Part shown: positions 1 through 64,000 of the stretch, one piece after another
Layout of the letters: each line of letters opens with the position of its first letter
How positions within the stretch are numbered: position 1 is the first letter of the stretch
Assembly: GCA_946547105.1 (NCBI GenBank)
Contig: CAMNOV010000002.1
Coordinates: forward strand, 5,055-69,054
Reading direction: 5' to 3'
From: an uncultured Clostridia bacterium
GTDB lineage: Bacteria > Bacillota > Clostridia > Oscillospirales > Oscillospiraceae
Length of the DNA stretch: 64,000 bases
Notes under the pieces: model-generated
The model's input: only the letters and a program-made list of their open reading frames with translations
The model's database searches: none
What the model was told of the DNA's origin: nothing
Made by a program: the position numbers and the translations under genes

Positions 1-1
1 C

Positions 2-1411
2 AGCGTTGGTTATCGTATTTTCGCCAAGCCCACTGGCTTTGACGAGCATGGTGATGTTGTTTACGACAAAAATGCGCAGAAGCGCGGCGCTGTTCTTGCG
101 GAAGACAGCGAGTACGCTGACCTTGCCAACGGTGTCTTTGCCGAAATCACCAGCACCGAGACTACGATCACCCTGACCATGCCGGCCAACGGTGAGATCC
201 GTCTGGTCAACCTGCCTGCCGGTACTCACTACAAGGTCGAAGAGATTCTTGATTCTGCGAATACCTCTTATCAGCACTTCAAGACTGTGCATGGCGTCAA
301 GACCGGCAGCGGCATCACCGAAGACGAGCCTGTTACCAATATCGAGGTCTCTGGTGAGGTCCATGGCAATATGGCTGCTGTCGAAACCTTCTATAACTGG
401 GCTGCCAGCTTCTATGTGTACCACTCCGCGGACAACACCATCGAGAAGATCTCCTTTGCCGACAACCGCGTGAAGGGTGAGTATGACGAAGAGAACAGCA
501 AGTACACCTACACCTTCAACATCGCCAAGGAGACCAAGGATCACTACATCTACGGCGGCTACTACAAAGACTTTGCCGACAAGGGCACGTTCGACGTGAC
601 CACGGCGCCCTTTGTTAAGGCGACCGAGGCTGTTGCGACCACCTATGACGGTGAGCACAAAGACGGCTACTGGTTCAAGGTCATCGAAGGCAGCCCCGCC
701 CCCTACCGTGGCGACGCCAGCAAGTGGACTCCCGCCCAGGCCTACACCGAAAACGGTACGGCAATGGAACCCAAAGCCAACACGGTGTATTTCCTGAAGG
801 AAGTCCCCGACGCCTTTATTCGTATCGCTCTGCGTTACACCTACTACTTGAACTCCACTTATGACGTTGGTACTGTGTGGCTGGTGTGCGCTATTGACGG
901 CGACGTCGACAACGGCTATAAGGATTTCGGCTTGATGAACTATGAGGATGGTTCCGTGATCGCGAATGTGAAAGCGGAAGATGGCATGCCTAAGGCCGTT
1001 ATTGCCGGCGCCGAGGTGAATTTCACCGCAAAAACGACGCAAACCTCTGTGAAAGTCGATGCGTCTGACCTGATTACCAAGATGGGTGACTCTTTCTTTG
1101 ATACCAATAAGGGCCCCTACACTGGTAATGTCGCATACATCACCGTCAGAGACAAGAGCATCTACGGCAACAGCGACAGCGGAATGATTGAGAATCTGAT
1201 TACTTCAGAGCAGAAGACCGTTTTGTTCTTCGTGACTCCGGACAACGTCCAGGTCACCAGCGCTCGTGTAGCTTCTGTCAAGAATATCAACGGTGTGGCG
1301 TCCAAGGGCGAGGTAGCCAAGCGCATCACGCTGCAGAAGTTTGGCCTGCGTGATAATTCTGAAGAACTCAGCACTTATATTTCCACGCTGACATATGTTC
1401 CTGTCGATTGA
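2..1411 (+). CDS. C-terminal part of a secreted/surface (pilin- or adhesin-like) protein; 5' end outside the window
   Basis: Frame 2 is open from base 2 with no stop before the listed ATG at 179, so the ORF enters from upstream. '...GEIRLVNLPAGTHYKVEEI...' resembles the terminal strands of SpaA/Cna-B type Ig-fold domains of Gram-positive surface proteins. The remaining ~370 aa carry no motif I recognise. No LPXTG and no C-terminal TM segment. Confidence 0.55.
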   Translation, partial: SVGYRIFAKPTGFDEHGDVVYDKNAQKRGAVLAEDSEYADLANGVFAEITSTETTITLTMPANGEIRLVNLPAGTHYKVEEILDSANTSYQHFKTVHGVKTGSGITEDEPVTNIEVSGEVHGNMAAVETFYNWAASFYVYHSADNTIEKISFADNRVKGEYDEENSKYTYTFNIAKETKDHYIYGGYYKDFADKGTFDVTTAPFVKATEAVATTYDGEHKDGYWFKVIEGSPAPYRGDASKWTPAQAYTENGTAMEPKANTVYFLKEVPDAFIRIALRYTYYLNSTYDVGTVWLVCAIDGDVDNGYKDFGLMNYEDGSVIANVKAEDGMPKAVIAGAEVNFTAKTTQTSVKVDASDLITKMGDSFFDTNKGPYTGNVAYITVRDKSIYGNSDSGMIENLITSEQKTVLFFVTPDNVQVTSARVASVKNINGVASKGEVAKRITLQKFGLRDNSEELSTYISTLTYVPVD

Positions 1412-1431
1412 TAAGAAAGAGAACGAGGTGA

Positions 1432-1713
1432 ATGAAAATGAAAAAAATGTTTGATATTCCTCGTATCGTTCCGGCAGTCATCTTGACTAATCCCATCGGC
1501 TACGGCAGCGATCAGGAAGAACAGAACAAGATCAAGCCCGTTCCTATGAGTTTCGGCGAGTGGGCGCAGTCCCGTTTCGTCTCCGACTACGACCAGAACC
1601 CCGGCGTGGACTTCCAGGACTACGCGGCCTGGTTCAGCCAGTGCGGCTTCGGCGAGACCGCCTGGATGCAGTTCAACCCCGGCGTTACGATGGACGTCTC
1701 GGAAACCAAGTGA
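1432..1713 (+). CDS. small hypothetical protein (93 aa), acidic and Trp/Phe/Gln-rich
   Basis: ORF starts 20 nt after the upstream stop and is preceded by GAGG (gaacGAGGtgaATGaaaATG). Alternative ATGs lie at 1438 and 1447. A hairpin follows at 1737-1766. No family recognised. Confidence 0.45.
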   Translation: MKMKKMFDIPRIVPAVILTNPIGYGSDQEEQNKIKPVPMSFGEWAQSRFVSDYDQNPGVDFQDYAAWFSQCGFGETAWMQFNPGVTMDVSETK

Positions 1714-1736
1714 TCCGCAAATAATGCAATGAGAAG

Positions 1737-1766
1737 TAGCGTGGGGTGATCTCCACGCTATTTCTC
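1737..1766 (+). terminator. putative intrinsic terminator after the surface-protein/small-ORF unit
   Basis: tagcgtgg-ggtgatct-ccacgcta hairpin followed by tttctc. The T-tract is weak. Confidence 0.4.
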
Positions 1767-1780
1767 ATATAGAGGAAATC

Positions 1781-2524
1781 ATGGAGAAGATCTATCAGGC
1801 AGAATACGCCGGACATCCGGTGCGCTATGTCTTTTTGAACCCCTTTACGCGCCAGCACTTCAAGTTCTGGCTCAAGCCTGTCGAAGGCGAGGAATACGAC
1901 ATCAAGGCCACGCCGGAGCAGGTCGCGCGGACGCTGGCACATATGCCGGAGACCAATCCGGAATACTACGCCGAGTACAAGTTTCTGATCCTGCCGACGA
2001 GCGACTATCTGCTGCGTTATCGCTGCTGCCTGTTTCACGCGGTGGCCTTTCTCTGGCGCGGCCGCGCCTGGCTGCTCACCGCGCCCAGCGGCACCGGGAA
2101 AACGACCCAGTTTCTGAACTGGCGGAAGCTCCATCCCGGCGAGATCACGATGATCTGCGGGGATCTGCCCGTTCTCGAACTGCGGGATGACGGCTCCGTA
2201 TGGGTACATTCGAGCAACTGGAACGGCAAAGAGGGCGTCGGCAGCTTTCAGTCTGCGCCGCTCGGCGGGACGATCCTGCTCGAGCAGGGCGGTGTGAACC
2301 GGATCGGTCGCCTGAACGTAAGCGAGGCGATCCCGGCGCTGTTCGGACAGTTTATTTCCGAGTACGAGACCGAGGATCAGATCCGTGCGGTCTGCGCGTT
2401 GATGGATGGGATGCTGAGCCGGTATCCGGCCTGGAAGCTTGTCAATCTGGGGGACGATGCATCGACGGAGCTGATGCGCTCAGTGATCGCGGAGGAGACG
2501 GGAGGAAACGATGGAACGGTATAA
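1781..2524 (+). CDS. HprK-related P-loop kinase-like protein
   Basis: RBS agAGGAaatcATG. Walker-A 'LLTAPSGTGKTTQ' lies mid-protein, laid out like the HPr kinase C-terminal domain and the HprK-like kinases of peptide-modification cassettes. The 3' end overlaps the next gene by 14 nt. Confidence 0.6.
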   Translation: MEKIYQAEYAGHPVRYVFLNPFTRQHFKFWLKPVEGEEYDIKATPEQVARTLAHMPETNPEYYAEYKFLILPTSDYLLRYRCCLFHAVAFLWRGRAWLLTAPSGTGKTTQFLNWRKLHPGEITMICGDLPVLELRDDGSVWVHSSNWNGKEGVGSFQSAPLGGTILLEQGGVNRIGRLNVSEAIPALFGQFISEYETEDQIRAVCALMDGMLSRYPAWKLVNLGDDASTELMRSVIAEETGGNDGTV

Positions 2525-2819
2525 AACACGTGCTGGGGTCGTATTGACCTGCGTATGCGGCGAATGGCTGCTGGTTTCGGCTGCCGCGCTGCGGGGCCTT
2601 TGCCCCTTCGTCACCGTCATCAACGAAAGCTCGGCCTTTCTGTGGAAGCGGCTGCAGAGCGGCACGGACGCGGAGGAACTGGAGCGCGCCGTGCGGGAGG
2701 AGTACGAGATCGAGGATCCGGAGACTGTCCGGAGCGTGATCGTGGCCTTTCTGCAGCAGATGCGGGAGATGAATTATCTCGAAGAGGCCGGGAAAGAGAC
2801 CGGCAAAGCAAATGATTGA
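2511..2819 (+). CDS. PqqD-family protein (RiPP recognition element-like peptide chaperone)
   Basis: 102 aa; RBS GGGAGGAaacgATG. The pattern '...GEWLLVS....VINESSAFLWKRLQSGTDAEELERAV.EEYEI.DPETVRSVIVAFLQQMREMNYL' matches the PqqD layout (beta strands followed by a winged helix). Confidence 0.75.
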   Translation: MERYKTRAGVVLTCVCGEWLLVSAAALRGLCPFVTVINESSAFLWKRLQSGTDAEELERAVREEYEIEDPETVRSVIVAFLQQMREMNYLEEAGKETGKAND

Positions 2820-4023
2820 CGAGACGAAGAAGCTTCTGCTGGACGTGCTTTCCTGTGCGATCCGTGGCAAACAGGCGCCGATTACAGATCAACTCAAGAA
2901 AAAACGCATGGCTCTTTTTCAGCTTGCGATGGAGCACCATGTGCTGCCGCTGGTCGTTGATACGCTGTACCATGGGGAAGAAGCAGACCCAACGATGCGC
3001 GGCATGGCCGGGCAGGTCCGGAGCCTTGTGATCGCCCAGGCACAGCGGACGGCGGATTTCCAGCTGCTGCTGCAGCGCTTCGGCCAAAAGGGTCTGTGGC
3101 CTGTCGTGGTCAAGGGCTTGGTCTGCCGGAGCCTCTATCCCGAGCCGGAGCTGCGGCCCTCCGTCGACGAAGATTTACTGATCCGTCCGGAGGACTTTTC
3201 CGTATACGACGCGGCCATGAAGGCCGCAGGCTTTCGCGTGGAGCAGGGCAATGAGGATGAGGATTACGAAATCGTCTATCTGCATCCGGAGAGCGACTTC
3301 TGCATCGAGCTGCACACCAGCCTGTTTCCTGAGGAATCCGAGGCCTACGGCGACTGTGCGCGTTATTTCGACGGCGCGATCGACCGCGCCGTCGATCTGA
3401 CGGTGGAAGGCGTTTCGCTGCGAACGCTTGCGCCGACGGATCATCTGCTGTTTCTGATCTGCCATGCCTACAAGCATCTGCTGCACGGAGGCGTGGGAAT
3501 CCGGCAGCTCTGCGACATGGAGCTGATGATCGAACGCTTTGGGAAAGATCTCGACTGGGGCTATATCCGCAAAAGCTGCGACGGGCTGAGCCTTTCGGTA
3601 TTTACAGCGGCTCTGTTTCGCATTGGGGAAAAGCATCTGGGTTTCGCGATGCCGGAGGCTTTCGTGGACATTGATGTGGATGAGAGCGCGCTGCTGGAGG
3701 ATATCCTCAGCGGCGGTCTGTACGGAGTCGTTGACGTCGACCGGGCACACAGCAGCACGATGACGCTGGAGGCGGTCTCGGCCGCCAGGGACGGGCGAAG
3801 GAGCAAAGGCGCGCTGCATTCGGTATTCCTGCCGCTGGAAGCGATGCGGGGAAACTATCCGTATCTGAGGAGCTGTCCCTGGCTGCTGCCGGCTGCCTGG
3901 GTGCAGCGGATCTTCCGCTATCTGGCGAGAAAAGACCGCTCCGATCCCGTCAACCCCCTCAGAAGCGTCCAGATCGCCCATGAGCGCATCGACCTGCTCA
4001 AGCAGTACCGCATCATTCGGTAA
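2812..4023 (+). CDS. uncharacterised nucleotidyltransferase family protein (NTP_transf_5-like)
   Basis: Overlaps the PqqD gene by 8 nt. 'VVVKGLVCRSLYPEPELRPSVDEDLLIRPEDF' fits the K-G-x-Y-P-x-R-x-D-x-D-L-L signature I associate with PF14907-type proteins found next to PqqD proteins. Confidence 0.6.
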   Translation: MIDETKKLLLDVLSCAIRGKQAPITDQLKKKRMALFQLAMEHHVLPLVVDTLYHGEEADPTMRGMAGQVRSLVIAQAQRTADFQLLLQRFGQKGLWPVVVKGLVCRSLYPEPELRPSVDEDLLIRPEDFSVYDAAMKAAGFRVEQGNEDEDYEIVYLHPESDFCIELHTSLFPEESEAYGDCARYFDGAIDRAVDLTVEGVSLRTLAPTDHLLFLICHAYKHLLHGGVGIRQLCDMELMIERFGKDLDWGYIRKSCDGLSLSVFTAALFRIGEKHLGFAMPEAFVDIDVDESALLEDILSGGLYGVVDVDRAHSSTMTLEAVSAARDGRRSKGALHSVFLPLEAMRGNYPYLRSCPWLLPAAWVQRIFRYLARKDRSDPVNPLRSVQIAHERIDLLKQYRIIR

Positions 4024-4070
4024 TGTTTTTGTTTCGCATTATAAAACTGGATAATCTGCTGATGATTGAC

Positions 4071-4104
4071 AAAAGCGGCCCAGACAACGGGGCCGCTTTT
4101 CTGT
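4071..4104 (+). terminator. intrinsic terminator closing the kinase/PqqD/NTase unit
   Basis: aaaaGCGGCCC-agacaacg-GGGCCGCtttt hairpin with a T-tract. Confidence 0.7.
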
Positions 4105-4163
4105 TCATGTCTACGAAATCCTTGTATTTTCCTGGTTTTTACTTCTAATCAATGTGTTTCTTG

Positions 4164-4192
4164 TTGCATTTTATTGCTTAAAAATGTATAAT
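4164..4192 (+). promoter_or_regulatory. near-consensus sigma-A type promoter heading the glycan operon
   Basis: TTGCAT (4164-4169), 17-nt spacer, TATAAT (4187-4192), located in an AT-rich 140-bp gap directly upstream of the ABC exporter gene. Confidence 0.55.
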
Positions 4193-4239
4193 CGATAATT
4201 GGATTGATATGGTCAAATGATAGTGGGTGGAGAAGCGGC

Positions 4240-6024
4240 ATGGAAAAACCGAACGAAGAAAACAAGGCGCTTTTTCAGTCGCTGCATATTTTGAGAAGCC
4301 GTTGGAAAGACGGCACCTTCGGCGAGATCCTGGATGACTGGCGCTGGATCTTCAGCTACAGCAGACGGTATAAGACGGCGATCGTTTTTTATACGCTGCT
4401 TGGCGTGTTCGGCACGACCTTTGGCCTCGTGGCCAGCGTTGCCGGTAAATACGTGATCGATATCATTACCGGGTATGAGACCAGCAAGTTGGGCGCCATG
4501 ATCGCCGTGATGCTGGGCAGCGCACTTTTCAGCCTGGCCTTCTCCAATATCATCAACCGGATCTCTACCAGACTCAGTATCAGCATCCATAACGACATCC
4601 AGGCCGATATTTTTGACCAGATCATCGACGTGGATTGGAAAGCGATCAATCAATACAGCAGCGGGGATCTGCTCAACCGCTTCAACAGCGACGTGAGCAC
4701 CGTCAGCAACAACGCCATCAGCTGGCTGCCTTCCATTATCATTGCCGTTTATAATTTCGTCGTTACCTTTGCTTTGATCTGGCATTACAACAAAGTCATG
4801 TCTCTGCTCGCCTTTGCCAGCGCCCCGATCATGCTGCTGATGAGCAAGTATTTCATCAGAAAGCAGCGGGAATACGCGGCGAAGGTCAAGGAGACCGGCA
4901 GCGAAATGATGGGCTTCGAGGTGGAGACCTTCTATAACTTCGATACCATCAAATCCTTCGGTGTGATGGAAAACTATGGACGCAAGCTGCGTGCCTGGCA
5001 GCAGAAGCTGAAATCCATCACGCTCGATTATAATCTCTTTACGATCAAGACAAATATCTTCATGTCGATCCTCGGCATGATCGTACAATACGCGGCTTTC
5101 GGGTACAGCCTGTTCCTGCTCTGGTCGCACCAGATCACCTACGGCACGATGACGCTGTTCCTTGAACAGCGCAGCCGTCTGTCCGGCGCTTTCAACAGCG
5201 TGGTCGGCATCATCCCCTCGTTTCTGACAAGCTCCGTATCCGCTCACCGCATCCGCGAGCTGATCGAGCTGCCGCGCGAGCGGCATCTGCCGGAGAGCGA
5301 AAAGCTCCGTGAGCTGTCCGACCGCGGCTTCGAGGTGCGGATGAACGAGCTGAGCTTTGCCTACGTGGAAGGCAAGCGCGTGATCGAAGAGTCTGGCTTC
5401 CGGGCCTGCCCCGGAGAGATCGTGGCGCTGGTCGGGCCTTCCGGCGAGGGCAAAACAACGATGATCCGCCTGATGCTCGGGCTGATCCGGCCTGACGAGG
5501 GAAGGGCCTTTCTGCGCGCTGCCGACGGCAGCGAGGTGGAGATGAACGCGGACAGCCGCGGTCTTTTCTCCTATGTGCCGCAGGGCAACACCATTCTTTC
5601 CGGCACGGTGGCGGAAAATCTGCGCCTGGTCAGGGAAGACGCAAGCGACGAGGAACTGATCGAGGCGCTGCAGATCGCCTGCGCCTGGGATTTTATTTCC
5701 CGGCTGCCGGATGGCATCAACACCAGGGTGGGCGAGCGCGGCCGCGGTTTTTCCGAAGGCCAGGCCCAGCGCATCGCCATCGCCCGCGCAGTGCTGCGCG
5801 ACGCGCCGATCCTGCTGCTGGACGAGGCAACATCCGCGCTTGACGTAGCGACGGAGCGCCAGGTGCTGCGCAATATCATCCGCCAGCGCCCGAACAAGAC
5901 CTGCATCGTGACGACCCATCGCCCCACTGTGCTGAACATGTGCCAGCGGGTCTACCGCGTAATGGAACGGCACGTCACCGAGCTGAGCGAGGAAGAATCC
6001 AGCCGCATGGCGATGGACTTTTAA
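4240..6024 (+). CDS. ABC exporter, fused permease/ATPase half-transporter (MsbA/PglK-like type I exporter)
   Basis: Start chosen at ATG 4240 (RBS GGTGGAGaagcggcATG); the track ORF begins at TTG 4204. N-terminal ~300 aa contain 6 TM helices. The NBD has Walker A 'GPSGEGKTT', signature 'FSEGQAQR' and Walker B 'ILLLDEATSALD'. No C39 peptidase domain. Confidence 0.85.
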   Translation: MEKPNEENKALFQSLHILRSRWKDGTFGEILDDWRWIFSYSRRYKTAIVFYTLLGVFGTTFGLVASVAGKYVIDIITGYETSKLGAMIAVMLGSALFSLAFSNIINRISTRLSISIHNDIQADIFDQIIDVDWKAINQYSSGDLLNRFNSDVSTVSNNAISWLPSIIIAVYNFVVTFALIWHYNKVMSLLAFASAPIMLLMSKYFIRKQREYAAKVKETGSEMMGFEVETFYNFDTIKSFGVMENYGRKLRAWQQKLKSITLDYNLFTIKTNIFMSILGMIVQYAAFGYSLFLLWSHQITYGTMTLFLEQRSRLSGAFNSVVGIIPSFLTSSVSAHRIRELIELPRERHLPESEKLRELSDRGFEVRMNELSFAYVEGKRVIEESGFRACPGEIVALVGPSGEGKTTMIRLMLGLIRPDEGRAFLRAADGSEVEMNADSRGLFSYVPQGNTILSGTVAENLRLVREDASDEELIEALQIACAWDFISRLPDGINTRVGERGRGFSEGQAQRIAIARAVLRDAPILLLDEATSALDVATERQVLRNIIRQRPNKTCIVTTHRPTVLNMCQRVYRVMERHVTELSEEESSRMAMDF

Positions 6025-6048
6025 CAGACCGAGCAAGGAGATCCCCGC

Positions 6049-6795
6049 ATGATTGATATTCACAGCCATGTCCTCCCCGGCATTGACGACGGGTCCGCGG
6101 ACATGGAAATGAGCCTGGACATGCTGGCCATGGCGGCGGAAAGCGGCGTGGATACCCTGGTCGCCACGCCACATTGCAATATTCCCGGTGAATTTGAGAA
6201 TTATCTCTCGCAGGACCTGGAGGAGCTTTTCCGGGAACTGCAGCGCGAGGCCGAACGGGACGAGATCCCCCTGCGGCTGTGCCGCGGAATGGAGATCTAC
6301 GCCACGCCCGAGCTGCCGGAGCTGCTGAAGAACGGACGTGTCTGGACCCTCAACGGCGGCCGCTATTTCCTGACGGAGTTCAACTTCGGCGAAAACCCGG
6401 ATTTCTGCAGCTACGTGCTCAGGCAGTGCGCCAGACTGGGTTATCGTCCGATCGTCGCCCACCCGGAGCGCTATTACTTTCTGCAGCGGGATCCCGAGCT
6501 TGCCTACGAGTGGTGCACGGCCGGTTACGGCCTTCAGATCAATAAGGGCAGCCTTCTTGGCCGCTTTGGCCCACAGGCCCGTCAGACGGCGACGCTGCTG
6601 CTGGAGCACGGTCTGGCCGCCTGCGTTGCCAGCGACGCCCATCGCCCCTATGAACGGACCACACACATGGGAGAGGTCAAGGATTATCTGGACAGAGTGT
6701 ACGGCGAGGAATACCGCCGCCTGCTGCTGGAGGAAAATCCGGCGCGCATTCTGGACGGGCGCGAGCTTCTCGGCTATGAACCGATCCCGTTTTGA
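6049..6795 (+). CDS. cpsB: PHP-family protein-tyrosine phosphatase (CpsB/Wzh/YwqE type)
   Basis: 'MIDIHSHVLPGIDDGS' N-terminus plus 'TPHC', 'AHPERY' and 'ASDAH' metal-binding motifs typical of CpsB. Confidence 0.85.
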   Translation: MIDIHSHVLPGIDDGSADMEMSLDMLAMAAESGVDTLVATPHCNIPGEFENYLSQDLEELFRELQREAERDEIPLRLCRGMEIYATPELPELLKNGRVWTLNGGRYFLTEFNFGENPDFCSYVLRQCARLGYRPIVAHPERYYFLQRDPELAYEWCTAGYGLQINKGSLLGRFGPQARQTATLLLEHGLAACVASDAHRPYERTTHMGEVKDYLDRVYGEEYRRLLLEENPARILDGRELLGYEPIPF

Positions 6796-6824
6796 TTAAT
6801 GCAAGACTATAAGAGGAATGAGCT

Positions 6825-7700
6825 ATGAGCATTAAGACATTCAGAACTCTCATCACAGTGTTTTTTCTGTGCGTGTTTACGGTGTTTGCCGTATACCGCG
6901 TGAGGCTGTACCTGGCGTCGGATTCCAAAGCGCCGGTGATCACCGCTGACGTGGATACGATCGAGGCCAGCGTTTCGGTCACGGATGAGGAGCTGCTGGC
7001 CGGCATGCGCGCGGAGGACAACATGGACGGGGACGTTACCGGCTCGCTGGTCGTCGCCTCCAAGTCCAAGTTCATCAAAAAGGGTACGCTGAACGTCAAT
7101 TATGCCGCATTTGACAAGAACAACAACGTCGGCGTGTATACCAGAGAGCTGACCTATGTCGACTATGAGTCTCCGAAGTTCAAGATCACCAAGCCGCTGC
7201 GGATCCTGACGGGCGATACCCGCGCCAATATCCTGGACAACATCAGCGCTTCGGACTGCCTCAACGGCAATATTTCCTCGCAGATCATGTACACACTGGG
7301 CGACAGGACCATGACCAGCGATACGGCCAGCGTCCAGACCCTGAATCTGCAGGTGACGAACAGCGCCGGCGACACGGCTACGCTGGAGCTGGAACTCGAT
7401 TACGACGATTTTACGACCTATTACACGCCCGCGCCGCACCTGAGCGACTATGTGATCTATACCAAGATCGGGGAAGTGCCCAATTACCGCGGTCTGCTGA
7501 TCGGGCTTTGGACCGGCGGCGTGACGCGCGCCTTCACCGGCACGGATTACGATGAGTCAGACGTGCAGATCAACAGCACCCATGTAAACGTCAGAGAGCC
7601 GGGGATCTATCCCGTCTATTACCGCCTGATCAGGACCGATAAGGACGGGGCCCGCGAAATGCTCGGCATTGCCAAGCTTCTTGTGATTGTGGAGGAATAA
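6825..7700 (+). CDS. membrane-anchored protein with two Ig-like (DUF5011-like) domains
   Basis: N-terminal TM 'LITVFFLCVFTVFAVY'. Two repeats follow the pattern 'P.I......(D/S)..L..G..A.D..DG(D/N)(V/I)(T/S)' typical of bacterial Ig-like DUF5011 modules. Confidence 0.55.
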   Translation: MSIKTFRTLITVFFLCVFTVFAVYRVRLYLASDSKAPVITADVDTIEASVSVTDEELLAGMRAEDNMDGDVTGSLVVASKSKFIKKGTLNVNYAAFDKNNNVGVYTRELTYVDYESPKFKITKPLRILTGDTRANILDNISASDCLNGNISSQIMYTLGDRTMTSDTASVQTLNLQVTNSAGDTATLELELDYDDFTTYYTPAPHLSDYVIYTKIGEVPNYRGLLIGLWTGGVTRAFTGTDYDESDVQINSTHVNVREPGIYPVYYRLIRTDKDGAREMLGIAKLLVIVEE

Positions 7701-7703
7701 GAG

Positions 7704-9185
7704 ATGGAAGAAAAAACCGGCATTTCCTCCTTCATGGAGCAGATTGACCTGTACAGTCTGATCCGCGATGTTTTCAAGAATCTGGGTTTCATCCTGCTGG
7801 CTGCGATCGCGGCTTCGATGATCGCGGATATCGTAGTCCGCGACAATTACCAGAACTCCTATACGACGACGGCGACCTTCGTCGTCACCAGCAAGAATTC
7901 CAGCAACTATGCATACAGCAATCTGAACGCGGCCTCTGCCATGGCCGACAGCTACAGCAACATCCTCAACAGCAGCCTGCTGCGAAAAAAAGTCTGCCAG
8001 GATCTGGGCGTCTCCAGCTTTGACGCCAAAGCCAGGGCGAGTGTGATCGCCGATACGAATCTGATGACTCTGAGCGTGACCTCCAGTACGCCGCAGAAGG
8101 CCTATCTGACGATCCGCTCGATCATGCGGACGATCAACGGCCTGACCGGCTATGTTTCCGAGAACATGGTCATGGAAGTGCTGCAGGATCCGCCGGTCCC
8201 CACCAAGCCGGATTCCTCCGTCTCCGTTACCCGGCAGACCCGCCGCGCTTTTCTGCTGACCGGCCTCGCCGTTACGCTTGTCTTCATGTATCTGTCCTAT
8301 CGGCGCGACACGGTCAAGAGCGAGGACGATCTGAAGGAAAAGCTGGACGCGGATTCTCTCGGCGTGCTGTACCACGACCCGGTCTATCACTCGGCAAGCG
8401 ACTTTTTCCGCCGCAGCAAGAGCAAGCACCTGGTCACCGACCTGAACGCCCGCTTCGAATATGTGGAGCGCTTCAAGAAGATCTCCGCCACGATCGCCGG
8501 CATCGCCCGCAAAAAGGGCGTCAAAACGATCCTTGTCACCAGCGTGCGTGAGCATGAGGGCAAATCCACCTTCTCGGCAAACCTCGCGCTGACGCTTGCC
8601 CGCCAGTCCGCCTCCGTTCTGCTGATCGACGGCGATATGCGCCGCCCGACGCTGAATAAGATCTTCCTCAAGCCGGGGGAGAAGCTTGACGGCAGCCTGG
8701 GCGATATGCTACAGGGCAAGGCCAGCATGACGAGCGTGATCTACAACAACAAGGATCTCGGGATTCAGATGCTTCTGAATGACAGAGATTACCCGAATTC
8801 CACGGATATCGTTTCCTCCTACTATATGGAGCGGCTGCTTGAGGTGGCGTCCAAGAGCTTTGACTATATCGTCATCGACTCCCCGCCGATGTCGATCATG
8901 GCGGACGCCGAGGTCCTGGCCGGACTTGCCGACCTGAGCATGCTCGTCGTCGGCTACGACAACGTCCCCGCTCCGGATCTGAATGACGCGATCGATTCGC
9001 TGCGCGACTGCAAGGCCGAGTTCATCGGCTGCGTGCTCAATAACGTGTACACGCTGCCCGGCGCGCACCGGACCGTCGGCGGATACGGCGGATACGGCGG
9101 TTACGGCCGCTACAGCCGTTACTCTCACTACCAGCGCTACGGAAAGTACGGCGGTTACGGTCATTACGGAGACAAATCCAAGTAA
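7704..9185 (+). CDS. fused Wzz/CpsC-like transmembrane modulator + CpsD-like BY tyrosine kinase (copy 1)
   Basis: N-terminal half has 2 TM helices of Wzz type. C-terminal half has Walker A 'EHEGKST', A' 'LLIDGDMRRP', B 'YIVIDSPP' and a Tyr tail 'GGYGGYGGYGRYSRYSHYQRYGKYGGYGHYG'. Confidence 0.85.
   Translation: MEEKTGISSFMEQIDLYSLIRDVFKNLGFILLAAIAASMIADIVVRDNYQNSYTTTATFVVTSKNSSNYAYSNLNAASAMADSYSNILNSSLLRKKVCQDLGVSSFDAKARASVIADTNLMTLSVTSSTPQKAYLTIRSIMRTINGLTGYVSENMVMEVLQDPPVPTKPDSSVSVTRQTRRAFLLTGLAVTLVFMYLSYRRDTVKSEDDLKEKLDADSLGVLYHDPVYHSASDFFRRSKSKHLVTDLNARFEYVERFKKISATIAGIARKKGVKTILVTSVREHEGKSTFSANLALTLARQSASVLLIDGDMRRPTLNKIFLKPGEKLDGSLGDMLQGKASMTSVIYNNKDLGIQMLLNDRDYPNSTDIVSSYYMERLLEVASKSFDYIVIDSPPMSIMADAEVLAGLADLSMLVVGYDNVPAPDLNDAIDSLRDCKAEFIGCVLNNVYTLPGAHRTVGGYGGYGGYGRYSRYSHYQRYGKYGGYGHYGDKSK
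9078..9167 (+). repeat. 10 consecutive 9-bp (X-X-Tyr) coding repeats forming the Tyr-cluster of kinase 1
   Basis: ggcggatac ggcggatac ggcggttac ggccgctac agccgttac tctcactac cagcgctac ggaaagtac ggcggttac ggtcattac. The first three units are nearly identical at the DNA level. Confidence 0.9.
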
Positions 9186-9208
9186 TACGATCCGGGAAGG
9201 ATACAGGT

Positions 9209-10681
9209 ATGAACGAAAACACGACCAATACAACAGCGAAGTCTGAAAACACAGAGCGTACAGAGCTGACCTCGCTGATCTGGGATATGCTGCACCGGCT
9301 GAAACGCTTCTGGTGGGTGATCGTGCTGCTGACGGCACTCGTCGCCGGGCTGTTCTATTTCCGCAGCAGCAGCTCCTATTCGCCGCGCTACGTGGCGGAG
9401 GCCACGGTCTCGGTTGAGATCGTCAACGGCGGCCAGTATGCCAACCAGAATACCGCCGAGCAGATGGGCAAGGTTTTCCCCTATATTTTAACCAGCGGTG
9501 CACTTTCCGACGTGATCTCCGCCGATCTGGGGACCAAGAGCGTGCCCGGCACGATCTCGGTATCCAGCATCCACGGTACGAATCTGCTGACGATCAGCGT
9601 TTCATCCGGCGATCCGAATATGGCTTATGCGATCTTGCAGTCGGTGCTGAGCAATTATCCGGAAGTGGCCAAGTTTGTCGTCGGCCAGACCTTCCTGTCC
9701 GTGATCGATGACAGCGGCGTTCCCACGGACTCCGGCCGCAACACCGTGCTGCGCGGCTCGCTGCGCCGCGGCGCGCTTGTCGGCTTTGTCCTCGGCGTCC
9801 TGCTGCTGCTGGTCTATACCATCAATACCCGCACCATTCGCAGCGAAATGGAGCTGCGCCGCCTGCTGAACATCCCCTGCCTCGGCTCTCTGCCGCTGGT
9901 CAAGCGCAAGCGCCGCACGAGCGAAGTCGACAGCCAGATCAACATGCTCCAGGACCGCAACTGCGACGACTATATCGAAGCGATGCGCCTGGTCCGCACC
10001 CGTCTGGAACGCCAGCTCGGGGACAAAAAAGTGATCATGGTCACGAGCTCCATCCCCGGCGAAGGCAAGTCGACAGTTGCGGCCAACCTGGCCATCTCCT
10101 TTGCCCAAAAGGGCAAGAAGGTCATTTTGATCGACTGCGACCTGCGCAATCCTTCTACGGCCGGTATCTTTCACATTGAAGGCGAGCATCCCGGCCTGGC
10201 TTCGATCCTGAAGGGCGAATCCCGCCCGGAGGAGTCGATGGTGCAGATCGTGTATCAGGACGAGCCCATCGGCCTGACGGTGCTCTGCGGCGGCGAGCAG
10301 CAGACGCGCGCGGTCGAGATCATGGGCGGCGAAGAGATGGGAAAGCTGCTCGACAAGCTGCGCTCTCTGGCAGACGTCATCATTCTGGACACGCCGCCTT
10401 CCGCCATGCTGGTCGACGCGATGTTCCTCGCCCGCCATGCAGACGGCGTGGTGTACGTGGTCATGAACGACTATGCCAAGCGCCGCTTCATCTTCAAGGG
10501 TATCGAAGAGCTGCAGGAGAACTCCGTTCCGGTACTCGGCTGCCTGCTCAACGGCGCCCACGGCCGCGTCGGCCGCTACGGTTACTATGGCCGCTACGGC
10601 AGCTACAGCCGCTATGGCTACGGCTACAGCTACAGCAGCAAAAACTATAAGAGCAAGGATTCGGAACACGCAAAGTCCTGA
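9209..10681 (+). CDS. fused Wzz/CpsC-like modulator + BY tyrosine kinase (copy 2)
   Basis: Same architecture as copy 1: Walker A 'PGEGKST', A' 'ILIDCDLRNP', B 'VIILDTPP' and tail 'GRVGRYGYYGRYGSYSRYGYGYSYSS'. Confidence 0.85.
   Translation: MNENTTNTTAKSENTERTELTSLIWDMLHRLKRFWWVIVLLTALVAGLFYFRSSSSYSPRYVAEATVSVEIVNGGQYANQNTAEQMGKVFPYILTSGALSDVISADLGTKSVPGTISVSSIHGTNLLTISVSSGDPNMAYAILQSVLSNYPEVAKFVVGQTFLSVIDDSGVPTDSGRNTVLRGSLRRGALVGFVLGVLLLLVYTINTRTIRSEMELRRLLNIPCLGSLPLVKRKRRTSEVDSQINMLQDRNCDDYIEAMRLVRTRLERQLGDKKVIMVTSSIPGEGKSTVAANLAISFAQKGKKVILIDCDLRNPSTAGIFHIEGEHPGLASILKGESRPEESMVQIVYQDEPIGLTVLCGGEQQTRAVEIMGGEEMGKLLDKLRSLADVIILDTPPSAMLVDAMFLARHADGVVYVVMNDYAKRRFIFKGIEELQENSVPVLGCLLNGAHGRVGRYGYYGRYGSYSRYGYGYSYSSKNYKSKDSEHAKS
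10562..10633 (+). repeat. 9-bp periodic Tyr-cluster coding repeat of kinase 2
   Basis: ggccgcgtc ggccgctac ggttactat ggccgctac ggcagctac agccgctat ggctacggc tacagctac. Confidence 0.85.
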
Positions 10682-10716
10682 GGCTTGCCCTTTCACTTCG
10701 CCAGGCAGGTAACGGC

Positions 10717-11583
10717 ATGAAAAAAAGAACTTGGATATGGATCCCGGCCGCGCTGCTGGCGTTAACGCTTCTCTGCCTGCTGTCCGTGTTCCTCTCGGCG
10801 CGGATCTTTACCGTGACCAAATACAGGATCTATGCCCCGCTGGAGCAGCCGATGCGGCTGGTGCAGCTGAGCGACCTGCACAATTCCGAATTTGGGGAGG
10901 ACAATGCCCGGCTCGTCAAGCGCATCCGCGCCCTGAAGCCGGACCTGATCCTGATGACGGGGGATATGATCAACAATGACGATCCAGATATCTCCGTCCT
11001 TCTGGAGCTGACGCAGTCTCTGAGCGGGATCGCCCCGGTCTACTGCTGCTACGGCAATCACGAGATGGCCTGGATGGAGCTCTTTGATACAGACCTGCGC
11101 CCCAGTCTGGAGCAGGCGGGTGCAACGGTGCTGGACGCGGAATACTGCGACCTTGACTGGAACGGGAACGCACTGCGCCTCGGCGGCTATGAGGGTTATT
11201 ACCGCGCCCCCGTGATGACCTCGCACGGCGACCGGGAGAAGGAAAAGCGGGAATTTGAATTCTTTCAGGAATTTGAACACACAGATCGTTATAAGATCCT
11301 TTTAAACCACATTCCCACCGCCTGGCTCGACTGGGAATACCGGGATGACTATAACGTCGATCTGGTGTTCTCCGGGCATTATCACGGCGGCCAGATCCGC
11401 CTGCCGCTGATCGGCGGGCTGTTTGCTCCGAATATCGGTTATTTCCCGCATTATACCAAGGGCCTTTACGCCAGCATCCCCGCCAAGGTCGTCCTTTCGG
11501 CCGGCCTCGGCTCGAATCGAAAGATCCCTCGCATCAACAATCCCGGAGAGATCGTCTGCGTTGATCTGATTCCGGAGAAATGA
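10717..11583 (+). CDS. membrane-anchored metallophosphoesterase (calcineurin-like)
   Basis: N-terminal TM segment, then the motifs 'LSDLHN', 'TGDMIN', 'GNHE' and 'GHYHGG'. Confidence 0.8.
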   Translation: MKKRTWIWIPAALLALTLLCLLSVFLSARIFTVTKYRIYAPLEQPMRLVQLSDLHNSEFGEDNARLVKRIRALKPDLILMTGDMINNDDPDISVLLELTQSLSGIAPVYCCYGNHEMAWMELFDTDLRPSLEQAGATVLDAEYCDLDWNGNALRLGGYEGYYRAPVMTSHGDREKEKREFEFFQEFEHTDRYKILLNHIPTAWLDWEYRDDYNVDLVFSGHYHGGQIRLPLIGGLFAPNIGYFPHYTKGLYASIPAKVVLSAGLGSNRKIPRINNPGEIVCVDLIPEK

Positions 11584-11595
11584 GGACTCCATCGC

Positions 11596-12207
11596 ATGCC
11601 GATTTACAAAAACGGGCTCAAGCGTGTGCTCGACTGTGCCATCGCTTTGCCTGTCCTGCTTGTGGCCGCGATCCCGATGGCCTTGATCGCAATCGCTATA
11701 AAGCTCGATTCTCCCGGACCGGTGGTTTTTCGCCAGCAGCGTCTTGGGAAGAACGGAAAAGTTTTTGACATGCTCAAGTTCCGCAGCATGTGCCTCAATG
11801 CCGAACATACCGGCAGCGGCGTTTACTCTGAAAAAGGCGACAAGCGCGTGACCCGCGTGGGGAGGCTCCTTCGGGCCACCAGCCTGGACGAGCTGCCGCA
11901 GCTGATCAACATTCTGCGCGGCGATATGTCGCTGATCGGGCCGCGTCCGCCGCTGACCTATCATCCCTGGCCGCTCGAGGTCTATACCCCGGAGCAGAGA
12001 AGGATGTTCGAAGTGCGGCCCGGCATCACCGGCTGGGCGCAGATCAACGGCCGCAAGGCTGTGGAGTGGCATCGCCGCATCGAGTTGAACGTCTGGTACG
12101 TCGACCACGTGTCGTTCCTGCTCGACGTCAAGATCTTTTTCCTGACGGTGCTCAAAGTCCTCTGCAATGAAAACAACGTCAATCAGGGCGTAACCCTAAA
12201 AAAATAA
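11596..12207 (+). CDS. small (PglC/EpsL-type) undecaprenyl-phosphate sugar-phosphate transferase, initiating enzyme
   Basis: 'KRVLD..IALP.L......[36 protein letters not shown]' and '[22 protein letters not shown]' are hallmark bacterial sugar transferase (PF02397) motifs. Confidence 0.9.
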
Positions 12208-12223
12208 AAGGAAGTTTGTCGTC

Positions 12224-13075
12224 ATGGCGCTGAAAATGATGTATATTACGAAGGATCCGGAGATTGCCCGCATCGCGGAAGAAGCGGGTGTGGATCGCAT
12301 CTGGGTGGATCTGGAGTATATTGGCAAGGCCTTGCGGCAGGGCGGTCTGGATACCGTCCAGTCTCATCATACCATGGAAGACATTAAAGTGATCCACGCG
12401 GCCATCAACCGCGCGGAGCTGCAGGTGCGGGTCAATCCGATCCATCAAGCCACCGCGGAATACAGTGATTCCCGGACGGAGATCGATGACGCCATCGCGG
12501 CCGGCGCCGACCGGCTGATGCTGCCGTATTTCAAAACCGTTGCAGAGGTCGAGACCTTTCTGGATCTGGTGGATGGGCGCGTGAGAAACAATCTTCTGCT
12601 CGAAACGCCGGAGGCGGTCGAGCGGATCGATGAGATCCTGGCCCTGCCCGGGATCGACGAGATCCATATCGGGCTCAACGATCTCAGCCTCGGCTACAAA
12701 AAGCCCTTCCTGTTTGACCTCCTGGCCGACGGAACGGTGGAGCGGCTCTGCCTCAAGTGCCGCGAAGCCGGCATCCCTTACGGCTTCGGCGGCGTGGCCT
12801 CTTTGGGACGAGGCCTGCTGCCCGCCGAGTATGTCATCCGCGAGCATTACCGCCTCGGCTCGACCCGCGTGATCCTCTCCCGCAGCTTCTGCAACCGGGA
12901 ACTGAACGCCGATCTGGACGAGGGCCGCATTGCCTTTACCTCTAGAATGCGTCAGATCCGCGCCTTTGAGCGCGAGTGCGAGCAGCACGCCGCCTTTTTC
13001 TGGAACAGCCGCAAGGAAGCCGAACGGGAGATCCGCCTGATCTCAGAGAAGCTGAGCAGGGGGGGACGGACTTGA
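12224..13075 (+). CDS. HpcH/HpaI aldolase / citrate-lyase-beta family protein
   Basis: 'AEEAGVDRIWVDLEYIGK', 'ADRLMLPYFKTVAEVE' and 'ETPEAVERIDEILALPGIDEIHIGLNDLS' match the TIM-barrel PEP/pyruvate-domain pattern of HpcH-like enzymes. Confidence 0.6.
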   Translation: MALKMMYITKDPEIARIAEEAGVDRIWVDLEYIGKALRQGGLDTVQSHHTMEDIKVIHAAINRAELQVRVNPIHQATAEYSDSRTEIDDAIAAGADRLMLPYFKTVAEVETFLDLVDGRVRNNLLLETPEAVERIDEILALPGIDEIHIGLNDLSLGYKKPFLFDLLADGTVERLCLKCREAGIPYGFGGVASLGRGLLPAEYVIREHYRLGSTRVILSRSFCNRELNADLDEGRIAFTSRMRQIRAFERECEQHAAFFWNSRKEAEREIRLISEKLSRGGRT

Positions 13076-13989
13076 GGCTGCTGATCTGCGGCGCCTGGCA
13101 GGGCGCCGGAGCGCATTTGGACGAGATCCGCGCCATGGGGCACGAGGTCGCGTTTCTGCCCCAGGAACGGGACGAGCTGCCGGTCGAAGCCGACTGGGTG
13201 GAAGGCGTGATCGGCAACGGCTTTTTTCTCTTTCACCCGATAGAAACCTTTCGCAATCTGAAATATATCCAGGTCATCAGCGCCGGACTGGACCGCGTCC
13301 CGGTGGACGAGGTGCAGCGGCGCGGTATTACGCTGAAAAACGCGCGCGGCGTTTACAGCGGCCCGATGGCGGAGCACGCCGTCTGGGCGGCGCTGACATT
13401 GTATCGCCGTCGCGCGTATTACATGAATAACCAGGCGGAGCACATCTGGAGCAAGCTCCGCGTGATCCCGGAACTGGCGGGGAAGACGGTCTGCGTTCTC
13501 GGCTGCGGCAGCGTGGGCACGGCCTGCGCCGAGCGCTTCGGCGGCATGGGCTGCCGCGTGATCGGCGTCAACCGCACGCCGCGCAGAGATCCCGCCTTTG
13601 AGAAGATCTTTTCCTTTGCCGAAACGTCAGACGCGTTGGGCATGGCTGATATTGTGGTCGTGACGCTGCCGCTGAATGACGAGACGCGCCATTTGATAAA
13701 TGAGGAACGTCTGTCGCAGATGAAAGACAGCGCCCTTCTGATCAATATCGCCCGCGGTCCGCTGGTGGATACGGATGCGCTGCTTGCGGCGCTGGACGTA
13801 CAGCTCGGCGGCGCGGCGCTGGACGTTTTTGAAACCGAACCCCTCCCGGCGGACAGTCCGCTCTGGGAGCATCCCAAACTCCTCCTCACCCCGCACAACA
13901 GCTTCATGGGCGAGCACAACGCCGAACGCCTGGATGCGGTGATCATGAGAAATCTATCGGATCAAGAGAAAAATGCTTTTTCAACCTGA
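13072..13989 (+). CDS. D-isomer-specific 2-hydroxyacid dehydrogenase family protein
   Basis: Start moved to in-frame TTG 13072 (RBS GGGGGAcggac), a 4-nt overlap with the upstream stop; the track ATG 12976 would overlap the upstream gene by 100 nt. 'GKTVCVLGCGSVGTA' is a Rossmann motif; 'LINIARG..VD' and 'LDVFETEPLP......LLLTPHNS' follow the family pattern. Confidence 0.8.
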   Translation: MRLLICGAWQGAGAHLDEIRAMGHEVAFLPQERDELPVEADWVEGVIGNGFFLFHPIETFRNLKYIQVISAGLDRVPVDEVQRRGITLKNARGVYSGPMAEHAVWAALTLYRRRAYYMNNQAEHIWSKLRVIPELAGKTVCVLGCGSVGTACAERFGGMGCRVIGVNRTPRRDPAFEKIFSFAETSDALGMADIVVVTLPLNDETRHLINEERLSQMKDSALLINIARGPLVDTDALLAALDVQLGGAALDVFETEPLPADSPLWEHPKLLLTPHNSFMGEHNAERLDAVIMRNLSDQEKNAFST

Positions 13990-14000
13990 AGGGGGATTCC

Positions 14001-15572
14001 ATGCAGTCAATAAAAGATCTTCTGGATCAGTATCCTCAATACCGGGAAAAACTGTATATCCGCGGCTTTCTCCTTTCAAAAGGTGAGGAAGACGAATCAG
14101 TATATCCCTATTACGGTGCATGGAAGCCCTTTTCAATCGGCAGCTATCGTCTGCTCGTACATCCGCTTCAGCATATCTGCATCCGTAATACTGGCTCCTA
14201 TAGTGTAGCCCTTGTCGGACATGCCATGGATCCTTTTGCCCTGGAGGCGAATGAAGCAGTGATTCTGGACGGCTGTCTGGAAGAACTTGAACGAGATGAG
14301 GCATCTTTCTGGAATCGTTTCAATCAGCTTACAGGAGTTTTTACTTGTTTCGTATTTCATGAAGATCGGGTTTGGATCATTGGCGATGCCAGCGGTATGC
14401 AGACTACATTTTATGCCGTACAAAACGGCAAACTATTTGTATCCTCCCATACCATGATGCTGGGCGAGCAGCTTGGACTGAAAAAAGATCCCTATATTGA
14501 TCGACTGATCCGATATCGTTTTTTCCCGCTTCTTGGAAATGCGCTACCAGGCGACCGGACGCAATTTGTCGGTCTTACTCGCGTCACGCCGAATATATGT
14601 ACTATTTTTGAAAATGGTGAAATCAGACGTCGGCGTTTTTTTACCCCTTATAGGATGCCAGAAAAATCGAAGGAAGAGCTGGCGAAAGAAGCTGGCGAGC
14701 TGATAAACCGTACGCTGGTACTGGTCGCTCAAAAATGGAAGAAGCCGGCGATCTCCTTGACCGGTGGATGTGACAGCAAAACGACATTAGCTTGCGCCAG
14801 AGGGGTGTACGATCGTTTTCAGTATTACAGCTACTCGTCCTCTCCGGCCGAGCAAGTTGACTGCGAAGCGGCAGGGATCATTTGCCAGGCACTTGGATTG
14901 GAGCATACTGTCTATTCAATTCCGAACACGTTGCCGGATCATGAAGTGCTTGAAGTCGTAGCCAGGATCCTCCGTTGGAACTGCGGAGATATCCTGGACA
15001 GCAACCCGAATGACGTCAGAAAGCGGATTGTGCTGGATGAGATCGACGATTTTGACGTTGAGGTCAAATCGTGGGCTTCAGAGATCGGCCGCGCTTATTA
15101 TTCCAAACGTTTTCACGGCCGCACAAAGTTTCCGGTGAAGCCCAGCGGCCGTGCCTGCACGACTTTGTATAAGTTTTTCCTCCATGACCGAAAGCTGGTC
15201 CGGGAAACTGACAAAGTGTTTGAAGGTTTTATCAGAGAGTATTATCAGGCTGCTGAGCAGGATCCGATCCCGTGGTTTGAACAGTTCTTTTGGGAATTCC
15301 GTGTACCCGCGTGGAATGGTCTTGTCATTACTGGTGAGCACCGATACTCCTCGGATATCACGATCCCTTACAACAATCGGTTACTGCTGACGATCCTGTT
15401 GAGCGTGCCGATCGAAGAGCGCATTACTGACGCACTGTATACGGAAATCAGAAAGCAGTTTCAGCCGAAGATTGATGCGGCCGGTGTTTCTGTGACAAAT
15501 CTTCACCATACTGAGCGAAGAGAAAAACTGGAGAATTTGTATTGGCTGCTCCATACTGCAATTCCATACTAG
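14001..15572 (+). CDS. asparagine-synthetase-like PP-loop (adenylating) protein lacking the N-terminal Cys nucleophile
   Basis: RBS AAGGGGGAttccATG. 'LTGVFTCFVFHEDRVWIIGDASGMQTTFY' resembles the AsnB GATase-domain core, but the protein starts MQSIK with no Cys2. 'ISLTGGCDSKT' is an SGGxDS-type PP-loop. Confidence 0.5.
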   Translation: MQSIKDLLDQYPQYREKLYIRGFLLSKGEEDESVYPYYGAWKPFSIGSYRLLVHPLQHICIRNTGSYSVALVGHAMDPFALEANEAVILDGCLEELERDEASFWNRFNQLTGVFTCFVFHEDRVWIIGDASGMQTTFYAVQNGKLFVSSHTMMLGEQLGLKKDPYIDRLIRYRFFPLLGNALPGDRTQFVGLTRVTPNICTIFENGEIRRRRFFTPYRMPEKSKEELAKEAGELINRTLVLVAQKWKKPAISLTGGCDSKTTLACARGVYDRFQYYSYSSSPAEQVDCEAAGIICQALGLEHTVYSIPNTLPDHEVLEVVARILRWNCGDILDSNPNDVRKRIVLDEIDDFDVEVKSWASEIGRAYYSKRFHGRTKFPVKPSGRACTTLYKFFLHDRKLVRETDKVFEGFIREYYQAAEQDPIPWFEQFFWEFRVPAWNGLVITGEHRYSSDITIPYNNRLLLTILLSVPIEERITDALYTEIRKQFQPKIDAAGVSVTNLHHTERREKLENLYWLLHTAIPY

Positions 15573-15594
15573 AAAACTGAGAGGGGACTGTTCA

Positions 15595-16578
15595 TTGCAG
15601 CTTTCATTTCTAATAAAAGAAAGAATTCATCTTTTTAATCAAAATATAAAAAAATATAATACTATCAATTACTGCGGATTTGCACCCTTATTATATGTGC
15701 GCTTTTGGGTTGATGAGATTTTTTCTTTCTTTTTCTTTGGCGCCAGCCCCGATGATTATTTTAGATATGAATTCTATAGAAAGTCTTTGTCTGAGCGGAA
15801 TAACTTCATAACGTTTTTAAAAAGCAAAAAGCTTATCAAAAAGTTTAATAGCGAGGACATCGTTCGAAAAATAAACAGTAAAGATGAATTAAATCAGTTG
15901 TTTTCTTGCTATTTACACCGAGAATGGTTGGATTTGGATTCAGCAAATAACGATGCTTTTTCTGATTTTTTATGCAGACATAAGAAGATTATTCTAAAAC
16001 CTAAAACTGGTTCCGGTGGAAAGGGTATTTTTGTCTTATCGCAAGAGGACGTTTCTATCCAAAGAAATGGACTTGAAGAGTATAGAGGATACATAGCGGA
16101 AGAACTTTTAAACCAGCATCAGGCTCTATCGAAAATTAATCCAAGTTCAGTTAATAGCATTAGAGTTATGACTTTTCGTGGAACTATTCTATCTGCTGTA
16201 TTAAAGGTTGGACGTTTAGGGTCAGTTGTAGATAATATGAGCTCTTCAGGGCTGTATGGTAATATAGACTTAGATTATGGAGTAACCAATTCGGTTTTCC
16301 ACGATATTAAATTAAATAACTATTATTACCATCCAGACACAAACGAGAAATTAATAGGACTAACTATTCCTCTGTGGAATGAAGTCAAACAAATTGTTGC
16401 TGAGGCTTCAAAATGTGTCCCAGACTTACAGTATTGCGGTTGGGATATAGCTGTTTTGCCAGATAAGGTAGCTATTATAGAAGTTAATGCTTCTCCAGGG
16501 CATGATTTGTCGATCCAGTCAACACTTCAACAAGGTATTTATAATAAAATACAACAAGAATTAAAGAAAAAGAGTTAA
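15595..16578 (+). CDS. TupA-like 'sugar-transfer associated' ATP-grasp protein
   Basis: TTG start with RBS GAGAGGGGA. 'ILKPKTGSGGKGIFVL', 'IAEELL.QH' and 'IRVMTF' fit the ATP-grasp fold, and the N-terminal region 'DDYFRYEFYRKS' is typical of the TupA-like family. Very AT-rich gene. Confidence 0.65.
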   Translation: MQLSFLIKERIHLFNQNIKKYNTINYCGFAPLLYVRFWVDEIFSFFFFGASPDDYFRYEFYRKSLSERNNFITFLKSKKLIKKFNSEDIVRKINSKDELNQLFSCYLHREWLDLDSANNDAFSDFLCRHKKIILKPKTGSGGKGIFVLSQEDVSIQRNGLEEYRGYIAEELLNQHQALSKINPSSVNSIRVMTFRGTILSAVLKVGRLGSVVDNMSSSGLYGNIDLDYGVTNSVFHDIKLNNYYYHPDTNEKLIGLTIPLWNEVKQIVAEASKCVPDLQYCGWDIAVLPDKVAIIEVNASPGHDLSIQSTLQQGIYNKIQQELKKKS

Positions 16579-16588
16579 CAGCATCAGA

Positions 16589-17719
16589 ATGAAGATCCTC
16601 TTTGTAGCCACGGTGCTCAGCCATATCTGCCAATTCCATCTGCCCTATCTGCGGATGCTGAAGGAGCAGGGGCATGAGATCCACGTGGCGGCTCATGATA
16701 ATTTGGCAGTAAAAAACGGCCTGCAGCTTCGCTATGCGGACAATCATATTGAAATTCCCTTTGAGCGTTCGCCCTTCGACCGCAGAAATATCAAGGCGTA
16801 TCGTCGGCTGAAAGAACTGATCGACGGGGGAAACTATGACCTCATCGTCTGCAATACGCCGGTGGGCGGCATTTTGACCCGTCTGGCGGCGAGGAAGGCG
16901 AGAAAACAGGGAACGAAGGTCGTTTATATCGCCCACGGCTTCCACTTCTTCCGGGGTGCACCGCGAAAGAACTGGCTGCTGTATTACCCGCTGGAAAAGC
17001 ATTTCGCCCGCCTTTGCGACATGGTGATCACGATCAACGAGGAAGATTATCAACTGGCGAAAAGCTGCGTCCCCGGGCGCGTGGAGCACATCCACGGCAT
17101 CGGCGTCGACGGAAACCGCTATCATCCGGCAAGTAAGGAAGAGCAGGGCGTTATGCGGCAGAAAGAGGGCCTGTCCGGGGAGGACTTTGTCGTCCTCTGT
17201 ACGGGCGAGCTCAACGAGAACAAAAATCAGAAAACGCTGATTGCCGCTGCGGCGATGCTGAAGGAGAGAATCCCTCATTTGAAGGTTCTTTTGGGCGGCA
17301 ACGGCCCCAAGGAGCAGGAGCTGAAAGCTCAGGTCCGGGAGCTCGGGCTGGAGGAGACGGTCCGGTTTCTCGGTTACCGCACTGACCTTGAGCGGGTTGT
17401 CCCGGCGGTCGATGTGGTCGTTTCCTGCAGCAGGCGCGAGGGCCTGCCTCTGAATATCGTCGAGGCAATGCTGTGTGAAAAACCGATCGTTGCATCGACT
17501 AATCGCGGGCACCGGGAACTTGTCAAAGACGGAGCCACCGGCTTTCTGCTTGCCCCGGATGACGCCGCCGGCTTTGCTGATCGGATTAAAAAGCTAAATG
17601 ATGATCAAGAACTGAGAAAAATGTTTGGCAGCAAGGGGTTAAGCAGAGCGCAGGCATATACAGTCAGCAGGGTTCAAAAAGAATTACAGATGATAATCGA
17701 TAACTGCGTACTATCTTAA
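16589..17719 (+). CDS. GT4-family glycosyltransferase
   Basis: 'MKILFVATV..H...F.LPYLRML.EQGHEIHV' N-domain and 'E(G)LPLNIVEAM.C.KPIV.S....RELV.DG.TGFL' C-domain carrying the EX7E region. Confidence 0.85.
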   Translation: MKILFVATVLSHICQFHLPYLRMLKEQGHEIHVAAHDNLAVKNGLQLRYADNHIEIPFERSPFDRRNIKAYRRLKELIDGGNYDLIVCNTPVGGILTRLAARKARKQGTKVVYIAHGFHFFRGAPRKNWLLYYPLEKHFARLCDMVITINEEDYQLAKSCVPGRVEHIHGIGVDGNRYHPASKEEQGVMRQKEGLSGEDFVVLCTGELNENKNQKTLIAAAAMLKERIPHLKVLLGGNGPKEQELKAQVRELGLEETVRFLGYRTDLERVVPAVDVVVSCSRREGLPLNIVEAMLCEKPIVASTNRGHRELVKDGATGFLLAPDDAAGFADRIKKLNDDQELRKMFGSKGLSRAQAYTVSRVQKELQMIIDNCVLS

Positions 17720-17746
17720 AGTAAGTCAGAAAACGGGGGATATTGA

Positions 17747-18871
17747 ATGGCGGAGCCGATACGGGTGCTTCACGTTATAGCCGGCATGGGGAGCGGTGGA
17801 GCAGAGTCATTTCTGATGAATATGTGTCGTCATATTGACCGGGATAAGGTTCAATTTGACTTCCTTCTGCGCAGTAATGAAAATATATATACTAAAGAAC
17901 TTGAATCAATGGGCTGCCGGGTTTACTATACGGCTTCTTTTCCGCGCCATTGGCTCAAAAATTTTCTGCAGACATGGAGAATTATAAAGCAGAATCATTA
18001 TAAAATCATTCACGTCCATGCTAATGCTCTACTGTATGTTTTTCCTTTGATTATAGCAAAAAAGCTTAACGTTCCCTGCAGAATCATGCATAGTCATAAT
18101 TCGTCCATGGCCTATAAAAGTGCGCTTCCGATCCATCAGTTTTTTAAAAGTCGGATCAATAGAATCGCTACGCATTGTTTTGCTTGCTCCATGCAGGCAG
18201 GAGAATGGATGTTTTCAGGGCAATACCAGATTATTTGCAACGCCATAGAGGTCGAAAAGTTTCGTTTTGATTCGATGGCAAGAGACAGGATTCGGGCTGA
18301 ATGGAACCTTCCTAAAGACGCAATGGTTATTGGTCATGTCGGCAGGTTTTGGGAACAGAAGAATCATGCTTTTCTCCTGCATGTTTTTTCCAAGGTGCTC
18401 CAGCAGAAACCGAATGCTTATTTGGTGTTGATCGGAGAAGGCGGGCTGGAACAGCAGATCAAAGATCTTGCGTGCAAGTTAGGTTTGAGTGAACACGTTA
18501 TTTTTGCCGGCGTCCGTAAAGACGTTAATAAAGCGCTGAGTGCCTTTGACGTTTTTGCGTTTCCGTCGATTTATGAAGGATTAAGCGTTGTCGTTATTGA
18601 GGCCCAGACAAATGGTTTGCCTTTGATTTGCTCGGAAGCTACGCCAAAATCTGTCCTATTTTCGCCTTATTCAGAGCAAATTCCCCTGGACTACGGTGAA
18701 GATACTTGGTGTCAAAAACTGTTGTCTGTCGGAGGACATAGATGCGATGTGTCAAACGCTATCCGCCAAGCAGGTTATGACATTAGAATAGAAGCTAAAA
18801 AGCTACAGGATTTTTATTGTGAGATTGGACAAAGTTACCGCATAGTTGAAGAGGGAAGAGATGAACACTAA
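17747..18871 (+). CDS. GT4-family glycosyltransferase
   Basis: 'IRVLHVIAGMGSGGAESFLMN' plus 'FAFPSIYEGLSVVVIEAQTNGLPLI.SE'. Confidence 0.85.
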   Translation: MAEPIRVLHVIAGMGSGGAESFLMNMCRHIDRDKVQFDFLLRSNENIYTKELESMGCRVYYTASFPRHWLKNFLQTWRIIKQNHYKIIHVHANALLYVFPLIIAKKLNVPCRIMHSHNSSMAYKSALPIHQFFKSRINRIATHCFACSMQAGEWMFSGQYQIICNAIEVEKFRFDSMARDRIRAEWNLPKDAMVIGHVGRFWEQKNHAFLLHVFSKVLQQKPNAYLVLIGEGGLEQQIKDLACKLGLSEHVIFAGVRKDVNKALSAFDVFAFPSIYEGLSVVVIEAQTNGLPLICSEATPKSVLFSPYSEQIPLDYGEDTWCQKLLSVGGHRCDVSNAIRQAGYDIRIEAKKLQDFYCEIGQSYRIVEEGRDEH

Positions 18872-19841
18872 GTATTCTGTGATTATCCCTGTATACAATG
18901 CGGCTGGCACTCTTCACAGATGTCTTGATAGTCTCGTTGACCAAGCTCAGGGCAGAGCGGAAATCGTTCTGGTCAACGACGGCTCCAAAGATGAAAGCTT
19001 GCGTATCTGTCGGGAATATGAGAGCAAGTATCCCGAAATCAAGGTGATTGATCAGCAAAACGCCGGCGCGTCAGCAGCCAGAAACACTGGTTTGGATGCG
19101 GCCGGAGGAACCTATATCAGCTTCGTTGACAGCGACGACTGTGTACCGGTCAACTACTTTGAATTGCTTGATGAGGCGGGAGACGCTGATTTCGCGATAT
19201 ACGCATATGTCCGTGTTGTGGGAGACAAGCAGATCCCGGTTGACATTCCGCAGAGTATCCTGAAAGAAAACAATCATTATGACAGGATCATTGAGATCGT
19301 CAGGAACCGCTTTGCGGCGCCGTGGAATAAACGGTATAAAAGAAGGATCATAGAAGAGAAAAAGATCCGTTTTAAACAGGATCTGATTATCGGCGAGGAT
19401 TTCCTGTTCGGGTTGACTTATATGCTCTGTTGCCGGAGCAGCTGCGCCTGTGCCGACAGCATTTACTGTGTGGATGAGAGTTCAAGTGCATCGGTTACCA
19501 GAAGCGCCAAATATAATCCGACTCAATTTGTGAAGATCTATGAGTATGCCTTTCCGGTTGTCGAGCAGTGCTCCTGGGATGACATATACCGCGAGCGTTT
19601 GCTGCAGCAGCTGGATTATCTGTTTTGCAGGACTTCTTTCGTGGCTGCGGCTTATCAGCAAAAGACAGAAATCAGTGATTGCTCGCTGAAAGAACTGCTG
19701 CAGGGCTTTTATGATCAAAGCCGCTGGTCCATTCAGCCGTTGAACGCGACGCATGCCCTGATGAAACGCTGTATCAAAAACAAAGCGGCACCGGTATATT
19801 GGGCGGTGTCGTTTATCCGTAATCATCGGGCGGGCAAATAA
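18861..19841 (+). CDS. GT2-family glycosyltransferase
   Basis: Start at ATG 18861 (RBS GAAGAGGGAAGAG), an 11-nt overlap with the upstream gene. 'YSVIIPVYNAAGTLHRCLDSLVDQ', 'VLVNDGSKDES' and 'FVDSDD'. Confidence 0.85.
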   Translation: MNTKYSVIIPVYNAAGTLHRCLDSLVDQAQGRAEIVLVNDGSKDESLRICREYESKYPEIKVIDQQNAGASAARNTGLDAAGGTYISFVDSDDCVPVNYFELLDEAGDADFAIYAYVRVVGDKQIPVDIPQSILKENNHYDRIIEIVRNRFAAPWNKRYKRRIIEEKKIRFKQDLIIGEDFLFGLTYMLCCRSSCACADSIYCVDESSSASVTRSAKYNPTQFVKIYEYAFPVVEQCSWDDIYRERLLQQLDYLFCRTSFVAAAYQQKTEISDCSLKELLQGFYDQSRWSIQPLNATHALMKRCIKNKAAPVYWAVSFIRNHRAGK

Positions 19842-19917
19842 TAAATGCGTTCGTCGGTGATTGCACAGCCGGTTAGAGGGAGCTGTACCGCATAAAAACC
19901 TTCAGGAGGTCTGTGAA

Positions 19918-20766
19918 ATGGGTAATACACTGCGTGAACTGCAGCTTTGTGAACTTCAGATATTGAAAGATGTCAGGATAATCTTTGAGCGACACGGTCT
20001 GAAGTACTATCTCAGTGGAGGAACGCTTCTCGGTGCCGTGAGACACAAAGGTTTTATCCCCTGGGATGATGACATCGATATTATGATGCCGTATGAAGAC
20101 TACCGACGGTTTCTGGAAGTAGCGCAGGAAGAACTGGGAGACAAATATTTTGTTCAGAACAGTGAAACCGATCCAAGCTATGCTTTCGCATACACGCACA
20201 TCAGAAAAAATAATACAACAGTATTAAGTGAGTGGGATAAATTATACTTCTCTCACCACGGAGCATGGATTGATATAACACCGTTAGTACATGTAAAAGG
20301 TAAAAGAGATCGCCGTTTCAAAAATTTTCTTCTTCGAATTTGCTATTTCCTCATCATGGAAGAGAATGCTTTCAAAGTTACTGAGGAATGGCTGGTGAAA
20401 CAGAGCAGCGCAAGAATGGTACGCTTGGTCAAGCTGGTGCGGAAACTGCCGGAATCGCTGCGGAGATGGATCCGAAAAAGACTGCTGCACGTGGTCATAT
20501 ATGAAAAACGGGGCAAGCTCATCAGCTTTATCTGGTCAAGGCTGTCCGTGCCCATTCCGGCCGAGGCCTATGAAGGAGAGCCAGTTTTGCTTCCGTTTGA
20601 AGACGACGTTTTTCCAGCTCCAAAGGGTTATGAGCAGTTCCTAACCATGTCTTATGGAGACTATATGACGCCTCCACCGCCAGAAAGACAGAATGGCGGG
20701 CATGGAGCAAAACTGACCATCGATCTTGAGCACGATTGGACAGAGTATTGTAATGATTTGAATTGA
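19918..20766 (+). CDS. licD: LicD-family phosphotransferase (copy 1)
   Basis: Start at ATG 19918 (RBS AGGAGGtctgtgaa). 'LSGGTLLGAVRHKGFIPWDDDIDIMMP' and C-terminal 'YGDYMTPPPPE' are LicD hallmarks. Confidence 0.85.
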   Translation: MGNTLRELQLCELQILKDVRIIFERHGLKYYLSGGTLLGAVRHKGFIPWDDDIDIMMPYEDYRRFLEVAQEELGDKYFVQNSETDPSYAFAYTHIRKNNTTVLSEWDKLYFSHHGAWIDITPLVHVKGKRDRRFKNFLLRICYFLIMEENAFKVTEEWLVKQSSARMVRLVKLVRKLPESLRRWIRKRLLHVVIYEKRGKLISFIWSRLSVPIPAEAYEGEPVLLPFEDDVFPAPKGYEQFLTMSYGDYMTPPPPERQNGGHGAKLTIDLEHDWTEYCNDLN

Positions 20767-20917
20767 CATTTTTGTTTTTTCATATCTATAACCCGCCGCC
20801 GGATAAACGGAAGCCGCGCTTCCCGCTTCTCGTCAATTTCGAGCGGGAGTATGATTCGTCTGAAGAAGGCGGATTTAAATGGGAAAAAGTTTTTTGAAAT
20901 ATTGATTGGTAGTTATT

Positions 20918-21757
20918 ATGAGTAAAGTAATTAGCATTCCGAAGGAAGATATGCATAAAATGCATTTAATGCAATTGGAAATGCTTTCGGAATTGGACCG
21001 CGTCTGCAGACAAAATAATATAAATTATACAATATGTAACGGGACCTTGCTTGGTGCAGTCAGACACGGAGGATATATTCCGTGGGATGATGACGCCGAC
21101 ACAATGATGTTGAGAGAAGACTATGAGAGATTCAAGGAATGCTCTAATCAGTTGGACCCTAGTATCTGCTTCTTTCAGGATAATTCTACAGATCCCGGAT
21201 ATCGATGGGGATATGGAAAATTAAGAAGAACTGGTACATCTTATGTTAGAGCTGGCCAAGAGCATCTTAAAGGGAAAACAGGTGTCTTTATTGATATTTT
21301 CCCCGCAGATGATATTCCCAATTCAAAAACCGGGGCTGAATTTCAACGTTTTTTTGCTTATGTTGCCAGAAAGATTCTATATTCGGAAGTTGCCAAGAAG
21401 AATACAACTGGAATAAAAAAATATTGGTTCCAACTTTTGTCATGTGTTTCTCCCCAAAATGTATTTAAAATGATGGAGATTTATACAAACAAAAGCAGAA
21501 ACAGTAGCAATAATAGAGTTACAGCCCTGTTTATGCCAATCAGTAAGCATGTTGATCCATATTCAGGAGAGCTTCTCTATGGAAGACCAAAAAAATGGTT
21601 ATTAGAATTAGATAATTATCAATTTGAAAATTTGAACCTCATTGGCCCTAAAGATTATGATAAATGTCTGAGATGGCAATATGGTGACGATTATATGACT
21701 CCGCCGCCAGAAGACAAACGTGGTCAGCATGCACCGGTATCAAGTTATTCGCTTTGA
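20918..21757 (+). CDS. licD: LicD-family phosphotransferase (copy 2)
   Basis: 'CNGTLLGAVRHGGYIPWDDDADTMM' and 'YGDDYMTPPPED'. Confidence 0.85.
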   Translation: MSKVISIPKEDMHKMHLMQLEMLSELDRVCRQNNINYTICNGTLLGAVRHGGYIPWDDDADTMMLREDYERFKECSNQLDPSICFFQDNSTDPGYRWGYGKLRRTGTSYVRAGQEHLKGKTGVFIDIFPADDIPNSKTGAEFQRFFAYVARKILYSEVAKKNTTGIKKYWFQLLSCVSPQNVFKMMEIYTNKSRNSSNNRVTALFMPISKHVDPYSGELLYGRPKKWLLELDNYQFENLNLIGPKDYDKCLRWQYGDDYMTPPPEDKRGQHAPVSSYSL

Positions 21758-21781
21758 TCATTGTTTAGCAAGGAGCTCAAC

Positions 21782-23050
21782 ATGAAGAACTGCGCAGGAA
21801 AAAGGCTTTTGCTTCTTGGCGGAAGCCATCCGTACTACAAAGTCGCAAAAGCAGCAAAAAAATACGGTATTCAAGTGGCCGTTGTTGATCAAAACGCCTC
21901 GGAAGAAGTACTCAGCATCTCCGATGACTATCTAAAATGTAGCCTATTGGATGTTGATACAATCAGCGATTGGTGCCTGAAGAACCCGGTTGATGGAGTA
22001 CTCAATTTCTGTATTGATTTTGCACAGAAGACTTATCTGGACATCTGTGAGCGTTTTCAATTGCCCTGTCTGTATACAAAAAAACAGGTTTCCGCACTTT
22101 CCGATAAATCAACATTTAAAAACTTGCTTCATGAGTGCGGATTAGAGATTATTAAAACATATTCCGAACAGGATATTTACAGCGATTTTGTGCATTTTCC
22201 GGTTATTGTCAAGCCGTCTGAAGCAAGCGGATCCCGCGGAAGCAAGACATGTTACAATAAAACTGAAGCCATAAAAGCGATAGACAACGCAAAAAAGGAG
22301 TCTCGCAATGGTGAGATCATTATTGAAGAGTTTATAGAAGACGGATCTGAGTTTCAAATCACTTTTTTCGTTCAAGATGGACATGTATGCGTTATTAGAA
22401 CTGCAGACAGTTATGAGGGGGAAAAGCAGTATGGATTAGAGCGCGTTGTATCATGCGCTGTATCGCCTTCTGTTTTTACGGAAGAATACTTCTTGCAAAC
22501 GCATAAGATGGTTCTTGAATTTGTTAGAAGGCTTGGGTTACGTTACGGTCCTTTTTTCATGCAGGGGTTTTATCATCACGGTTCGTTCAAGTTTTTTGAT
22601 CCAGGTTGCCGATTCCCTGGAGTGAATTTTGATTCTGTTTTCATCAGTGAATACGGAGTTGATCTTGCTGAACTGATGGTTGAATTCTCACTTTTTGGTA
22701 CAATGTCCTCTTTTTCGGTCCCGGAGAATATGTATCAATTAAACGGAAAAACAGCTGCAGTTATTTTTCCCTTTATCAAAAAAGGCCAAATTGCATCAGT
22801 TTCTGGTCTGGAGTGGTTGGAGAATAATAAAAGCATCTTTTCTGTATCAAAACGGCATTGTATAGGAGACATAATAGGACAGACTTTAGATGTAAATCAA
22901 CGCTTTGGAGAAATCGATTTAATTGGAGATAATATAGGAAAAATAAAACAACTGATAAACAATATCAATTCAAAACTCCATGTTTATGACCTTTCCGGTA
23001 GCGAAATGACTTATGCTCATTTTAATACAGAGAGGATTCAAAATAATTAA
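21782..23050 (+). CDS. ATP-grasp domain carboxylate-amine ligase-like protein
   Basis: Start at ATG 21782 (RBS AAGGAGctcaac). 'GKRLLLLGGS....KVAKAAKKYGIQVAVVD' is a pre-ATP-grasp Rossmann-like domain; 'FPVIVKPSEASGSRG' and 'IIEEFIEDGSEF' are ATP-grasp motifs. Confidence 0.65.
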   Translation: MKNCAGKRLLLLGGSHPYYKVAKAAKKYGIQVAVVDQNASEEVLSISDDYLKCSLLDVDTISDWCLKNPVDGVLNFCIDFAQKTYLDICERFQLPCLYTKKQVSALSDKSTFKNLLHECGLEIIKTYSEQDIYSDFVHFPVIVKPSEASGSRGSKTCYNKTEAIKAIDNAKKESRNGEIIIEEFIEDGSEFQITFFVQDGHVCVIRTADSYEGEKQYGLERVVSCAVSPSVFTEEYFLQTHKMVLEFVRRLGLRYGPFFMQGFYHHGSFKFFDPGCRFPGVNFDSVFISEYGVDLAELMVEFSLFGTMSSFSVPENMYQLNGKTAAVIFPFIKKGQIASVSGLEWLENNKSIFSVSKRHCIGDIIGQTLDVNQRFGEIDLIGDNIGKIKQLINNINSKLHVYDLSGSEMTYAHFNTERIQNN

Positions 23051-23085
23051 CTTGTTCTAGTTGATGAGTTGTTAGGAGCGTAAAG

Positions 23086-24114
23086 ATGAATAATACTATT
23101 GTCGCAAAACTAATTTCAATGGAAGACATCTTAGCTGCTGGCTGTTTTGATGTTAGCGATACAATTCAGATAATTGAAGATGCCCTGGTCGCATATAAAA
23201 ACGGAAAAGTGTTGTTGCCAGATAAAATATCACAGGTTTTTGATACAAAGACGCAAAATAGAATCAATTGTATGCCAGCGACTCTTCTGGATGAAAGAGT
23301 ATGCGGAGTAAAGTGGGTTTCTGTTTTTCCCGGTAATCCTGTCCAGTATAGTTGTCCAAATGTTTCAGGAACGATTATCCTTTCTGAGTTGGAAAAAGGA
23401 TATCCGTTTGCTATTATGGACGGAACCTTTATTACTGCTTTTCGCACTGCTTGTATGGGCGCTATTGGCACTAAATATTTGGCCAAGAATCACTGTGAAG
23501 TTCTCGGAATAATAGGAAGCGGTGAACAAGCCAAGATGCATTTGATTACTATAAAGACTGTGCATCCAGAAATAAAACTGTGTCGGGTTGCCTCTCGAAG
23601 CATAGAAAGCGAAAAGCGATTTGTTCAGCAGATGCAGCAACGCTTTCCGGATATGCTTTTTGAAACTTGCTGCTCCGACTATGAAATGGCCTCGTCCGGG
23701 GCGGATATAATTGTTACAGCGGTCAGCTGCCAAGCACCGTTATTGAAGGCAAGAACAATAAAAAAAGGTGCGCATTATTGTCATGTGGCTGGTTGGGAGG
23801 ATGAATTAGAGGTGCCTCTTATGGCAGACAAAATCGTTTGTGATCAGTGGGAAGCTGTAAAGCATCGTACTCAAACGATCAGCCAATTATATAAACTTGG
23901 ACGGCTAAAGGACGCAGATATTTATTCCGATATTGTTGACATCATAGATGGAACAGTGCCGGGCCGTGAGACAGACGATGAATTTACATATTTTAATTCG
24001 GTTGGTCTTGCATACATAGATGTAGCGGTTGCTTATCATTTCTATAAAAAGGTTCTTTCTAGAGGACTTGGCATAGACTGGAAAATGAAGAGCAGCAATT
24101 TCTTAGAACAATAA
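23086..24114 (+). CDS. ornithine cyclodeaminase / mu-crystallin family dehydrogenase (SbnB/opine-dehydrogenase-like)
   Basis: '...AFRTACMGAIGTKYLAK......GIIGSGEQAKMHL' is the typical OCD-family Rossmann segment, and the overall length of 342 aa fits the family. Confidence 0.65.
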   Translation: MNNTIVAKLISMEDILAAGCFDVSDTIQIIEDALVAYKNGKVLLPDKISQVFDTKTQNRINCMPATLLDERVCGVKWVSVFPGNPVQYSCPNVSGTIILSELEKGYPFAIMDGTFITAFRTACMGAIGTKYLAKNHCEVLGIIGSGEQAKMHLITIKTVHPEIKLCRVASRSIESEKRFVQQMQQRFPDMLFETCCSDYEMASSGADIIVTAVSCQAPLLKARTIKKGAHYCHVAGWEDELEVPLMADKIVCDQWEAVKHRTQTISQLYKLGRLKDADIYSDIVDIIDGTVPGRETDDEFTYFNSVGLAYIDVAVAYHFYKKVLSRGLGIDWKMKSSNFLEQ

Positions 24115-24171
24115 TTGCAAGCACAAAATAGTATCTATCGATCGTCCTAAGAAGAAAAATGGGAGAATCAT

Positions 24172-25245
24172 ATGTTGAATTTTACTGTCGGCCCGGTGAT
24201 GTCGGACGAAAGAGTCCTGGAGATCGCGAGCCATTCGAGTCCATATTTTCGCACGCCGGAGTTTTCCACGCTGATGAAGGAGAACGAAGCGCTGATGCTC
24301 CGCTTCCTGTCGGCGCCGGCGGGCAGCCGCTGCGTGTTTCTGACCAGCTCCGGTACCGGAGCGATGGAATCCCTGGTTATGAACATCCTGAACGACCGGG
24401 ACAAGGTCCTCGTCGTCAACGGCGGCAGCTTCGGCCAGCGCTTTGCGGAGCTCTGCCGGCTGCACAAGAGAAATATGACGGAGATCAAACTCGACTACGG
24501 CCATGCGCTTCGCCGTGAACAGCTGGAGCCCTTTGCCGGCTGCGGATATACCGCGCTGCTGATCAATATGCACGAGACCTCGTCGGGTGTTTTGTATGAT
24601 ATGCCGATGATCTCCTCTTTCTGCAAGGAGCAGGGGATCCTCCTGCTCGTGGATGCGATCAGCGCCTTCCTGGCGGACGAGCTTGACATGACGGCTCTCG
24701 GCGCTGCGGCGGTGATCACCGGCTCGCAGAAGGCGCTGGCGGTGCAGCCGGGCATTTCCGTCGTCGCGCTTGCCCCGGCCGCGCTGGAACGAGTGGCTGC
24801 GAATGAAGAAGTCTGCATGTATCTGAGCCTGAAGGAAGCGTTGAAAAACGCCGAGCGCGGGCAGACGCCCTTTACTCCCGCGGTGACGACACTGCTGCAG
24901 ATCCACGCCCGGCTGAAACAGATCGAGGCGGACGGCGGACCAGCGGCGGAGCGGCAGAAGATCGCCGGGGTCGCCCGACAGCTGCGGGCGGGGATCGCCG
25001 ATCTGCCGCTGACCAATATCTCGGAGAGCCCCTCCAACGCGGTGACGGCCCTCCATCCCGAAAACGTTCCGGCGACTGAGATCATCCGCGTCCTGAAGGA
25101 CGAGTATCGGATCTGGGCCTGCCCGAACGGCGGCGCGATGGCTGACAAGGTCTTCCGGATCGGGCACATCGGCCACATCACGGAACAGGACAATCAGACG
25201 CTGATCGACGCCCTGCACGACATGAAGAACAGAGGATTGCTGTAA
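24172..25245 (+). CDS. class-V (PLP) aminotransferase
   Basis: 'LNFTVGPVMSDERVL', 'LTSSGTGAMESLVMN' and 'ITGSQKALAVQPGIS' (PLP-Lys region) match the Ser/Ala-glyoxylate, PhnW and SerC type fold-I class V pattern. Confidence 0.75.
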   Translation: MLNFTVGPVMSDERVLEIASHSSPYFRTPEFSTLMKENEALMLRFLSAPAGSRCVFLTSSGTGAMESLVMNILNDRDKVLVVNGGSFGQRFAELCRLHKRNMTEIKLDYGHALRREQLEPFAGCGYTALLINMHETSSGVLYDMPMISSFCKEQGILLLVDAISAFLADELDMTALGAAAVITGSQKALAVQPGISVVALAPAALERVAANEEVCMYLSLKEALKNAERGQTPFTPAVTTLLQIHARLKQIEADGGPAAERQKIAGVARQLRAGIADLPLTNISESPSNAVTALHPENVPATEIIRVLKDEYRIWACPNGGAMADKVFRIGHIGHITEQDNQTLIDALHDMKNRGLL

Positions 25246-25266
25246 CGCGGAAAGAGAGGCTGTTCC

Positions 25267-26637
25267 ATGGTAAAAGTCATTACATACGGAACCTATGATC
25301 TCCTGCATTATGGACATATCCGTTTGCTGCAGCGGGCCAAGGCGCTGGGCGATTATCTGATCGTCGGCGTGACGGCGGACGATTTTGACCGGAAACGGGG
25401 CAAAATCAACGTTCAGCAGTCGCTGATGGAACGGATCGAGGCGGTCAAGGCCACCGGTCTTGCCGACGAGATCATCGTGGAAGAATACGAAGGGCAGAAG
25501 ATCGACGATATCCGGAAATATCACATCGATATTTTCACGGTCGGATCCGACTGGGTCGGGGTTTTCGACTATCTGCGCGAATACTGCCAGGTCGTCTATC
25601 TGCCTCGTACGAAGGGCGTTTCCAGCTCGGAACTGAGGACGGAGAAACAGAAGCTCCGCTTCGGCCTGGTAGGGGAAGCGGCCTATCTGAATAAATTTGC
25701 CCGGGAATGCAGCTTCGTCAACGGGACGCAGATCGTCGGCGTCTGCTCCGAAACGAAGGAGGAGGCGGGGAAGCTCGGCGAGTATCCGGTCCTTACCGAT
25801 GATCTGAACGAGCTGCTGGACCAGTCCGATGCGGTCTATATCACGTCACATCCCAGCCTGCACTTTGAGCAGATCCGTCTTGCCCTGGAAAAGGGCAAGC
25901 ACGTTTTGTGCGAAGCCCCGCTTGCTTTGAACGAGGCGCAGCTCCGGGAGCTTTCCGAACTGGCCGGCAAAAACGGCTGTATTCTGACGGAAGGCTTGAA
26001 AACCGCATATTCAACGGCATACACCCGGCTGATCCTGCTTGTGAAGGGCGGGGCCATCGGAAAACCTGTTTCCGTGGATGCGACATGTACCAGCCTGCGC
26101 GATCTATCCGCCATGACGGAGGAGGATCTGAACCGCTATTGGAATACCATCTGCGCCTGGGGCCCGACGGCAATGCTTCCCGTGTTTCATATTCTCGGCA
26201 CCGATTGGCGGGAGAGCAGGATCACGACCAAGCTGCTGGATGGAAGCAACGATTTTGACGTTTTTTCCAAAATCGATTTTACCTATTCGGATGCAGTCGC
26301 TACGGTTAAGGTCGGCAAGGGGATCAAGTCCGAAGGCGAGCTGATCGTCTCCGGCACGAAGGGATATATTTATGTTCCCGCACCCTGGTGGAAGACGGAC
26401 TATTTCGAGGTCCGCTACGAAAACCAGACTGAGAACAAACGGTATTTTTATCAGCTGGACGGCGAGGGCATCCGTTATGAGATCTCGGCCTTCCTGCGGA
26501 TGATCCGCTATGGGAACGGGGATTATTATATTTCCCGGGAAATCAGCAGAGGCTTTGCCCGGCTGATGCAGCAGTTTTATCACGGAGACTATACCTGTCT
26601 TGGCAGCAGCCTCATGAAAGCTGAAGACGAGCCTTGA
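25267..26637 (+). CDS. fusion: TagD-like glycerol-3-phosphate cytidylyltransferase (N) + Gfo/Idh/MocA-family oxidoreductase (C)
   Basis: N-terminal ~130 aa 'VITYGTYDLLHYGHIRLLQRAKALGDYLIVGV..DDF....K' and 'VGSDW.G.FDYL...C.VVYLPRT.GVSSS.LR' are close to B. subtilis TagD. Residues ~135-456, 'LRFGLVG.......F......V.G.QIVGV' and 'EKGKHVLCEAPLA', form a Gfo/Idh/MocA Rossmann domain. Confidence 0.8.
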   Translation: MVKVITYGTYDLLHYGHIRLLQRAKALGDYLIVGVTADDFDRKRGKINVQQSLMERIEAVKATGLADEIIVEEYEGQKIDDIRKYHIDIFTVGSDWVGVFDYLREYCQVVYLPRTKGVSSSELRTEKQKLRFGLVGEAAYLNKFARECSFVNGTQIVGVCSETKEEAGKLGEYPVLTDDLNELLDQSDAVYITSHPSLHFEQIRLALEKGKHVLCEAPLALNEAQLRELSELAGKNGCILTEGLKTAYSTAYTRLILLVKGGAIGKPVSVDATCTSLRDLSAMTEEDLNRYWNTICAWGPTAMLPVFHILGTDWRESRITTKLLDGSNDFDVFSKIDFTYSDAVATVKVGKGIKSEGELIVSGTKGYIYVPAPWWKTDYFEVRYENQTENKRYFYQLDGEGIRYEISAFLRMIRYGNGDYYISREISRGFARLMQQFYHGDYTCLGSSLMKAEDEP

Positions 26638-26658
26638 ACTGGGCAATTGAGAGACAGT

Positions 26659-27762
26659 ATGAAGAAACGTTGTTTGCTGATCACAGCTTCGCTTCGTATC
26701 GGCGGGGCGGAGAAAGTCGCCAGAGACATCGGCATGAACGCCCGGCGAATGGGCTACGAGGTCGATTACCTCGTTTTCGGTGATGAAGTCTGCGGCTATG
26801 AGCGGGAACTGGAGAACGTCGGCTGCCGGATGATCCATATTCCGTCGCCGTCAGAAAGCTACAGCCGCTATATGAATACGCTGAAGCGGCTGATGACGGA
26901 AAATCATTATACCGTCGTCCATGCACATACCATGTTCAATATCGGCTGGGCGATGCTGGCGGCCAGACAGTGCGGGGTGCCGATCCGCATCGCACACGCA
27001 CACTCGGCCTTGACAAACGGAACAGATATCAAAAAAAGCATCTATGAACATATCATGCGACGGCTGATTCTGCACGATGCGACCGATCTGGTCGCCTGCG
27101 GAGACGCCGCCGGGATCCGGCTTTTCGGAAAGACCGCTTATGAAAAAAGAGGAAAATGTATCCTCAACGGCATTGACGTCGATCGCTTTGCGTTCAGTAA
27201 AGAGGCAAGAGACAGAATTCGAAATGATCTGAAGATCCGGGACGCCTTTGTCATCGGCCACGTCGGGCATCTGGCGGCGGTCAAAAACCAGGCCTTCCTG
27301 ATCCGGCTTCTTCCGCAAATCCTTGAAAAGAAACCGAACGCGAAGCTGCTGCTGCTCGGCGAGGGCGAGGATCGGGAGAAGCTGAAAACAATGATCCGTG
27401 ATGCAAAGATCGAGGATCGGGTGATCATGACGGGAAATGTCCGGAACGTTTCGGATTACCTCAGTGCCATGGATGTATTTGCTTTCCCATCGATCTATGA
27501 GGGAATGCCGCTTTCCATCGTGGAGGTGCAGGCCAATGGGCTCCCCTGTGTTTTGTCGACCGGGGTGCCTCGTGACGTATATTTTACGGATCTGCTCAAG
27601 CCTCTTTCACTGGAATGTCCTGCTGCCTGGGCGGAGGCGATCTGCCGGACCGGGCGCGGCGAGCCGGGGCGTTATGCAGCCTTGCTGAAGGACTGTGGCC
27701 TGGATACGGAAGAGATCATGCGGAAATATACGGAAATCTACGAAAGAGTTGAAACTACTTGA
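26659..27762 (+). CDS. GT4-family glycosyltransferase
   Basis: Start at ATG 26659. 'CLLITASLRIGGAEKVARD' and 'FAFPSIYEGMPLSIVEVQANGLPCV.S'. Confidence 0.85.
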   Translation: MKKRCLLITASLRIGGAEKVARDIGMNARRMGYEVDYLVFGDEVCGYERELENVGCRMIHIPSPSESYSRYMNTLKRLMTENHYTVVHAHTMFNIGWAMLAARQCGVPIRIAHAHSALTNGTDIKKSIYEHIMRRLILHDATDLVACGDAAGIRLFGKTAYEKRGKCILNGIDVDRFAFSKEARDRIRNDLKIRDAFVIGHVGHLAAVKNQAFLIRLLPQILEKKPNAKLLLLGEGEDREKLKTMIRDAKIEDRVIMTGNVRNVSDYLSAMDVFAFPSIYEGMPLSIVEVQANGLPCVLSTGVPRDVYFTDLLKPLSLECPAAWAEAICRTGRGEPGRYAALLKDCGLDTEEIMRKYTEIYERVETT

Positions 27763-28868
27763 TCAAAATCCTCTTTTTTATTGAAACTCTCGAGGGCGGC
27801 GGTGCGGAAAAGGTACTGCGGGACCTCGTCAACCATATGGATCAAACAAAATTTGATATTACCGTCCAAACGGTTTGGCCCTGTGATTCTTCCAAGCTTC
27901 TCGTGCCCGGGGTTCGCTATAAAACAACGTTCCGGGAAAAAAATAAAATCAATCAACAGAGATACCGGGTGGAGGCGGAGCTCAGGATCCTGTATCAGCT
28001 GCATATCAAAGATGACTATGATATCGAGTGCGCTTATCTGGAAATGGGGCCGACCAAGGTAATGGCCGCATCTACGAACAAAAAGGCAAAAAAGCTGGCC
28101 TGGGTGCACTGCGATCTGACGAAGGCGGTCGGATACCCTATAGCGTATGCAAGGAAAACCGCTTCCTGGTATGCGAAATATGACCAGGTCGTCTGTGTAT
28201 CGCAGCGGGTCAAGGAAAGTTTTGACCAGGTTTTCCAAAATCAATTTGATTCGGTGGTTTCGCATAATGTGATCGATGACGCTGCTATCCGGGAAAAGGC
28301 AGGTGCCCCGCTGGGAGATGGGATGCAGAAACGGAGATTTACGGTCCTTTCTGTTGGACGTCTCTCCACACCCAAAAAATACATCCGTCTTTTGGAAGCG
28401 CACCGAAGGCTTTTGGGCGAGGGGCTGGCGCATGACCTTTGGATCCTTGGCGAAGGGCCGGAGCGGGAAAAACTTGAACAGTACGTTGCAGTTCATAAGC
28501 TTCAGAATTCTGTCTGGATGCCTGGGTTTATCGAGAATCCTTATCCTTTTATGCGCGAAGCAGATCTGCTGACTTGTTCTTCAATATATGAGGGTTACAG
28601 CACATTCGCAACGGAGGGCGTTATCCTCGGCAAGCCGATCGTAACAACGGAAGTATCCGGTATGCGCGAGCTGCTGGGCAATTCGGAGTTCGGGATGATC
28701 GTCGACAATAACGACGAAGCGTTTTATCAAGGCTTGAAGAAAATGCTGTGTGATGACTCATTACGAAAGAATTTTGCTGCAAAAGCAGAACGGCGCGGAC
28801 ATCAATTCACGGCTGAAGAGCTGACGAATGAAAATGAGCGTTTTTTTGAAGAATTGCTCATTTCATAA
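27759..28868 (+). CDS. GT4-family glycosyltransferase
   Basis: TTG start overlapping the upstream TGA (TTGA). 'IKILFFIETLEGGGAEKVLRDL' and 'LTCSSIYEGYSTFATEGVILGKPIVTTEVSGMRELL'. Confidence 0.85.
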   Translation: MIKILFFIETLEGGGAEKVLRDLVNHMDQTKFDITVQTVWPCDSSKLLVPGVRYKTTFREKNKINQQRYRVEAELRILYQLHIKDDYDIECAYLEMGPTKVMAASTNKKAKKLAWVHCDLTKAVGYPIAYARKTASWYAKYDQVVCVSQRVKESFDQVFQNQFDSVVSHNVIDDAAIREKAGAPLGDGMQKRRFTVLSVGRLSTPKKYIRLLEAHRRLLGEGLAHDLWILGEGPEREKLEQYVAVHKLQNSVWMPGFIENPYPFMREADLLTCSSIYEGYSTFATEGVILGKPIVTTEVSGMRELLGNSEFGMIVDNNDEAFYQGLKKMLCDDSLRKNFAAKAERRGHQFTAEELTNENERFFEELLIS

Positions 28869-28919
28869 TTGCTAAGGAAAACAGCATTTCTAAACTTCAT
28901 TACAGATCGGAGAACATCC

Positions 28920-30017
28920 ATGACAGTATATACCTGGATGGTCGTCCTGCTGTTGTTGGCAGCCCTACTGCTCAATGGCAATAAAAAAGGAAATATCAAA
29001 TTTATATTGATCGCATTCCTGCTGGTTTTTGCTGTGCTTGGCCTGCGGAACGTCAATACCGCCGGTTTGGATTCATCAGGCGCTTCCGGCTCTTATCCTG
29101 TCATTTTCCGGCGATATGGGCAGACGGCATGGGGGGCTCTATACAGCGAAGGCGGTGAAAACTTCAATATCGGTTTTAAGTATTTATCAAAAGGGCTGTA
29201 TGAGCTAACAGATGGCGATTACCAGCTGTATGTTACGATACTGATGTTTTTCGTCATTTTTTCCTACATGCGTTTTATCAAAAAGTATTCGCCCTCTCCG
29301 CTTCAGAGCGTTCTTTATTTGCTTGGACTTTTGTATTTTACGCTTTTGATGGATGCGCTGAAGCAGGCGCTGGCCATGTCCGTCCTTCTGTTTGCATTTG
29401 ATGCGATCTTTGAGAAAAAGCCTGTCAAGTTTGTCCTGCTTGTGCTGCTGGCGGCCTCTTTCCATTTTCCTGCGCTGGTTTTTCTGCCTGCCTACTGGCT
29501 GGCAAAAATGCGGGTGGGAAGGAATTACCTGCTCCTGCTTGCTCTGATCCTCATTGTGACCTATTTCTTCCGTGAGCAGATCCTGAATCTGATGCTGAGC
29601 GCTTACGGCGGAGAGGATGTCAACGCTAGTCTGGAGGGCATACGTTTTCTACGAAATAAGGCTGTTATTATGATCGTCATCGTTGTAGCGGCGGTGACCC
29701 TCCGGCCTCCGACCGAGGGCGACTCGGTTTACAATGCCTGCCTGGTGTTCACCGGTGTTGCTATCGTGATCCAGACTTTCTGCGGCTACAACAACATTTT
29801 TGAACGCCTGGCCGACTATTATTTCCATACTGCGATCATTTTTATCCCGCTGGTATTTGAAAAATGCGCTCTGAAACGACATGCTCTGGATCTTGGAACA
29901 GAACTGATGATTAAAGAGCTTGGAACGCCAATTTTCTGCGCGTTCGCGATATGGCGCTTCCTATCGACCGTCAACAATTCGTGGTATTATTCGGGCATTC
30001 AGATGCTGTGGCAGTAA
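28920..30017 (+). CDS. EpsG-family polytopic membrane protein (Wzy-type polymerase candidate)
   Basis: Start at ATG 28920. About 10 predicted TM helices. 'MDALKQALAMSVLLFAF' resembles the EpsG-family R/KQ..A motif. Confidence 0.65.
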   Translation: MTVYTWMVVLLLLAALLLNGNKKGNIKFILIAFLLVFAVLGLRNVNTAGLDSSGASGSYPVIFRRYGQTAWGALYSEGGENFNIGFKYLSKGLYELTDGDYQLYVTILMFFVIFSYMRFIKKYSPSPLQSVLYLLGLLYFTLLMDALKQALAMSVLLFAFDAIFEKKPVKFVLLVLLAASFHFPALVFLPAYWLAKMRVGRNYLLLLALILIVTYFFREQILNLMLSAYGGEDVNASLEGIRFLRNKAVIMIVIVVAAVTLRPPTEGDSVYNACLVFTGVAIVIQTFCGYNNIFERLADYYFHTAIIFIPLVFEKCALKRHALDLGTELMIKELGTPIFCAFAIWRFLSTVNNSWYYSGIQMLWQ

Positions 30018-30028
30018 AGGAACAAAGC

Positions 30029-31069
30029 ATGTTGATCAGCGTGATCATTCCGGCCTATCAATGCGCCGATACAATTGAAAAAACAGTAGACAGTATCCTC
30101 GCATCCGGCCTTTCTGATGTTGAAATCGTTATGATTGACGACGGGTCACAGGATGGAACGGCAGAACACTGCGATTCTATTGCAGAGAAGTATCCCTGTG
30201 TTCGCTGCATTCATCAGAAGAACGCAGGCGTCTCGGCGGCCAGAAACAGGGGCTTGAAAGAGGCGAGGGGAGAATATGTCTGGTTTTTTGACGCTGATGA
30301 CAGTGTAGATGAGAACGCTTTGTCTGATGCAGAATCTATCCTAATAAAAGCTTCGCCGGACATGCTTGTGTTTGGAATGAGCTTTGACCATTACAGTAAG
30401 GGGAAGCGATATCGCCGGGATGAACTGCTCCCGCCTTTGGAAGGCCCGGCACACACAGGGGAACTAAGCACTGAATTGTTTATGTTGTATCAAAAAAATG
30501 TGCTCAGTTCTCTTTGCAACAGAATTATAAAAAGAAACATTCTTGTACAGATGCACCAGTGGCTTCGTGAAGACATGTTTCTGTATGAAGATATGGAGTT
30601 CACACTTCGCATTTGGAAACACTGCGAAAATGTGTATTTCCTCAGAGAGCCGATTTACCGTTATCGTCAGGCGGAAGACGGAGGAAATGCCGGGCGCAGA
30701 TTGATGAGGATACCTCATATCCCGGCGCTTCTCGATCAGATCGAAGCGGCTCTGGATGGCGTGGCGGACAAGAACAGGATCCTTCTGTCCCTGTGTCTGA
30801 CCCTGGCAAGAGAAAAAATCAGCGCTGCATCCGTGACTGACATCGAAACAGTCTGCACGGATTTTAAACAATGGGTCGATGCGCATGATCTGCTGCCTGA
30901 GATCCAAAACAGGGAATATGCCATGCGGATCTATGATGCGAGGATAATCAGCCTCGTTGTAAAAAGAAACATCAGCAAGATCCGGCATCGGGCGGCCAAC
31001 TGGGTGAAGCGGAATATCGGAGATTTCAGAAAATGGACTTATGGTTCCGGTAAGGAAGGAAAACAATAG
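30029..31069 (+). CDS. GT2-family glycosyltransferase
   Basis: Start at ATG 30029 (RBS AAGGAAcaaagc). 'ISVIIPAYQCADTIEKTVDSIL', 'VMIDDGSQDGT' and 'FFDADD'. Confidence 0.85.
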   Translation: MLISVIIPAYQCADTIEKTVDSILASGLSDVEIVMIDDGSQDGTAEHCDSIAEKYPCVRCIHQKNAGVSAARNRGLKEARGEYVWFFDADDSVDENALSDAESILIKASPDMLVFGMSFDHYSKGKRYRRDELLPPLEGPAHTGELSTELFMLYQKNVLSSLCNRIIKRNILVQMHQWLREDMFLYEDMEFTLRIWKHCENVYFLREPIYRYRQAEDGGNAGRRLMRIPHIPALLDQIEAALDGVADKNRILLSLCLTLAREKISAASVTDIETVCTDFKQWVDAHDLLPEIQNREYAMRIYDARIISLVVKRNISKIRHRAANWVKRNIGDFRKWTYGSGKEGKQ

Positions 31070-31932
31070 TGGAACAAGGAAAATACTATAAGCTTATAAC
31101 TTCTGATTCAAGAAACAATTATTTCAATTTCAGAGAGGTCTGGCAATACAAGGATATGATCCTGCTGCTTGTCAAGCGCAATTTCGTATCGCGGTATAAG
31201 CAGACGATCCTGGGCCCGGCCTGGGCGGTGATCCAGCCGCTGCTCACAACGATCGTGTTCACTTTTATCTTCGGCAACGTTGCCGGACTTGCCAACTGCG
31301 GCACTGTGCCGACCTTCCTGTTTTATATGTGCGGCAATATTGCCTGGCACTTTTTCTCCGGATGTCTGAGCGGCACGGCCAATACTTTTGTTTCAAATCG
31401 CGGGATCATGGGCAAGGTTTATTTCCCGAGAATCAGTATGCCCATTGCTACGGTACTCAGCAACCTGATCGGTTTTGGGATCCAGTCTGCCATGTTTCTT
31501 GCCTTCCTTGTGATTTATCATTTCGTTCCCGGCTATAGCATCGGAACAAACTGGTATGTGCTGATGGCTCCTCTCCTTATCTTGGAGGCTGCCGTTTTGG
31601 GTCTGGGCTGCGGTATCATCATCTCTGCGATGACCACAAAATATCGGGATCTTCAGTTTCTGGTTTCTTTCGGCGTGTCACTTTGGATGTATGCAACTCC
31701 CGTGGCCTATTCCATGGATCTGTTTGAGGGCTCTGCAGTTCTGTATATCATCGCCCGGGCCAACCCCATGTCTCCGATCGTTGAAATGCTGCGTTACGGA
31801 TTTCTCGGCGGGGAAGCGGGCTCTGTCGACTGGATGTCCTACGGCTGGTCCTGGATCTTCACCCTGGTCATACTGACTTGGGGCGTCTCTCTGTTCAACA
31901 AGGTGGAACGCACCTTTATGGACACCGTCTGA
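31069..31932 (+). CDS. tagG: ABC-2 type polysaccharide/teichoic-acid export permease (TagG/Wzm-like)
   Basis: GTG start overlapping the upstream TAG by 1 nt. 'LLLVKRNFVSRYKQTILGPAWAVIQPLLTT.VFTFIFG' is the canonical Wzm/TagG N-terminus. 6 TM helices. Confidence 0.85.
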   Translation: MEQGKYYKLITSDSRNNYFNFREVWQYKDMILLLVKRNFVSRYKQTILGPAWAVIQPLLTTIVFTFIFGNVAGLANCGTVPTFLFYMCGNIAWHFFSGCLSGTANTFVSNRGIMGKVYFPRISMPIATVLSNLIGFGIQSAMFLAFLVIYHFVPGYSIGTNWYVLMAPLLILEAAVLGLGCGIIISAMTTKYRDLQFLVSFGVSLWMYATPVAYSMDLFEGSAVLYIIARANPMSPIVEMLRYGFLGGEAGSVDWMSYGWSWIFTLVILTWGVSLFNKVERTFMDTV

Positions 31933-31976
31933 GCACGGATCGGAACAAATTTGATTTCATCAGTAGGGTAACAACG

Positions 31977-33263
31977 ATGGCTGAAGATATTTTGAGAATT
32001 GATCATATCAGCAAAGAATACCGTCTCGGCATGATCGGCGGCACGACACTCCGCGATGAGCTGCAGCGTCGGCGCGCCAAACGGAAAGGGCTGGAGGATC
32101 CAACCAGCAAGATCGGCGACAAAAACGTCGGCAGAATAGGCGAAACTTTCCTCGCTTTGGACGACGTCAGTTTTACCGTAAAGCATGGTGAGCGTATCGG
32201 GATCATCGGGCACAACGGCGCGGGCAAATCCACACTGCTCAAGCTGATCTGCCGGATCACGGCGCCGACCAAAGGAAGCATCGAGATGAACGGAAGGATC
32301 GCTTCCATGCTCGAAGTCGGAACCGGCTTTCACCCGGAGCTCAGCGGCAGGGAGAACATCTACATGAACGGCGCGATCCTCGGCATGACCAAGGCCGAGA
32401 TCGACAAAAAGATCGAGGAGATCATCGACTTTTCCGAATGCCGACAATTCATCGACACCCCGGTCAAGCGCTATTCCTCCGGCATGTATGTCAAGCTGGC
32501 CTTCTCCGTGGCGGCTCATTTGGATTCCGAGATCATGATTATGGATGAGGTGCTGGCCGTCGGCGACATGGCTTTCCAGAGAAAATGCATCGCAAAAATG
32601 AGCGAGATTTCCAAAGCTCAGGGAAGAACGATCCTGTACGTCAGCCATAATATGGGGACTATTAGACAGCTTTGCGACAGATGCATTGTGCTGGATCATG
32701 GACACTTGATTTTTGATGGTGATGTCGATAAAGCTATTTCTCTGTATTTGGATACCAATATTGAGGAAAAAACTCATTACAGTTTCAGAGATAATACTAA
32801 CAGTAAAGACGTTGTTACCGGGGAAGTTAAGGTACAGGAGCTGGAAATACTGGATAAAACAACTATGTTTTATTTCGGTTCCAGAATGAAGGTATCGTTA
32901 GTGGTTGATGTCCATAAAGCAGTGGAAAGTCTGCAATTCAGGTTTATTTTTCTCACATCCGGCGGAATGGCTGTTGCTGCTACGACAACTGAAAGAGTAT
33001 GTCTTCAAGCCGGCAAAAATCAAAGATTGAATTTCGAACTGGATATTTCCCATTTGGCGCCGGCGTGTTATTATGTAAAGATCATCGCTGCGGAAATTGA
33101 TGATGCCGGAATTCAAATCAGACACGATCGTGTAGCACAGGCTTTTGCATTTACTATCCAGAACTTTGATGGACTAAGGCCAGTTAAGTGGGATTGTACA
33201 TATTGGGGGAATTATGCGATTGATCTCACCAAGACTTTAGGAGAGACAGCAGAAATATCATAG
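31977..33263 (+). CDS. tagH: polysaccharide/teichoic-acid export ATP-binding protein (TagH/Wzt-like) with ~180-aa C-terminal beta-rich extension
   Basis: Start at ATG 31977. 'LRIDHISKEY', Walker A 'GHNGAGKST', signature 'YSSGMYVKLAF' and Walker B 'IMIMDEVLAVGD'. Residues ~250-429 resemble a Wzt C-terminal carbohydrate-binding domain. Confidence 0.85.
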   Translation: MAEDILRIDHISKEYRLGMIGGTTLRDELQRRRAKRKGLEDPTSKIGDKNVGRIGETFLALDDVSFTVKHGERIGIIGHNGAGKSTLLKLICRITAPTKGSIEMNGRIASMLEVGTGFHPELSGRENIYMNGAILGMTKAEIDKKIEEIIDFSECRQFIDTPVKRYSSGMYVKLAFSVAAHLDSEIMIMDEVLAVGDMAFQRKCIAKMSEISKAQGRTILYVSHNMGTIRQLCDRCIVLDHGHLIFDGDVDKAISLYLDTNIEEKTHYSFRDNTNSKDVVTGEVKVQELEILDKTTMFYFGSRMKVSLVVDVHKAVESLQFRFIFLTSGGMAVAATTTERVCLQAGKNQRLNFELDISHLAPACYYVKIIAAEIDDAGIQIRHDRVAQAFAFTIQNFDGLRPVKWDCTYWGNYAIDLTKTLGETAEIS

Positions 33264-33396
33264 AAAGAACCAGAGGCTGACAGCCAGCTCAGATTCCTTT
33301 TCGTAGATAGAGCGATCAAAGTATTGTTCCCGCTGACTATATGATAGGCTTTTATAGCAAAACGAAAGAATCTATGTTCTGCTTGGGGGAAGAGAG

Positions 33397-35508
33397 TTGA
33401 AACAGGGCAGCAAAAAAAACATGTTATATTCGCAATATTTCTCCCAATATTTCCTGGACACCTGGGGGATCGAAGCGGATGCGGAACTGAAAACTGAGCT
33501 TGTTTCGCCTAAGACGCTTCTGACTGCCAACCGGTTGGATCTGGCCTGCAAGCTTTACTTTATTGACTGCCTGGAAAAAAAGGTGGATATGAGCTTCGCA
33601 AGGCAGCTGTATCAGGCCCATCTTGCGGCTTTTTCCGGCGGAAGTTTCGTGGAACCCGGACAGAACGCCAAGAACTCCCCGCAGGACTATTATGACAGCT
33701 TTTGCCGCTTGATCGATGACATGCGGGAGCATGGCTTCGATCAAGCACGGTCTGTCGTGCCTGTCGGTGACAATGGTGCGATCCTGGACGGGGCCCATCG
33801 TGTCGCGATTGCAATCTATTACAATATTCCGCTTAGCATCGTCCGCATTCCTGGCCAAAGCTGCCGCTATGATTACGCCTATTTCCGGGATAAGAGCCTT
33901 CCGGAAGAGTATCTGGACTTTATGGCGTATCAGTTTATCCGATTTTCCGAGCGGGTCTATACGGTTTGTTTGTGGCCGGCTGCCGATCAGCCGGAAAAAC
34001 TGACCGAAGCGGATCGTTTGATCCGCCGCTATTCCTCCGTCGCGTATCGGAAAACAATCGCGTTGAACTACAATGCGGTAGAGCAACTGATGATCAGCTT
34101 TTATCACAGCATGTCCTGGACGGGCTCTATAGACAACGGATTCCGCGGCGTGGCCTCCAAGGCAAAGGATTGCTTCCGGGCTAAATCGCTGACAAATGTA
34201 TATATAATCTGCGACGTGGATTTGGAGCGGGTGCTGGAACTCAAGCAGCGCATCCGGGACCTGTATGCCATAGACAATTCCTCTGTCCACATCACCGACA
34301 CCCATGCCGAGGCGATCGAGGCAGGAAAACTGCTGCTGTTTCGCAACAGCATCGACCTGATGAATGCCCGAAATCCTTTTCGTGACGCTGATTTCATCGA
34401 GGTTTTTTCTTCCAAGGAAAAGGTTTTCCAGCACTGCTCCTGCCCGGATACGACGTTGGCCCTCTATGGGATCGGCGCTCATTGTTTGAGCGATGGATGC
34501 GGAGATACGACCGACTGGGAGGATCCGAAGGATTATTTTTATTTCTGGGGCGTGAAGATGCCGTCGCTCAGTTGCGTAAAAGCAATCAGGCAGCGGAGCG
34601 GCAGCCCGGAAGATCGGGAGGACGTGCGCCAGATCGAGGCCTTTGAGCGGGAGAGACGCAGCGGCTTTACCGCGTGGAAAGAACGGGCAGGACAGACGGC
34701 CCGGAGCTTCTCTCAGCGCCTGCAGCGCGCTTTCCGTACGATGCGCGCAGAGACCGTCCGAGCGGCTAAGATTTTCTATCACCGATTTAAATACAGGAAA
34801 ATCGGTCCGGGTTCCGGGAAACGGAACGTGATGGATCTAAAGTACGTTTTTTTGAATATCAACACGACGACGGCCGATTATCTTGTGATGCGCAACTGGG
34901 AGGGATTCTATGACGATATCCTTCTGGAAGGGCATAACGATATTGATATCCTCTGCCGGGACCGCGACAGCCGCGATATCATCGTTCGTCTTTTGGACGC
35001 CAGACCCCTGACACCGGACGGCTTCCATTACAGTTTCCAGTATCAGGGCAGGGCTGTCACGCTTGATACGCGAATCATGGGGGACGGCTACTATGACCGT
35101 CGCTGGCAGCGTGATATGCTGAAAACGAAAAAACTCCATCCGCAGGGTTTCTATATTATGAACCCGGAGAATTACTACTATTCTCTGATCTATCACGCGA
35201 TTTACCAGAAAAAAACCGGTCTGTCTGAAGAGTATTTGCAGCGGCTCAATCAAATGTCTGACGCTGACATCGTGTTGGCACAGAATGAGTTCGCTTCCCG
35301 GCTGGATGATTTCATGCGGGCGAAGCACTATGTTTATACCCAAACCGAAGATCAAAGCGTGACGCTGAATTTCACGATTACGCCTTTCAAAAAAGAAATC
35401 TGCTATCCGTTCGCTATTCGCCTTCGTCACTTTGTGCAGCATGTGAAAAGGAAGCACTTGCTTCAGCGTTTGAAGATCAGGATTCGAAAGATGGTTATCA
35501 GGAGTTGA
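33397..35508 (+). CDS. large hypothetical two-part protein (703 aa)
   Basis: Start uncertain: TTG 33397 after GGGGGAAGAGAG, or ATG 33421. The N-terminal part has 'VPVGDNGAILDGAHRVAIAIY', a ParB/Srx-like DGxHR-type motif. The C-terminal part has 'EGHNDIDILCRDRD', minimal-nucleotidyltransferase-like. No family confidently recognised. Confidence 0.55.
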   Translation: MKQGSKKNMLYSQYFSQYFLDTWGIEADAELKTELVSPKTLLTANRLDLACKLYFIDCLEKKVDMSFARQLYQAHLAAFSGGSFVEPGQNAKNSPQDYYDSFCRLIDDMREHGFDQARSVVPVGDNGAILDGAHRVAIAIYYNIPLSIVRIPGQSCRYDYAYFRDKSLPEEYLDFMAYQFIRFSERVYTVCLWPAADQPEKLTEADRLIRRYSSVAYRKTIALNYNAVEQLMISFYHSMSWTGSIDNGFRGVASKAKDCFRAKSLTNVYIICDVDLERVLELKQRIRDLYAIDNSSVHITDTHAEAIEAGKLLLFRNSIDLMNARNPFRDADFIEVFSSKEKVFQHCSCPDTTLALYGIGAHCLSDGCGDTTDWEDPKDYFYFWGVKMPSLSCVKAIRQRSGSPEDREDVRQIEAFERERRSGFTAWKERAGQTARSFSQRLQRAFRTMRAETVRAAKIFYHRFKYRKIGPGSGKRNVMDLKYVFLNINTTTADYLVMRNWEGFYDDILLEGHNDIDILCRDRDSRDIIVRLLDARPLTPDGFHYSFQYQGRAVTLDTRIMGDGYYDRRWQRDMLKTKKLHPQGFYIMNPENYYYSLIYHAIYQKKTGLSEEYLQRLNQMSDADIVLAQNEFASRLDDFMRAKHYVYTQTEDQSVTLNFTITPFKKEICYPFAIRLRHFVQHVKRKHLLQRLKIRIRKMVIRS

Positions 35509-35511
35509 AAA

Positions 35512-36462
35512 ATGTCACAGATTACAGTGATAGTGCCTGTCTATAAGGTCGAGGCCTATATCGACCGGTGCCTGGAAAGTATTCTTGCCCAGTCATTTAC
35601 TGATTTCGATCTCGTACTGGTGGACGACGGCTCTCCGGACAACTGCCCGAAGATTTGCGATGCCTATGCAGAGAAGGATGGCAGAATCACCGTGATCCAC
35701 AAACAAAACGGCGGCCTGTCCGACGCGCGCAACGCCGGGATCGACTGGGCCATGGAGCACAGCAACAGCGAATGGCTCGCATTTGTGGACAGCGACGATT
35801 ATCTTCACCCGGATTATCTGAAGATCCTTCTTGACACGGCCAAAAAAGAAAATGCGGACCTGGTGATCTGCGATTTCATTCGCGTGAACGAGCGGGACGA
35901 GATTATTGAAAGGGAACACAAGTTTTTTGACCTGGTCACAGAAGACAAGAACAAGCTGTTCCAGTTACTTTATTCCAATTGGCGTGTGATTCCAGCGTGG
36001 AATAAGCTCTATCACAAACATATTTTTGACGATTTGCGCTTTGCCTTCGGCAAGATCCATGAAGACGACTTTGCCATTCATCATGTGCTTTGGAATTGCC
36101 GGAAAGCGGTGATCATCCCGACCGGACTGTACTATTATCTTCAGCGCGCAAACAGCATCATGAAGACTGAAACTCCAAAGTCCAGATTGGATTCTCTGGA
36201 AGCGCTGGTTGAAAGCTACGAATTCAGTTTGGCTCGAGGCTTGCTCAACCCCAAAAGGATGTCTACAGACTACCTTCATAGCTTCGAAGCCATGAAGAAA
36301 GAACTAACGGTAGCGGAGAAGAAACGTCTCAACAGCCTGAGGAGGCGCTTTTCCATCGTCTATTTCAGCAATCCGGCAAACCGAAGCCTCAAGAAATATC
36401 TGGCCTTCCACTTTGGTCGCCTGTATCGGAAGGCTGGAGGAGTCTACAACCAGATGAGATAA
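35512..36462 (+). CDS. GT2-family glycosyltransferase
   Basis: 'ITVIVPVYKVEAYIDRCLESILAQSFTDFDLVLVDDGSPDNCP' and 'FVDSDD'. Confidence 0.85.
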   Translation: MSQITVIVPVYKVEAYIDRCLESILAQSFTDFDLVLVDDGSPDNCPKICDAYAEKDGRITVIHKQNGGLSDARNAGIDWAMEHSNSEWLAFVDSDDYLHPDYLKILLDTAKKENADLVICDFIRVNERDEIIEREHKFFDLVTEDKNKLFQLLYSNWRVIPAWNKLYHKHIFDDLRFAFGKIHEDDFAIHHVLWNCRKAVIIPTGLYYYLQRANSIMKTETPKSRLDSLEALVESYEFSLARGLLNPKRMSTDYLHSFEAMKKELTVAEKKRLNSLRRRFSIVYFSNPANRSLKKYLAFHFGRLYRKAGGVYNQMR

Positions 36463-36488
36463 AGGCGGCTGGCGATAGAGGTTCGTAT

Positions 36489-37514
36489 ATGGTTTCTATT
36501 ATTATTCCCGTCTATAATGCCCAGAAAACCCTCTTGGCCTGCGTGCAGTCCGTTCTTGATCAGACTTACAAAGACTGGGAACTGATCCTGGTCGACGACG
36601 GCTCTAAAGACGGCAGCGGAAAAATCTGCGAAGAGCTTCAGAAAAACTGCATAGCACAAGGTAAACCATGCCAGGTGATTCATCAGGAAAACCGCGGCGT
36701 GTCCGCCGCCAGGAACTGCGGGATCGAACATGTCAACGGGGAATTCTTCGTCTGCGTCGACAGTGACGATCGGATCGAGCCCGGTTATCTGGAGGACCTG
36801 GTCAGCACGGCCGAAGCCCATCCGGAGTTTGGTCATGTCCTCTGCGGCTTCCGATGCAGTTCTCATGTATATAATTATATTTATTCAGACCAAGAGGAAC
36901 TATCCGTTTTGGATCGTTCAAAATATATGCTCCTGCTCGATAAAATCTTGGTTCAAAGTCCTTGCCTGGCTCTCTACAGAACGCAACTCGTGCGGTCACA
37001 CCATATAAAAATGAGGGAGGAGTTGAGCTTAGCCGAGGATATGCTTTTCAATCTGGACTACCTTAATGTGCTGGATCAAACGACGATTGGCGTGGTCAAT
37101 AAAGCAAATTATATTTATCAGGATGAAGACCAGACTTCTCTTTATCGGAAATACCGAAAGGACCTGCTTCCAATTTATGAAAAGGTTAATCAGGCGACCT
37201 TTCGGTACTTGAAGGAATGGGACATTACGGACGATGATTCCTGGAATCGGTATTATCAATCAGTGATCAACCACTATAACTCCGTCCTGAAAAATACTTT
37301 TCATAAAGATAATCCGATGACAACAGAAGAAAAATACAAATTCAATAATGAGATCCTCCGCTCGGAAGCATTTCAGGAAGTACTGAAAAAACGACCAAAT
37401 GCAGTGCCCGCTTGGTTGCTTCGTGCTTTTCGATCGGGCAATTATCGGCGGGTAATTGCGGCTGAAAAGATGCAGAGTACAAAACGTTGGATTGCAGTTG
37501 CTTTCAGACGATGA
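36489..37514 (+). CDS. GT2-family glycosyltransferase
   Basis: 'VSIIIPVYNAQKTLLACVQSVLDQTYKDWELILVDDGSKDGS' and 'CVDSDD'. Confidence 0.85.
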   Translation: MVSIIIPVYNAQKTLLACVQSVLDQTYKDWELILVDDGSKDGSGKICEELQKNCIAQGKPCQVIHQENRGVSAARNCGIEHVNGEFFVCVDSDDRIEPGYLEDLVSTAEAHPEFGHVLCGFRCSSHVYNYIYSDQEELSVLDRSKYMLLLDKILVQSPCLALYRTQLVRSHHIKMREELSLAEDMLFNLDYLNVLDQTTIGVVNKANYIYQDEDQTSLYRKYRKDLLPIYEKVNQATFRYLKEWDITDDDSWNRYYQSVINHYNSVLKNTFHKDNPMTTEEKYKFNNEILRSEAFQEVLKKRPNAVPAWLLRAFRSGNYRRVIAAEKMQSTKRWIAVAFRR

Positions 37515-37540
37515 AGCCTTCTGCCATTTGGTGACGATCT

Positions 37541-38107
37541 ATGATTCAGACGAAACAAAACCTTATAGACTATATCGCGGCGGATAATCGATGGTATCAG
37601 AAAAAAAGCTTAAAATGGCGCATGATTGAAGCGTTTACCGCAGCACCATATTATGAACTGAAGAAATATCTGAGATATCTGAGAACCTATGAGTATTACC
37701 TGAACAATTCCAAAGGCAGCAGATGGAATACTTATATGAGCTATTTCTATGAACGGAAGAAAAACCGACTCGGAGAAAAACTAGGCATTGAGATCGGCCC
37801 AAACTGTTTCGGCAAAGGGCTTTCCATTTGGCACGCCGGCTGCATTGTGGTCAATCCCGGCGTAAGAGCGGGAGAAAACTGCATTCTGCACGGCGCCAAC
37901 TGTATTGGCAATAACGGGAAGTCGGATCAGTCTCCTATTCTGGGTGACGGCGTGGAACTCGGTTTCGGTGCGGTTGTCATCGGGGATGTGACGGTGGCCG
38001 ACCGGACGGTCATCGGAGCAAACGCCGTGGTCAACCGTTCCATTGAGGAACCCGGAGGCACTTATGTCGGCGTTCCGGTCAAAAGAATTCAACACAGAGT
38101 GAAATGA
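37541..38107 (+). CDS. left-handed beta-helix (hexapeptide) O-acetyltransferase, serine-acetyltransferase-like
   Basis: The N-terminal helical region 'YYELKKYLRYLRTYEYY' is followed by hexapeptide repeats 'GIEIGPNCFGKGLSIWHAGCIVVNPGVRAGENCILHGANCIG'. Confidence 0.75.
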   Translation: MIQTKQNLIDYIAADNRWYQKKSLKWRMIEAFTAAPYYELKKYLRYLRTYEYYLNNSKGSRWNTYMSYFYERKKNRLGEKLGIEIGPNCFGKGLSIWHAGCIVVNPGVRAGENCILHGANCIGNNGKSDQSPILGDGVELGFGAVVIGDVTVADRTVIGANAVVNRSIEEPGGTYVGVPVKRIQHRVK

Positions 38108-38141
38108 ACAACATGGTCATTCAAAAAGGGAGTGACGGAAG

Positions 38142-38792
38142 ATGAAAACTAGCACAGTATTCACTAAAGGAATTAACTATTATTACAGGGTAAAAAGGGA
38201 ATTGTGGCTCAAGCAACTGCGGAAAAGAAACCACAATCATGACTTCAGCCTTATCTCCAATGATTGTACTGGGGGAGTAATTTGCCACGATCTCGGCGAA
38301 CAGTTTCGTTCTCCGACTGTCAACCTCTGGATCCCCAACACACAATTTCTCGCATTTGCCCAGAATCTGCAGTATTATCTCTCGTGTGAGATGCGTGAAA
38401 CACCTGATGGGTCCAAACTGTATCCGGTAGGAACGATCATACCAAAGGACGAGGATCATATTCCGATCGAAGTGAATTTTGAGCATTATCCCAGTTTCAA
38501 TGCAGGTTATGCAAAATGGAAGGAACGCAGCAAGAGAGTCAATTATGACAAGCTGTATTTCGTCTGGCACTATTTCGGAGAAAATGCTGACGAAGATGTG
38601 AAGGCTTTTGATTGCTGGAAAGCGAGAAAACTCATCATTCTTCATGCTCCGATGGAAGGACTGGAGTCGTACAAAACCGTAACTTGCTATCGGTCAGAGC
38701 CATACCATGGGAAAATACTATCTATTATCAAAAAAACAGGGAAAAGGTACTTGGACGAAATCAACTATACGGACTTCTTGTCTATGGAATAA
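38142..38792 (+). CDS. DUF1919-family exopolysaccharide biosynthesis protein
   Basis: 'FSLISNDCTGGVICHDLGEQFRSPTVNLWI' matches the conserved N-terminal block of DUF1919 proteins. Confidence 0.65.
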   Translation: MKTSTVFTKGINYYYRVKRELWLKQLRKRNHNHDFSLISNDCTGGVICHDLGEQFRSPTVNLWIPNTQFLAFAQNLQYYLSCEMRETPDGSKLYPVGTIIPKDEDHIPIEVNFEHYPSFNAGYAKWKERSKRVNYDKLYFVWHYFGENADEDVKAFDCWKARKLIILHAPMEGLESYKTVTCYRSEPYHGKILSIIKKTGKRYLDEINYTDFLSME

Positions 38793-38941
38793 AACTCCCG
38801 TCTTCGTTCCTTCGTGAGATAACCCTACTCGGCGGTGAAGAACGTGAGCCAGGCAATATCGGATGCTGCTGTATATCTGTGAAGATTTGCGTAATGCCTC
38901 GTGAAAGGAAATAAACATATGTTTCAGTCATTATAGAAAAA

Positions 38942-39457
38942 ATGCGATATTACTGGTATGTCCGAATTCTTAAAATGGATGAAATGGACTTTCGTATTAT
39001 GCTGATGAGGCGCCGGGGAATCAAAATCGGAGATAACTGTAAGATATACACCTTCATTAGCGCTGTTGAAGCTAGTTTGATTTCGATCGGGGATCGTACT
39101 ACGATCAGCAGTAACGTTGAATTTTGCACCCATGATAATGCGATCCGCAAAGCGATTCCGGGAACTACCGATCTAATGGGGAGAATCACTGTGGGGAATG
39201 ATTGCTTCTTGGGAATGCACAGCATTCTTCTTTATGGAGTTACGCTCGGCGATCACTGCATCGTCGAAGCGGGAGCAGTTGTTACGAAAAGCTTTCCTTC
39301 CGGATCAGTGATCGCGGGAAATCCGGCAAAACGAATCTGCGGCATCGAGGAATATGCAAGAAAATATCAAAAACAGGCGTATAATTATGAGCCTATTCCG
39401 CTTATCGACCAGCCTGCTTTTTTTGACGCGCATCCCGAACTGATGGTGAAGCGCTGA
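38942..39457 (+). CDS. hexapeptide-repeat acetyltransferase (maltose/galactoside O-acetyltransferase-like)
   Basis: 'IKIGDNCKI', 'ISIGDRTTISSNV', 'ITVGNDCFLGMHSILLYGVTLGDHCIVEAGAVV' and 'IAGNPAKRI'. Start uncertain because the RBS is poor. Confidence 0.7.
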   Translation: MRYYWYVRILKMDEMDFRIMLMRRRGIKIGDNCKIYTFISAVEASLISIGDRTTISSNVEFCTHDNAIRKAIPGTTDLMGRITVGNDCFLGMHSILLYGVTLGDHCIVEAGAVVTKSFPSGSVIAGNPAKRICGIEEYARKYQKQAYNYEPIPLIDQPAFFDAHPELMVKR

Positions 39458-39461
39458 TGTT

Positions 39462-39490
39462 TTCACGGTAAGGGGCAACAATGGTATAAT
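39462..39490 (+). promoter_or_regulatory. possible internal promoter (extended -10) for licD3/deacetylase
   Basis: TTCACG, 17-nt spacer, TATAAT, with TGg immediately upstream (aaTGgTATAAT). Confidence 0.4.
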
Positions 39491-39535
39491 AGTTCATCGG
39501 GAAAGGTTCTTTGTCAGACATACTTGGGAGGATCT

Positions 39536-40369
39536 ATGACACTTCGGGAGATTCAACTATATAAGCTTGGCATGATGAAAGATATCGCATCTATCTGCGA
39601 TCAGCACGGGATCAAATACATATTGCATTATGGGACATTGTTGGGCGCGATCCGTCACGGCGGTTTTATTCCCTGGGATGATGACGTTGATCTGGCGATG
39701 GCATGGAATGATTTCAAGAAACTGATTCAGATTTTGAATTGTGATTATTCAGATCGGTATTTTGCGCAGAGTATCTGGACGGAGGAGAGGTTTCCGCTTC
39801 TTTGGATGCAGATCCGAGCGAACGGAACGACCAGCATGCCTGTCGATTACGCATCTTATGATATCCATTGGGGGATGTGCATTGATGTTTTTGCACTTGT
39901 GGCTGCAGAGATCGACGAAAAGAAAAAGAGAAAAAGAGAAAAGATTATTCATCTGGTCAAATTGTTTCTTGAGAATGATTATCGGGAGATGACAAATCAA
40001 GAATTAAAAGGAAGAAGACTGAAACTGATTAATCGTATCCCGCGGGGAATACGGCGTCTGATTATTAGGACACTTTTGAAAGCAGTGGCCAGTGATCCGC
40101 AGGAAAATGGCTTTGTTTCCCCGCTTCAAAATCCCAAAAGAATTTATGCATATGCTGATATTATGAATACGGAAAAGCACGTCTTTGAAGGCCTGCTTTT
40201 CGATATTCCAAAGGGTTTTGAAAATGTGTTAAAGACCGAATACCGGGACTACATGACATTGCCGCCGGAAAACCAGCGTGGTGGACATGAGCTGGCTTTG
40301 GGTAGGATCATCAATGACGCAAACAAGGACTACAAAGAGTATCAGGCGGAACTGAAAGCAAACACATAG
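39536..40369 (+). CDS. licD: LicD-family phosphotransferase (copy 3)
   Basis: Start at ATG 39536 (RBS GGGAGGAtct). 'HYGTLLGAIRHGGFIPWDDDVDLAM' and 'YRDYMTLPPEN'. Confidence 0.85.
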   Translation: MTLREIQLYKLGMMKDIASICDQHGIKYILHYGTLLGAIRHGGFIPWDDDVDLAMAWNDFKKLIQILNCDYSDRYFAQSIWTEERFPLLWMQIRANGTTSMPVDYASYDIHWGMCIDVFALVAAEIDEKKKRKREKIIHLVKLFLENDYREMTNQELKGRRLKLINRIPRGIRRLIIRTLLKAVASDPQENGFVSPLQNPKRIYAYADIMNTEKHVFEGLLFDIPKGFENVLKTEYRDYMTLPPENQRGGHELALGRIINDANKDYKEYQAELKANT

Positions 40370-40415
40370 GATTGATTGCCCCGCGGCAGTTTTTGAGTAA
40401 AGTGAGAAAGAAACC

Positions 40416-41234
40416 ATGATCAATCAACTGCGAAAGTATTTCGTCAACCGTATCAGAGACAGTGTCGATCGGATCCCCTGCGAAATTCGCAGAAAGAAGG
40501 CGGCGGAGATCATCAGGAGTCATCATCCTTTGGTGCTGATGTATCATTCCGTCGTGCCGCATTATTCTGGTGAAGCCTATACTGTCAGCACGGCTACGGT
40601 GGAACAGAATATTGTCGACCTAATCGAGGATGGCTATAGCTTCGCGTTTGAAGACGAGTTTTTCAATTGTTCGTCGCAGAGTGTGATCCTGACGCTGGAC
40701 GACGGTTTCACAAATAATTACACAGAAGTATTTCCGCTTCTCAAAAAATACAATGTCAAAGCAAGCATCAATATGGTGGCAGATTGGGTTTCTGATCCGG
40801 AAGGAAAATATTTGACCCGCGAGCAGATTCAGGAGATGGAATCGAGCGGGCTGGTTCAGTTCCAGTCGCATACCTGCTCGCATCGATCATTGGATCAATT
40901 GACTAAGGAAGAGATCCAATATGAAATCACGGAGTCAAAGCGAAAGCTGCAGACTATTCTTCGGGGGGAGGTAAGCGTTCTTGCCTATCCGAGAGAAGAC
41001 TTTACGGAAGAAATTGCGCGAATGGCCTCTGAGCACTATGGCTTGTGCTACGGATGGAACGGGACTATGAAGATCGATCCCGAATACACTTTGCCACGGA
41101 TCGAAATAATGGAGAGCAACAGCGATTACGCATATAATATTCTGCTTGAGCATCGGATGCAAAACTATCACCGGGTGATATGGGCGCTGAGAAAAAACAA
41201 GCCGAAAAATGAATATCGAAGACTGCTGCTCTGA
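40416..41234 (+). CDS. polysaccharide deacetylase (NodB homology domain), no signal peptide
   Basis: 'VILTLDDGFTNNY..VFPLLKKYNVKASI' and 'QSHTCSHRSL' are NodB motifs 1-3. The N-terminus is hydrophilic. Confidence 0.8.
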   Translation: MINQLRKYFVNRIRDSVDRIPCEIRRKKAAEIIRSHHPLVLMYHSVVPHYSGEAYTVSTATVEQNIVDLIEDGYSFAFEDEFFNCSSQSVILTLDDGFTNNYTEVFPLLKKYNVKASINMVADWVSDPEGKYLTREQIQEMESSGLVQFQSHTCSHRSLDQLTKEEIQYEITESKRKLQTILRGEVSVLAYPREDFTEEIARMASEHYGLCYGWNGTMKIDPEYTLPRIEIMESNSDYAYNILLEHRMQNYHRVIWALRKNKPKNEYRRLLL

Positions 41235-41302
41235 ATTGCATTAAAATGCCTGGCGAACCTGGCGAGATCCTTCAGATTTTTTTCGCCCTAAACTTCGTAT
41301 TT

Positions 41303-41336
41303 AAAACCACCACCTTTGATTGAGGCGGTGGTTTTC
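41303..41336 (+). terminator. intrinsic terminator ending the glycan locus
   Basis: aaaaCCACCaCC-tttgattga-GGcGGTGGtttt. Confidence 0.7.
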
Positions 41337-41427
41337 TACGTGTATTGGCAATAGATCATCTCGTCCTCTGGAAAAAAACAGTCTAAAGGAATATCCCATG
41401 GGACTCTCATTCGTCTGTCTTCTCCGC

Positions 41428-41456
41428 TTGCCTTTCTACGGCAGATGGGTTACAAT
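41428..41456 (+). promoter_or_regulatory. putative promoter of the aminopeptidase gene
   Basis: TTGCCT, 17-nt spacer, TACAAT, 27 nt upstream of the RBS/ATG at 41484. Confidence 0.45.
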
Positions 41457-41483
41457 GAAAAAAACACAAAGGAGGCCTTTCCC

Positions 41484-42719
41484 ATGACAATCACCCAGGA
41501 ACTGCTGCAGAGCTACGCGCGGCTGATCGTGCGCTCCGGCGCCAACGTCCGCCCCGGACAGACCGTGCTGCTGAATATCGCGGTGGAGCAGGCGGCCTTC
41601 GCCGCGCTGCTGACCGAGGAATGTTATCTGGCCGGCGCAAAAAAGGTCAACGTGGAGTGGCAGAGCGACGCGATCTCCCGTCTGCATTTCCAGTATGCCT
41701 CGCAGGAGACGCTTGCGACGGTGCTGCCCTGGGAGGAAGCCAAGGCGCAGCAGATGGTCGAGGATCTGCCCTGCCGGATCTTCATCGCCTCGCAGGATCC
41801 CGACGCGCTGGCCGGCATCTCGCCGGAGAAGCTCTCCGCCGTGGGACAGGGCCGCGCCCGCGTTCTCAAGCCCTATCGCAACGCCATCGACGGCAGGCAC
41901 CAGTGGACGATCGCCGCTTATCCCTCTGAAAAGTGGGCGAAAAAGTGCTTCCCGGAGGAGACGACGGAGAATGCCGTCGCCAGGCTTTGGGAGGCGGTTC
42001 TGACGACCGTCCGCATCGACGGCGAGCACGATCCCGTGGCCGCCTGGGCGGCACATACGGCATTTATTTCGGAGAAAGCGGCCTGGCTCAACGCGCAGGA
42101 ATTTCGCTCGCTCCGCTATCACAGCGCCAACGGCACTGATTTCACCGTGGAGCTCATCCCCGGCGCCAGCTGGGAGGGTGCGGCCGCGGTCAACAGCAAC
42201 AACGGCGCAAGCTACATCCCCAACATGCCCACCGAGGAGATCTTTACTTCGCCTCAGGCCGGCCGCTGCGAGGGAACGCTGGTAGCCACCAAGCCCCTGT
42301 CCTGGAACAGCCAGCTGATCGAAAACTTTACCATTACCTTTGCAGACGGCCGCGCGGTATCCTGCCGGGCGGAAAAGGGCCAGGAGCTGCTGGAAAAGAT
42401 GATCGCAATGGACGAATGCGCCTGCATGCTCGGCGAGGTCGCCCTCGTTCCGAAGGAGAGCCCGGTCAACCGCTGCGGCTTCCTGTTCTATGAAACGCTC
42501 TTTGACGAGAACGCCTGCTGCCACGTTGCGCTGGGCGCGGGCTTCAAGGAAGTGCTGCCGGACGGCGATTCGCTCACGACGGAAGAGGCGAAGGCGCGCG
42601 GCGTCAACGACTCCATCATCCACGTGGACTTCATGGTCGGCAGCGACGACCTGTCCATCGACGGCATCCGCGCCGACGGCAGCAGCGCCCCTGTCTTCCG
42701 CAACGGCACCTGGGCCTGA
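41484..42719 (+). CDS. M29-family aminopeptidase (AmpS/PepS type)
   Basis: Start at ATG 41484 (RBS AAGGAGG). 'LL.SYARLIVRSGANVRPGQTVLLNIAVE' and 'IHVDFM.GS' are typical of thermophilic metalloprotease M29. Confidence 0.85.
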   Translation: MTITQELLQSYARLIVRSGANVRPGQTVLLNIAVEQAAFAALLTEECYLAGAKKVNVEWQSDAISRLHFQYASQETLATVLPWEEAKAQQMVEDLPCRIFIASQDPDALAGISPEKLSAVGQGRARVLKPYRNAIDGRHQWTIAAYPSEKWAKKCFPEETTENAVARLWEAVLTTVRIDGEHDPVAAWAAHTAFISEKAAWLNAQEFRSLRYHSANGTDFTVELIPGASWEGAAAVNSNNGASYIPNMPTEEIFTSPQAGRCEGTLVATKPLSWNSQLIENFTITFADGRAVSCRAEKGQELLEKMIAMDECACMLGEVALVPKESPVNRCGFLFYETLFDENACCHVALGAGFKEVLPDGDSLTTEEAKARGVNDSIIHVDFMVGSDDLSIDGIRADGSSAPVFRNGTWA

Positions 42720-42761
42720 GCGCAGGTCATGAACCCACGATCAAATGAAAGGGGAGCGCCC

Positions 42762-43718
42762 ATGAAAAACGTATTAGTTCTCATACCGCTTACCGATGAA
42801 CAGAAGGCCAGGCTGGAGTCCATCGGCCCGGACTGCCGTTACCGTTATTCAAACGGCGCCGACGTCAGTACGGAAGACGTTCAAAGCGCCAACGTCATCA
42901 TCGGCTTTCCCATTCCGGCGATGATCAGAGCCTCGGACAAGCTTGAATTCCTGCAGCTGTCCTCCTCCGGCGCGGACGCCTATGTCAAGCCCGGCGTCCT
43001 CCGCCCCGGCACCGTCCTGTGCAGCGTCACCGGCGCCTATGGCCAGGCGGTGGGCGAGCACGCCTTCGCCATGACCTGGGAGCTGCTGAAAAAGCTGCAC
43101 CTGTACCGTGACGACCAGGCGATGGCACACTGGGGCGACCGCGGCATTGTGGGGACTCTGCGCGGTGCGACGGTCGTCGTGGTCGGCCTCGGCGATATCG
43201 GCTCGGAATACGCCCGCCTGGTAAAGGCGGTCGGCGCGAGAGTCATCGGCGTTAAGCGCCGTCCCTCGGCCTGCCCGGACTTTGTCGATGAGCTCTGCCT
43301 CACGGACGAGCTGGACCGCGTGCTGCCCGAGGCGGACGTTGTCTGCAGCATCCTGCCCGGCACGGCGAGCACCTACCATCTGTTTGACGCTGCGCGCTTT
43401 GCCAAAATGAAGCCATCCGCGATTTTCATCAACTGCGGACGCGGCACCGCACTGGACGCGGATGCGCTCTATGATGCCCTGGATCGAGGCGTGATCGCCG
43501 CCGCCGGTGCGGACGTCATGGAGATCGAGCCGTTTCCCGCCGAGCATCCGCTCTGGAAGCAGCCCAACATGGTCATCACGCCTCATATCTCCGGCGGCTT
43601 CCATCTGCCCGGCACGCTCGATCGCATCGTTGAGATCTGCCTTGCCAACTTCGAGGCCTGGCTCAAGGGCGGCGAGCTGCAAAACGTCATCGATTTCCAG
43701 ACCGGGTACAAGAAATAA
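42762..43718 (+). CDS. D-2-hydroxyacid dehydrogenase family protein
   Basis: Start at ATG 42762. 'GATVVVVGLGDIGSEYA', 'FINCGRG' and 'DVMEIEPFPAEHPLW....VITPHISG'. Confidence 0.8.
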   Translation: MKNVLVLIPLTDEQKARLESIGPDCRYRYSNGADVSTEDVQSANVIIGFPIPAMIRASDKLEFLQLSSSGADAYVKPGVLRPGTVLCSVTGAYGQAVGEHAFAMTWELLKKLHLYRDDQAMAHWGDRGIVGTLRGATVVVVGLGDIGSEYARLVKAVGARVIGVKRRPSACPDFVDELCLTDELDRVLPEADVVCSILPGTASTYHLFDAARFAKMKPSAIFINCGRGTALDADALYDALDRGVIAAAGADVMEIEPFPAEHPLWKQPNMVITPHISGGFHLPGTLDRIVEICLANFEAWLKGGELQNVIDFQTGYKK

Positions 43719-43720
43719 AT

Positions 43721-43768
43721 AAAAAAAACCGAACCCCACGCCGTCAGGCGCGGGGTTCGATTTTGTTT
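43721..43768. terminator. bidirectional intrinsic terminator between convergent genes
   Basis: aaaaaaaaCCGAACCCCaCGCC-gtca-GGCGcGGGGTTCGattttgttt; an A-tract lies on one side and a T-tract on the other. Confidence 0.7.
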
Positions 43769-44444
43769 ACCAGAGCTTCGGAAAGCGGCGGAGCAGGGCG
43801 TCGGCAATCCGGGAATAAGCCTTGCGCAGCCGCGGGACCGAGGCCAGCAGATAGTCCGCCTCGGCCAGCGCGACACCGGAGACGACGTCCGCCATCACAT
43901 GCTGACGCGTGGTCAGCGTGGAAACGCACACCATCAGCGACAGAAGCAGCGCAAGCAGTTTCGTCCAGCGGGGCAGATCCTTCCGCCCCCGCAGGCCGAT
44001 CCAGCAGAGCCAGGCGGTGGAGCAGTGCAGGGAGGGGAAGAGGTTTTCGGGTGTGTCCACCCAGTAGACGATGCGCATCAGCCCGTTCCAAAGCCCGCCG
44101 CCGGTGATTTCCGGGCGCTCCAGGGTCGTCGGCAGCAGCACGAAGCAGAGGAAGGACAGGCTCACCGTCAGCGCATGGGCGTAGAAGAAGCGGTCCGCCT
44201 GCTCGCGATCCCGCATGGCGATCAGAACAAAGCAGAGATACCAGTAGACAAAGCTGCCCAGATAGATGCTGACCGTCCAGGGGAGAAAGGGGACGGCTGC
44301 GTCCCAGGGGATGCTCATGTTCACATGCGGCCGCCAGAAGCAAAACAGCTTGGCCAGCCCAAAGCTGAGCGTGCTGAACAGCAGCGCGGCAACCGGAATG
44401 ATCAGCGCATAGCGGTTTCCGCGAAAAATTTTTTTGATTATCAT
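43767..44444 (-). CDS. PAP2-superfamily membrane phosphatase/transferase-like protein
   Basis: 5-6 TM helices. 'FPSLHCSTAW' and 'TRQHVMADVVSG' fit the PAP2 C2/C3 motifs (SxH ... HxxxD). Confidence 0.7.
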   Translation of the reverse strand: MIIKKIFRGNRYALIIPVAALLFSTLSFGLAKLFCFWRPHVNMSIPWDAAVPFLPWTVSIYLGSFVYWYLCFVLIAMRDREQADRFFYAHALTVSLSFLCFVLLPTTLERPEITGGGLWNGLMRIVYWVDTPENLFPSLHCSTAWLCWIGLRGRKDLPRWTKLLALLLSLMVCVSTLTTRQHVMADVVSGVALAEADYLLASVPRLRKAYSRIADALLRRFPKLW

Positions 44445-44516
44445 ATCATCATAACAAGGATCTGGCTGTGAAGGGATTCACAGCCAGATCCGGTCGGTTT
44501 CAATTTTGGTTCGGCC

Positions 44517-46181
44517 TTATTCGCGGCCGCCTTTGCCGAAGCGGCTGAGCAGCTGCTGCCAGAGGGCGGTCAGCTCATCCTTCTTGGTCACGTAGAGATA
44601 GGCGAGCAGCGCGACCAGCGCGACCAGGGCCGTAAAGATGATCACCATCAGCATGGCGCTGCTGGCGCGCTTGGAGCGGCTGTCCTCGTACCGGCTCTCG
44701 TCGGGCTTCTCCGTCGGCTGGGGATCGCTCTGCTCCTCCTGATCGGAGGGCGCCCTGGTGGGCTCGGGCTTGGCTTCGCCCGGCGCAACGGTCAGCTCCA
44801 GGGTGCAGCTTTGGCTGCCGTAGCTGACGGTGACGGTCTGCACGCCCTCGCGGGTAAAGCGGGAGGGGCTGCAGGTAAATCCGCTGCGCACCAGTTCGTC
44901 GCCCTGATCGGTGCTCACGCGCAGCACCATGCCGGTCGAGTCAAAGCTGTCGCCGACCTGGTAGTCGAGCTTGTTCGGCATCTTGTCGATGCTGATTTTC
45001 TGGATGGTCTTGGTCCCGCCCTGAACGGTCACGGTAAAGCTGGTGGTCTTGCCCTCATAGCTGACCGTGACGGTCTGGATGCCTGGGGTGCTGAGGACCT
45101 CGGGGCTGCAGGTAAAGCCGCTCGTGATCGGAACGCGGCGGCCTTTGTTGGTGATCGCCTCCAGCGCAAGGCCGGTGGTGTCCAGCCGCTCGCCCTGCTT
45201 GTATTCCCGCTTGGCGGGAAGCGCGGTGACGGCGATGGCCTCCACAACTTCCTTTTCCTCTTTCACGATGACCGGGAAGGTGACGGTGTTGTTCTGATAG
45301 GTGACGGTGATGGTCTGCGTGCCGACCTCGGTCAGCTTGGTGGGGCTGACGGTGAAGCCCTCGTTGTCGCTGACGACCATGCCGTTGGAGTAGTGGATGG
45401 TGAGCGTCAGACCGGTGGTGTCGAGCTCGTCTCCCTCGGTGTATTCCAGCTTGGTCGGCAGGGCGGAGATGGCGACGGAGGTGATGCTGGGCTCCACCAC
45501 GTTGACGGTGACGACCGGCGTGGTGACCGTTTCGCTCAGCCCGTTATTGTTGTTGGTGATGACGCAGTAGAAATAGGCCGGGCCGACGAATTCGGTGTTC
45601 ACGGCAAGCTCGGCGTCGGTTTTGCCCTCCAGCTTTTCACCGTCGATATTGTCCTTGATGGTGTTGCTGTACCACTGATAGCTCAGTGTGCCGCTGTCGT
45701 CCGTGCCAGCCTGCACGCGGATCCTCGCGTCCTCGCCCACAAAGCACTCCAGATCCTGCACCGTATAGTGGGGGATCGCAGGCTGCACGCTGATCGAGCA
45801 GGTCAGCGTGGCGACCGTCACAGTCTCGGTGCGCGTTTCGCCTTCGCCTTCACCCTCGCCTTCACCCTCAACGGGGACTTCCACCGTGTCGGTCACGACC
45901 AGAGTGAACTCATAGTCGCCCGCCAGGCCCGGCGTGCCGCGCAGGTAATGGGCGGCGGATCCGCCGCGGTCCTCGGTGACGATGGAGCAGTTATCCGGCA
46001 GATTGCCGCCGGACAGGGAGGCCGACCCGGTTTCGGTGGTGGCCATCTGCATATCCAGCGAGCTGCCGGCGCGCACGGTGCCGAGATTGACGACGATGCT
46101 TCCCTCGGCAAAGGCCGCCGCGGGAAGCAGCGCCATCAGCATCAGCGCCGCCAGAAGAATGGAAAGCAAACGTTTATTCAT
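44517..46181 (-). CDS. cell-surface protein with signal peptide, three tandem Big_3-like Ig repeats, Pro/Glu-rich linker and C-terminal TM anchor
   Basis: Signal peptide 'MNKRLLSILLAALMLMALLPAAAFA'. Three ~85-aa repeats follow the form '(I/V).(V/I)..(L/M)P.K.(E/D)Y..G(D/E).(L/F)D..G(L/M).L......G......GFT.SP......G.QT(I/V)TV(T/S)Y'. The motif 'GEGEGEGEGE' is present. C-terminal 'AMLMVIIFTALVALVALLAYLYV'. Confidence 0.75.
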   Translation of the reverse strand: MNKRLLSILLAALMLMALLPAAAFAEGSIVVNLGTVRAGSSLDMQMATTETGSASLSGGNLPDNCSIVTEDRGGSAAHYLRGTPGLAGDYEFTLVVTDTVEVPVEGEGEGEGEGETRTETVTVATLTCSISVQPAIPHYTVQDLECFVGEDARIRVQAGTDDSGTLSYQWYSNTIKDNIDGEKLEGKTDAELAVNTEFVGPAYFYCVITNNNNGLSETVTTPVVTVNVVEPSITSVAISALPTKLEYTEGDELDTTGLTLTIHYSNGMVVSDNEGFTVSPTKLTEVGTQTITVTYQNNTVTFPVIVKEEKEVVEAIAVTALPAKREYKQGERLDTTGLALEAITNKGRRVPITSGFTCSPEVLSTPGIQTVTVSYEGKTTSFTVTVQGGTKTIQKISIDKMPNKLDYQVGDSFDSTGMVLRVSTDQGDELVRSGFTCSPSRFTREGVQTVTVSYGSQSCTLELTVAPGEAKPEPTRAPSDQEEQSDPQPTEKPDESRYEDSRSKRASSAMLMVIIFTALVALVALLAYLYVTKKDELTALWQQLLSRFGKGGRE

Positions 46182-46338
46182 AAAAATTTACTCCTTGTCA
46201 ATGATTACATTGCGGTTACATTATAGCGCTTTCCTCGGCAAAGGTCAACCGGAGGGGATGCGCAAAAGCGTTGCTAAGAGCGGTGTTTTATGGTAAAATA
46301 AGAATTATTAAGGAATATTCGGCAAAGGAGGGCTCGTT

Positions 46339-48027
46339 TTGGACGGAAAACGCTGGTATAAGGAGATGTCCGTCTACCAGATCTGGCCGCGCAGCTTCTG
46401 CGACGGCAACGGCGACGGCATCGGCGATCTGTGGGGCGTGCTCGGCAAGCTCGACTATATCAAAAGCCTCGGCGTGGACGCGATCTGGTTTTCGCCGCTC
46501 TATCCCTCGCCGAACGCGGATTTCGGCTACGATATCGCCGATTACCGGAACATCCACCCGGATTACGGTGATCTTGAGGTCTTCCGCCAGGTGCTCCAAG
46601 GCGCGCATCAGCGCGGCCTGCGTGTGTTCATGGACCTGGTCGTGAACCACACCTCGGACGAGCACCCCTGGTTTATCGAAAGCCGCAAGAGCAAAGACAA
46701 CCCTTACCATGACTATTACTATTGGCGCCCGGGCAGGAAAAAGAACGGGAAAACCCTGCCGCCGAACAACTGGACCAGCATTTTCGAGGGCGGCGCCTGG
46801 GAATATGACGAGCACTTGGACGAATACTATCTCCACCTCTTTGCCAAAAAGCAGCCGGATCTGAACATGGACAATCCCCGCGTCCGACAGGAGGTCAAGG
46901 ACATCATGCGCTTCTGGCTGGACATGGGCGTGGACGGCTTCCGCGAGGACGTGATCACCTTCATCTCCAAGGCGCCCGGCCTGCCGAACAGCTATCCGCC
47001 GAGCCCGATCGCCAACGGGATGAAGTACTATATCAATCGCCCGGAGGCGCACCAGTATCTGGCCGAATTCAAGCGCGAGGTGCTCGACCACTATGACTGC
47101 TTCACCGTCGGCGAGAGTCCGATGACCACGGCCGACACGGCGCTGCGCTATATCAGTGAGGGGCCGGATCAGGTGCTCGACGAGATGATCGGCTTTTCCC
47201 ATATGGAGGCCGACTGCTTCATGACCGATATGATCCAGCGCCCCTTCAACCTGCGCAAAATGAAAAAAGCCTTCAGCGAATGGCAGATGAAGCTGCAGGA
47301 CAGGGCCTGGCCCGCGCTCTATATCGAAAACCACGACCATCCGCGCATCATCAGCCGCTACGGCAGCGAAAAATACCGCACGGAGAGCGGCAAGATGCTC
47401 GCCGCCATGTATATCCTCCAGCGCGGCACGCCCTTCATCTACCAGGGGCAGGAGATCGGCATGCTGAATATCTCGCTGCCGCGCCTGGAGGACTATCCGG
47501 ACGTGATGGCGCGCAACAACGCCCGCATCCTCTCGCACTTCCTGCCGAAGAAGAAGGTGCTGGACATTATCCGCCGCTCGAGCCGCGACAGCGCGCGCAC
47601 CCCGGTGCAGTGGTCGGCAGAAGCCTACGCCGGCTTCAGCACGCACGAGCCCTGGCTGCGCGTGAACGACAACTACACGCGCATCAACGTCGCCTCGCAG
47701 GAGAAGGATCCGGATTCGCTGCTGAATTTCTATCGCGCGCTTTTGCAGTTTCGCAAGGACAACAGCGCCGCGCTCTATGGCGACTATCGGGAGCACTGCC
47801 CGGACAGCAATGATTTCTATGTCTATGAGCGCCGCAGCGAGGAGCAGCGGCTGCTGGTGATCTGCTCCTTCTCCTCCGAACTCAAGCGCTTTGACGCGCC
47901 GGAGGGGATCGACCTGGATCAGTGGCAGCTCGTGCTGCACAACTACGACGTGAATTTCATCATCGAAAACGGCTATACGGCCCGGCCCTACGAGCTGCGG
48001 GTCTATCAGACGAAAACCGGGATATAA
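46339..48027 (+). CDS. GH13 alpha-glucosidase / oligo-1,6-glucosidase
   Basis: TTG start after AAGGAGGG. 'WYKE.SVYQIWPRSF.D.NGDGIGDL.G....LDYIKSLGVDAIWFSPLY.SPN.DFGYDI.DY', 'GFREDVI' and 'ENHDHPR' are the GH13 catalytic regions. Confidence 0.9.
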   Translation: MDGKRWYKEMSVYQIWPRSFCDGNGDGIGDLWGVLGKLDYIKSLGVDAIWFSPLYPSPNADFGYDIADYRNIHPDYGDLEVFRQVLQGAHQRGLRVFMDLVVNHTSDEHPWFIESRKSKDNPYHDYYYWRPGRKKNGKTLPPNNWTSIFEGGAWEYDEHLDEYYLHLFAKKQPDLNMDNPRVRQEVKDIMRFWLDMGVDGFREDVITFISKAPGLPNSYPPSPIANGMKYYINRPEAHQYLAEFKREVLDHYDCFTVGESPMTTADTALRYISEGPDQVLDEMIGFSHMEADCFMTDMIQRPFNLRKMKKAFSEWQMKLQDRAWPALYIENHDHPRIISRYGSEKYRTESGKMLAAMYILQRGTPFIYQGQEIGMLNISLPRLEDYPDVMARNNARILSHFLPKKKVLDIIRRSSRDSARTPVQWSAEAYAGFSTHEPWLRVNDNYTRINVASQEKDPDSLLNFYRALLQFRKDNSAALYGDYREHCPDSNDFYVYERRSEEQRLLVICSFSSELKRFDAPEGIDLDQWQLVLHNYDVNFIIENGYTARPYELRVYQTKTGI

Positions 48028-48030
48028 GTG

Positions 48031-48894
48031 ATGAGCATACAGGAAAAAGCATACGCAAAAATCAATATTTCGCTGGACGTGGCCGGCAAGCGGCCGGACG
48101 GCTATCATGAGATGATCATGCCGATGCAGACGGTCTCGCTCTGTGATCTGCTGACCATCCGCATGGAGGGCGAGGGCATCCGCGCTAAAAGCAACCTCCG
48201 CTACGTGCCGGGGGACGAGCGCAATCTCGCCGTCCGCGCGGCCAAACGCTATCTGGAGACGATCGGCGAGGAAGGCCAGGGGCTGCGCATCGAGCTTGAC
48301 AAGCGCATCCCGGTCGGTGCCGGGATGGGCGGGGGCTCGGCGGACGCGGCGGCGACGCTGCGCGCGCTCAACCGCGCCTATAGCGAACGCCTCGGCCGGG
48401 AGGAACTGACAGCCCTGGCCGCCGAGATCGGCTCTGACGTGGCCTTCTGCCTCGTGGGCGGCACGATGCTTGCCACCGGGCGGGGAGAGAATCTGCAGCC
48501 GATCGCCCCGCTGCCGCCCTGCCACATCGCCATCGTCAAGCCTTCTTTCTCGATCTCCACGCCGGAGCTGTTCAACAAGCTCGACCGCGCGCCGATCCGT
48601 ATTCACCCGGACACGAACGGCCTGATCGAGGCCATGGAGCAGGGCGACCTGCAGGGAGTCTGCCGGAGGCTGTACAACGTCTTTGAGGACGTGGACGACC
48701 GCCGTATGCGCAGCATCCGCCAGATCAAGGGCGAGCTGCTGGACGGCGGCGCGCTCGGCGCGGTGATGACCGGGACGGGCTCGGCGGTGTTCGGCCTCTT
48801 TGACGACGGCGAAGCCGCGGTGCGCTGCTGCGAGAAGATGAAAAAAGAATACGGCTTTGCCTTCGTGGCCGAGACGGTCGGCACGTTGCTGTAA
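48031..48894 (+). CDS. ispE: 4-(cytidine 5'-diphospho)-2-C-methyl-D-erythritol kinase
   Basis: 'AYAKINISLDV.GKR.DGYHE' N-terminus and GHMP motif 'KRIPVGAGMGGGSADAAA'. Confidence 0.9.
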   Translation: MSIQEKAYAKINISLDVAGKRPDGYHEMIMPMQTVSLCDLLTIRMEGEGIRAKSNLRYVPGDERNLAVRAAKRYLETIGEEGQGLRIELDKRIPVGAGMGGGSADAAATLRALNRAYSERLGREELTALAAEIGSDVAFCLVGGTMLATGRGENLQPIAPLPPCHIAIVKPSFSISTPELFNKLDRAPIRIHPDTNGLIEAMEQGDLQGVCRRLYNVFEDVDDRRMRSIRQIKGELLDGGALGAVMTGTGSAVFGLFDDGEAAVRCCEKMKKEYGFAFVAETVGTLL

Positions 48895-48906
48895 GGAGGC
48901 GGGACG

Positions 48907-49740
48907 ATGCCCCAGGTCATTGAGATCGCGGATCTGTCCGCACCGGAGCTGGAGGTCTATGCCCGCCTCACCGAAGGGCAGCTGAAAAACCGGGCCGAGC
49001 CGGAAAAAGGCCTGTTTATCGCCGAAAGCCCGAAGGTCATCGACCGGGCGCTGGACGCGGGTTATGAGCCGGTGTCTCTGCTGATGGAGCGCAAGCACAT
49101 CGAGGGCCAGGCGCGGGAGATCGTCGCGCGCTGCGGCGAGATCCCGGTCTATACCTCCGAGCTTTCTGTTCTGAAAGAACTGACCGGCTTTCCGCTCACG
49201 CGAGGCGTACTTTGCGCGATGCGAAGAAAGCCGCTGCCGGAGGCGGAGGCCGTCTGCTCGGGAGCAAGACGCGTGGCCGTATTGGAAGAAGTCGTCAACC
49301 CCACCAACGTCGGGGCGATCTTTCGTTCCGCCGCAGCGCTCGGTATGGACGCCGTGCTGCTCACGCCCGGCTCCTGTGATCCGCTCTACCGCCGCGCCGT
49401 GCGTGTCAGCATGGGCACGGTGTTTCAGATCCCATGGGCTTTCATCGGCACGGAGATCGCCGACTGGCCGCATCCGGGCATGGATCGCCTGCATGCGCTC
49501 GGCTTCAAAACCGTCGCCATGGCGCTGGAGGACGACTCTGTGTCTATTGACGATCCGCGCCTTGCCTCCGAGGAAAAGCTCGCGCTGATCCTCGGTACAG
49601 AAGGAGAGGGTCTCGCCGCATGCACGATCGCTGACTGCGATTACACCGCGCGCATCCCGATGTCCCACGGCGTGGATTCGCTCAACGTCGCCGCGGCCAG
49701 CGCCGTGGCTTTCTGGCAGCTGGGAGGAGGCCGCCCATGA
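48907..49740 (+). CDS. TrmH/SpoU-family RNA 2'-O-methyltransferase
   Basis: 'NPTNVGAIFRSAAALG.DAVLL', 'LILGTEGEGL' and 'IPM..GVDSLNVAAASAVAFW'. Confidence 0.8.
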   Translation: MPQVIEIADLSAPELEVYARLTEGQLKNRAEPEKGLFIAESPKVIDRALDAGYEPVSLLMERKHIEGQAREIVARCGEIPVYTSELSVLKELTGFPLTRGVLCAMRRKPLPEAEAVCSGARRVAVLEEVVNPTNVGAIFRSAAALGMDAVLLTPGSCDPLYRRAVRVSMGTVFQIPWAFIGTEIADWPHPGMDRLHALGFKTVAMALEDDSVSIDDPRLASEEKLALILGTEGEGLAACTIADCDYTARIPMSHGVDSLNVAAASAVAFWQLGGGRP

Positions 49741-50597
49741 TTTGTGTGTACCCCGATTTCTACCGCGCCTTTGCCTGCAAGGCGTCGTTCTGTCGCCACA
49801 GCTGCTGCCGCGGCTGGGAGATCGACGTGGACGAGGAGAGCGCCGCGTATTACCGCGCGCTGTCGGGCAAGCTCGGCGACGACCTGCGCGCCGCGCTCGT
49901 CGAGGAAGCCGGGGTCTGGCACTTCCGCCTGACGGACGACGAGCGCTGCCCCTTTCTGCGCAGGGACGGCCTGTGCCGTCTGATCCGGGAGCTGGGGGAG
50001 CATGCGCTCTGCGATATCTGCGCGCTGCACCCGCGCTTTTACGGCGAGCTGGGCAGCTTTGAGTTCTGCGGCCTCGGTCTGAGCTGTGAAAAAGTCTGCG
50101 AGCTTCTGCTTGCCACCTCCGCGCCGCTGCGCTTCCGGTTGGACGACGAGGCAGATCCGGTGGACTTTGCGGGTCTGCTGCGCCGGATGGGGCTGGAACC
50201 TGTGGAGGAGCTGCTCCGTTTTGCGCCGAAGCCGAGCGAGGCGCGCTATGCCGAGATCCTGCGCCGGCTTTCGGAGACGGAGCCGATCGACGAGGCCTGG
50301 ACGGAGCATCTGCGTCAGCTGCGCGCGGCGCTGCCCGATCTCGTCGAAAATGCGGCCGACTACGCCGCTGTCTGTGACCGCGGGCGCTACGACCGCATCT
50401 ATCAGTATATCCTCTTTCGCCAGCTCGAGCGGGCGGGGGAGTATGAGTTCCCGGCGCTGGCCGTCTATGCGCGGCTGAGCACCGAATTCGTCTTCATGCA
50501 GGACGCGCTCCTCGGTATCGATCCCGAGCATCTGCGCCGCTGGTCGGAGCAGATCGAATACAGCACCGAAAACGTCGACCGCCTGCTGAGCATCTGA
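49737..50597 (+). CDS. Cys-rich FliB-like (putative protein lysine-N-methylase family) protein
   Basis: ATGA overlap with the upstream gene. 'F.C.AS.C.HSCC.GWEI.VDE.S...Y' and 'CPFL..DGLC.L..ELGE..LC.IC..HPRF' match the N-terminal Cys pattern I associate with flagellin lysine-N-methylase homologues. Confidence 0.45.
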   Translation: MICVYPDFYRAFACKASFCRHSCCRGWEIDVDEESAAYYRALSGKLGDDLRAALVEEAGVWHFRLTDDERCPFLRRDGLCRLIRELGEHALCDICALHPRFYGELGSFEFCGLGLSCEKVCELLLATSAPLRFRLDDEADPVDFAGLLRRMGLEPVEELLRFAPKPSEARYAEILRRLSETEPIDEAWTEHLRQLRAALPDLVENAADYAAVCDRGRYDRIYQYILFRQLERAGEYEFPALAVYARLSTEFVFMQDALLGIDPEHLRRWSEQIEYSTENVDRLLSI

Positions 50598-50717
50598 TCA
50601 CGCCGCCTCGTCGTCGCTGACCGCCTCGTAGTAATCCGCCTCCGAGGCAAAGAGACGGTATTCGCCGTCGATGAGTCCGTAATAGCCGCCCGCTGTGAAA
50701 TATCCGCGCATGTTCAT
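50598..50717 (-). CDS. possible 39-aa small protein
   Basis: GGGAGGGc precedes ATGaacATG on the minus strand. The sequence is 'MNMRGYFTAGGYYGLIDGEYRLFASEADYYEAVSDDEAA'. No family recognised; it may not be expressed. Confidence 0.3.
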   Translation of the reverse strand: MNMRGYFTAGGYYGLIDGEYRLFASEADYYEAVSDDEAA

Positions 50718-50805
50718 GCCCTCCCGTGTTTCATTTGATGACCTGATTATAAAGCAAGCACTGTCCGATAAAACGGACAGTGCTTGCTGAATTTTTATAG
50801 ATTTT

Positions 50806-52083
50806 TCAGGCAAGTCCGGGCTTGCACGGGCGGCCGATCGCTCGGCGGTGGGCGTAGTAGAGTTCCTCCGTGGCGAGAGCCATTTTGGTTACGGCAAAGT
50901 CCCGGCCATGGGGGTAGATGTACCAGGTGTCATCCAGCGTGTTCAGATCCACGCAGTCGCCGTATTTGCCGAGATATTCGTATTCGATATGGCAGGAGTA
51001 GAGGCTGGGTACGGGCTTGAGCATCTCAAAGGGGTCGCCGTCGGCGTCCGTGCCGCGCACGGTGAAGCCGTTCATGTCGTGCACGAGCGTCCCGTTTCCG
51101 AGCCGGATGAACTTTTTCGCGTTCGGAAGCGTATCCACGTGTACCTCCAGCTCGCCGCTGGAATAGGTTCCGGCCTCGACCTCGGCGCGCACGTTCGCGC
51201 GTTCCCATTCGTACCAGTCCGGGATGTGCGAAAACTCCGTCTCGCCGTCCACGGCCTCCAGCTCGCCCAGCTCCGTCATGCGCCAGCGTTTGCCGCAGCT
51301 TTCACAGAAAAGCTCCGCGCCCTTGGATGCCATGCGAAACTCCGTCCGGCAGTGCGGGCACTGATAGAGCACCTTGTGCAGCCCCTCGGCGCGCCCCTTG
51401 TAGGGCGTGCGGATGCCGCGCGCCTTCTGCCAGGCAAAGTCGTCGTACTGGAACAGCTCCAGGATCTTTGCGTTGACTTCGTCGGCCGTGGCTTTTTCCA
51501 ACTCCTCCGCCGTGAAGATCTGCGTCAGCTCGGCCTCGGTTGGCTTCACGCCGCGGTCGTGCAGGTTCCAGAACGGGGAGTTGACGTGGTGCCCGTGGCA
51601 GATCAGCGTCACGACCGGCACCTTGAGAAGTTTGCACAGCTTCCCGAGCGAGGCGGGCAGAACGGCGGTGGTGCCGCAGAGGGAATAGCGCGCCTCGGGG
51701 TAAATCATGGCGATATCGCCGTTTTTCACGACCTGCCGAAGCTGACGGATCAGCGTGAGGTCGTTGGTGAATTTGCGCTTGCAGATGCAGCCTACCTGCC
51801 GCAGCAGCTCTTCACGCCCAATGAAGCCGTCGATCGCGACGACGTAATTGGCGCGGTGGGGAAAAGTGGCCAGCGTGGCGACCTTGAAATCGAGAAAGGC
51901 GTTGTGGTTGCACAGCAGCACGTAGGGCGGCTTGAGCCCGTCGGCGTTGATCTTCCGGATCTGCGCATGGTGCTTCCACACGTCCGGCGCGCTGAGCGCC
52001 CAGGTCAGCGGGCGCAGAAAGGCGCGCGTGCGCACCGGCGGGCGCTGCATGTCAAAGCGTTCAAAATCCTGGCTCACGGTCAT
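50806..52083 (-). CDS. lysophospholipid/glycerol-3-phosphate acyltransferase (PlsC-like) family protein with zinc-ribbon and C-terminal extension
   Basis: Start at ATG 52083 (RBS GAGGGAGGG). Acyltransferase motif I is 'CNHNAFLD' and motif III is 'IYPEARYS'. 'CPHCRTEF......LFCESCGKRW' is a zinc ribbon. Confidence 0.7.
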   Translation of the reverse strand: MTVSQDFERFDMQRPPVRTRAFLRPLTWALSAPDVWKHHAQIRKINADGLKPPYVLLCNHNAFLDFKVATLATFPHRANYVVAIDGFIGREELLRQVGCICKRKFTNDLTLIRQLRQVVKNGDIAMIYPEARYSLCGTTAVLPASLGKLCKLLKVPVVTLICHGHHVNSPFWNLHDRGVKPTEAELTQIFTAEELEKATADEVNAKILELFQYDDFAWQKARGIRTPYKGRAEGLHKVLYQCPHCRTEFRMASKGAELFCESCGKRWRMTELGELEAVDGETEFSHIPDWYEWERANVRAEVEAGTYSSGELEVHVDTLPNAKKFIRLGNGTLVHDMNGFTVRGTDADGDPFEMLKPVPSLYSCHIEYEYLGKYGDCVDLNTLDDTWYIYPHGRDFAVTKMALATEELYYAHRRAIGRPCKPGLA

Positions 52084-52157
52084 CCCTCCCTCTTCCACAG
52101 CATAACACAGGTTCCTGTTGTGCACAACGTATAAAAGCGAAAAAAACCGCCGATACT

Positions 52158-52796
52158 ATGGACAAAGCATACATAGACGGACGGTATTTTGAAATGGAAC
52201 AGGAAAACGGAAAGAATCTGCGGGCCTGGGAGCTCGCGCTGCTGGCGGCGCTGTGCCTGGCGCTGTGCGTGGGGCTCTGGGCTCAGAAAAAGCAGGGGGA
52301 GCTGGCTTCCCAGGTCGTGCGGCTGCACGTGTTGGCGGTGGATGACACGGAGGAAGAGCAGGCGCTCAAGCTGCGCGTGCGCGACGCGGTGCTGGCTTAT
52401 CTGAGCCCGGTACTCGAAGGCGTGAGCGACCGGGACGAGGCGCGGGAGCTTCTGGCCGGGCGCCTGCAGGCGATCGCCGAGACGGCGGCTGCTGCATCCG
52501 AAGGACGCAAGGTGTCCGTGAGCCTCGGGCCGGAGAGTTATCCGCTGCGGCGCTACGAGGGCTTCGTGCTGCCGGCGGGGACCTATGAATCGCTGCGCGT
52601 GGTGCTGGGCGAGGGCGAGGGGCATAACTGGTGGTGCGTGGTGTTTCCGCCGCTGTGCCTGTCGGCCGCCGACGCCGGGCGCGTGCAGAGCGTAATGAAG
52701 CCGGACGATTTCGCCCTGATCATCGAAGAGGACGGCTATGAGCTGCGCTTTCGCATCGTGGAACTCTGGGGCGAGCTGCAGCGCCTGTTCGGATAA
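52158..52796 (+). CDS. spoIIR: stage II sporulation protein R
   Basis: 'VVRLHVLAVDDTEEEQALKLRVRDAVL' and 'LGEGEGHNWWCVVFPPLC' are signature SpoIIR blocks. Confidence 0.85.
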   Translation: MDKAYIDGRYFEMEQENGKNLRAWELALLAALCLALCVGLWAQKKQGELASQVVRLHVLAVDDTEEEQALKLRVRDAVLAYLSPVLEGVSDRDEARELLAGRLQAIAETAAAASEGRKVSVSLGPESYPLRRYEGFVLPAGTYESLRVVLGEGEGHNWWCVVFPPLCLSAADAGRVQSVMKPDDFALIIEEDGYELRFRIVELWGELQRLFG

Positions 52797-52835
52797 AAAA
52801 CCGGGACGGAAAAACCGTCCCGGTTGTGTTATTTG
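52795..52835. terminator. bidirectional intrinsic terminator
   Basis: aaaaaaCCGGGACGG-aaaaa-CCGTCCCGGttgtgttatttg, between convergent genes. Confidence 0.75.
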
Positions 52836-53473
52836 CCCGGTCTTCTCCAGGCAAAGTCCACGGCATGTAACAGCTCCCGCCCCTCAAGCACGGCGCGAAG
52901 CTCCGCCTCGGCCTGCGGGAGATAGCGCTCGATAAATTCCTCCATCATGGCAGGGCTCAGGTAAGTAAAATCGCCTGTCGGCTGCTCGGTGAAATCCTGC
53001 GCGAGGTCGGCCTGCAGCTTCGTAAGGTCAAAGCCTGCGATGCTTGCCAGCGGCTCGGTATGGAAATCCGAAGGGATCTTCAGCCGGTTTTCAAGGGCAT
53101 AGCGCCGCACGAGCCAGGGATTGAGCAGATGGTAATCCCGGTGCAGAGCGCGTACGGCCTCATCCTTGATGAAATAGAGCTGATAGTCCTCATGGCAGAA
53201 GGCGCGGTAGAAGCTGTCCTCCACCAGATGCATGTAATAGCCGAGATAAAGAGGGTCGCTCATCTCAGCGGCAAATTCGAACCGAAAGCGGTCGAATTGA
53301 TAATAACGCGTGCCGTCGGAGCCGCGGAAGGCAAAATGCGTAATGTCCCGATCCTCTTTGCTGCCGATCGCGTCCGGAAGGAGGCTGCCAAGCAGAAAAC
53401 GCGGCACATCCCGGATGCCACAGGCTTCGGCCAGACGCAGGCCGAATACATAATGGACCGTCCGCTGCGCCAT
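52829..53473 (-). CDS. hypothetical protein, zinc-dependent phospholipase-C-like family
   Basis: RBS GAAGGAGGG. 'TVHYVFG..LA......PRFLLGSLLPD' and 'YYMHLVEDSFY' resemble the His/Asp metal sites of PF00882-like Firmicute proteins. Confidence 0.45.
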   Translation of the reverse strand: MAQRTVHYVFGLRLAEACGIRDVPRFLLGSLLPDAIGSKEDRDITHFAFRGSDGTRYYQFDRFRFEFAAEMSDPLYLGYYMHLVEDSFYRAFCHEDYQLYFIKDEAVRALHRDYHLLNPWLVRRYALENRLKIPSDFHTEPLASIAGFDLTKLQADLAQDFTEQPTGDFTYLSPAMMEEFIERYLPQAEAELRAVLEGRELLHAVDFAWRRPGK

Positions 53474-53564
53474 ATCTTGCCCTCCTTCCGCTCTTTTCTG
53501 ACAGTATAAAGCAGGGGAGAGGGAAAGTCAACGCGGCGAATTCCGGGAAAAAGGAAATTAATGC

Positions 53565-53593
53565 TTGCAAAGCGGAAAGGGATGTGCTAATAT
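53565..53593 (+). promoter_or_regulatory. promoter of tRNA-Val
   Basis: TTGCAA, 17-nt spacer, TAATAT with an extended -10 (TGcTAATAT), ending 14 nt before the tRNA 5' end. Confidence 0.5.
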
Positions 53594-53606
53594 ATAAAAG
53601 CTCTTC

Positions 53607-53683
53607 GGAGGGTTAGCTCAGCTGGTTAGAGCGTCCGCCTCACACGCGGAAGGTCGACGGTTCGAGTCCGCCACTCTCCACCA
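53607..53683 (+). tRNA. tRNA-Val (anticodon CAC), CCA encoded
   Basis: Manual cloverleaf: acceptor GGAGGGT/ACTCTCC, D-arm GCTC-AGCTGGTTA-GAGC, anticodon stem TCCGC/GCGGA with loop CT-CAC-AC, variable AGGTC, T-arm GACGG-TTCGAGT-CCGCC (one A-C mismatch), discriminator A, CCA. Confidence 0.9.
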
Positions 53684-53686
53684 AAC

Positions 53687-53718
53687 AAAAACACCGCCCG
53701 TTGGGCGGTGTTTTTGTT
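53687..53718 (+). terminator. intrinsic terminator after tRNA-Val
   Basis: aaaaaCACCGCCC-gtt-GGGCGGTGtttttgttt. Confidence 0.8.
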
Positions 53719-53811
53719 TGGTAAAGACTCCCGTGCGGACTCGAAGGGAGCGGGAGTGAATGGCGTGCCGGTGGCACGCCAGAGCCGCGACCCGGCCCGC
53801 CCGCAGGCGGG

Positions 53812-53832
53812 CGAGTCCGCCACTCTCCACCA
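53812..53832 (+). repeat. exact 21-nt direct repeat of the tRNA-Val 3' end (att-like)
   Basis: cgagtccgccactctccacca occurs at 53663-53683 inside the tRNA and again at 53812-53832. The second copy is followed by its own hairpin, aaaaagatccac...gtggatcttttt (53834-53868). Confidence 0.8.
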
Positions 53833-53980
53833 GAAAAAGATCCACGGCCATAGGCTGTGGATCTTTTTCTGTATGTGGAAGTCGGACGAGAACCGTAGGT
53901 TCGATAAGTGAGGCTCCAAAAAATCAAGCGAAGAGCTGATTTTTTGGCAAGCCGAACTTATGCAGGCGAGCGCAGGCAGG

Positions 53981-53992
53981 CGAGTCCGCCAC
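53981..53992 (+). repeat. third, truncated copy (12 nt) of the tRNA-Val 3'-end repeat
   Basis: cgagtccgccac, preceded by gcaggcagg as in copy 2 (gcaggcggg), and followed by the hairpin aaaaaacgacgtg...cacgtcgtttttt (54001-54032). Confidence 0.55.
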
Positions 53993-54074
53993 GATCTTCA
54001 AAAAAACGACGTGTTTCGACACGTCGTTTTTTATTTGACGCTGATCCTGTGATGCCTCAGCAGAGAAGCGGCGT

Positions 54075-55097
54075 TTATCTTGTGCTGTGCCGGGCCAGCG
54101 TGTCGAGCAGCCACCGACCGGTCGCGTTATAGTCCTCGTCGGCAAAGCCGCTGTATTTCAGCAGCCCGGTGCGCAGCGCGGAACAGGGCTCCGGGGCCGA
54201 CGAGAAGGACCACATACAGTAGGAGATTTGCTCCCGCTCCAGCAGCTCGATCCAAAGGTCTGCACTCTCCAGATCCCGAGGAAAGCCGCCGCTGGACGAG
54301 GTGACGCCGAACTCGGTGACAAAGATCGGAAGGCCCTGTTGACTGAGCTGCTCGGTCATATCGCGCAGGTCCTGACCGTGGCTGGCGGCATAGAAGTGCA
54401 GTGTGTACAGGATATTGTCGAAATTGAGAGGATCGTCAGCAACGCTGCGCAGATCTTTGGACCAGTCGGGATTGCCGACGATGATCACCGAGTCGGGATC
54501 CTTTTCGCGGATCGCGGGGATGATCTGCTCGGCATAGGTTTTGACCGTCGGCCAGTCCACGCCGTTGGGCTCGTTGCAGATCTCGTACAGGACGTTGTCG
54601 TAATCGCGAAATCGTTCCGCCATCTCCGCAAAGAAGGTCTTTGCCTCGTCGAGATACTGGTTGGGGTCTCCGTCGCTGAGAATGTGCCAGTCGATGAGGG
54701 CGTACATATCATGCACCCGGGCAAGCTCAACGCCTTTGACGATATCCTGCTTGTGACGCTCCTTGTCGCCGCCGGTGCAGTAGCCGACGACGCCGACGCC
54801 GTAGGTGTACATGGCAAAGCGGAAGAGATTGACGCCTCTGTCTTCGGACAGCTCGCGAAACAGGGATTCGTTGATGAAATCTTCGGCTGTAATGAGCCCG
54901 TTGCTGCTCACACCGCGGAGCATCACGGGCTCTCCGCGTTCGGCGCAGAGCTTCCCGCCGACGACCTGCAGCCGTCCGCTGTTGGAAGGCCGGGAGCGGC
55001 CGTCGTCAACGACGGATGCCGGTTTCGCGTTTCCGCAGCCGGACAGGACGCCCAGCAGCAGAGCGACACAAAGCAGAAGGGAAAGGATCTTTTTCAT
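54075..55097 (-). CDS. GH5 endoglucanase-type lipoprotein
   Basis: Lipobox 'LLGVLSGC'. GH5 blocks: 'GVNLFR.AMY', 'YEICNEPNG' (acid/base Glu) and 'FVTEFG' (nucleophile Glu). Confidence 0.85.
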   Translation of the reverse strand: MKKILSLLLCVALLLGVLSGCGNAKPASVVDDGRSRPSNSGRLQVVGGKLCAERGEPVMLRGVSSNGLITAEDFINESLFRELSEDRGVNLFRFAMYTYGVGVVGYCTGGDKERHKQDIVKGVELARVHDMYALIDWHILSDGDPNQYLDEAKTFFAEMAERFRDYDNVLYEICNEPNGVDWPTVKTYAEQIIPAIREKDPDSVIIVGNPDWSKDLRSVADDPLNFDNILYTLHFYAASHGQDLRDMTEQLSQQGLPIFVTEFGVTSSSGGFPRDLESADLWIELLEREQISYCMWSFSSAPEPCSALRTGLLKYSGFADEDYNATGRWLLDTLARHSTR

Positions 55098-55138
55098 TGG
55101 TATGACTCCCTTTGTCGGGAACTGAGCAGAAGGTAAGC

Positions 55139-57574
55139 TCAGCCCATGCGGACGAGTACGGACACGCGCTTCCCGGCAGGCTGAACGGGCAGGACGTTTC
55201 CCTCTACGGGACGGCCGTCGATTGTGACGGAGGCAAGACCTTTCTGCACGCCCGCCGGATTTTCCACCGTGATCTCATAAACAGCACCGCGGTAACGGCG
55301 GGTGACCGTGAAGCGCCGCAGGGAAGAGGGGACGCAGGGGTCGATCCGCAGACCGTCCAGCGTGGGCTGCATGCCGAGGATCGCCTGCGAAACGCTGACG
55401 AAGGTCCAGGCCGCCGTGCCTGTCAGCCAGCTGTTTTTCGCTTCGCCGAAGCTCGCTGCGTCTTTTCCTGCGACCATCTGGCTGTAAACGTAGGGTTCGG
55501 TGCGGTGGATCTCGCTGATATCTTCGATATAGGCGGGCGCCGTGCGGCGATAGACCTCAAAGGCGCGATCGCCGTGGCCGAGCTCCGCCTCCGCACAGAC
55601 GATCCAGGGATTGTTGTGGCAGAAGATGCCGGCGTTTTCCTTGTATCCCGGCGGGTAGCTGCTGATCTCGCCCAACTCCAGGTGATAGCGGGTATAAGCG
55701 GGCTGCAGCAGGACAATGCCATATTTTGTGTCGAGGCGCTCCTTGACGCTCTGCAGCGCGCGGGCAGCCTCGCCGCTTTCTTTGCCGATACCGGCCATCA
55801 CGCACATGCCCTGCGGCTCGATGAAGATTTTTCCTTCTTCGCAGTCCCTGCCGCCGACGACATGCCCGAAAGCATCATAGGCGCGGCGGAACCATGCGCC
55901 GTCCCAACCTGCGTCGAGCACGGTTTTTTCCATGGCGTCGACGGCCTGTTCGGCTTGCCCGGCCTCGTCGGCGAGGCCAACATGGCGGCAGATCTCCGTC
56001 CAGGCGCGGCCGTATTTGACGAACATGCCGGCGATGAACACGCTTTCTGCCACGGGACCCTCGCTCGGGCCGGTGGTCTGGAAGCTCTCGCCGGGCTGCG
56101 CCGAGAAGCAGTTGAGGTTCAGGCAGTCGTTCCAGTCGGCGCGGCCGATCAGCGGCAGGCCGTGCGGGCCGAGATGCGTGCAGGTATAGTTGAAGCTGCG
56201 GCGCAGATGCTCCAGCAGCGGCTGCGCCAGGGACGGATCGTTGTCAAAATCCACAGATTCGTCGAGAATCGTCCAGTCGCCGGTCTCGCGCAGATAGGCG
56301 TCCGTGCCGGCGATGAGCCAGAGCGGGTCGTCGTTGAAGCCGCTGCCGACGGCCAGATTGCCCTTTTTGGTCAGCGGCTGATACTGGTGATAAGCGCTGC
56401 CGTCGGGAAACTGCGTGGCGGCAATGTCCAGAATGCGCTCGCGGGCACGCTCAGGGATCATGTGCACGAAGCCCAGCAGATCCTGGCAAGAATCGCGAAA
56501 ACCCATCCCGCGCCCCATGCCGGACTCATAATAACTGGCCGAGCGGCTCATGTTGAAGGTGACCATGCACTGGTACTGGTTCCAGATATTGACCATGCGG
56601 TCGAGCTTTTCATCGGAGCTCGATACCCGGTAGGCGCCGAGCAGCTCTTCCCAATGGCTGCCCAGCGCGGCGAGCGCCGCATCCACGGCCGCGTCGTCGG
56701 CATAGCGGGCCATCATGGCCTCGGCCTTCGTCTTGTTGATGACGCCGGGCTTTTCCCATTTCTCTTCCGGCGCATTTTCAATATAGCCCAGGCCGAAGAT
56801 CAGGCTGCGGCTTTCGCCGGGCTGCAGCGCCAGCTTGAACTGCTGGGCGGCGATGGGCTGCCAGCCGTGCGCGATGCTGCCGGTGCAGCCGCCGCCGAAT
56901 ACGGCATCCGGCCGGGCCGGGCTGCCGTACGGACCCAGGAAGGCCTCCCGGGAGGTATCGAAGCCGTCGGGCAGGGAATTGGCCCAGAAAACGGCGTAGT
57001 GATCTCGGCGCTCGCGGTACTCGGTCTTATGGTAGATCGCCGCGCCCTCGATCTCCACCTCGCCGATGGAATAGTTGCGCTGGAAGTTCGAACTGTCGTC
57101 CATCGCGTCCCAGAGACAGAACTCCAGATAGGGGAAGAGCTCCGGAGTCTTCGGCCCTGCGCTTTCGTTGCGGACCTTCACCCGCATCAGCAGACAGTTG
57201 TCCCCCTGCGGGACAAACAGCTCCTGCGTGACGGAAAGGCCGTTCTTCCTGCCCTCGATGACCGTATAACCCAGGCCGTGGCGGCAGCAATAGGCGTCAA
57301 GCTCGGTCTGCACCGGCTGCCAGCCGGGATTCCAGACGACGCTGCCGTCGCGGACATACAGATGAAAGCCCTCCTGATCCAGCGGCGCGTTATTATAGCG
57401 GTAACGGGTCAGACGGCGAAGCCGGGCGTCACGGAAGAAGGCGTAGCCGCCGGCCGTGTTGGAGCAGAGCGTGAAGAAGTCCTCGCTGCCCAGATAGTTG
57501 ATCCAGGGCAGGGGAGTCCTTGGGGTTGTGATGACGTATTCTTTACTTGCGTCGTCAAAGAAACCGTATTTCAT
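55139..57574 (-). CDS. GH94 cellobiose/cellodextrin (or chitobiose) phosphorylase
   Basis: '[32 protein letters not shown]...SNTAGGY.F..DA...RLTRYRYNN' is near-canonical for GH94 cellobiose phosphorylases; 811 aa. Confidence 0.9.
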
Positions 57575-57879
57575 GACAAGCCCTCTTTTGTTCGTAATCG
57601 TTTAAGTGACAATACCATAGAGTAAAGTAACGGATTTTATCGGAAAAATCAAGAAGTTTTTGAGACAAAATCGGCATTTTTACGAATAAAATCAAAATTG
57701 TTCAATTTACGAAATCGTTAAGCTGACAGAAAGCACAGATTTTCGCGATGAAACTATCCACTTTTGCCAAATTTCATTTTTCAAAAAATTTTTTTGAAAG
57801 CATATCTTGCTTTTTTGAACGAAATGCGCTATTTTGGATTTGCGAAAACGATTAAGTATGCGGAAGGCGGTTTGCCCAA

Positions 57880-58896
57880 ATGGTGTCGATGAAGGATATC
57901 GCGCGTCAGTGCGGCGTATCTGTGGCTACGGTGAGCAAGGCACTGAACGGGCAGCAGGATATCGGGCGGGAAACAAGGGAAAAGATCCGCCGGGTCGCCG
58001 ACGAAATGGGCTATATGACCAACGCCTCCGCCCGCGCGCTGAAAACCAGCCGCAGCTACAACATCGGCGTGCTTTTCGTGGATCCGATGCAGGGCGGCCT
58101 TGCGCATGAGTACTTCTCATCCGTGCTTGACAGCATCCGCGTGGAGAGCGAGCGCTGCGGCTATGACATCACCTTTATCAACCGAAACGTCGGCCGCCGC
58201 CAGACCTCCTATCTGCAGCACTGCCTGTACCGCGGTGTGGACGGCGTGGTGGTGGCTTCGGTGGATTTCACCGACCCGATGGTGCTGGAGCTGATCCACT
58301 CCGGGCTTCCCGTCGTAACGATCGACCACATGTTCAACGGACGCATGGCCGTCATCAGCGACAACGTGGCCGGGATGGAGGCGCTGACGCGCTACGTTGT
58401 GGGGAAGGGGCACCGGGATCTCGCTTTTATCCACGGCGAGCAGACCACGGTGACCGACAGCCGCCTGACCGGCTTCTTCCGCGCCTGCGAGGCGCTGGGC
58501 GTGCCGGTGCGGGAGGAATGCATCCTGCAGGGCGCCTATCACGACGTCACGCGCTGCTATGAGGCGACAAAGCAGCTTCTGGCTTTGCCGACGCGGCCCA
58601 GCTGCATCTTTTTCCCGGACGACTTTTCCTATATCGGCGGTTATAACGCCATTGTTGAGGCGGGACTGCGGATCCCCGAGGATATTTCGGCCGTCGGCTA
58701 TGACGGCATCCGCCTGGCCCGGGTGGTCAGCCCCCGGCTGACGACCTGGCAGCAGAACACCCCCGCCCTGGGCCGCGAGGCGGCGGCCCGCCTGATCGAG
58801 TTGATCGAGCACCCAAAGACCGCGCTGATCGACCGCTACGTGGTATCCGGCTGCCTGCTGGAGGGCGAGAGCGTGGCGGACCTGACCAAAAGGTGA
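57880..58896 (+). CDS. LacI-family transcriptional regulator
   Basis: HTH 'MKDIARQCGVSVATVSKALNG' followed by a periplasmic-binding-like sugar domain. Confidence 0.85.
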   Translation: MVSMKDIARQCGVSVATVSKALNGQQDIGRETREKIRRVADEMGYMTNASARALKTSRSYNIGVLFVDPMQGGLAHEYFSSVLDSIRVESERCGYDITFINRNVGRRQTSYLQHCLYRGVDGVVVASVDFTDPMVLELIHSGLPVVTIDHMFNGRMAVISDNVAGMEALTRYVVGKGHRDLAFIHGEQTTVTDSRLTGFFRACEALGVPVREECILQGAYHDVTRCYEATKQLLALPTRPSCIFFPDDFSYIGGYNAIVEAGLRIPEDISAVGYDGIRLARVVSPRLTTWQQNTPALGREAAARLIELIEHPKTALIDRYVVSGCLLEGESVADLTKR

Positions 58897-58950
58897 TATG
58901 CGGGGACGACCCGCTAAAATAAAATCACAATTTATTTAGGAGGAAGAAAA

Positions 58951-60243
58951 ATGAAAAAGCTGATCGCACTGCTTCTGGCTCTCGTGATGGTTTTCGCGCT
59001 CTGCGCCTGCGGCGCGCCGAAGGCTGACAGCAAGACCGAGGGCAAAGTCTTCAACATCTACGCCTGGAACGAGGAATTCAAGGGCTTCTTCGAGAAGTAC
59101 TACACCGTTCCCGAAGGCGTGACCGTCAACTGGATCATCACCCCGAGCGACAACGGCGCCTACCAGCAGAAGCTGGATGAGGCTCTGCTCAACCAGGCCA
59201 GTGCCGCCGCCGACGACAAGGTCGACCTGTTCCTGGCCGAGGCTGATTACATCCTCAAGTACGTCAATTCTGATGCGACTCAGGATATCACCAAGATCGG
59301 CGTGACCGACTTCTCCAACACCTATGCCTACACCGTGCAGGCTGCCACCGATCCCAACGGCGTTGTGAAGGGCGTCTCCTTCCAGTGCTGCCCCTCCGCT
59401 CTGATCTACCGCCGCTCCATCGCGCAGGACGTCCTTGGCGTTTCCGAGCCCGATGAGGTCCAGGCCAAGCTCGACAGCTGGGACAAGTTCAACGCTGTCG
59501 CCGCCGACGCCAAGGCCAAGGGTTACTACATGACCGCCTCCTTCGCCGAGACCTACCGTCCCTTCTCCAACAACTGCACCAGCGCCTGGGTCGACGCCGA
59601 CAACAAGCTGCAGTTCGACCCCCAGATCGAAGCCTGGATCGCCCAGACCGAGGACTTCATCAAGAACGAGTACACCCTGACCGCCGGCATCTGGGATCAG
59701 GAGAAGAACGACCAGATGTTCAAGGACGGCAAGACCATGTGCTTCTTCGGACCCGCCTGGTACTTCAACTTCTGCATGGGCAACGCGCAGGATCCCGAGA
59801 AGGGCTGCTCCGGCGACTGGGCCATCTGCGAAGGCCCCGCTGCTCACTTCTGGGGCGGCACCTGGCTGCTCGCGCCTGCCGGCACCGATAATGCTTCCAT
59901 GGCTGCGGACATCATGAACACCTTCATCAACAACGAAGATGTCTGCTCCAAGCTCGTCTCCGAGGAGAACCAGTTCTCCAACAACCAGAAGGTCAACGCC
60001 AAGTTTGCGGAAGATCCCAACTACGGCAATGCCTTCCTGGGCGGCCAGAACGACGTAGCCCTCTTCTCCTCCATGACCAGCAACATCAAGTGGGAGAACC
60101 ACACCATCTACGACCAGCTCCTCAACGAAGGCCTGCAGAACAACATGCAGGAATTCTTCAAGGGCCAGGTAGACAAGGAAACGGCTCTGAAGAACTTCTA
60201 CAACTACGTCAACGAGACCTATCCCACCATCGTCACTCCCTGA
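58951..60243 (+). CDS. sugar ABC transporter substrate-binding lipoprotein
   Basis: Lipobox 'VFALCAC'. 430 aa, the size and composition of CUT1 family solute-binding proteins. RBS AGGAGG. Confidence 0.8.
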   Translation: MKKLIALLLALVMVFALCACGAPKADSKTEGKVFNIYAWNEEFKGFFEKYYTVPEGVTVNWIITPSDNGAYQQKLDEALLNQASAAADDKVDLFLAEADYILKYVNSDATQDITKIGVTDFSNTYAYTVQAATDPNGVVKGVSFQCCPSALIYRRSIAQDVLGVSEPDEVQAKLDSWDKFNAVAADAKAKGYYMTASFAETYRPFSNNCTSAWVDADNKLQFDPQIEAWIAQTEDFIKNEYTLTAGIWDQEKNDQMFKDGKTMCFFGPAWYFNFCMGNAQDPEKGCSGDWAICEGPAAHFWGGTWLLAPAGTDNASMAADIMNTFINNEDVCSKLVSEENQFSNNQKVNAKFAEDPNYGNAFLGGQNDVALFSSMTSNIKWENHTIYDQLLNEGLQNNMQEFFKGQVDKETALKNFYNYVNETYPTIVTP

Positions 60244-60284
60244 ACTGACGATCAGGACTGAGTTCGATCATACTCTTTGCTGCG

Positions 60285-60313
60285 CAGAGGCAAGGCGATT
60301 TGCCTTGCCTCTG
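60285..60313 (+). other. intra-operon stem-loop after the binding-protein gene
   Basis: CAGAGGCAAGGC-gattt-GCCTTGCCTCTG, a perfect 12-bp stem with no T-tract. Typical of mRNA-stabilising or partial-termination elements between SBP and permease genes. Confidence 0.45.
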
Positions 60314-60433
60314 TCTGCATGAAAGTTTCCGCCGCAGAGCTCTGCCGGCGCGGAGCGGAACACACGTGTTCGCGTATGCTCCGCTGCACACCGTCGGAAC
60401 ACGCGCCAACGATACTATGAACGGGGGGATCCC

Positions 60434-61387
60434 ATGAAAACCAAGCGCGGAAGCGGAGTCAGCTACGCCAAGTACGGCTATCTCTTCATCCTGCCCTTTT
60501 TCATCGTCTATACCTTCTTTACCCTGATCCCGCAGCTGATGACCTTCTACTACAGCCTCTTTGAGAACTATCGAGACGGACTGACGCAGATCGGACCGAA
60601 CTTCGTAGGCCTGAAAAACTACGTGACCCTGTTCAGCCCCGACAATACCGGCAGCATCGGCATCCTTAAGTATTTCGGCAATACGCTGATCCTCTGGGTC
60701 ATGGGCGCCGTGCCCCAGGTCGTGATCGCGCTTCTGCTGGCGGTGTTTTTCACCAGCTACCGTATGAATCTGAAGGGACAGCAGTTTTTCAAGACGGTCA
60801 TTTACATGCCGAACCTGATCATGGCGGCGGCATTTGCGATGCTCTTCTCCACGCTGTTTTCCAACGTCGGCCCGGTCAAGCAGGTGCTGCTGGCCCACGA
60901 TCTGATCGACAAGAGCTTCGACTTTCTGACCATGAAGGTCCCGGTGCGTGTTTTGATCGCACTGATGAATTTCCTCATGTGGTTCGGCAACACGACGATC
61001 CTTTTGATGGCAGGCATCCAGGGCATCGACCAGAACATGTTTGAGGCTGCGGAGATCGACGGGGCCAACTCCCTGCAGGTCTTCTTCCGTGTGACGCTGC
61101 CGCTGCTGGCGCCGATCCTGGTCTATACGGTCATCACGGCGATGATCGGCGGTCTGCAGATGTTCGACGTGCCGCAGGTGCTCACCAACGGCAAGGGAAC
61201 ACCGAACCGCGCCAGTATGACGATGGTCATGTACCTGAACAACTTCCTGACCACCAGTAAAAACTACGGCATGGCCGGCGCGGTGAGCGTGGTGCTGTTC
61301 CTGGTGTCCACGGGATTGAGCCTGTTCGTCTATAACAGCCTGTCCAGCCAGTACAAGGATACCGCCCACAAGCGGGATCAGATCTGA
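60434..61387 (+). CDS. carbohydrate ABC transporter permease (MalF-like)
   Basis: 6 TM helices. EAA-loop 'FEAAEIDGANSLQVFFRVTLPLLAP'. Confidence 0.85.
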   Translation: MKTKRGSGVSYAKYGYLFILPFFIVYTFFTLIPQLMTFYYSLFENYRDGLTQIGPNFVGLKNYVTLFSPDNTGSIGILKYFGNTLILWVMGAVPQVVIALLLAVFFTSYRMNLKGQQFFKTVIYMPNLIMAAAFAMLFSTLFSNVGPVKQVLLAHDLIDKSFDFLTMKVPVRVLIALMNFLMWFGNTTILLMAGIQGIDQNMFEAAEIDGANSLQVFFRVTLPLLAPILVYTVITAMIGGLQMFDVPQVLTNGKGTPNRASMTMVMYLNNFLTTSKNYGMAGAVSVVLFLVSTGLSLFVYNSLSSQYKDTAHKRDQI

Positions 61388-61401
61388 TCGGAGGCGGGAC
61401 C

Positions 61402-62265
61402 ATGAAAAACAAAGAAAATAACAAGGGTCGGATCCAGCTGATCATTGCCCGCACCGTGGCATACATCATTCTGATCTTCCTTTCTTTCCTTTGCCTGTTC
61501 AGCTTTTATATGCTGATCATCAACTCCACCCGGTCGAATTTCCAGCTTCAGTCCGGCTTTACCCTGCTGCCGAAGGACCATTTCTTCATCAACCTCAAGA
61601 ACGCCTGGAACGATTACTCCATCAATATCCCGCGCGGCATGCTCAACAGCTTCTTCATCGCCGCCTGCTGCTCGGTGCTGACCACCTACTTCTCTGCGCT
61701 GACCGCCTACGGCATCCATGTGTACCGCTTCAAGCTGCGCCGCTTCGCCTTTTATTTCATCATGGCCGTCATGATGATCCCGCCCCAGGTGTCGGCGGTC
61801 GGCTTCATCCAGCTGGTGTATAAGCTCCATCTGACCAACAATTACATTCCGCTCATCATCCCCAGCATCGCGGCGCCGGTGGTCTTCTTCTACATGAAGC
61901 AGTACCTGGAGAGCGTGCTGCCGATGGAGATGGTGGAGGCCGCGCGCATCGACGGCAGCGGCGAGTTTTATACCTTCAACCACGTGGTGCTGCCGATCAT
62001 GAAGCCGGCGCTGGCCGTGCAGATGATTTTCTCCTTCGTCGGCTCCTGGAACAACTACTTTATTCCGGCCCTGCTGCTGGATAAGAAGGAGCTGAAAACC
62101 GTCCCCATCATGATCGCCCAGCTCCGAAGCGCGGACTACTCCAAGTTCGACATGGGCAAGGTGTACATGTTTATCCTTCTGGCGATCCTGCCCGTTATGA
62201 TCGTCTATATCATCCTCTCCAAGGCCATCATCAAGGGCGTCACCGCCGGCTCGGTCAAGGGCTGA
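61402..62265 (+). CDS. carbohydrate ABC transporter permease (MalG-like)
   Basis: EAA-loop 'VEAARIDGSGEFYTFNHVVLPIMKPAL'. 6 TM helices. Confidence 0.85.
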   Translation: MKNKENNKGRIQLIIARTVAYIILIFLSFLCLFSFYMLIINSTRSNFQLQSGFTLLPKDHFFINLKNAWNDYSINIPRGMLNSFFIAACCSVLTTYFSALTAYGIHVYRFKLRRFAFYFIMAVMMIPPQVSAVGFIQLVYKLHLTNNYIPLIIPSIAAPVVFFYMKQYLESVLPMEMVEAARIDGSGEFYTFNHVVLPIMKPALAVQMIFSFVGSWNNYFIPALLLDKKELKTVPIMIAQLRSADYSKFDMGKVYMFILLAILPVMIVYIILSKAIIKGVTAGSVKG

Positions 62266-62326
62266 GCAAAAACACAAACGGCTCTCCGCTTCTGGGGAGC
62301 CGTTTTACAATGAAAGGAAGACTGTT

Positions 62327-63280
62327 ATGTTAAAAGAACGCGGGTTTTACCGGGGCGTGAATCTCGGCGGCTGGCTGAGCCAGTGCGATTACAGCGCTGA
62401 GCGCCTGGATGGCTTTATTACGGAGAGTGATTTTGCGCAGATCGCCGCCTGGGGCTTTGACCACGTACGCCTGCCGGTGGACTACAACGTGATCCAGCGC
62501 CCGGACGGAACGATGATCGAGGAAGGCCTGCGGCGGATCGACTGCGCCGTCTCCTGGGCGGAGGCGCAGGATTTGCGCTTGGTACTGGATCTGCATAAGA
62601 CGCAGGGTTTTTCCTTCGACGCCGGGGAGAACGAGTCCGGCTTCTTCGAAAGCGAACAATACCAGGAGCTGTTCTACTCCGTCTGGGACTGCTTCGCCGC
62701 ACGCTACGGCTCGAAACCCGAGCGGGTGATGTTCGACCTGCTCAACGAGGTCACCGAGGATCGCTATCTCCCGGCCTGGAAGCGCATCAGCCGCGAGGCC
62801 GTGCGCCGCATCCGTCGGCATGCGCCGGAGACGCTGATCCTGCTGGGAAGTTTCCGCTGGAACAGCGCGAAGACCCTGCCGGCCCTTGAAGCGCCCTATG
62901 ACGAGCGCGTGATCTATAACTTCCACTTCTACGAGCCGCACGATTTCACCCACCAGGGCGCGTACTGGGAAGCGCCGTACCGCGACGTCAGCGCGCGATA
63001 CAGCTACGCCGAGAGCGGCGCGTGCGAGAAGTACTTTGAGGACTTCCTCGCCCCGGCTCTGGAAAAGGCGGAGAAGGAGGGAGCGGAGCTTTACTGCGGC
63101 GAATACGGCGTGATCGATGTCGTGCCGCCGGAGGAGGCGGTGCGGTGGTTCCGCGAACTGCATGCGGTTTTCGAGCGGCACGGCATCGCCCGCTGCCTGT
63201 GGAGCTACAAAGAGATGGACTTCGGCCTGTCCGACGCCCGGATGGACGCGGTGCGGGACGAACTGCTGCCGCTGCTGTAA
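62327..63280 (+). CDS. intracellular GH5-family glycoside hydrolase
   Basis: No signal peptide. 'RGVNLGGWL', 'FDHVRLPVDY', 'LLNEV' (acid/base Glu) and 'YCGEYG' (nucleophile Glu). Confidence 0.8.
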   Translation: MLKERGFYRGVNLGGWLSQCDYSAERLDGFITESDFAQIAAWGFDHVRLPVDYNVIQRPDGTMIEEGLRRIDCAVSWAEAQDLRLVLDLHKTQGFSFDAGENESGFFESEQYQELFYSVWDCFAARYGSKPERVMFDLLNEVTEDRYLPAWKRISREAVRRIRRHAPETLILLGSFRWNSAKTLPALEAPYDERVIYNFHFYEPHDFTHQGAYWEAPYRDVSARYSYAESGACEKYFEDFLAPALEKAEKEGAELYCGEYGVIDVVPPEEAVRWFRELHAVFERHGIARCLWSYKEMDFGLSDARMDAVRDELLPLL

Positions 63281-63369
63281 GAAGGCTTTGAAAATATAAA
63301 CGACGTTTTCTGAAGCGTACACAGCAAAAAAATAACTTTTTGGCTGCGATCACCGGCTCTAAAGAATAG

Positions 63370-63404
63370 AAAATCGGCGTGACCTTTGTGGTCACGCCGA
63401 TTTT
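63370..63404. terminator. bidirectional intrinsic terminator
   Basis: AAAATCGGCGTGAC-ctttgtg-GTCACGCCGATTTT, a perfect 14-bp stem between convergent genes. Confidence 0.8.
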
Positions 63405-63466
63405 ATCTCTTGGATGAGATGGGGAAAACCAGATGCTCTCCGCAAGTACGCACGAAATAACGACAC

Positions 63467-63991
63467 CTACTGCTCTCTGCTGACGGGCAGCCAGATCTCA
63501 CAGTAGTGGGAATGATTGACCTCGTCGTTTCCGTCTTCGAAAGGCCAATGGATCACCCCGAGCTCAGGGGCGTCTCGCAGAACGTAGCCGGAAGAGGGCA
63601 GCCACTCTGTCACGATCCGGCGGCGCAGTTCATCGACCAGATTCGTCGGGAACATACAGCGCTCCGTCTCGCAGACTACGTACAGTCCCGCAGGAATCTC
63701 CAGGTGTGTGTACCGCTTGGCAAAATCGCCGAGATCTTCTTCAAAATCCTCCAATGCCCATTTTGGCATCAGATAGGCATAGTAAAAATCATATCCGCTG
63801 TCGCCGAAGTTCGTCATAACGGTATAGACCGTATCGTGGATCCGGCTCCTTCCTTCCAAAACGTACTGCTCCAGCAGTGTTTCACAGGCAAAGTAGTGAT
63901 CCTGGTCCTTTTTGTCGTTGGGGTCCCCCGAAAAGCGCCGCTTAAAGCCGGTCAGCAGCATGGCGGGCTTCTCTTCCAATTTGTATTGCAT
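63467..63991 (-). CDS. GyrI-like small-molecule-binding (AraC effector-domain-like) protein; may be the C-terminal part of a longer regulator
   Basis: 'YKLEEKPAMLLTGFKRRF' and 'EIWLPV' are typical GyrI-like/SOUL domain ends. The frame stays open upstream of the ATG to the window edge. Confidence 0.6.
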   Translation of the reverse strand: MQYKLEEKPAMLLTGFKRRFSGDPNDKKDQDHYFACETLLEQYVLEGRSRIHDTVYTVMTNFGDSGYDFYYAYLMPKWALEDFEEDLGDFAKRYTHLEIPAGLYVVCETERCMFPTNLVDELRRRIVTEWLPSSGYVLRDAPELGVIHWPFEDGNDEVNHSHYCEIWLPVSREQ

Positions 63992-64000
63992 GTCGTTTCC

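Follow-up and report, generated by a model that had tools for sequence, protein, structure and literature searches.

A probable LPP-type peptide maturation cassette beside a giant surface protein gene and a capsule operon in an uncultured Clostridia bacterium

We propose that a small protein gene and three overlapping enzyme genes in the window (the whole 64-kb stretch of DNA that was analysed) probably constitute a maturation cassette of the linear polyphosphorylated peptide-like (LPP) type. The LPP family was described in Bacilli with the gene order lppA-K-B-S-D-N (Popov et al., Nat Commun 2026; PMC13381572). Its clusters encode a precursor, a ScmC/HprK-like kinase, a discrete RiPP recognition element (RRE), an NTP_transf_5 protein and an MsbA-like exporter, and they lie within polysaccharide or capsular loci (PMC13381572). 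An earlier note on this DNA held that the function of the module was undescribed, a view that the report of the same core set by Popov et al. supersedes. The cassette would be a rumen-bacterial variant of the LPP system, a variation on a described family. The features considered here are as follows.

2 to 1411, + strand: last 470 codons of the gene for a giant secreted surface protein, frame open from base 2
1432 to 1713, + strand: 93-aa precursor-like small protein (LppA-like), with an N-terminal motif and a conserved position
1729 to 1768, + strand: inter-gene hairpin between the precursor and kinase genes, 18-bp stem, core GCGTGGGG-TGAT-CTCCACGC at 1739-1758
1781 to 2524, + strand: ScmC-family HprK/PEPCK-fold P-loop protein, 247 aa (ORF1; LppK-like putative peptide Ser/Thr kinase)
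2511 to 2819, + strand: discrete PqqD-type RRE, 102 aa (ORF2; LppB-like; Pfam PqqD)
2812 to 4023, + strand: NTP_transf_5 protein, 403 aa (ORF3; LppN/PsmN-like; PF14907)
about 4071 to 4104, + strand: intrinsic-terminator-like hairpin at the end of the cassette transcript, 11-bp GC-rich stem
4204 to 6024, + strand: MsbA-like ABC exporter (LppD-like), 594 aa from the ATG at 4240
6049 to 6795: CpsB, capsule/EPS operon
6825 to 7700: Ig-like membrane protein, capsule/EPS operon
7704 to 9185: Wzz/tyrosine-kinase-type protein, capsule/EPS operon

The three enzyme ORFs are present on the + strand with overlaps of 14 nt and 8 nt, as first described. The HMM searches that the earlier note had called for identified ORF2 as PqqD (PF05402, E=7e-11) and ORF3 as NTP_transf_5 (PF14907, E=1.9e-46), both over the curated cut-offs. 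A profile of 12 published LPP RREs aligned to the window RRE over its full length with 39 bits; the best single LPP RRE gave 26 bits and a paeninodin-type lasso RRE 13 bits. Asn38 of the window RRE is equivalent to LppB N33, and this Asn is kept in 41 of 42 RREs of related loci. The equivalent of LppB F74 is also kept and that of LppB D70 is Val. In the solved LppB-LppA complex D70 hydrogen-bonds the leader Tyr (PMC13381572). Among related loci the D70-equivalent is D or E in 14 of the 19 that have a Tyr leader and in none of the 22 with non-Tyr leaders (13 Phe, 7 Trp, 2 irregular), an association of leader aromatic and RRE pocket residue with a Fisher p of 3e-7 when phylogeny is ignored. The Val at this position in the window agrees with its Phe leader.

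The 93-aa ORF at 1432-1713, directly upstream of the first hairpin, is on sequence grounds the probable precursor of the cassette. The unit had been thought to contain no short precursor ORF, which the presence of this conserved, precursor-type ORF corrects; as the first candidate listed for a substrate the same adjacent protein had been correctly singled out, being favoured by its motif, its conserved position and the RRE covariation. The gene starts 20 nt past the surface-protein stop. Its product has an RRE-binding-type leader motif, F7-D-I-P10-R-I12 (FxxPxI, nt 1450-1467), a candidate phospho-acceptor Ser26 within GYGSDQ (nt 1507-1509), and an EF-hand/dockerin-like loop at D52-D63 (nt 1585-1620) followed by a Trp-rich helix. 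Most related loci carry a small ORF with [F/Y/W]xxPx[ILVM] at residues 3-8 directly upstream of the kinase gene. When 23 small-protein sequences were aligned, P10 and W44 were invariant and the Ser26 column was Ser or Thr in all 23, with a spacing from the invariant Pro to this Ser/Thr of +16 versus +15 in LppA. LppK rejected Thr in place of LppA Ser3 (PMC13381572). That the candidate site in the window clade is Ser or Thr, unlike the Ser3 requirement of LppK, counts against the LPP reading. Searches of Pfam and NCBIfam with the 93-aa protein gave no match, and Pfam searches with ten of its homologues gave Dockerin_1 and EF-hand_1 at sub-threshold scores (E = 0.05-0.18), so the resemblance to a Ca-loop is a sequence pattern alone.

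The surface-protein ORF that precedes the small gene extends past the 5' end of the window. Its full-length relatives are 1400-2500 aa long and have a signal peptide and Listeria-Bacteroides (Flg_new) repeats as defined by Pfam, and no known wall anchor was found in them. In 46 of 48 related loci the kinase gene has a giant-protein gene upstream (counting an ORF of at least 600 aa on the same strand that ends at most 1.5 kb upstream of the kinase gene, in loci with enough upstream sequence). By unbiased ORF clustering the giant protein is the most recurrent neighbour (53/66 loci). Its C-terminal domain returned only 12 matches in a homologue search and gave a poor AlphaFold2 model (pLDDT 59.5), for which Foldseek found nothing significant, the best match being a pilin (E = 0.04, probability 0.10).

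This constancy of the giant protein favours an alternative in which the target of the triad is the giant surface protein, or else some part of the capsule machinery, and the small protein is an unrelated partner such as a chaperone or adaptor. Two further observations point the same way: strings resembling Y[IL][RK]PY occur in the conserved C-terminal domain of some relatives, and the cassette and giant protein diverge far more than the ABC and capsule genes (50-57% identity for the kinase where the ABC protein has 78-93%), which suggests joint evolution. However, the YxxP-like string is not conserved and the window has AFIRIA in its place. In the small ORF the RRE-type motif includes an invariant Pro and stands at the very N-terminus, where real precursors have it. 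The aromatic residue of the small ORF moreover covaries with the RRE pocket residue, and distant kinase relatives adjoin classical short precursors. We consider modification of the giant protein or capsule machinery unlikely, and we retain the small protein as the probable precursor of an LPP-type cassette.

ORF1 was likened to LppK via its fold and the family models that its homologues match. Its P-loop APSGTGKT spans residues 101-108 (A101-T108, nt 2081-2104), and in an alignment of homologues H86, K107 and G127-D128 are invariant. By our reading, H86, K107 and D128 stand where the L. casei enzyme has the HprK His, P-loop Lys and catalytic Asp. AlphaFold2 modelled ORF1 with a mean pLDDT of 91.4, and the top Foldseek matches of the model are L. 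casei HprK/P and PEP carboxykinases (E ~2e-6, probability 1.0). The HprK-like character first assigned to this P-loop ORF was thus borne out by the AlphaFold2/Foldseek fold but not by family models, as ORF1 had no match in the local Pfam and NCBIfam copies searched, including every curated kinase model, and this counts against the LPP reading. Sequence searches of the PDB with the single sequence, a 29-sequence profile and the P-loop segment gave generic P-loop matches only, which left the fold comparison as the sole informative route. ORF1 has 541 homologues, many of which carry the precomputed family PF27840 'ScmC'. Close homologues match the ScmC model TIGR04249 weakly (E = 0.006-0.02), distant ones match it more strongly and the window protein does not match it. 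Of the 152 proteins that the LPP survey classes as 'HprK kinase', 67 match TIGR04249 (PMC13381572). A literature search on ScmC/SynChlorMet returned unrelated acronyms only. The weak ScmC matches of the closest relatives also count against the LPP reading, as does the lack of a proven activity of ScmC outside LppK-type proteins.

ORF3 contains a putative catalytic D119-E-D121 (nt 3166-3174), a DED motif that comes after a Gly-containing strand. In the pseudomycoidin system phospho-Ser receives a hexose only when PsmN is present, and the substitutions D134A/D136A abolish PsmN activity (PMC6993621). LPP clusters encode a 'putative NTP transferase' of the same Pfam family, PF14907 (PMC13381572), on which a literature search returned nothing related. 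Two points concerning this protein count against the LPP reading: LppN showed no activity in a heterologous system (PMC13381572), and about one third of related loci have no detectable NTP_transf_5 gene nearby.

It is conceivable that the P-loop protein is an ATPase, a scaffold or a small-molecule or sugar kinase and that the NTP_transf_5 protein directly nucleotidylylates a Ser/Thr of the small protein, so that the chemistry of the cassette would be a different one. Such a division of labour would fit the lack of a significant match between the window protein and curated HprK models, the inclusion of non-protein kinases in the HprK/PEPCK fold, the lack of an assigned function for ScmC of radical-SAM cassettes, and the modelling of NTP_transf_5 on aminoglycoside nucleotidyltransferases. 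It is opposed by the invariance of H86, K107 and D128 at what are presumably the HprK-equivalent positions. It is also opposed by the requirement of LppK for Ser phosphorylation and by the TIGR04249/ScmC matches among the proteins grouped with LppK (PMC13381572). We judge this alternative as a whole improbable and regard ORF1 as a putative peptide kinase of an LPP-type cassette.

Both hairpins that had been said to bracket the cassette exist, but the upstream one is a conserved inter-gene element and not the start of the unit. RNA folding of 75 nt around it gave -32.8 kcal/mol (z = -7.3), and 28 of 31 related loci have a strong hairpin at this same place. Its arms, GAATAGCGTGG...CCACGCTATTC, are almost invariant across 12 loci. 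In 15 loci the pattern is found a single time per locus, immediately 5' of the kinase gene; the window has two occurrences where 0.09 are expected. We rejected this hairpin as an operon boundary because related loci conserve it 3' of the precursor gene. Its probable role is that of an attenuating terminator or of an mRNA-stabilising or processing element. The stem of the downstream hairpin is followed by a U-rich tail, UUUUCUGUUC.

The exporter gene, one transcription unit past the cassette, opens the downstream capsule/EPS operon. Its product has the Pfam domains ABC_membrane and ABC_tran, and its best NCBIfam matches are TIGR02204 and TIGR02203, the models by which LppD is defined (PMC13381572). 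An exporter homologue (at least 50% identity) lies at most 10 kb away in 17 of 29 loci in which both flanks are complete. In loci L047, L054 and L068 the exporter comes directly 3' of the cassette and capsule genes are lacking; in L050 and L060 it lies inside the cassette. It had been seen as merely the opening gene of the glycan operon, and its recurrence with the cassette even where capsule genes are lacking alters that picture. The link to the glycan locus and the surface-protein gene is real and conserved across related loci, and the neighbourhood tabulation suggested earlier showed that homologous triads co-occur with capsule/EPS genes and with a conserved small ORF.

The 64-kb window yielded no lasso cyclase, no radical-SAM enzyme and no SpI peptidase, which upholds the first two of these absences as originally reported. 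Specifically, no ORF of at least 300 aa with an SGGxDS PP-loop (SGG[LIVM]DS) was found in the window or in 84 related loci, and the ORF census of related loci contained no such gene cluster. The window has no ORF of at least 250 aa with CxxxCxxC, and tblastn with related ScmE-like radical-SAM proteins found nothing in its 64 kb. When five SpI-like peptidases from related clusters were used as tblastn queries, none was found in the window or in L001-L071. Radical-SAM enzymes are restricted to the distant loci L072-L084. With respect to a lasso-type leader protease, the ORF census showed no recurrent extra gene family beside the cassette. The layout was found in 537 relatives across GTDB species representatives, and its cyclase-less, radical-SAM-less form occurs in dozens of species of several families, the hosts of the cassette clade being rumen and gut Clostridia and Erysipelotrichia. 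The proposal of a peptide- or protein-modifying module that operates without lasso cyclase, radical-SAM enzyme or SpI is supported by these data, as the cyclase-less layout recurs intact.

The cassette could in principle be a decaying, non-functional remnant of a lasso or radical-SAM RiPP cluster whose core enzyme is gone, given that an HprK-like kinase, PqqD and NTP_transf_5 are typical accessory genes in Bacillota lasso clusters and that distant kinase relatives lie within radical-SAM/SpI clusters, but we regard this as very improbable because the three ORFs are intact with overlaps that suggest translational coupling, the same cyclase-less layout is intact in more than 50 loci and conserved across dozens of species and several families, no PP-loop cyclase-type ORF occurs in any of the 84 loci (the decay of a lasso cluster having been named at the outset as what would count against the module), and linear LPP clusters are known that function with no cyclase (PMC13381572). 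A lasso remnant was accordingly rejected, and we return to the LPP-type cassette.

With the LPP clusters, whose kinases are of the ScmC/TIGR04249 or the TIGR04352 type, the window shares a PqqD RRE with the LppB N33 Asn, NTP_transf_5, an MsbA-like exporter and, judged by fold and by its homologues, probably the ScmC-type HprK-like kinase. Its candidate precursor falls inside the published length range of 35-200 aa and has the N-terminal aromatic-xxP-x-hydrophobic motif with a Ser about 15-16 residues past the Pro, the setting is a capsule/EPS locus, and a macrolactam cyclase is absent from both. In contrast to LPP clusters, the window has no archaeal-type SpI leader peptidase (LppS, TIGR02228), the gene that defines the LPP family. 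Its leader aromatic is Phe and not Tyr or Trp, and its RRE has Val instead of the Tyr-binding Asp. Relative to the published leader YxxPxVLxHQxIxFETxxS, FxxPxI is present and the HQxIxFET part is missing. The missing SpI gene, the Phe leader and the lack of the extended consensus (xHQxIxFETxxS) count against the LPP reading. The window core, a conserved domain of some 65 aa, contains an EF-hand-like loop and a Trp-rich helix, whereas an LPP core is a short Gly/Pro/Lys-rich tail. The window precursor is also paired, by predicted co-transcription, with a giant secreted repeat protein, the exporter belongs to the following transcription unit, and the clade is found in Clostridia/Erysipelotrichia, unlike the LPPs of Bacilli.

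The paeninodin and pseudomycoidin systems (PadeK, PsmK, PsmN) likewise have a discrete PqqD RRE, an ABC exporter, NTP_transf_5 and an HprK-like kinase, whose target there is a Ser of the precursor held by the RRE. Unlike them, the window has no AsnB-like lasso cyclase and apparently no B2 transglutaminase-type protease, its candidate acceptor Ser is near the leader and theirs is C-terminal, and the paeninodin-type RRE has Gly where the window RRE keeps Asn. SynChlorMet cassettes (ScmC, the PqqD protein ScmD, and the radical SAM/SPASM proteins ScmE/ScmF) share a ScmC-like P-loop protein and PqqD, and the distant kinase relatives in L072, L075, L079 and L083 lie in ScmE-like radical-SAM clusters with SpI, an ABC exporter and NTP_transf_5. 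No radical SAM/SPASM gene occurs in the window or in loci of its class, and TIGR04249 scores are far under the cut-off. Membership in the SCM cassettes was rejected because the window has no radical SAM enzyme. The HPr-rel-A system (TIGR04352 kinase A and TIGR04353 PqqD chaperone) resembles the window in pairing an HprK-related P-loop protein with PqqD. TIGR04353 is the best NCBIfam match of the window PqqD (21.6 bits against a cut-off of 35), and the kinase-like protein has no TIGR04352 match at all. Membership was rejected on these scores, and the TIGRFAM system of HprK-related kinase, PqqD and nucleotidyltransferase named in the earlier note does not extend to this cassette.

Every chemical step that we propose for the window clade is by analogy. 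The substrate would be the 93-aa protein, whose gene is presumably co-transcribed with the giant surface-protein gene, and the conserved hairpin would probably pass only part of the transcripts into the enzyme genes. The PqqD RRE would bind the N-terminal FxxPxI of the small protein, as motif conservation, covariation and the solved LppB-LppA complex suggest. The ScmC/HprK-fold protein may then phosphorylate, and possibly polyphosphorylate, Ser26, by analogy to LppK, which was shown experimentally to polyphosphorylate LppA at Ser3 (PMC13381572). The NTP_transf_5 protein would add a group, most likely a sugar, onto the phosphate as PsmN does in pseudomycoidin, and the adjacent glycan locus may supply it with nucleotide-sugars. 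Export of the product would fall to the neighbouring MsbA-like ABC transporter. As no leader peptidase is encoded, the small protein may keep its length of about 90 aa in the modified product. The steady pairing with a giant repeat protein and a capsule operon leads us to speculate that its role is in surface architecture rather than as an antibiotic.

A more specific proposal, which we think quite unlikely to hold in full, is that the small protein is a structural surface adaptor and no antibiotic-type peptide. On its Ser-phosphate the NTP_transf_5 enzyme would build a phosphoglycosyl link to a capsule or wall polymer made by the adjacent operon, and its putatively Ca2+-binding, EF-hand/dockerin-like and Trp-rich domain would serve to dock the giant anchor-less protein by the conserved C-terminal domain of the latter. 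If true, this would be a ribosomal-peptide-based, sortase-independent tethering of adhesins to the glycan layer, and it would give the whole LPP family a function, for which the LPP authors speculated on biofilm formation (PMC13381572).

If the chemistry of the LPP-type cassette is the same as that of the published LPPs, our findings are an incremental extension of a known family. The window clade extends that family beyond Bacilli, and to the Tyr/Trp discrimination already published it adds a third type of leader, in which Phe goes with a hydrophobic residue in the RRE pocket. The linkage to a giant repeat protein and to the first genes of a capsule operon gives the LPP family a testable surface-architecture context.

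In the window, a giant surface-protein gene is followed in order by a 93-aa ORF, a hairpin, a triad of overlapping genes, a terminator and an MsbA-like ABC exporter. The three ORFs and the two flanking hairpins reported in the earlier note were all recovered, with overlaps of 14 nt (ORF1/ORF2) and 8 nt (ORF2/ORF3) within the triad:

2 to 1411: C-terminal part of the giant-protein gene; frame open from base 2, the window starting inside the gene
1432-1713, plus strand: small precursor-like ORF, 93 aa, beginning twenty nucleotides past the giant-protein frame
1729-1768: upstream hairpin, 18-bp stem (z = -7.3 by RNA folding)
1781-2524, plus strand: ORF1, P-loop protein, 247 aa
2511-2819, plus strand: ORF2, PqqD domain, 102 aa
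2812-4023, plus strand: ORF3, NTP_transf_5, 403 aa
about 4071-4104: downstream hairpin, 11-bp GC-rich stem with a U-rich tail
4204-6024: MsbA-like ABC exporter, heading a capsule-type operon that continues with CpsB, an Ig-like membrane protein and a Wzz/tyrosine-kinase-type protein

The two families proposed earlier held up in HMM searches, with ORF2 matching PF05402 (E = 7e-11) and ORF3 matching PF14907 (E = 1.9e-46). For ORF1, neither Pfam nor NCBIfam (local copies) gave a match, and searching the PDB by sequence was uninformative. We obtained a confident AlphaFold2 model of ORF1 from 29 homologues (mean pLDDT 91.4), and its top structural matches were L. casei HprK/P and PEP carboxykinases (E about 2e-6, probability 1.0). 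Many of the 541 database homologues of ORF1 carry the precomputed Pfam family PF27840 'ScmC', and the homologue alignment contains, among other family-invariant positions, H86, the P-loop A101-T108 (including K107) and G127-D128. We take H86, K107 and D128 to occupy the positions of the HprK/P histidine, P-loop lysine and catalytic aspartate. An exact match to this kinase-like protein is present in sheep rumen metagenomes.

Clusters for linear polyphosphorylated peptides (LPP) are found in Bacilli, where they sit within loci for capsular polysaccharide (Popov et al., Nat Commun 2026, PMC13381572). In the domain table of that study, 'HprK kinase' stands mostly for TIGR04249 (ScmC) or TIGR04352 matches, 'NTP transferase' for NTP_transf_5, the RRE for PqqD and the pump for TIGR02203/02204. 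The window carries the families of this table, although the kinase link is weak at the sequence level, and because the families are the same the window contains, judged by gene content, an LPP-like cassette of order A-K-B-N-(D). The earlier note was partly right about the type of module, but its novelty is lost to the published clusters (PMC13381572). In those clusters the kinase LppK places several phosphates on core Ser3, the peptidase LppS removes the leader with the help of the RRE, and the NTP_transf_5 protein LppN gave no activity when expressed heterologously; Popov et al. leave open what the mature product is and does (PMC13381572). In the pseudomycoidin pathway, attachment of one or two hexoses to phospho-Ser depends on PsmN, an NTP_transf_5 enzyme (PMC6993621). 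Unlike LPP clusters, the window lacks LppS, the gene used to define that family, and in its putative precursor the leader is of the Phe type and the conserved core is far larger.

The P-loop protein has 537 relatives in a scan that took a single genome for each GTDB species. We kept 78 loci, nearly all of them from rumen or gut Oscillospiraceae/Ruminococcaceae, Lachnospiraceae, Erysipelotrichaceae or Christensenella-like MAGs. Neighbours were identified by tblastn of the window proteins against the related loci and by unbiased clustering of all ORFs with a 100-aa cut-off; PqqD, at about 100 aa, was counted through tblastn instead. Only six neighbours recurred: the giant protein, the P-loop protein, NTP_transf_5, the ABC exporter and two capsule-operon proteins. 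Counts were taken over 65 loci without a radical-SAM gene, each feature being scored over assessable loci. An ORF of at least 600 aa (typically about 1,500 aa), on the same strand and ending at most 1.5 kb upstream, was present in 46 of 48 loci with at least 3 kb of upstream sequence. PqqD (46/57) and NTP_transf_5 within 4 kb (38/57) were scored where there was enough downstream sequence. In the 29 loci with both flanks of at least 8 kb, an ABC homologue of at least 50% identity occurred in 17 and capsule genes in 12, with an SpI-like peptidase in none and a ScmE-like radical-SAM enzyme likewise in none. The reading of the triad as a decayed lasso-peptide remnant is rejected, since the layout is conserved and intact and no ORF bearing an AsnB/lasso-cyclase PP-loop motif was found in the window or in any of 84 related loci.

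In relatives, PqqD and NTP_transf_5 are often separated by an additional gene, for a small lipoprotein of 106-118 aa whose signal peptide ends in Cys and whose tail is acidic and of low complexity (L001 6669-6989, L004 11023-11361, L005 11041-11397). The window has no counterpart, and PqqD therefore overlaps NTP_transf_5 directly. In the related loci L005, L009, L010, L017 and L064 the ABC-capsule block is found upstream, on the other strand. In some genomes two cassettes adjoin one another, or a single cassette holds two PqqD genes (L023, L026, L027, L029); cases of one or the other are L022, L016, L018, L023 and L044. L022 has cassettes at about 10001 (plus strand) and about 14000-16400 (minus strand), one with a Trp leader (WNNPII) and the other with a Tyr leader (YMSPVL), a pairing reminiscent of the published discrimination between Tyr and Trp pathways by LPP and paeninodin RREs.

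The earlier note saw no precursor in the triad's transcription unit, yet the small ORF at 1432-1713 sits just 5' of the upstream hairpin, and a small ORF of 50-115 aa lies directly 5' of the P-loop gene in most related loci. We aligned 23 small-ORF sequences of the window's class. Their N-terminus reads M-x-K-K-x-[F/W/Y]-x-x-P-x-[ILV] with Pro10 invariant, which is the [Y/W]xxPx[L/V/I/F/A] motif of LPP and lasso-type leaders that is bound by discrete RREs of both systems (PMC13381572). A Gly-rich G-x-G-[S/T]-G-Q segment follows, with a hydroxyl residue in 23/23 (Ser26 in the window), then an invariant Trp44, a D-x-[DN]-x-[DN]-G-x-x-D-x-x-D-Y loop and a Trp-rich helix. The start of LppA, reconstructed from mutagenesis primers in PMC13381572, reads MEENTKREQKLYARPMVLSQQPVRFET/AQSWNKGKGN (leader/first ten core residues), which places the phosphorylated Ser3 15 residues past the motif Pro, compared with 16 in the window and 15-19 in relatives. 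On these features the 93-aa protein, already named as a candidate in the earlier note, is the likely substrate of the cassette.

Residues 52-63 of the small protein (window 1585-1620) form an EF-hand/dockerin-like candidate Ca2+-binding loop of 12 residues (DxDxNxGxDxxD) flanked by Trp-rich helices, with sub-threshold Pfam matches only (Dockerin_1, EF-hand_1); the version in relatives is DxNxDGxIDxxDY (homologues in L012, L013, L014, L016, L017, L052). A second class of small precursor-like ORFs (L032, L037, L042, L043, L056-L059, L063, L066) lacks this region, ends in ...DG(S/R)xVxVDxxGxIVxY and mostly has a Y/FxxP leader. A YYxLTxxEY-type start marks a third class (L051, L064, L067-L071), in which the adjacent PqqD gene is often missing.

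In the crystal structure of LppB with LppA, D70 of the RRE forms a hydrogen bond with the leader Tyr; the kink at the Pro is held by N33, and F74 packs against this Pro. A profile built from 12 published LPP RREs served to align the PqqD proteins of related loci. The N33-equivalent Asn is retained in 41 of 42 RREs, and the D70 equivalent is D/E in 14 of 19 loci with a Tyr leader. Phe-leader loci have no D/E at this position (0/13) but A, V, L or G instead (Val in the window), and Trp-leader loci have none either (0/7). Comparing Tyr loci with the 22 that have other leaders (13 with Phe, 7 with Trp and 2 irregular) gives a Fisher p = 3e-7, a value uncorrected for shared ancestry. Such covariation is expected if the small ORF encodes the RRE ligand. 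The window RRE scores 26 bits against LPP RREs singly and 39 bits against their profile over its full length, above the 13 bits obtained with paeninodin-type RREs.

The meaning given earlier to the upstream hairpin has to be revised, as it sits after the precursor gene, a position conserved in 28 of 31 loci examined. Sequence is conserved too: GAATAGCGTGG...CCACGCTATTC hardly varies among 12 loci even though their P-loop proteins share only 39-74% identity with that of the window. In 15 loci the core pattern is present a single time per locus, just 5' of the P-loop gene, and the window has it twice against 0.09 expected. From one bacterial family to another the arms TAGCGTGG / CCACGCTA change very little; the hairpin also lies just 5' of the kinase gene in L007-L044 (e.g. 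L008 9954-9974, L016 9935-9954), and Erysipelotrichaceae loci show a compensatory A-U to U-A change (GAAUUGCGUG...CACGCAAUUC). Precursor mRNA is commonly abundant relative to enzyme mRNA in RiPP operons, and the U-rich 3' side fits a leaky terminator that would keep precursor and giant-protein mRNA abundant relative to enzyme mRNA. Because sequence is conserved and not structure alone, the hairpin may also be recognized by a protein or RNase in addition to a probable role in termination.

The ABC exporter and first capsule genes (window 4204-9185) are 89-93% identical to those of L001, L004 and L008, whereas across window 2-4023 the kinase, RRE and NTP_transf_5 are 57-61% identical to the same loci and the giant protein about 30%. 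The giant protein and cassette therefore form a hypervariable block beside a conserved one, the pattern that diversifying selection on a surface structure, or its frequent exchange, would be expected to produce. Just 5' of the exporter start, we noted by eye TTGCAT-17 nt-TATAAT (4160-4195), a promoter-like sequence that would serve the exporter/capsule operon; it is absent from the consensus scan list because its -35 element fits only 3/6 positions. Further into the glycan locus, G+C falls to 0.39-0.48 at about 14000-24000 and 28000-41000, against 0.55-0.65 in the rest of the window, which suggests horizontally acquired, serotype-specific glycosyltransferase blocks.

Distant P-loop relatives differ in arrangement, being accompanied by a ScmE-like radical SAM/SPASM enzyme and an SpI-like peptidase (L072 7399-14108, L075 7586-14906, L079 7249-13917, L083 8485-12871). 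The order is Wzz, PqqD, ScmE-like radical SAM, short precursor (YxKPx...), P-loop, SpI-like peptidase, ABC exporter and NTP_transf_5. There are one or two short precursors (MKxYxKPx[LIMF]ExxEL...), the peptidase is of the S24/S26 SpI-like type and the exporter is MsbA-like. NTP_transf_5 is also present in L072 and L079, both with Wzz upstream, and polysaccharide genes lie on both sides in L072 and L083, the two examined in detail. This looks like a radical-SAM-containing cousin of LPP clusters.

Genes and families, P-loop fold, synteny, motifs and leader-RRE covariation were established in this analysis; that RREs bind aromatic-xxP leaders and that ScmC/HprK-type kinases polyphosphorylate a Ser comes from homologous systems (PMC13381572). 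In the pathway that we propose, the RRE would bind F7-I12 of the 93-aa protein, the P-loop protein would phosphorylate its Ser26, NTP_transf_5 would decorate the phosphate and the ABC pump would export the modified product, presumably with no dedicated leader removal at this locus. More speculatively, the capsule and the giant surface protein may be the partners with which the product acts. Both the conserved association with giant surface proteins and the peptidase-less, Phe-leader clade could help to assign a function to LPPs.

Follow-up and report, generated by a model that had tools for sequence, protein, structure and literature searches.

Four consecutive genes lie directly after an initiating transferase in the 64,000 nt stretch of DNA analysed here (the window). 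They encode an HpcH-like TIM-barrel protein, a D-isomer-specific 2-hydroxyacid dehydrogenase, a Cys-less AsnB-fold enzyme (AsnBL) and an ATP-grasp ligase. The gene order is repeated across dozens of independent loci, well above chance, supporting the view that they form a recurrent functional module rather than a set of accidental neighbours. The core order is PglF/CapD-type dehydratase, small transferase, HpcH-like protein, dehydrogenase, AsnB-like protein and GT4 glycosyltransferase. The reading favoured here, which we place slightly short of an even chance, is that the genes modify the priming (reducing-end) sugar of a surface polysaccharide of the Wzy or ABC type, as a tailoring cassette that acts by the steps proposed below. 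A literature search found no published work on the pathway of this cassette.

All of the open reading frames are on the forward strand. The PglC-type small monotopic phosphoglycosyl transferase (11596..12207, PF02397) is followed by the HpcH-like protein (P0002; 12224..13075, PF03328), a TIM barrel of the PEP/pyruvate-binding superfamily, and then by the dehydrogenase (13072..13989, PF02826), AsnBL (P0001; 14001..15572, a PP-loop enzyme by fold match), the ATP-grasp ligase of the ATPgrasp_ST family (15595..16578, PF14397) and a GT4 glycosyltransferase with a PF13477 N-terminal domain (16589..17719). The spacers, in that order, are 16, -4, 11, 22 and 10 nt, and Shine-Dalgarno sequences precede AsnBL (14001) and the ATP-grasp gene (15595). 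A preliminary description of this DNA had reported four genes in a row after the initiating transferase, and these are confirmed as co-directional at the positions given above. The 4 nt overlap it described between the aldolase and dehydrogenase genes is also real. The longest reading frame of the dehydrogenase begins at 12976, and its start is likely the TTG at 13072 (giving 305 aa), which runs into the TGA stop codon of the preceding aldolase-like gene (TTGA) and has a G-rich Shine-Dalgarno sequence in front; the gene caller places an identical 4 nt overlap in the sister strain. The HMM and structure-based annotation that the description had proposed gave the three Pfam matches above (PF03328, PF02826 and PF14397), and AsnBL was placed by AlphaFold and Foldseek.

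The HpcH-like protein matches PF03328 over residues 9-184 (42.2 bits, cut-off 25). Foldseek matches of its AlphaFold model (pLDDT 91.7) are pyruvate kinase, HpcH/HpaI aldolases and malyl-CoA lyases, all at about E 1e-9 and with TM-scores of 0.55-0.69, the same range as for HpaI, HpcH and YfaU. Residues D29, E31, K35, R38, R69, E127, D153 and R210 are invariant, and E127 and D153 align with the ET-EA and G-x-x-D-L motifs of 7nr1, as expected of the conserved metal-binding Glu and Asp of PEP/pyruvate-binding barrels. The residue following E31 (D-x-E) is variable (Y, F, H, V, T or K), at a position that probably corresponds to the catalytic His of HpaI. Scores against every NCBIfam aldolase equivalog are below 20 bits, with cut-offs above 360. 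The fold is no closer to class II aldolases than to pyruvate kinase or CoA-ester lyases, so the chemistry need not be that of an aldolase and may depend on PEP. The class II pyruvate aldolases HpaI, YfaU/RhmA and GarL share the TIM-barrel fold and the conserved acidic residues in the ETxEA and G-x-N-D-L motifs, but their context is catabolic, whereas the gene here lies in a glycan locus and its product has an additional helical hairpin at the C-terminus (residues 231-280). P0002 matches more than 7,900 clusters at 90% identity, and no paper on the role of this family was found. The predicted reaction of the enzyme links a C3 unit from pyruvate or PEP to the priming sugar, which then bears a 2-oxo acid.

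Both domains of the dehydrogenase are present (PF02826, 182 bits; PF00389, 35 bits), and it scores 219 bits, under the model's cut-off, against the NCBIfam D-2-hydroxyacid dehydrogenase. Its IARG, FETEP and TPHNS motifs presumably carry the catalytic Arg, Glu and His of D-isomer-specific 2-hydroxyacid dehydrogenases. It lies beside the HpcH-like gene in 43 of 61 loci and is predicted to reduce a 2-oxo acid to a 2-hydroxy acid. Other loci have a class IV aminotransferase and a PLP decarboxylase in its place, as in the alternative architecture CapD, HpcH-like, PLP decarboxylase, transferase, class IV aminotransferase. These replacement partners all act on 2-oxo or alpha-amino acids, and the gene-order patterns point to a pyruvate- or PEP-derived 2-oxo acid.

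The preliminary description of AsnBL as an AsnB-like protein with a PP-loop and without an N-terminal Cys holds up well. The 523 aa protein begins MQSIKD and so lacks a Cys at position 2. An N-terminal Cys is conserved in none of 28 homologues, and the first strand of the model starts at residue 23. Within the PP-loop SLTGGCDSKT, residues S252, T254, G255, G256, C257, D258 and S259 are invariant in the 28 homologues. There is no Pfam match at E 0.01 to either GATase or Asn_synthase (PF00733), and the NCBIfam model asn_synth_AEB (TIGR01536) gives 30.5 bits against a cut-off of 267. PDB sequence searches with P0001, as a single sequence and as a profile, gave only marginal PP-loop matches, so its placement comes from structure prediction; a search with P0004 gave no matches. 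The AlphaFold model (pLDDT 84.7) is matched over both domains, in alignments of about 540-600 columns, by beta-lactam synthetase, carbapenam synthetase (CarA), TsnB9 and asparagine synthetases (E 1e-15 to 1e-9), as expected of a two-domain AsnB fold. The best structural matches (E 1e-15 to 1e-14) are beta-lactam and carbapenam synthetases (PDB 1jgt, 1mbz, 1q15), which are likewise AsnB homologues that lack the N-terminal Cys; they form amides by way of a carboxylate adenylated at the PP-loop. Sequence identity is just 14-17%, and the likeness described here is one of fold. These synthetases close a lactam inside a small molecule, whereas AsnBL belongs to a glycan locus and no amine is predicted on its substrate. 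A second comparison is with the AsnB-type amidotransferases of O-antigen loci, such as WbpS and WbtH, which we take to be glutamine-dependent sugar amidotransferases, and with the canonical AsnB genes found beside HpcH-like genes. They convert a sugar carboxylate to a carboxamide at the expense of ATP, as proposed for AsnBL, in polysaccharide loci and often near a GT4 gene, but their Cys nucleophile is retained and they are recognised by the GATase and Asn_synthase Pfam models, neither of which holds for AsnBL. The modelled structure and the motifs fit a carboxylate-adenylating enzyme without glutaminase, and the predicted role of AsnBL is to activate the carboxylate of the branch by adenylation and convert it to an amide, the nitrogen coming from ammonia or another amine. 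The family comprises about 700 clusters at 50% identity (E <= 1e-10).

The ATP-grasp protein (327 aa) matches PF14397 (ATPgrasp_ST) over residues 77-321 with 150.6 bits (threshold 31.4), and its gene is flanked by AsnBL and the GT4 glycosyltransferase. It had been called TupA-like, a label that is imprecise because there is no match to PF14305 (TupA) at E 0.01; true TupA-like genes occur separately in related loci. No literature on ATPgrasp_ST was found. Of 32 AsnBL loci, 12 have the gene, and the sister strain lacks it; it is an optional low-GC insert predicted to encode a carboxylate-amine ligase, for which a link to uronic acids is one possibility. The GC content is 57-61% across the transferase, HpcH-like and dehydrogenase part, 48% in AsnBL and 33% in the ATP-grasp gene. 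Alignment to the sister strain by blastn gives blocks at 11511-13955 (86.5%) and 16589-17551 (81.8%) and nothing between, so that the segment 13956..16588, containing AsnBL and the ATP-grasp gene, has no nucleotide similarity to that strain. In the same slot, the sister strain carries an AsnB-like allele with 32% protein identity to AsnBL. The idea of four genes as one module is upheld as far as recurrence goes, but the module is a mosaic, with a conserved transferase, HpcH-like and dehydrogenase part, and with AsnBL and the ATP-grasp gene in an exchangeable slot.

Across 32 genome loci with AsnBL, the HpcH-like gene is found in 19 and the dehydrogenase in 21, usually directly upstream. The association extends to homologues of only 27-31% identity, where three of three sampled adjoin a dehydrogenase and one (L140) shows the complete order CapD, transferase, HpcH-like, dehydrogenase, AsnBL and GT4. 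Two loci (L028 and L031) have, ahead of the dehydrogenase, a gene that is not HpcH-like (hhalign probability 0.15%), and therefore the aldolase-like partner may be replaceable or located elsewhere. In proteobacterial loci, a canonical glutamine-dependent AsnB gene immediately precedes the HpcH-like gene, with an overlap between the two (5/5 examined), and therefore the pairing of aldolase and amidotransferase holds across phyla and two AsnB lineages. Four of these five pairs lie in NeuB/NeuC/CMP-transferase loci.

The small transferase (203 aa) consists of the catalytic domain only (PF02397, 222 bits) and matches just the C-terminal catalytic part of NCBIfam large-transferase models. It adjoins the HpcH-like gene in 60 of 80 metagenome loci and, judged by its sequence, is the enzyme that primes the glycan on undecaprenyl phosphate. 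A long CapD-type dehydratase gene is the immediate upstream neighbour in 19 of 80 HpcH loci; when just the 32 with at least 4 kb of upstream DNA are counted, the figure is 11. It is not adjacent in the window, nor in roughly two thirds of the loci whose upstream sequence is long enough; in this genome CapD is on another contig (C38), beside recJ. All 11 carrier genomes checked have a long CapD, compared with 139 of 248 (56%) in the order sample, where PF02719 matches of any length were counted; this co-occurrence is weakly informative because the baseline is 56% and the genomes are related to each other. At the other end, a GT4 gene comes after AsnBL or the ATP-grasp gene in 23 of 32 AsnBL loci. 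The copy in the window is 78% identical to that of the sister strain and closes the cassette, and it is probably a second transferase acting on the modified priming sugar.

The gene structures, folds, motifs and conserved order are observed; the pathway proposed from them infers the donor, the acceptor sugar, the amine and the sequence in which the steps occur. A PglF/CapD-type dehydratase would form UDP-2-acetamido-2,6-dideoxy-hex-4-ulose, to which the HpcH-like enzyme would add pyruvate enolate (or a PEP-derived C3 unit), giving a sugar with a C-branched 2-oxo acid. The D-2-hydroxyacid dehydrogenase would then reduce the 2-oxo group of the branch, and the PP-loop of AsnBL would adenylate the carboxylate for amide formation with free ammonia or another amine, and not with glutamine. 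The small transferase would load the sugar phosphate onto undecaprenyl phosphate, for extension by the PF13477-type GT4. Where present, the ATPgrasp_ST ligase may add or replace an amide-linked amino acid or amine on the branch carboxylate or on a uronic acid. The start of this route resembles the bacillosamine pathway (PglF-PglE-PglD-PglC), which also begins with a membrane-anchored 4,6-dehydratase and a small PglC-type transferase, but has an aminotransferase and an acetyltransferase where the cassette has the HpcH-like enzyme and the dehydrogenase.

An analogy for such a product is offered by shewanellose, 2-acetamido-2,6-dideoxy-4-C-(3'-carboxamide-2',2'-dihydroxypropyl)-galactose, found together with 8-epilegionaminic acid (PMC4052302) in the O-polysaccharide of Shewanella putrefaciens A6. 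This 6-deoxy-HexNAc bears at C-4 a branch of three carbons ending in a carboxamide, the skeleton expected if a 4,6-dehydratase, a pyruvate aldolase and an amidotransferase of the AsnB type act together. Shewanellose accompanies a legionaminic-type acid, just as most of the proteobacterial AsnB-HpcH pairs sit in nonulosonic-acid loci. No paper on shewanellose biosynthesis was found. In shewanellose the 2'-oxo group is kept as the hydrate, whereas the cassette here adds a 2-hydroxyacid dehydrogenase; it also differs in having a Cys-less AsnB-like enzyme and sometimes an ATP-grasp ligase. From the gene-order patterns, the 2-oxo acid is probably attached straight to a 4-keto-6-deoxy-HexNAc and subsequently reduced and amidated, making the product a reduced shewanellose analogue.

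An unlikely alternative is that a soluble 2-hydroxy acid, for example glycerate or a 2,4-dihydroxy acid, is the product of the aldolase and the dehydrogenase, and that AsnBL or the ATP-grasp enzyme ligates it to an amino sugar or to the polymer, presumably resembling the ATP-grasp domain of Neisseria PglB2, which makes a glyceramido-acetamido-trideoxyhexose. HpcH-type aldolases do make 4-hydroxy-2-oxo acids that 2-hydroxyacid dehydrogenases reduce, two types of ATP-dependent ligase are adjacent, and the cassette is tied to a PglC-type priming transferase, as in Neisseria. However, among the 37 loci that have the HpcH-like/dehydrogenase pair and enough downstream DNA, AsnBL is present in 6 and the ATP-grasp gene in 4, which would leave most with an acid and no enzyme to attach it. 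DegT aminotransferases, the usual consumers of the 4-keto sugar and the source of an amino-sugar acceptor, occur in only 3 of 80 HpcH loci, and the glutamine-dependent partner in proteobacteria makes carboxamides, not N-acyl links. Because most loci are ligase-free, the acid is more likely built on the priming sugar by a C-C bond. The chemistry first suggested for these genes thus survives in its 2-oxo/2-hydroxy acid and its ATP-dependent amide formation, but probably not in a free acid that is subsequently ligated.

It is also improbable that two unrelated units are involved, with AsnBL and the ATP-grasp enzyme amidating a uronic acid (to a uronamide or amino-acid amide) independently of an HpcH-like/dehydrogenase pair acting on the priming sugar. 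The breaks in GC content and similarity fall exactly at the dehydrogenase/AsnBL junction, as such a division would have it. A UDP-sugar 6-dehydrogenase gene is within 10 kb in 8 of 32 AsnBL loci, abutting AsnBL or the ATP-grasp gene in three (L015, L026, L034), and contig C3 of this genome encodes a UDP-sugar dehydrogenase. A plasmid search returned three useful annotated contexts and no characterised homologue; an E. coli plasmid carries wecB, wecC, an AsnB-related gene and GT4. Some members of the AsnBL family may therefore amidate uronic acids. Against a general separation, AsnBL remains a neighbour of the dehydrogenase in homologues of as little as 27-31% identity and in the two deeply divergent alleles of the species, this locus has no uronic-acid gene, and several loci have a separate triad of UDP-sugar dehydrogenase, epimerase and TupA-like ligase.

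A Gtp3/Gtp1-like route, in which the TIM barrel is a phosphotransferase and the dehydrogenase a ketose reductase, making glycerol-2-phosphate or similar, to be activated with CDP and transferred by LicD as in pneumococcal types 23F and 15 (where the known genes are gtp1-3 together with wchX; PMC1391919), would suit the pyruvate kinase fold matches and the three LicD genes and cytidylyltransferase fusion of the locus, but is highly improbable, since homologues of the window's cytidylyltransferase or of an IspD-HMGL fusion were not found in 80 HpcH loci, many cassettes (e.g., L001) have neither LicD nor a cytidylyltransferase, and the aminotransferase/decarboxylase swap and AsnB pairing suit a carboxylic acid and not a polyol phosphate. 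With no conserved cytidylyltransferase accompanying the pair, this CDP-2-glycerol idea was set aside on context; no literature linking HpcH to LicD, glycerol-2-phosphate or phosphoglycosyl transferases was found.

Returning to the tailoring of the priming sugar, a wider proposal, which is possible but doubtful as a whole, is that a class II aldolase-type enzyme builds shewanellose-family sugar acids on a 4-keto nucleotide- or lipid-linked priming sugar, that the AsnBL family caps the branch with different amines, and that the divergent alleles (32%) and the optional ATP-grasp gene serve as an antigenic-variation switch in gut and rumen bacteria. If the tailoring model holds, it would be the first account of how pyruvate-branched sugars such as shewanellose are made, and would explain the variation in reducing-end sugars between the polysaccharides of closely related strains. 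AsnBL would define a new AsnB-fold amide-forming family, and the automatic labels 'aldolase', '2-keto-3-deoxy-L-rhamnonate aldolase' and 'hypothetical protein' would be corrected for an HpcH-like family that numbers thousands of proteins from gut, rumen and marine bacteria and sits where surface-glycan assembly takes its first committed step.

About 37 kb of the window is taken up by a polysaccharide locus, within a MAG of 1.9 Mb (86% complete, Clostridia lineage), and the nearest named homologues come from Oscillospiraceae and Ruminococcaceae MAGs. Its upstream part encodes an ABC exporter, CpsB, two fused Wzz/BY-kinases and a metallophosphoesterase, and is followed by six tightly packed + strand genes. 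These specify a PglC-type priming transferase of 203 aa (11596–12207), an HpcH-like protein (12224–13075), a D-2-hydroxyacid dehydrogenase, an AsnB-like protein (AsnBL, 14001–15572), an ATP-grasp protein (15595–16578) and a GT4 glycosyltransferase with a PF13477 N-domain (16589–17719). The likeliest start of the dehydrogenase is TTG 13072, which overlaps the TGA of the HpcH-like gene as TTGA and is preceded by a G-rich ribosome-binding site; sister-strain gene calls show the same overlap. Shine-Dalgarno sequences lie ahead of 14001 and 15595. The gene structures and ribosome-binding sites bear out the ORFs, order and overlap reported in the preliminary description, and only its 'TupA-like' label for the ATP-grasp protein has to be replaced, the best family being PF14397 (ATPgrasp_ST, 150.6 bits), with no match to PF14305 (TupA).

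The metallophosphoesterase gene (YaeI-like, 10717–11583) separates the second BY-kinase gene from that of the priming transferase. Only a 23-aa remnant of it is found in a syntenic sister strain, and an Erysipelotrichaceae locus (L003) has a homologue downstream of its AsnBL-GT4 pair. An NTP_transf_5 (PF14907) gene marks one edge of the glycan loci, both in the window (2812–4023) and in the compared loci L001, L003, L133 and L140, on several unrelated contigs and sometimes with a PqqD-like gene alongside. A further D-2-hydroxyacid dehydrogenase paralogue (329 aa, 42729–43718) is encoded in high-GC DNA just outside the glycan locus and follows an M29 peptidase.

AsnBL matches no Pfam family and scores only 30.5 bits on TIGR01536. 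Among 28 aligned homologues (50–76% identity) the motif S-x-TGGCDS is invariant, and the N-termini are variable and provide no Cys nucleophile, as had been claimed for this protein at the outset. Its AlphaFold model (pLDDT 84.7, pTM 0.89) matches beta-lactam synthetase, carbapenam synthetase, the hydroxyamidotransferase TsnB9 and asparagine synthetases over both domains (E 1e-15 to 1e-9). Judged from these fold matches, the motif and the missing Cys, AsnBL belongs in the AsnB superfamily as a Cys-less representative; carboxylate adenylation is its expected activity, and it cannot carry out canonical glutamine hydrolysis. The family comprises 1706 clusters (50% identity) at E ≤ 1e-3 and 709 at E ≤ 1e-10, with members in Bacillota and Bacteroidota, more distant ones in Proteobacteria and haloarchaea, and always in glycan loci. 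Two tandem paralogues, 52% and 36% identical to AsnBL, are present in a Ruminococcus locus (L018:10001–13200). The E. coli IncF plasmid pCE1537-B (NZ_MT162140.1) has a group 2/3-type capsule locus (7945–12389) encoding a 781-aa 'asparagine synthase-related protein', the C-terminal part of which is 24% identical to AsnBL, between wecB-wecC and a 699-aa GT4.

In 32 genome loci with AsnBL homologues (23–70% identity), several of which miss partner genes through short upstream DNA, an HpcH-like gene is present in 19 and the dehydrogenase in 21, usually arranged as transferase, HpcH-like, dehydrogenase, AsnBL. A PF13477-type GT4 lies downstream in 23, and an ATPgrasp_ST gene adjoins AsnBL in 12. 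The dehydrogenase adjoins AsnBL in all three representatives with 27–31% identity, and therefore the coupling spans the whole AsnBL family; one of these (L140) shows the full order CapD (625 aa), transferase, HpcH-like, dehydrogenase, AsnBL, GT4. Independent amidation of a uronic acid would leave this position of AsnBL after the dehydrogenase unexplained, and is considered unlikely, though a minority of loci give it genuine support, through a UDP-sugar dehydrogenase beside AsnBL or ATP-grasp (L015, L026, L034) and the proximity of wecB-wecC to the AsnB-related gene of the E. coli plasmid. As a role for the ATP-grasp protein it may well apply. In the Oscillospiraceae locus L015 (7756–13569), four ATPgrasp_ST paralogues flank AsnBL, with the UDP-sugar dehydrogenase adjoining.

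The HpcH-like protein passes its Pfam threshold modestly (42 bits), and every NCBIfam aldolase equivalog scores below 20 bits against it. Its model (pLDDT 91.7) is equally close to pyruvate kinase, HpcH/HpaI aldolases and malyl-/citramalyl-CoA lyases (E ~1e-9, TM 0.55–0.69). Conservation is complete at R69, at the acidic positions of the ETPEA and GLNDL motifs and at several further charged residues. The protein can be described as a metal-dependent, pyruvate- or PEP-binding enzyme; an aldolase activity is what we infer.

Across 80 metagenome loci with an HpcH-like gene 52–71% identical to that of the window, the priming transferase is adjacent in 60. Where enough downstream DNA is available, the dehydrogenase is found in 43 of 61 loci, AsnBL in 6/37 and ATPgrasp_ST in 4/37. 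A long CapD/PglF-type dehydratase gene is directly upstream in 19 of all 80 loci, or 11 of the 32 with at least 4 kb of upstream DNA, and a DegT aminotransferase occurs anywhere in the locus in only three of the 80. In some loci the HpcH-like gene and the dehydrogenase are separated by an Acyl_transf_3 gene. In a second architecture the dehydrogenase is replaced, giving CapD, HpcH-like, PLP-dependent decarboxylase (Orn_Arg_deC_N), priming transferase and class IV aminotransferase, with decarboxylase and aminotransferase unfused (L094–L096, L113, L115, L116, L118, L121, L122 and L126; e.g., L096:7903–13706). This variant would convert the predicted 2-oxo acid to an amine-bearing branch.

A proteobacterial branch (HpcH-like proteins 37–40% identical to that of the window) is represented by five loci from Rhodobacterales and other Proteobacteria (L012, L131, L132, L137, L138). 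In all five, the HpcH-like gene is immediately preceded, and overlapped, by that of a canonical glutamine-dependent AsnB (605–613 aa), and none has the dehydrogenase. Four of the pairs are inside NeuB/NeuC/CMP-transferase (nonulosonic-acid) loci. The pair often comes after the gene for a DegT protein of 490 aa, which gives a faint CBS match.

The partners that follow the HpcH-like protein (D-2-hydroxyacid dehydrogenase, class IV aminotransferase with decarboxylase, AsnB-type amidotransferases) all act on a 2-oxo acid, alpha-amino acid or carboxylate, so that the HpcH-like product should carry a 2-oxo acid derived from pyruvate or PEP. Because most cassettes have no ligase, the simplest reading is that the HpcH-like enzyme itself would join the 2-oxo acid to a carrier. 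The frequent adjacency of a 4,6-dehydratase and the absence of the usual aminotransferase point to 4-keto-6-deoxy-HexNAc as the electrophile. In Proteobacteria the product would be a 6-deoxy-HexNAc bearing the C-4 branch CH2-C(OH)2-CONH2, and the Firmicute cassette would make the 2′-hydroxy analogue, amidated without glutamine. The former matches shewanellose, although it is predicted from genes of Proteobacteria other than Shewanella. In S. putrefaciens A6, shewanellose is reported alongside 8-epilegionaminic acid (PMC4052302). The proteobacterial AsnB-HpcH loci are thus candidate shewanellose-type loci, and their gene pairing, like the decarboxylase/aminotransferase variant, supports the analogy. 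A literature search returned no account of this pathway.

The preliminary description had proposed that the locus may make a 2-hydroxy acid and attach it, or an amine, to the polymer through amide or ester bonds. Taken as a free hydroxy-acid route, it would resemble that of Neisseria PglB2. This is improbable, since ligases and amino-sugar genes are absent from most cassettes. A Gtp3/Gtp1 route for the HpcH-like/dehydrogenase pair would require a conserved cytidylyltransferase, which was not found in the 80 HpcH loci, and is very unlikely on gene context.

For the branched-sugar reading, the dehydratase would be supplied from elsewhere in the genome. The only long CapD/PglF-type UDP-HexNAc 4,6-dehydratase gene (711 aa) is on contig C38 (L049:11019–13154, minus strand), beside recJ and outside any glycan locus; on contig C3 a UDP-sugar dehydrogenase gene adjoins a DegT gene. 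The cassette occurs in 9 of 248 good genomes sampled from the same order, and a long CapD was present in all 11 carriers checked. This co-occurrence is weak support for the dehydratase role because the genomes are related, and the baseline is 139/248 with a PF02719 match of any length.

The cassette is a mosaic, with GC contents of 0.575 (priming transferase), 0.60 (HpcH-like), 0.61 (dehydrogenase), 0.48 (AsnBL), 0.33 (ATP-grasp) and 0.55 (GT4). The sister strain (L133–L136) is syntenic at 83–87% nucleotide identity up to 13955 and again from 16589, and lacks the ATP-grasp gene as well as the metallophosphoesterase gene. Protein identities to it are 93% (HpcH-like), 82% (dehydrogenase) and 78% (GT4), and 32% for AsnBL, the slot of which is thus an exchangeable allele within a conserved frame. 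Together with the tandem AsnBL and fourfold ATP-grasp paralogues of other loci, this allele swap at a fixed slot suggests, at the level of sequence, that the amide cap may vary from strain to strain.

Follow-up and report, generated by a model that had tools for sequence, protein, structure and literature searches.

In the VanH/VanA couple, the ATP-grasp ligase receives an unusual substrate from the dehydrogenase encoded next to it, which reduces a 2-oxo acid. The pyrrolysine genes place the ligase gene pylC before the dehydrogenase gene pylD; PylC couples an amino-acid carboxylate to a non-alpha primary amine, and PylD is not a protein of the ornithine cyclodeaminase (OCD)/mu-crystallin family. 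Members of that family are found in SbnA/SbnB (staphyloferrin B) and in DdaA/DdaB, and in dapdiamide biosynthesis a non-standard amino acid is supplied first and then ligated by the ATP-grasp enzyme DdaF. OCD-family members catalyze the reductive (alkyl)amination of 2-oxo acids, and the imino-acid reductases TlLhpI, CpIM1, CRYM, BhcD, and Bsp5/PunC5 use NAD(P)H to reduce or reductively (alkyl)aminate these acids (PMC4141209, PMC8446579, PMC11876095). Among surface glycans, the Campylobacter jejuni HS:2 capsule is described as involving a serinol phosphate transaminase and an ATP-grasp amidoligase; the latter forms an amide in the capsule, with transaminase-made serinol phosphate as one partner. 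In teichoic-acid-type decoration, a TagD-like cytidylyltransferase works with LicD transferases to deliver a C3 polyol phosphate, and D-alanylation by Dlt places an amino-acid group beside a phosphodiester, as an ester made outside the cell.

The window (the whole stretch of DNA analyzed, 64,000 nucleotides from an uncultured Clostridia bacterium of the Oscillospiraceae) contains two adjacent genes on the forward strand for which we propose the same logic as in VanH/VanA and dapdiamide. The first (21782..23050) codes for a 422-aa ATP-grasp ligase of the L-amino-acid-ligase (LAL)/PylC type, and the second (23086..24114) for a 342-aa SbnB-like protein of the OCD family (PF02423), predicted to be an NADPH-dependent imino-acid reductase. 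VanH, in contrast, is a 2-hydroxyacid dehydrogenase that serves a cell-wall depsipeptide, whereas the product proposed here is an amide on a glycan precursor. The ATG start of the ATP-grasp gene is preceded by AAGGAG, and an independent gene call made on the scaffold of origin reproduced its length of 422 aa. Both genes are AT-rich (GC of 0.386 and 0.406, versus about 0.6 in the window flanks) and lie between LicD genes and an aminotransferase (AT5), just where the sequence-only reading had placed them. At the border between the OCD gene and AT5 the GC content jumps from 0.41 to 0.615, and this sharp break indicates that the cassette of the window is a mosaic. The two are real genes and not hitch-hiking metabolic genes.

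Both the sequence and the fold of the ligase are LAL/PylC-like. Its Pfam matches were CPSase_L_D2 (3.5e-09, 36.9 bits versus a cutoff of 19.8) and ATP-grasp_4 (6.4e-09, 36 bits versus 27), and its best NCBIfam match was PylC, at 45 bits and under the cutoff of 248.3. The best TM score of the AlphaFold model (pLDDT of 93) was 0.79, to the L-amino-acid ligase 3vot, while 4dim (TM of 0.71) ranked at the top by E value. The N-terminal domain previously described as Rossmann-like can be specified as the pre-ATP-grasp domain, with a beta-alpha-beta unit at residues 8 to 75 of the model and a PylC-like_N domain in homologues, which also carry LAL_C2. Residues K109, K144, E182, E190, D273, and R277, candidates for ATP and Mg binding, are invariant in 15 ligase homologues.

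The association of both genes goes far beyond chance. Loci were found through either gene in two independent searches, and the 44 that remained after removing redundancy are all polysaccharide loci. The OCD gene is adjacent to the ligase in 36 of them, fused to it in frame in 4, separated by one gene in 1, and absent from 3; the co-occurrence that the sequence-only reading had proposed to survey was therefore found in 41 of the 44. An aminotransferase (DegT or class V) is present in 41 of the 44 as well, usually touching the pair. When the search started from the OCD protein, the ATP-grasp gene was immediately upstream in 22 of 23 close relatives; in an independent collection gathered from the ATP-grasp side, the OCD gene was immediately downstream in 63 of 70 informative loci (the ATP-grasp-based metagenome scan was built on a 15-sequence alignment). 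Before redundancy removal, nine loci coded for 775-aa in-frame fusions, confirmed by Pfam, in which the ligase is N-terminal. We did not accept P0187 as a Rosetta-stone fusion, as its ligase is joined merely to the last ~120 residues of the OCD protein and it must therefore be a deletion or an assembly chimera. The three loci that have the ligase but no OCD gene (L139, L170, and L173) indicate that the ligase family is able to function without it. Because the gene order is conserved, fusions arise naturally, and the loci are polysaccharide loci throughout, the earlier view of the pair as a dedicated glycan-decoration module rather than a part of primary metabolism is supported.

PF02423 is the sole Pfam family matched by the OCD protein (206.4 bits versus a cutoff of 24, 6.8e-61, residues 23 to 325), which falls below every NCBIfam equivalog cutoff. 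Its AlphaFold model (pLDDT of 88.6) has TM scores of 0.86 to 0.89 to 6t3e, 1omo, and 4mp6, the range of SbnB, alanine dehydrogenase (AlaDH), and Pyr2C reductase, versus ~0.80 to cyclodeaminases; Foldseek could not separate the first three as its nearest structure. OCD-family proteins are defined by a G-x-G-x2-[A/S] motif and an [R/K]-K-R-D substrate tetrad (PMC4141209). The dinucleotide motif is conserved here as G144-S-G146-E-Q-A149, and the tetrad K47, K76, R120, and D312, aligned with R39, K67, R110, and D303 of TlLhpI, is intact and invariant in 15 OCD homologues. The known imino-acid reductases of the family share this fold and tetrad, but they are at most 30% identical to the window protein, all those aligned retain a longer loop, and no ligase partner, fused or separate, and no glycan-locus setting is known for any of them. 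In the alignment, the window protein lacks the cyclisation triad of the cyclodeaminases (E56-D228-K232 in Pseudomonas putida numbering; PMC4141209), since the position of E56 is occupied by N61 and the loop bearing D228 and K232 is deleted. Given this loss and an identity of 18 to 20% to the cyclodeaminases 1x7d and 5gzi, the lowest similarity among solved structures, we discarded an ornithine or lysine cyclodeaminase producing proline or pipecolate. The profile scores (98.9 bits versus a cutoff of 350 for PRK07589 and 108 versus 408 for PRK08291) likewise keep the protein apart from the true ornithine cyclodeaminases, so the grouping that the sequence-only reading had named as its refutation was not observed.

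By sequence, the OCD protein is specifically SbnB-like, which answers the question of its placement relative to SbnB and AlaDH that the first reading had raised. It is sister to SbnB in a neighbor-joining tree, and the SbnB proteins of Staphylococcus aureus and Ralstonia (where bona fide sbnA-sbnB adjacency is seen) have in common with it a deletion of five residues in a loop and the arginine of a "DRI" motif (R59), features that extend to the OCD-family partner in DdaA/DdaB. Neither was present in the aligned AlaDH, Pyr2C reductase, OCD, or BhcD sequences. The archaeal AlaDH profile TIGR02371 gave 206 bits versus 409, and the AlaDH residues R52, D219, and K223 are missing in the alignment (N61 stands at R52, and the loop with D219 and K223 is deleted). 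There are also differences from SbnA/SbnB: the window protein has no SbnA partner, scores 184 bits versus the TIGR03944 (SbnB) cutoff of 326.9, and is found in a glycan locus instead of a cluster for siderophore or antibiotic synthesis. At the end of beta-2, SbnB has "YD" or "FD", with the NAD+-specific Asp, while the window protein has "ASR"; the replacement of this Asp by Ser-Arg, a single sequence position, predicts the use of NADPH rather than NAD+ and hence, probably, catalysis in the reductive direction. Beside the same ligase, an unrelated second lineage of the OCD family (PRK06199) has been recruited, and it likewise shows the loop deletion, the Arg, and the loss of the Asp.

Classical opine dehydrogenases (of the octopine/nopaline synthase, CENDH, and CntM types) belong to a separate family, Octopine_DH, to which the OCD protein had no match. 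The exclusive match to PF02423 therefore excludes it from that family, while opine-forming chemistry is plausible: an N-(carboxyalkyl) amino-acid synthase would agree with the SbnB-like open loop, the predicted use of NADPH, and the strict retention of the gene. These features would agree equally with an enzyme that simply aminates reductively or reduces an imine. OCD relatives at 48 to 52% identity occur without any ligase in many phyla, so the substrates would be free, common metabolites. The neighborhoods of these relatives are mixed, with FAD oxidase trios in some and, in others, a TRAP transporter beside an octopine-DH-like gene, Opp beside an amidohydrolase, PPK2, or MFS, and no single function emerged from them.

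The neighboring genes, all on the forward strand, indicate what the acid might be attached to. Upstream there are two LicD-family phosphotransferases. LicD1 (19861..20766; Pfam LicD, 3.6e-39) is specific to this locus, with an identity of just 25 to 30% to each of the LicD proteins in the related cassettes L086 to L090. LicD2 (20906..21757; Pfam LicD, 9.4e-44; GC of 0.373) belongs to the cassette and is 65 to 71% identical to the LicD immediately upstream of the ATP-grasp gene in L086, L087, and L089; its start is ambiguous (20906, 20918, or 20951), and an independent gene call gave 268 aa. Downstream, AT5 (24172..25245; Pfam Aminotran_5) is a class-V aminotransferase, PhnW/BhcA-like under both cutoffs and with 406 bits to PDB 3f0h. 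It is followed by CT~GFO (25267..26637; Pfam CTP_transf_like and GFO_IDH_MocA), a fusion of a TagD-like cytidylyltransferase (residues 1 to 126) and a Gfo/Idh/MocA oxidoreductase (about 130 to 430). The cytidylyltransferase domain has 123 bits to Bacillus subtilis TagD (1coz) over 126 residues and 116 bits versus the TIGR01518 (TagD) cutoff of 165, and its substrate could be glycerol-3-phosphate or the isosteric serinol phosphate. A phosphonate (AEP) decoration, suggested by LicD and the PhnW-like AT5, was rejected because the cytidylyltransferase is TagD-like and no PEP-mutase family turned up when the locus was scanned with Pfam, the sole related match being an HpcH/HpaI-like gene.

Both AT5 (53 to 55% identity) and CT~GFO (57 to 61%) are syntenic in L086 to L090. 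CT~GFO has at least 8,000 homologues, and AT5 is tied to CT~GFO even in loci without the ATP-grasp/OCD pair. The ligase subtype of the window (50 to 58% identity) always occurs with AT5, CT~GFO, and LicD2, and other ligase subtypes accompany DegT and RmlA/RmlB-like genes. In L087, the OCD protein (49%), ligase (50%), AT5 (53%), and CT~GFO (61%) all resemble those of the window, while L001, with a DegT/PglF context, has an OCD protein 74% identical and a ligase just 26% identical. The ligase subtype thus tracks the amine-making genes and the OCD protein does not. Since the invariable partners are amine-making aminotransferases with which the ligase subtype co-varies, the polarity of the reaction would be from the carboxylate of the acid to the amine of a sugar or alditol.

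Altogether, the pair probably produces an acid of the amino-acid type and joins it to a cell-surface polysaccharide building block that bears an amine. From the observed gene identities, synteny, fusions, co-variation, and conserved residues we infer each chemical step of a five-gene cassette (LicD2, ATP-grasp, OCD reductase, AT5, and CT~GFO), in which the reductase-made acid would be amide-linked to a CDP-amino alcohol and transferred by LicD2; we give this reading a probability of about 60%. CT~GFO would form a CDP-activated, 2-oxidised glycerol skeleton and AT5 would install the amine, converting glycerol phosphate into a CDP-activated C3 2-amino alcohol, most simply CDP-serinol. The order might be from CDP-glycerol through its 2-keto form to the amine or, alternatively, from DHAP through serinol phosphate to CDP-serinol. 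The transamination of DHAP to serinol phosphate is known (PMC3222319), although its direct use would make the Gfo/Idh/MocA domain redundant, and the skeleton of the amino alcohol might also be other than C3. The OCD enzyme would use NADPH to reduce the imine of a common 2-oxo acid and an amine, releasing a free alpha-amino or N-substituted amino acid. The ATP-grasp ligase would phosphorylate its carboxylate and use the resulting acyl phosphate to acylate the primary amine of the CDP-activated building block, after which LicD2 would pass the N-acylated amino-alcohol phosphate on to the glycan. The proposed delivery of a C3 polyol phosphate and the amino-acid group beside a phosphodiester recall teichoic acids and Dlt, respectively, but the bond would be an amide on the 2-amino group, formed by an ATP-grasp enzyme inside the cytoplasm. 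In most other loci, the same pair would act on an NDP-4-amino-6-deoxyhexose supplied by DegT with RmlA/RmlB-like or PglF-like enzymes. We tentatively favor an opine-type N-(1-carboxyalkyl) amino acid as the acid, followed closely by a simple amino acid such as alanine; a cyclic imino acid is unlikely, and an acid of some further type only slightly less so.

Other arrangements of the same enzymes deserve consideration. The sequence-only reading had the OCD enzyme make an N-(1-carboxyalkyl) amino acid whose amine is joined by the ATP-grasp enzyme to the carboxylate of a uronic acid, as in Proteus and Providencia O-antigens. The SbnB-like features and predicted NADPH use would suit such an opine synthase, and in the C. 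jejuni capsule, as described, glucuronate is amidated by an ATP-grasp enzyme, the sugar giving the carboxylate and serinol the amine. However, the window lacks a UDP-glucose dehydrogenase, which is present in only 9 of 108 related loci, LAL/PylC-type ligases activate the carboxylate of an amino acid, and the universal partner is an aminotransferase, with the ligase subtype following the amine-making genes. We consequently abandoned the uronic-acid linkage, which is very improbable. The context argues instead for the polarity opposite to that of the Cj1438-type capsule amidoligase, with the amino alcohol or amino sugar giving the amine and a small acid the carboxylate; furthermore, the C. jejuni system is not known to include an OCD-family enzyme, cytidylyl activation, or LicD. 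The earlier interpretation therefore stands as regards a glycan module and a protein that is not a cyclodeaminase, and is not supported as regards the linkage to uronic acids and membership of the classical opine dehydrogenase family, while its opine chemistry is plausible only. That the pair are unrelated passengers of a mosaic locus, without joint function, might be argued from their deviating GC content, but it is contradicted by their pairing in two independent searches and by the natural fusions, and we consider it the least credible reading of all.

The order of events could also be that of PylC and PylD, with a common amino acid ligated first and the OCD enzyme then carboxyalkylating its alpha-amine or oxidizing or cyclizing the tethered residue. 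The ligase-then-dehydrogenase gene order, the N-terminal ligase of the fusions, and PylC as the best NCBIfam match agree with it. Nevertheless, the carboxylate-binding tetrad is complete and R59 is invariant, both of which indicate a free alpha-carboxylate, the OCD sequence does not co-vary with the acceptor type, and the ~50%-identical relatives with the same active-site residues function without any ligase, so that the dehydrogenase most probably acts before ligation and the PylC/PylD order seems improbable. Somewhat more doubtful is a route in the manner of ALD1/SARD4, in which the aminotransferase would make a cyclic imino acid from lysine or ornithine for the OCD enzyme to reduce to pipecolate or proline before ligation. 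OCD-family Pyr2C/Pip2C reductases are well documented (PMC4141209; structures 7rbp and 6t3e), the aminotransferase touches the pair in most loci, and some distant OCD relatives adjoin FAD-dependent amine oxidase trios. Against it, DegT is accompanied by RmlA/RmlB-like or PglF/PglC-like genes typical of NDP-amino-sugar synthesis, AT5 is locked to CT~GFO independently of the pair, and the hydrophobic ring pocket of 6t3e (F, L, and Y) is replaced by R59, N61, and C62. A true SbnB orthologue releasing L-2,3-diaminopropionate, to be ligated as in dapdiamide biosynthesis, would account for the sister clade, the loop deletion, and a weak DdaF match of the ligase, but the SbnB score is too low, the NAD-specific Asp is gone, and an SbnA-like PALP gene is missing in the window and present in only 1 of 108 loci; we rejected this type of Dap synthesis, which is extremely unlikely here.

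The proposed attachment of a reductase-made acid to an activated amine by the five-gene cassette is of interest because bacterial surface antigens often carry amino acids and opine-like acids in amide linkage to amino sugars, and these groups influence charge, antigenicity, and phage or immune recognition. Literature searches of incomplete coverage returned nothing relevant on the pair, CDP-serinol, or OCD genes in glycan loci, and for that reason the decoration route can be called undescribed only provisionally. A more specific version, rather unlikely, would be a new donor, CDP-serinol N-acylated with an opine-type N-(1-carboxyalkyl) amino acid that an NADPH-dependent "reverse SbnB" makes, and installed by LicD, with the reductase-ligase pair of the DegT loci representing the long-missing N-acyl route on 4-amino-6-deoxyhexoses. 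If true, what LicD installs would resemble D-alanyl-glycerol-phosphate teichoic acid, as a zwitterionic or anionic analogue stabilised by its amide, and the DegT-type loci would be the source of amino-acid and opine N-acyl groups in capsules and O-antigens. AT5 and CT~GFO point to a much larger pathway, which probably makes a CDP-activated amino alcohol whose amine seems to differ in its fate among Clostridia, staying free in some and being methylated or acylated in others. The combination of an aminotransferase, a LAL-type ATP-grasp ligase, and an SbnB-like reductase, sometimes fused, is a compact and portable signature that recurs in about 100 gut and rumen loci, and it can therefore be used to predict such decorations from sequence.

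The two genes in which the sequence-only reading saw a possible opine-type decoration system for a glycan are both present: an ATP-grasp ligase (21782-23050, 422 aa), whose ATG is preceded by AAGGAG and which an independent gene call returned with the same 422 aa, and an ornithine cyclodeaminase (OCD)/mu-crystallin protein (23086-24114, 342 aa; PF02423, 206 bits). They belong to a polysaccharide locus of lower GC that extends from ~2.8 to 41 kb in the window, where overall GC is ~60%. The locus contains a co-directional run of Bac_transf, HpcH-like, 2-Hacid_dh, an AsnB-like ORF, ATPgrasp_ST, three glycosyltransferases, two LicD genes (19861-20766 and 20906-21757, the latter hereafter LicD2), the ligase-OCD pair, a class-V aminotransferase (AT5, 24172-25245) and a TagD-like cytidylyltransferase fused to a Gfo/Idh/MocA oxidoreductase (CT~GFO, 25267-26637). 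Further glycosyltransferases, EpsG and Wzm/Wzt lie downstream of the latter. No convincing terminator was found between the pair and its neighboring genes, and the window has no DegT, RmlA or RmlB.

The pairing is conserved well beyond this genome. Searches with the OCD protein gave about 3000 relatives at E<1e-20, nearly all of them unnamed metagenome proteins, and in the three contexts sampled (55-74% identity) an ATP-grasp gene was always found immediately upstream, within polysaccharide loci. A scan with one genome per species gave 430 relatives, 80 of which were taken for context study. The closest of these (L001-L023 and L031, 51-74% identity) come mostly from Clostridia, with members in Coprococcus comes (including the cultured strain MSK.16.63, whose locus L010 is of the DegT type), in a Holdemanella and in a Bacteroides genome bin, and the ligase is directly upstream in 22 of 23, the exception being L017. 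The remaining ones (48-52% identity), found in Planctomycetes, Verrucomicrobia, Proteobacteria, archaea and others, have no ligase and varied neighbors. When metagenome contigs were scanned independently with the ligase as the starting point, 63 of 70 informative loci had an OCD-family gene directly downstream. After collapsing ligases with >90% identity, 44 nonredundant loci were left, with the two genes adjacent in 36, fused in frame in four and separated by one gene in another (41/44 in total), while three had no OCD gene. Natural in-frame fusions occur in nine loci (L106, L109, L125, L126, L128, L129, L133, L156, and L163) and code for proteins of 769-813 aa (e.g., 775 aa) in which both the ligase and the OCD domain are complete and the conserved GWEDE motif reads GLEDD. 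A further candidate, P0187 (L093, 516 aa), was rejected as a functional fusion: its full ligase is followed by just the final ~120 OCD residues, and it is a deletion or an assembly chimera.

Aminotransferases are the other constant of these loci. A DegT-family member is present in all informative loci of the first set but L019, and either DegT or AT5 is found in 41 of the 44 nonredundant loci, the usual order being DegT-ligase-OCD or ligase-OCD-DegT. RmlA-like plus RmlB-like, or PglF/PglC-like, genes are often close to the DegT-type pair; together with DegT, such sets produce NDP-4-amino-6-deoxyhexoses. The three independent loci with the ligases nearest to that of the window (50-58% identity) share a different cassette, LicD, AT5, CT~GFO, LicD, ligase and OCD, and the window carries the same genes in another order. 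Across these loci, AT5 is 53-55% and CT~GFO 57-61% identical to the window proteins, and the LicD just upstream of the ligase is 65-71% identical, versus only 25-30% for the other LicD. GC content breaks sharply within the window cassette (LicD2, 0.37; ligase, 0.39; OCD, 0.41; versus AT5, 0.615, and CT~GFO, 0.545), and its gene order also differs from that of the AT5-type loci L086-L090, so that it looks like a recombinant mosaic. The synteny in polysaccharide loci, the aminotransferase partners and the fusions bear out the proposal that the pair decorates a glycan with an amino acid.

The best family matches of the ligase (PylC, PurK/PurT, CPSase, and D-Ala-D-Ala ligase) are all far below their cut-offs. 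Its homologs combine a PylC-like_N domain with an L-amino-acid-ligase C-terminal domain, and its model (pLDDT 93) gave the best TM-score, 0.79, with the L-amino-acid ligase 3vot, the top match by E value being the structural-genomics protein 4dim. Ligases of this type convert the carboxylate of an amino acid to an acyl phosphate, which is passed to an amine. This polarity, together with the aminotransferase partners, contradicts the linkage to uronic acids that had been suggested for the product; the ligase would couple the carboxylate of the acid to an amine, and uronic-acid amidation was discarded. No UDP-glucose dehydrogenase is encoded in the window, and just 9 of 108 related loci have one.

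The OCD protein did not reach any of the NCBIfam equivalog cut-offs (archaeal AlaDH, 206 versus 409 bits; PRK08618, 202 versus 417; SbnB, 184 versus 327; ornithine cyclodeaminase, 99 versus 350). Its AlphaFold model (pLDDT 88.6) matched the Pyr2C reductase 6t3e, AlaDH 1omo and SbnB alike (TM 0.86-0.89), and the true cyclodeaminases more poorly (about 0.80, with 18-20% identity). According to the family criteria of PMC4141209, the dinucleotide motif and the [R/K]-K-R-D tetrad (K47, K76, R120, and D312) are intact, but the cyclization triad E56/D228/K232 is missing, the five-residue loop holding D228/K232 (D219/K223 in AlaDH) being deleted. Cyclodeamination is contradicted by this loss and, as had been anticipated, the protein is not an OCD of primary metabolism. 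The loop deletion is shared with two SbnB sequences and is absent from AlaDH, Pyr2C reductase, the Agrobacterium OCD and BhcD, and R59, which lies in a DRI motif two residues ahead of the E56 position, is common to this protein and SbnB only. In a simple neighbor-joining tree, the whole OCD clade is sister to SbnB, in agreement with the resemblance first noticed. The Asp typical of NAD(H)-dependent members has given way to Ser-Arg (Ala-Lys in distant relatives), a change at a single position that predicts NADP(H) use and, therefore, a reductive, biosynthetic role. In four loci (L136, L143, L146, and L168), the gene after the same ligase belongs to another OCD-family lineage, NCBIfam PRK06199 "tyramine oxidase subunit B" (461-472 bits, above the cut-off, as scored for L136 and L146), which also has the loop deletion and the arginine and has also lost the Asp. 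In L136, this gene is followed by an APC-family amino-acid permease, inside the polysaccharide locus.

The two partners do not vary together. In L001, a DegT/PglF-type locus, the OCD protein is 74% identical to that of the window but the ligase only 26%, whereas in the AT5-type L087 the values are 49 and 50%. OCD active-site residues are essentially invariant throughout, ligase-less relatives included. Considering that these residues do not change while the ligase varies with the acceptor context, we infer that the substrates of the OCD enzyme are free, common small molecules and that its product does not differ from locus to locus; the ligase would join this product to whichever amine each locus makes. 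The same pattern argues against direct binding of a nucleotide-linked amine by the OCD enzyme.

In the window, this amine would come from AT5 and CT~GFO. The cytidylyltransferase domain gives 123 bits to Bacillus subtilis TagD, the Gfo/Idh/MocA domain resembles the secondary-alcohol dehydrogenases of nucleotide sugars and inositol, and AT5, a small class-V aminotransferase, has a close homolog of known structure and unknown function (3f0h, 406 bits). An amine is normally installed on an activated sugar by oxidation of a secondary alcohol and transamination of the resulting ketone. On a glycerol-phosphate skeleton, we propose that either order of the steps would end at CDP-serinol. Transamination of DHAP to serinol phosphate is known (PMC3222319), and a literature search of partial coverage found no paper mentioning CDP-serinol. 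The aminotransferase-CT~GFO unit (24172-26637 in the window; also L177, L178, and L179) has a much wider distribution than the pair, the fusion having at least 8000 homologs. In Clostridium sp. MSJ-11, it is found with LicD and without the pair, and elsewhere it adjoins a MerR~methyltransferase gene, rml genes and a Choline_bind_4 (choline-binding-type) protein. These settings are compatible with an amine that may stay free or become methylated or acylated. The unit may represent a general way of making a CDP-activated amino alcohol.

Taken from sequence, synteny and family knowledge, the pathway would start with the reductase converting a 2-oxo acid, an amine and NADPH into an acid, which the ligase would amide-link to the amine of CDP-serinol in the window, or of an NDP-amino sugar elsewhere, for LicD2 to move the product to the glycan. 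It resembles VanH/VanA in that the neighboring ATP-grasp enzyme receives an unusual substrate from a dehydrogenase. Members of the OCD family carry out imino-acid reduction, reductive amination or alkylamination of 2-oxo acids (PMC4141209, PMC8446579, and PMC11876095), and the acid could be the product of a plain reductive amination (alanine-type) or of the reduction of a cyclic imine, both of which also fit the protein and are live alternatives. The SbnB-like open loop, the extra arginine and the predicted reductive direction favor an opine-type, N-substituted acid, as does the strict retention of the OCD gene, since a proteinogenic amino acid would make it unnecessary. We tentatively give this original idea a probability of about 0.4. 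Dap synthesis was also considered and is contradicted by the lack of an SbnA-like PALP gene in the window (one such gene is found among 108 related loci).

Ligase-less OCD relatives (~50% identity) in nine loci (L037, L052, L066, L071, L074, L079, L080, L084, and L091, the last a plasmid of Acaryochloris marina S15) adjoin a gene trio of the HcnABC/opine oxidase/D-hydroxyproline dehydrogenase type, whose products are a 2Fe-2S protein and two oxidoreductases, one FAD/NAD(P)-binding and the other FAD-dependent. On short contigs, only the 2Fe-2S gene is seen, and this gene is missing from one locus; transposases bound the four genes in Acaryochloris. This arrangement suggests an oxidase-reductase couple for an imino or secondary-amine acid.

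Two more candidate amide-forming genes are found upstream of the pair (14001-16578), a 523-aa ORF with a weak asparagine-synthase match and no Pfam family, and a "sugar-transfer associated" ATP-grasp (PF14397, GC 33%); ATPgrasp_ST genes are also found with the pair in 10 or more other loci. Before them, an HpcH/HpaI aldolase-like ORF (12224-13075) overlaps the start of a D-2-hydroxyacid dehydrogenase ORF (12976-13989), and both have host-like GC. The two may contribute a substituent of the glycerate or lactate type, or the true start of the dehydrogenase ORF may be further downstream. Wzy-type machinery (CpsB phosphatase, two tandem Wzz~tyrosine-kinase fusions, and the EpsG polymerase) is found together with an ABC-type exporter (Wzm and a Wzt carrying a Wzt_C domain), both systems being spanned by 6049-10681 and 28869-33263, so that there may be two polymers or a hybrid pathway. 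Wzt is followed by a 703-aa ORF (33397-35508) that matches no Pfam or NCBIfam family, and the locus ends with a third LicD gene (39524-40369) followed by a polysaccharide deacetylase gene (40416-41234).
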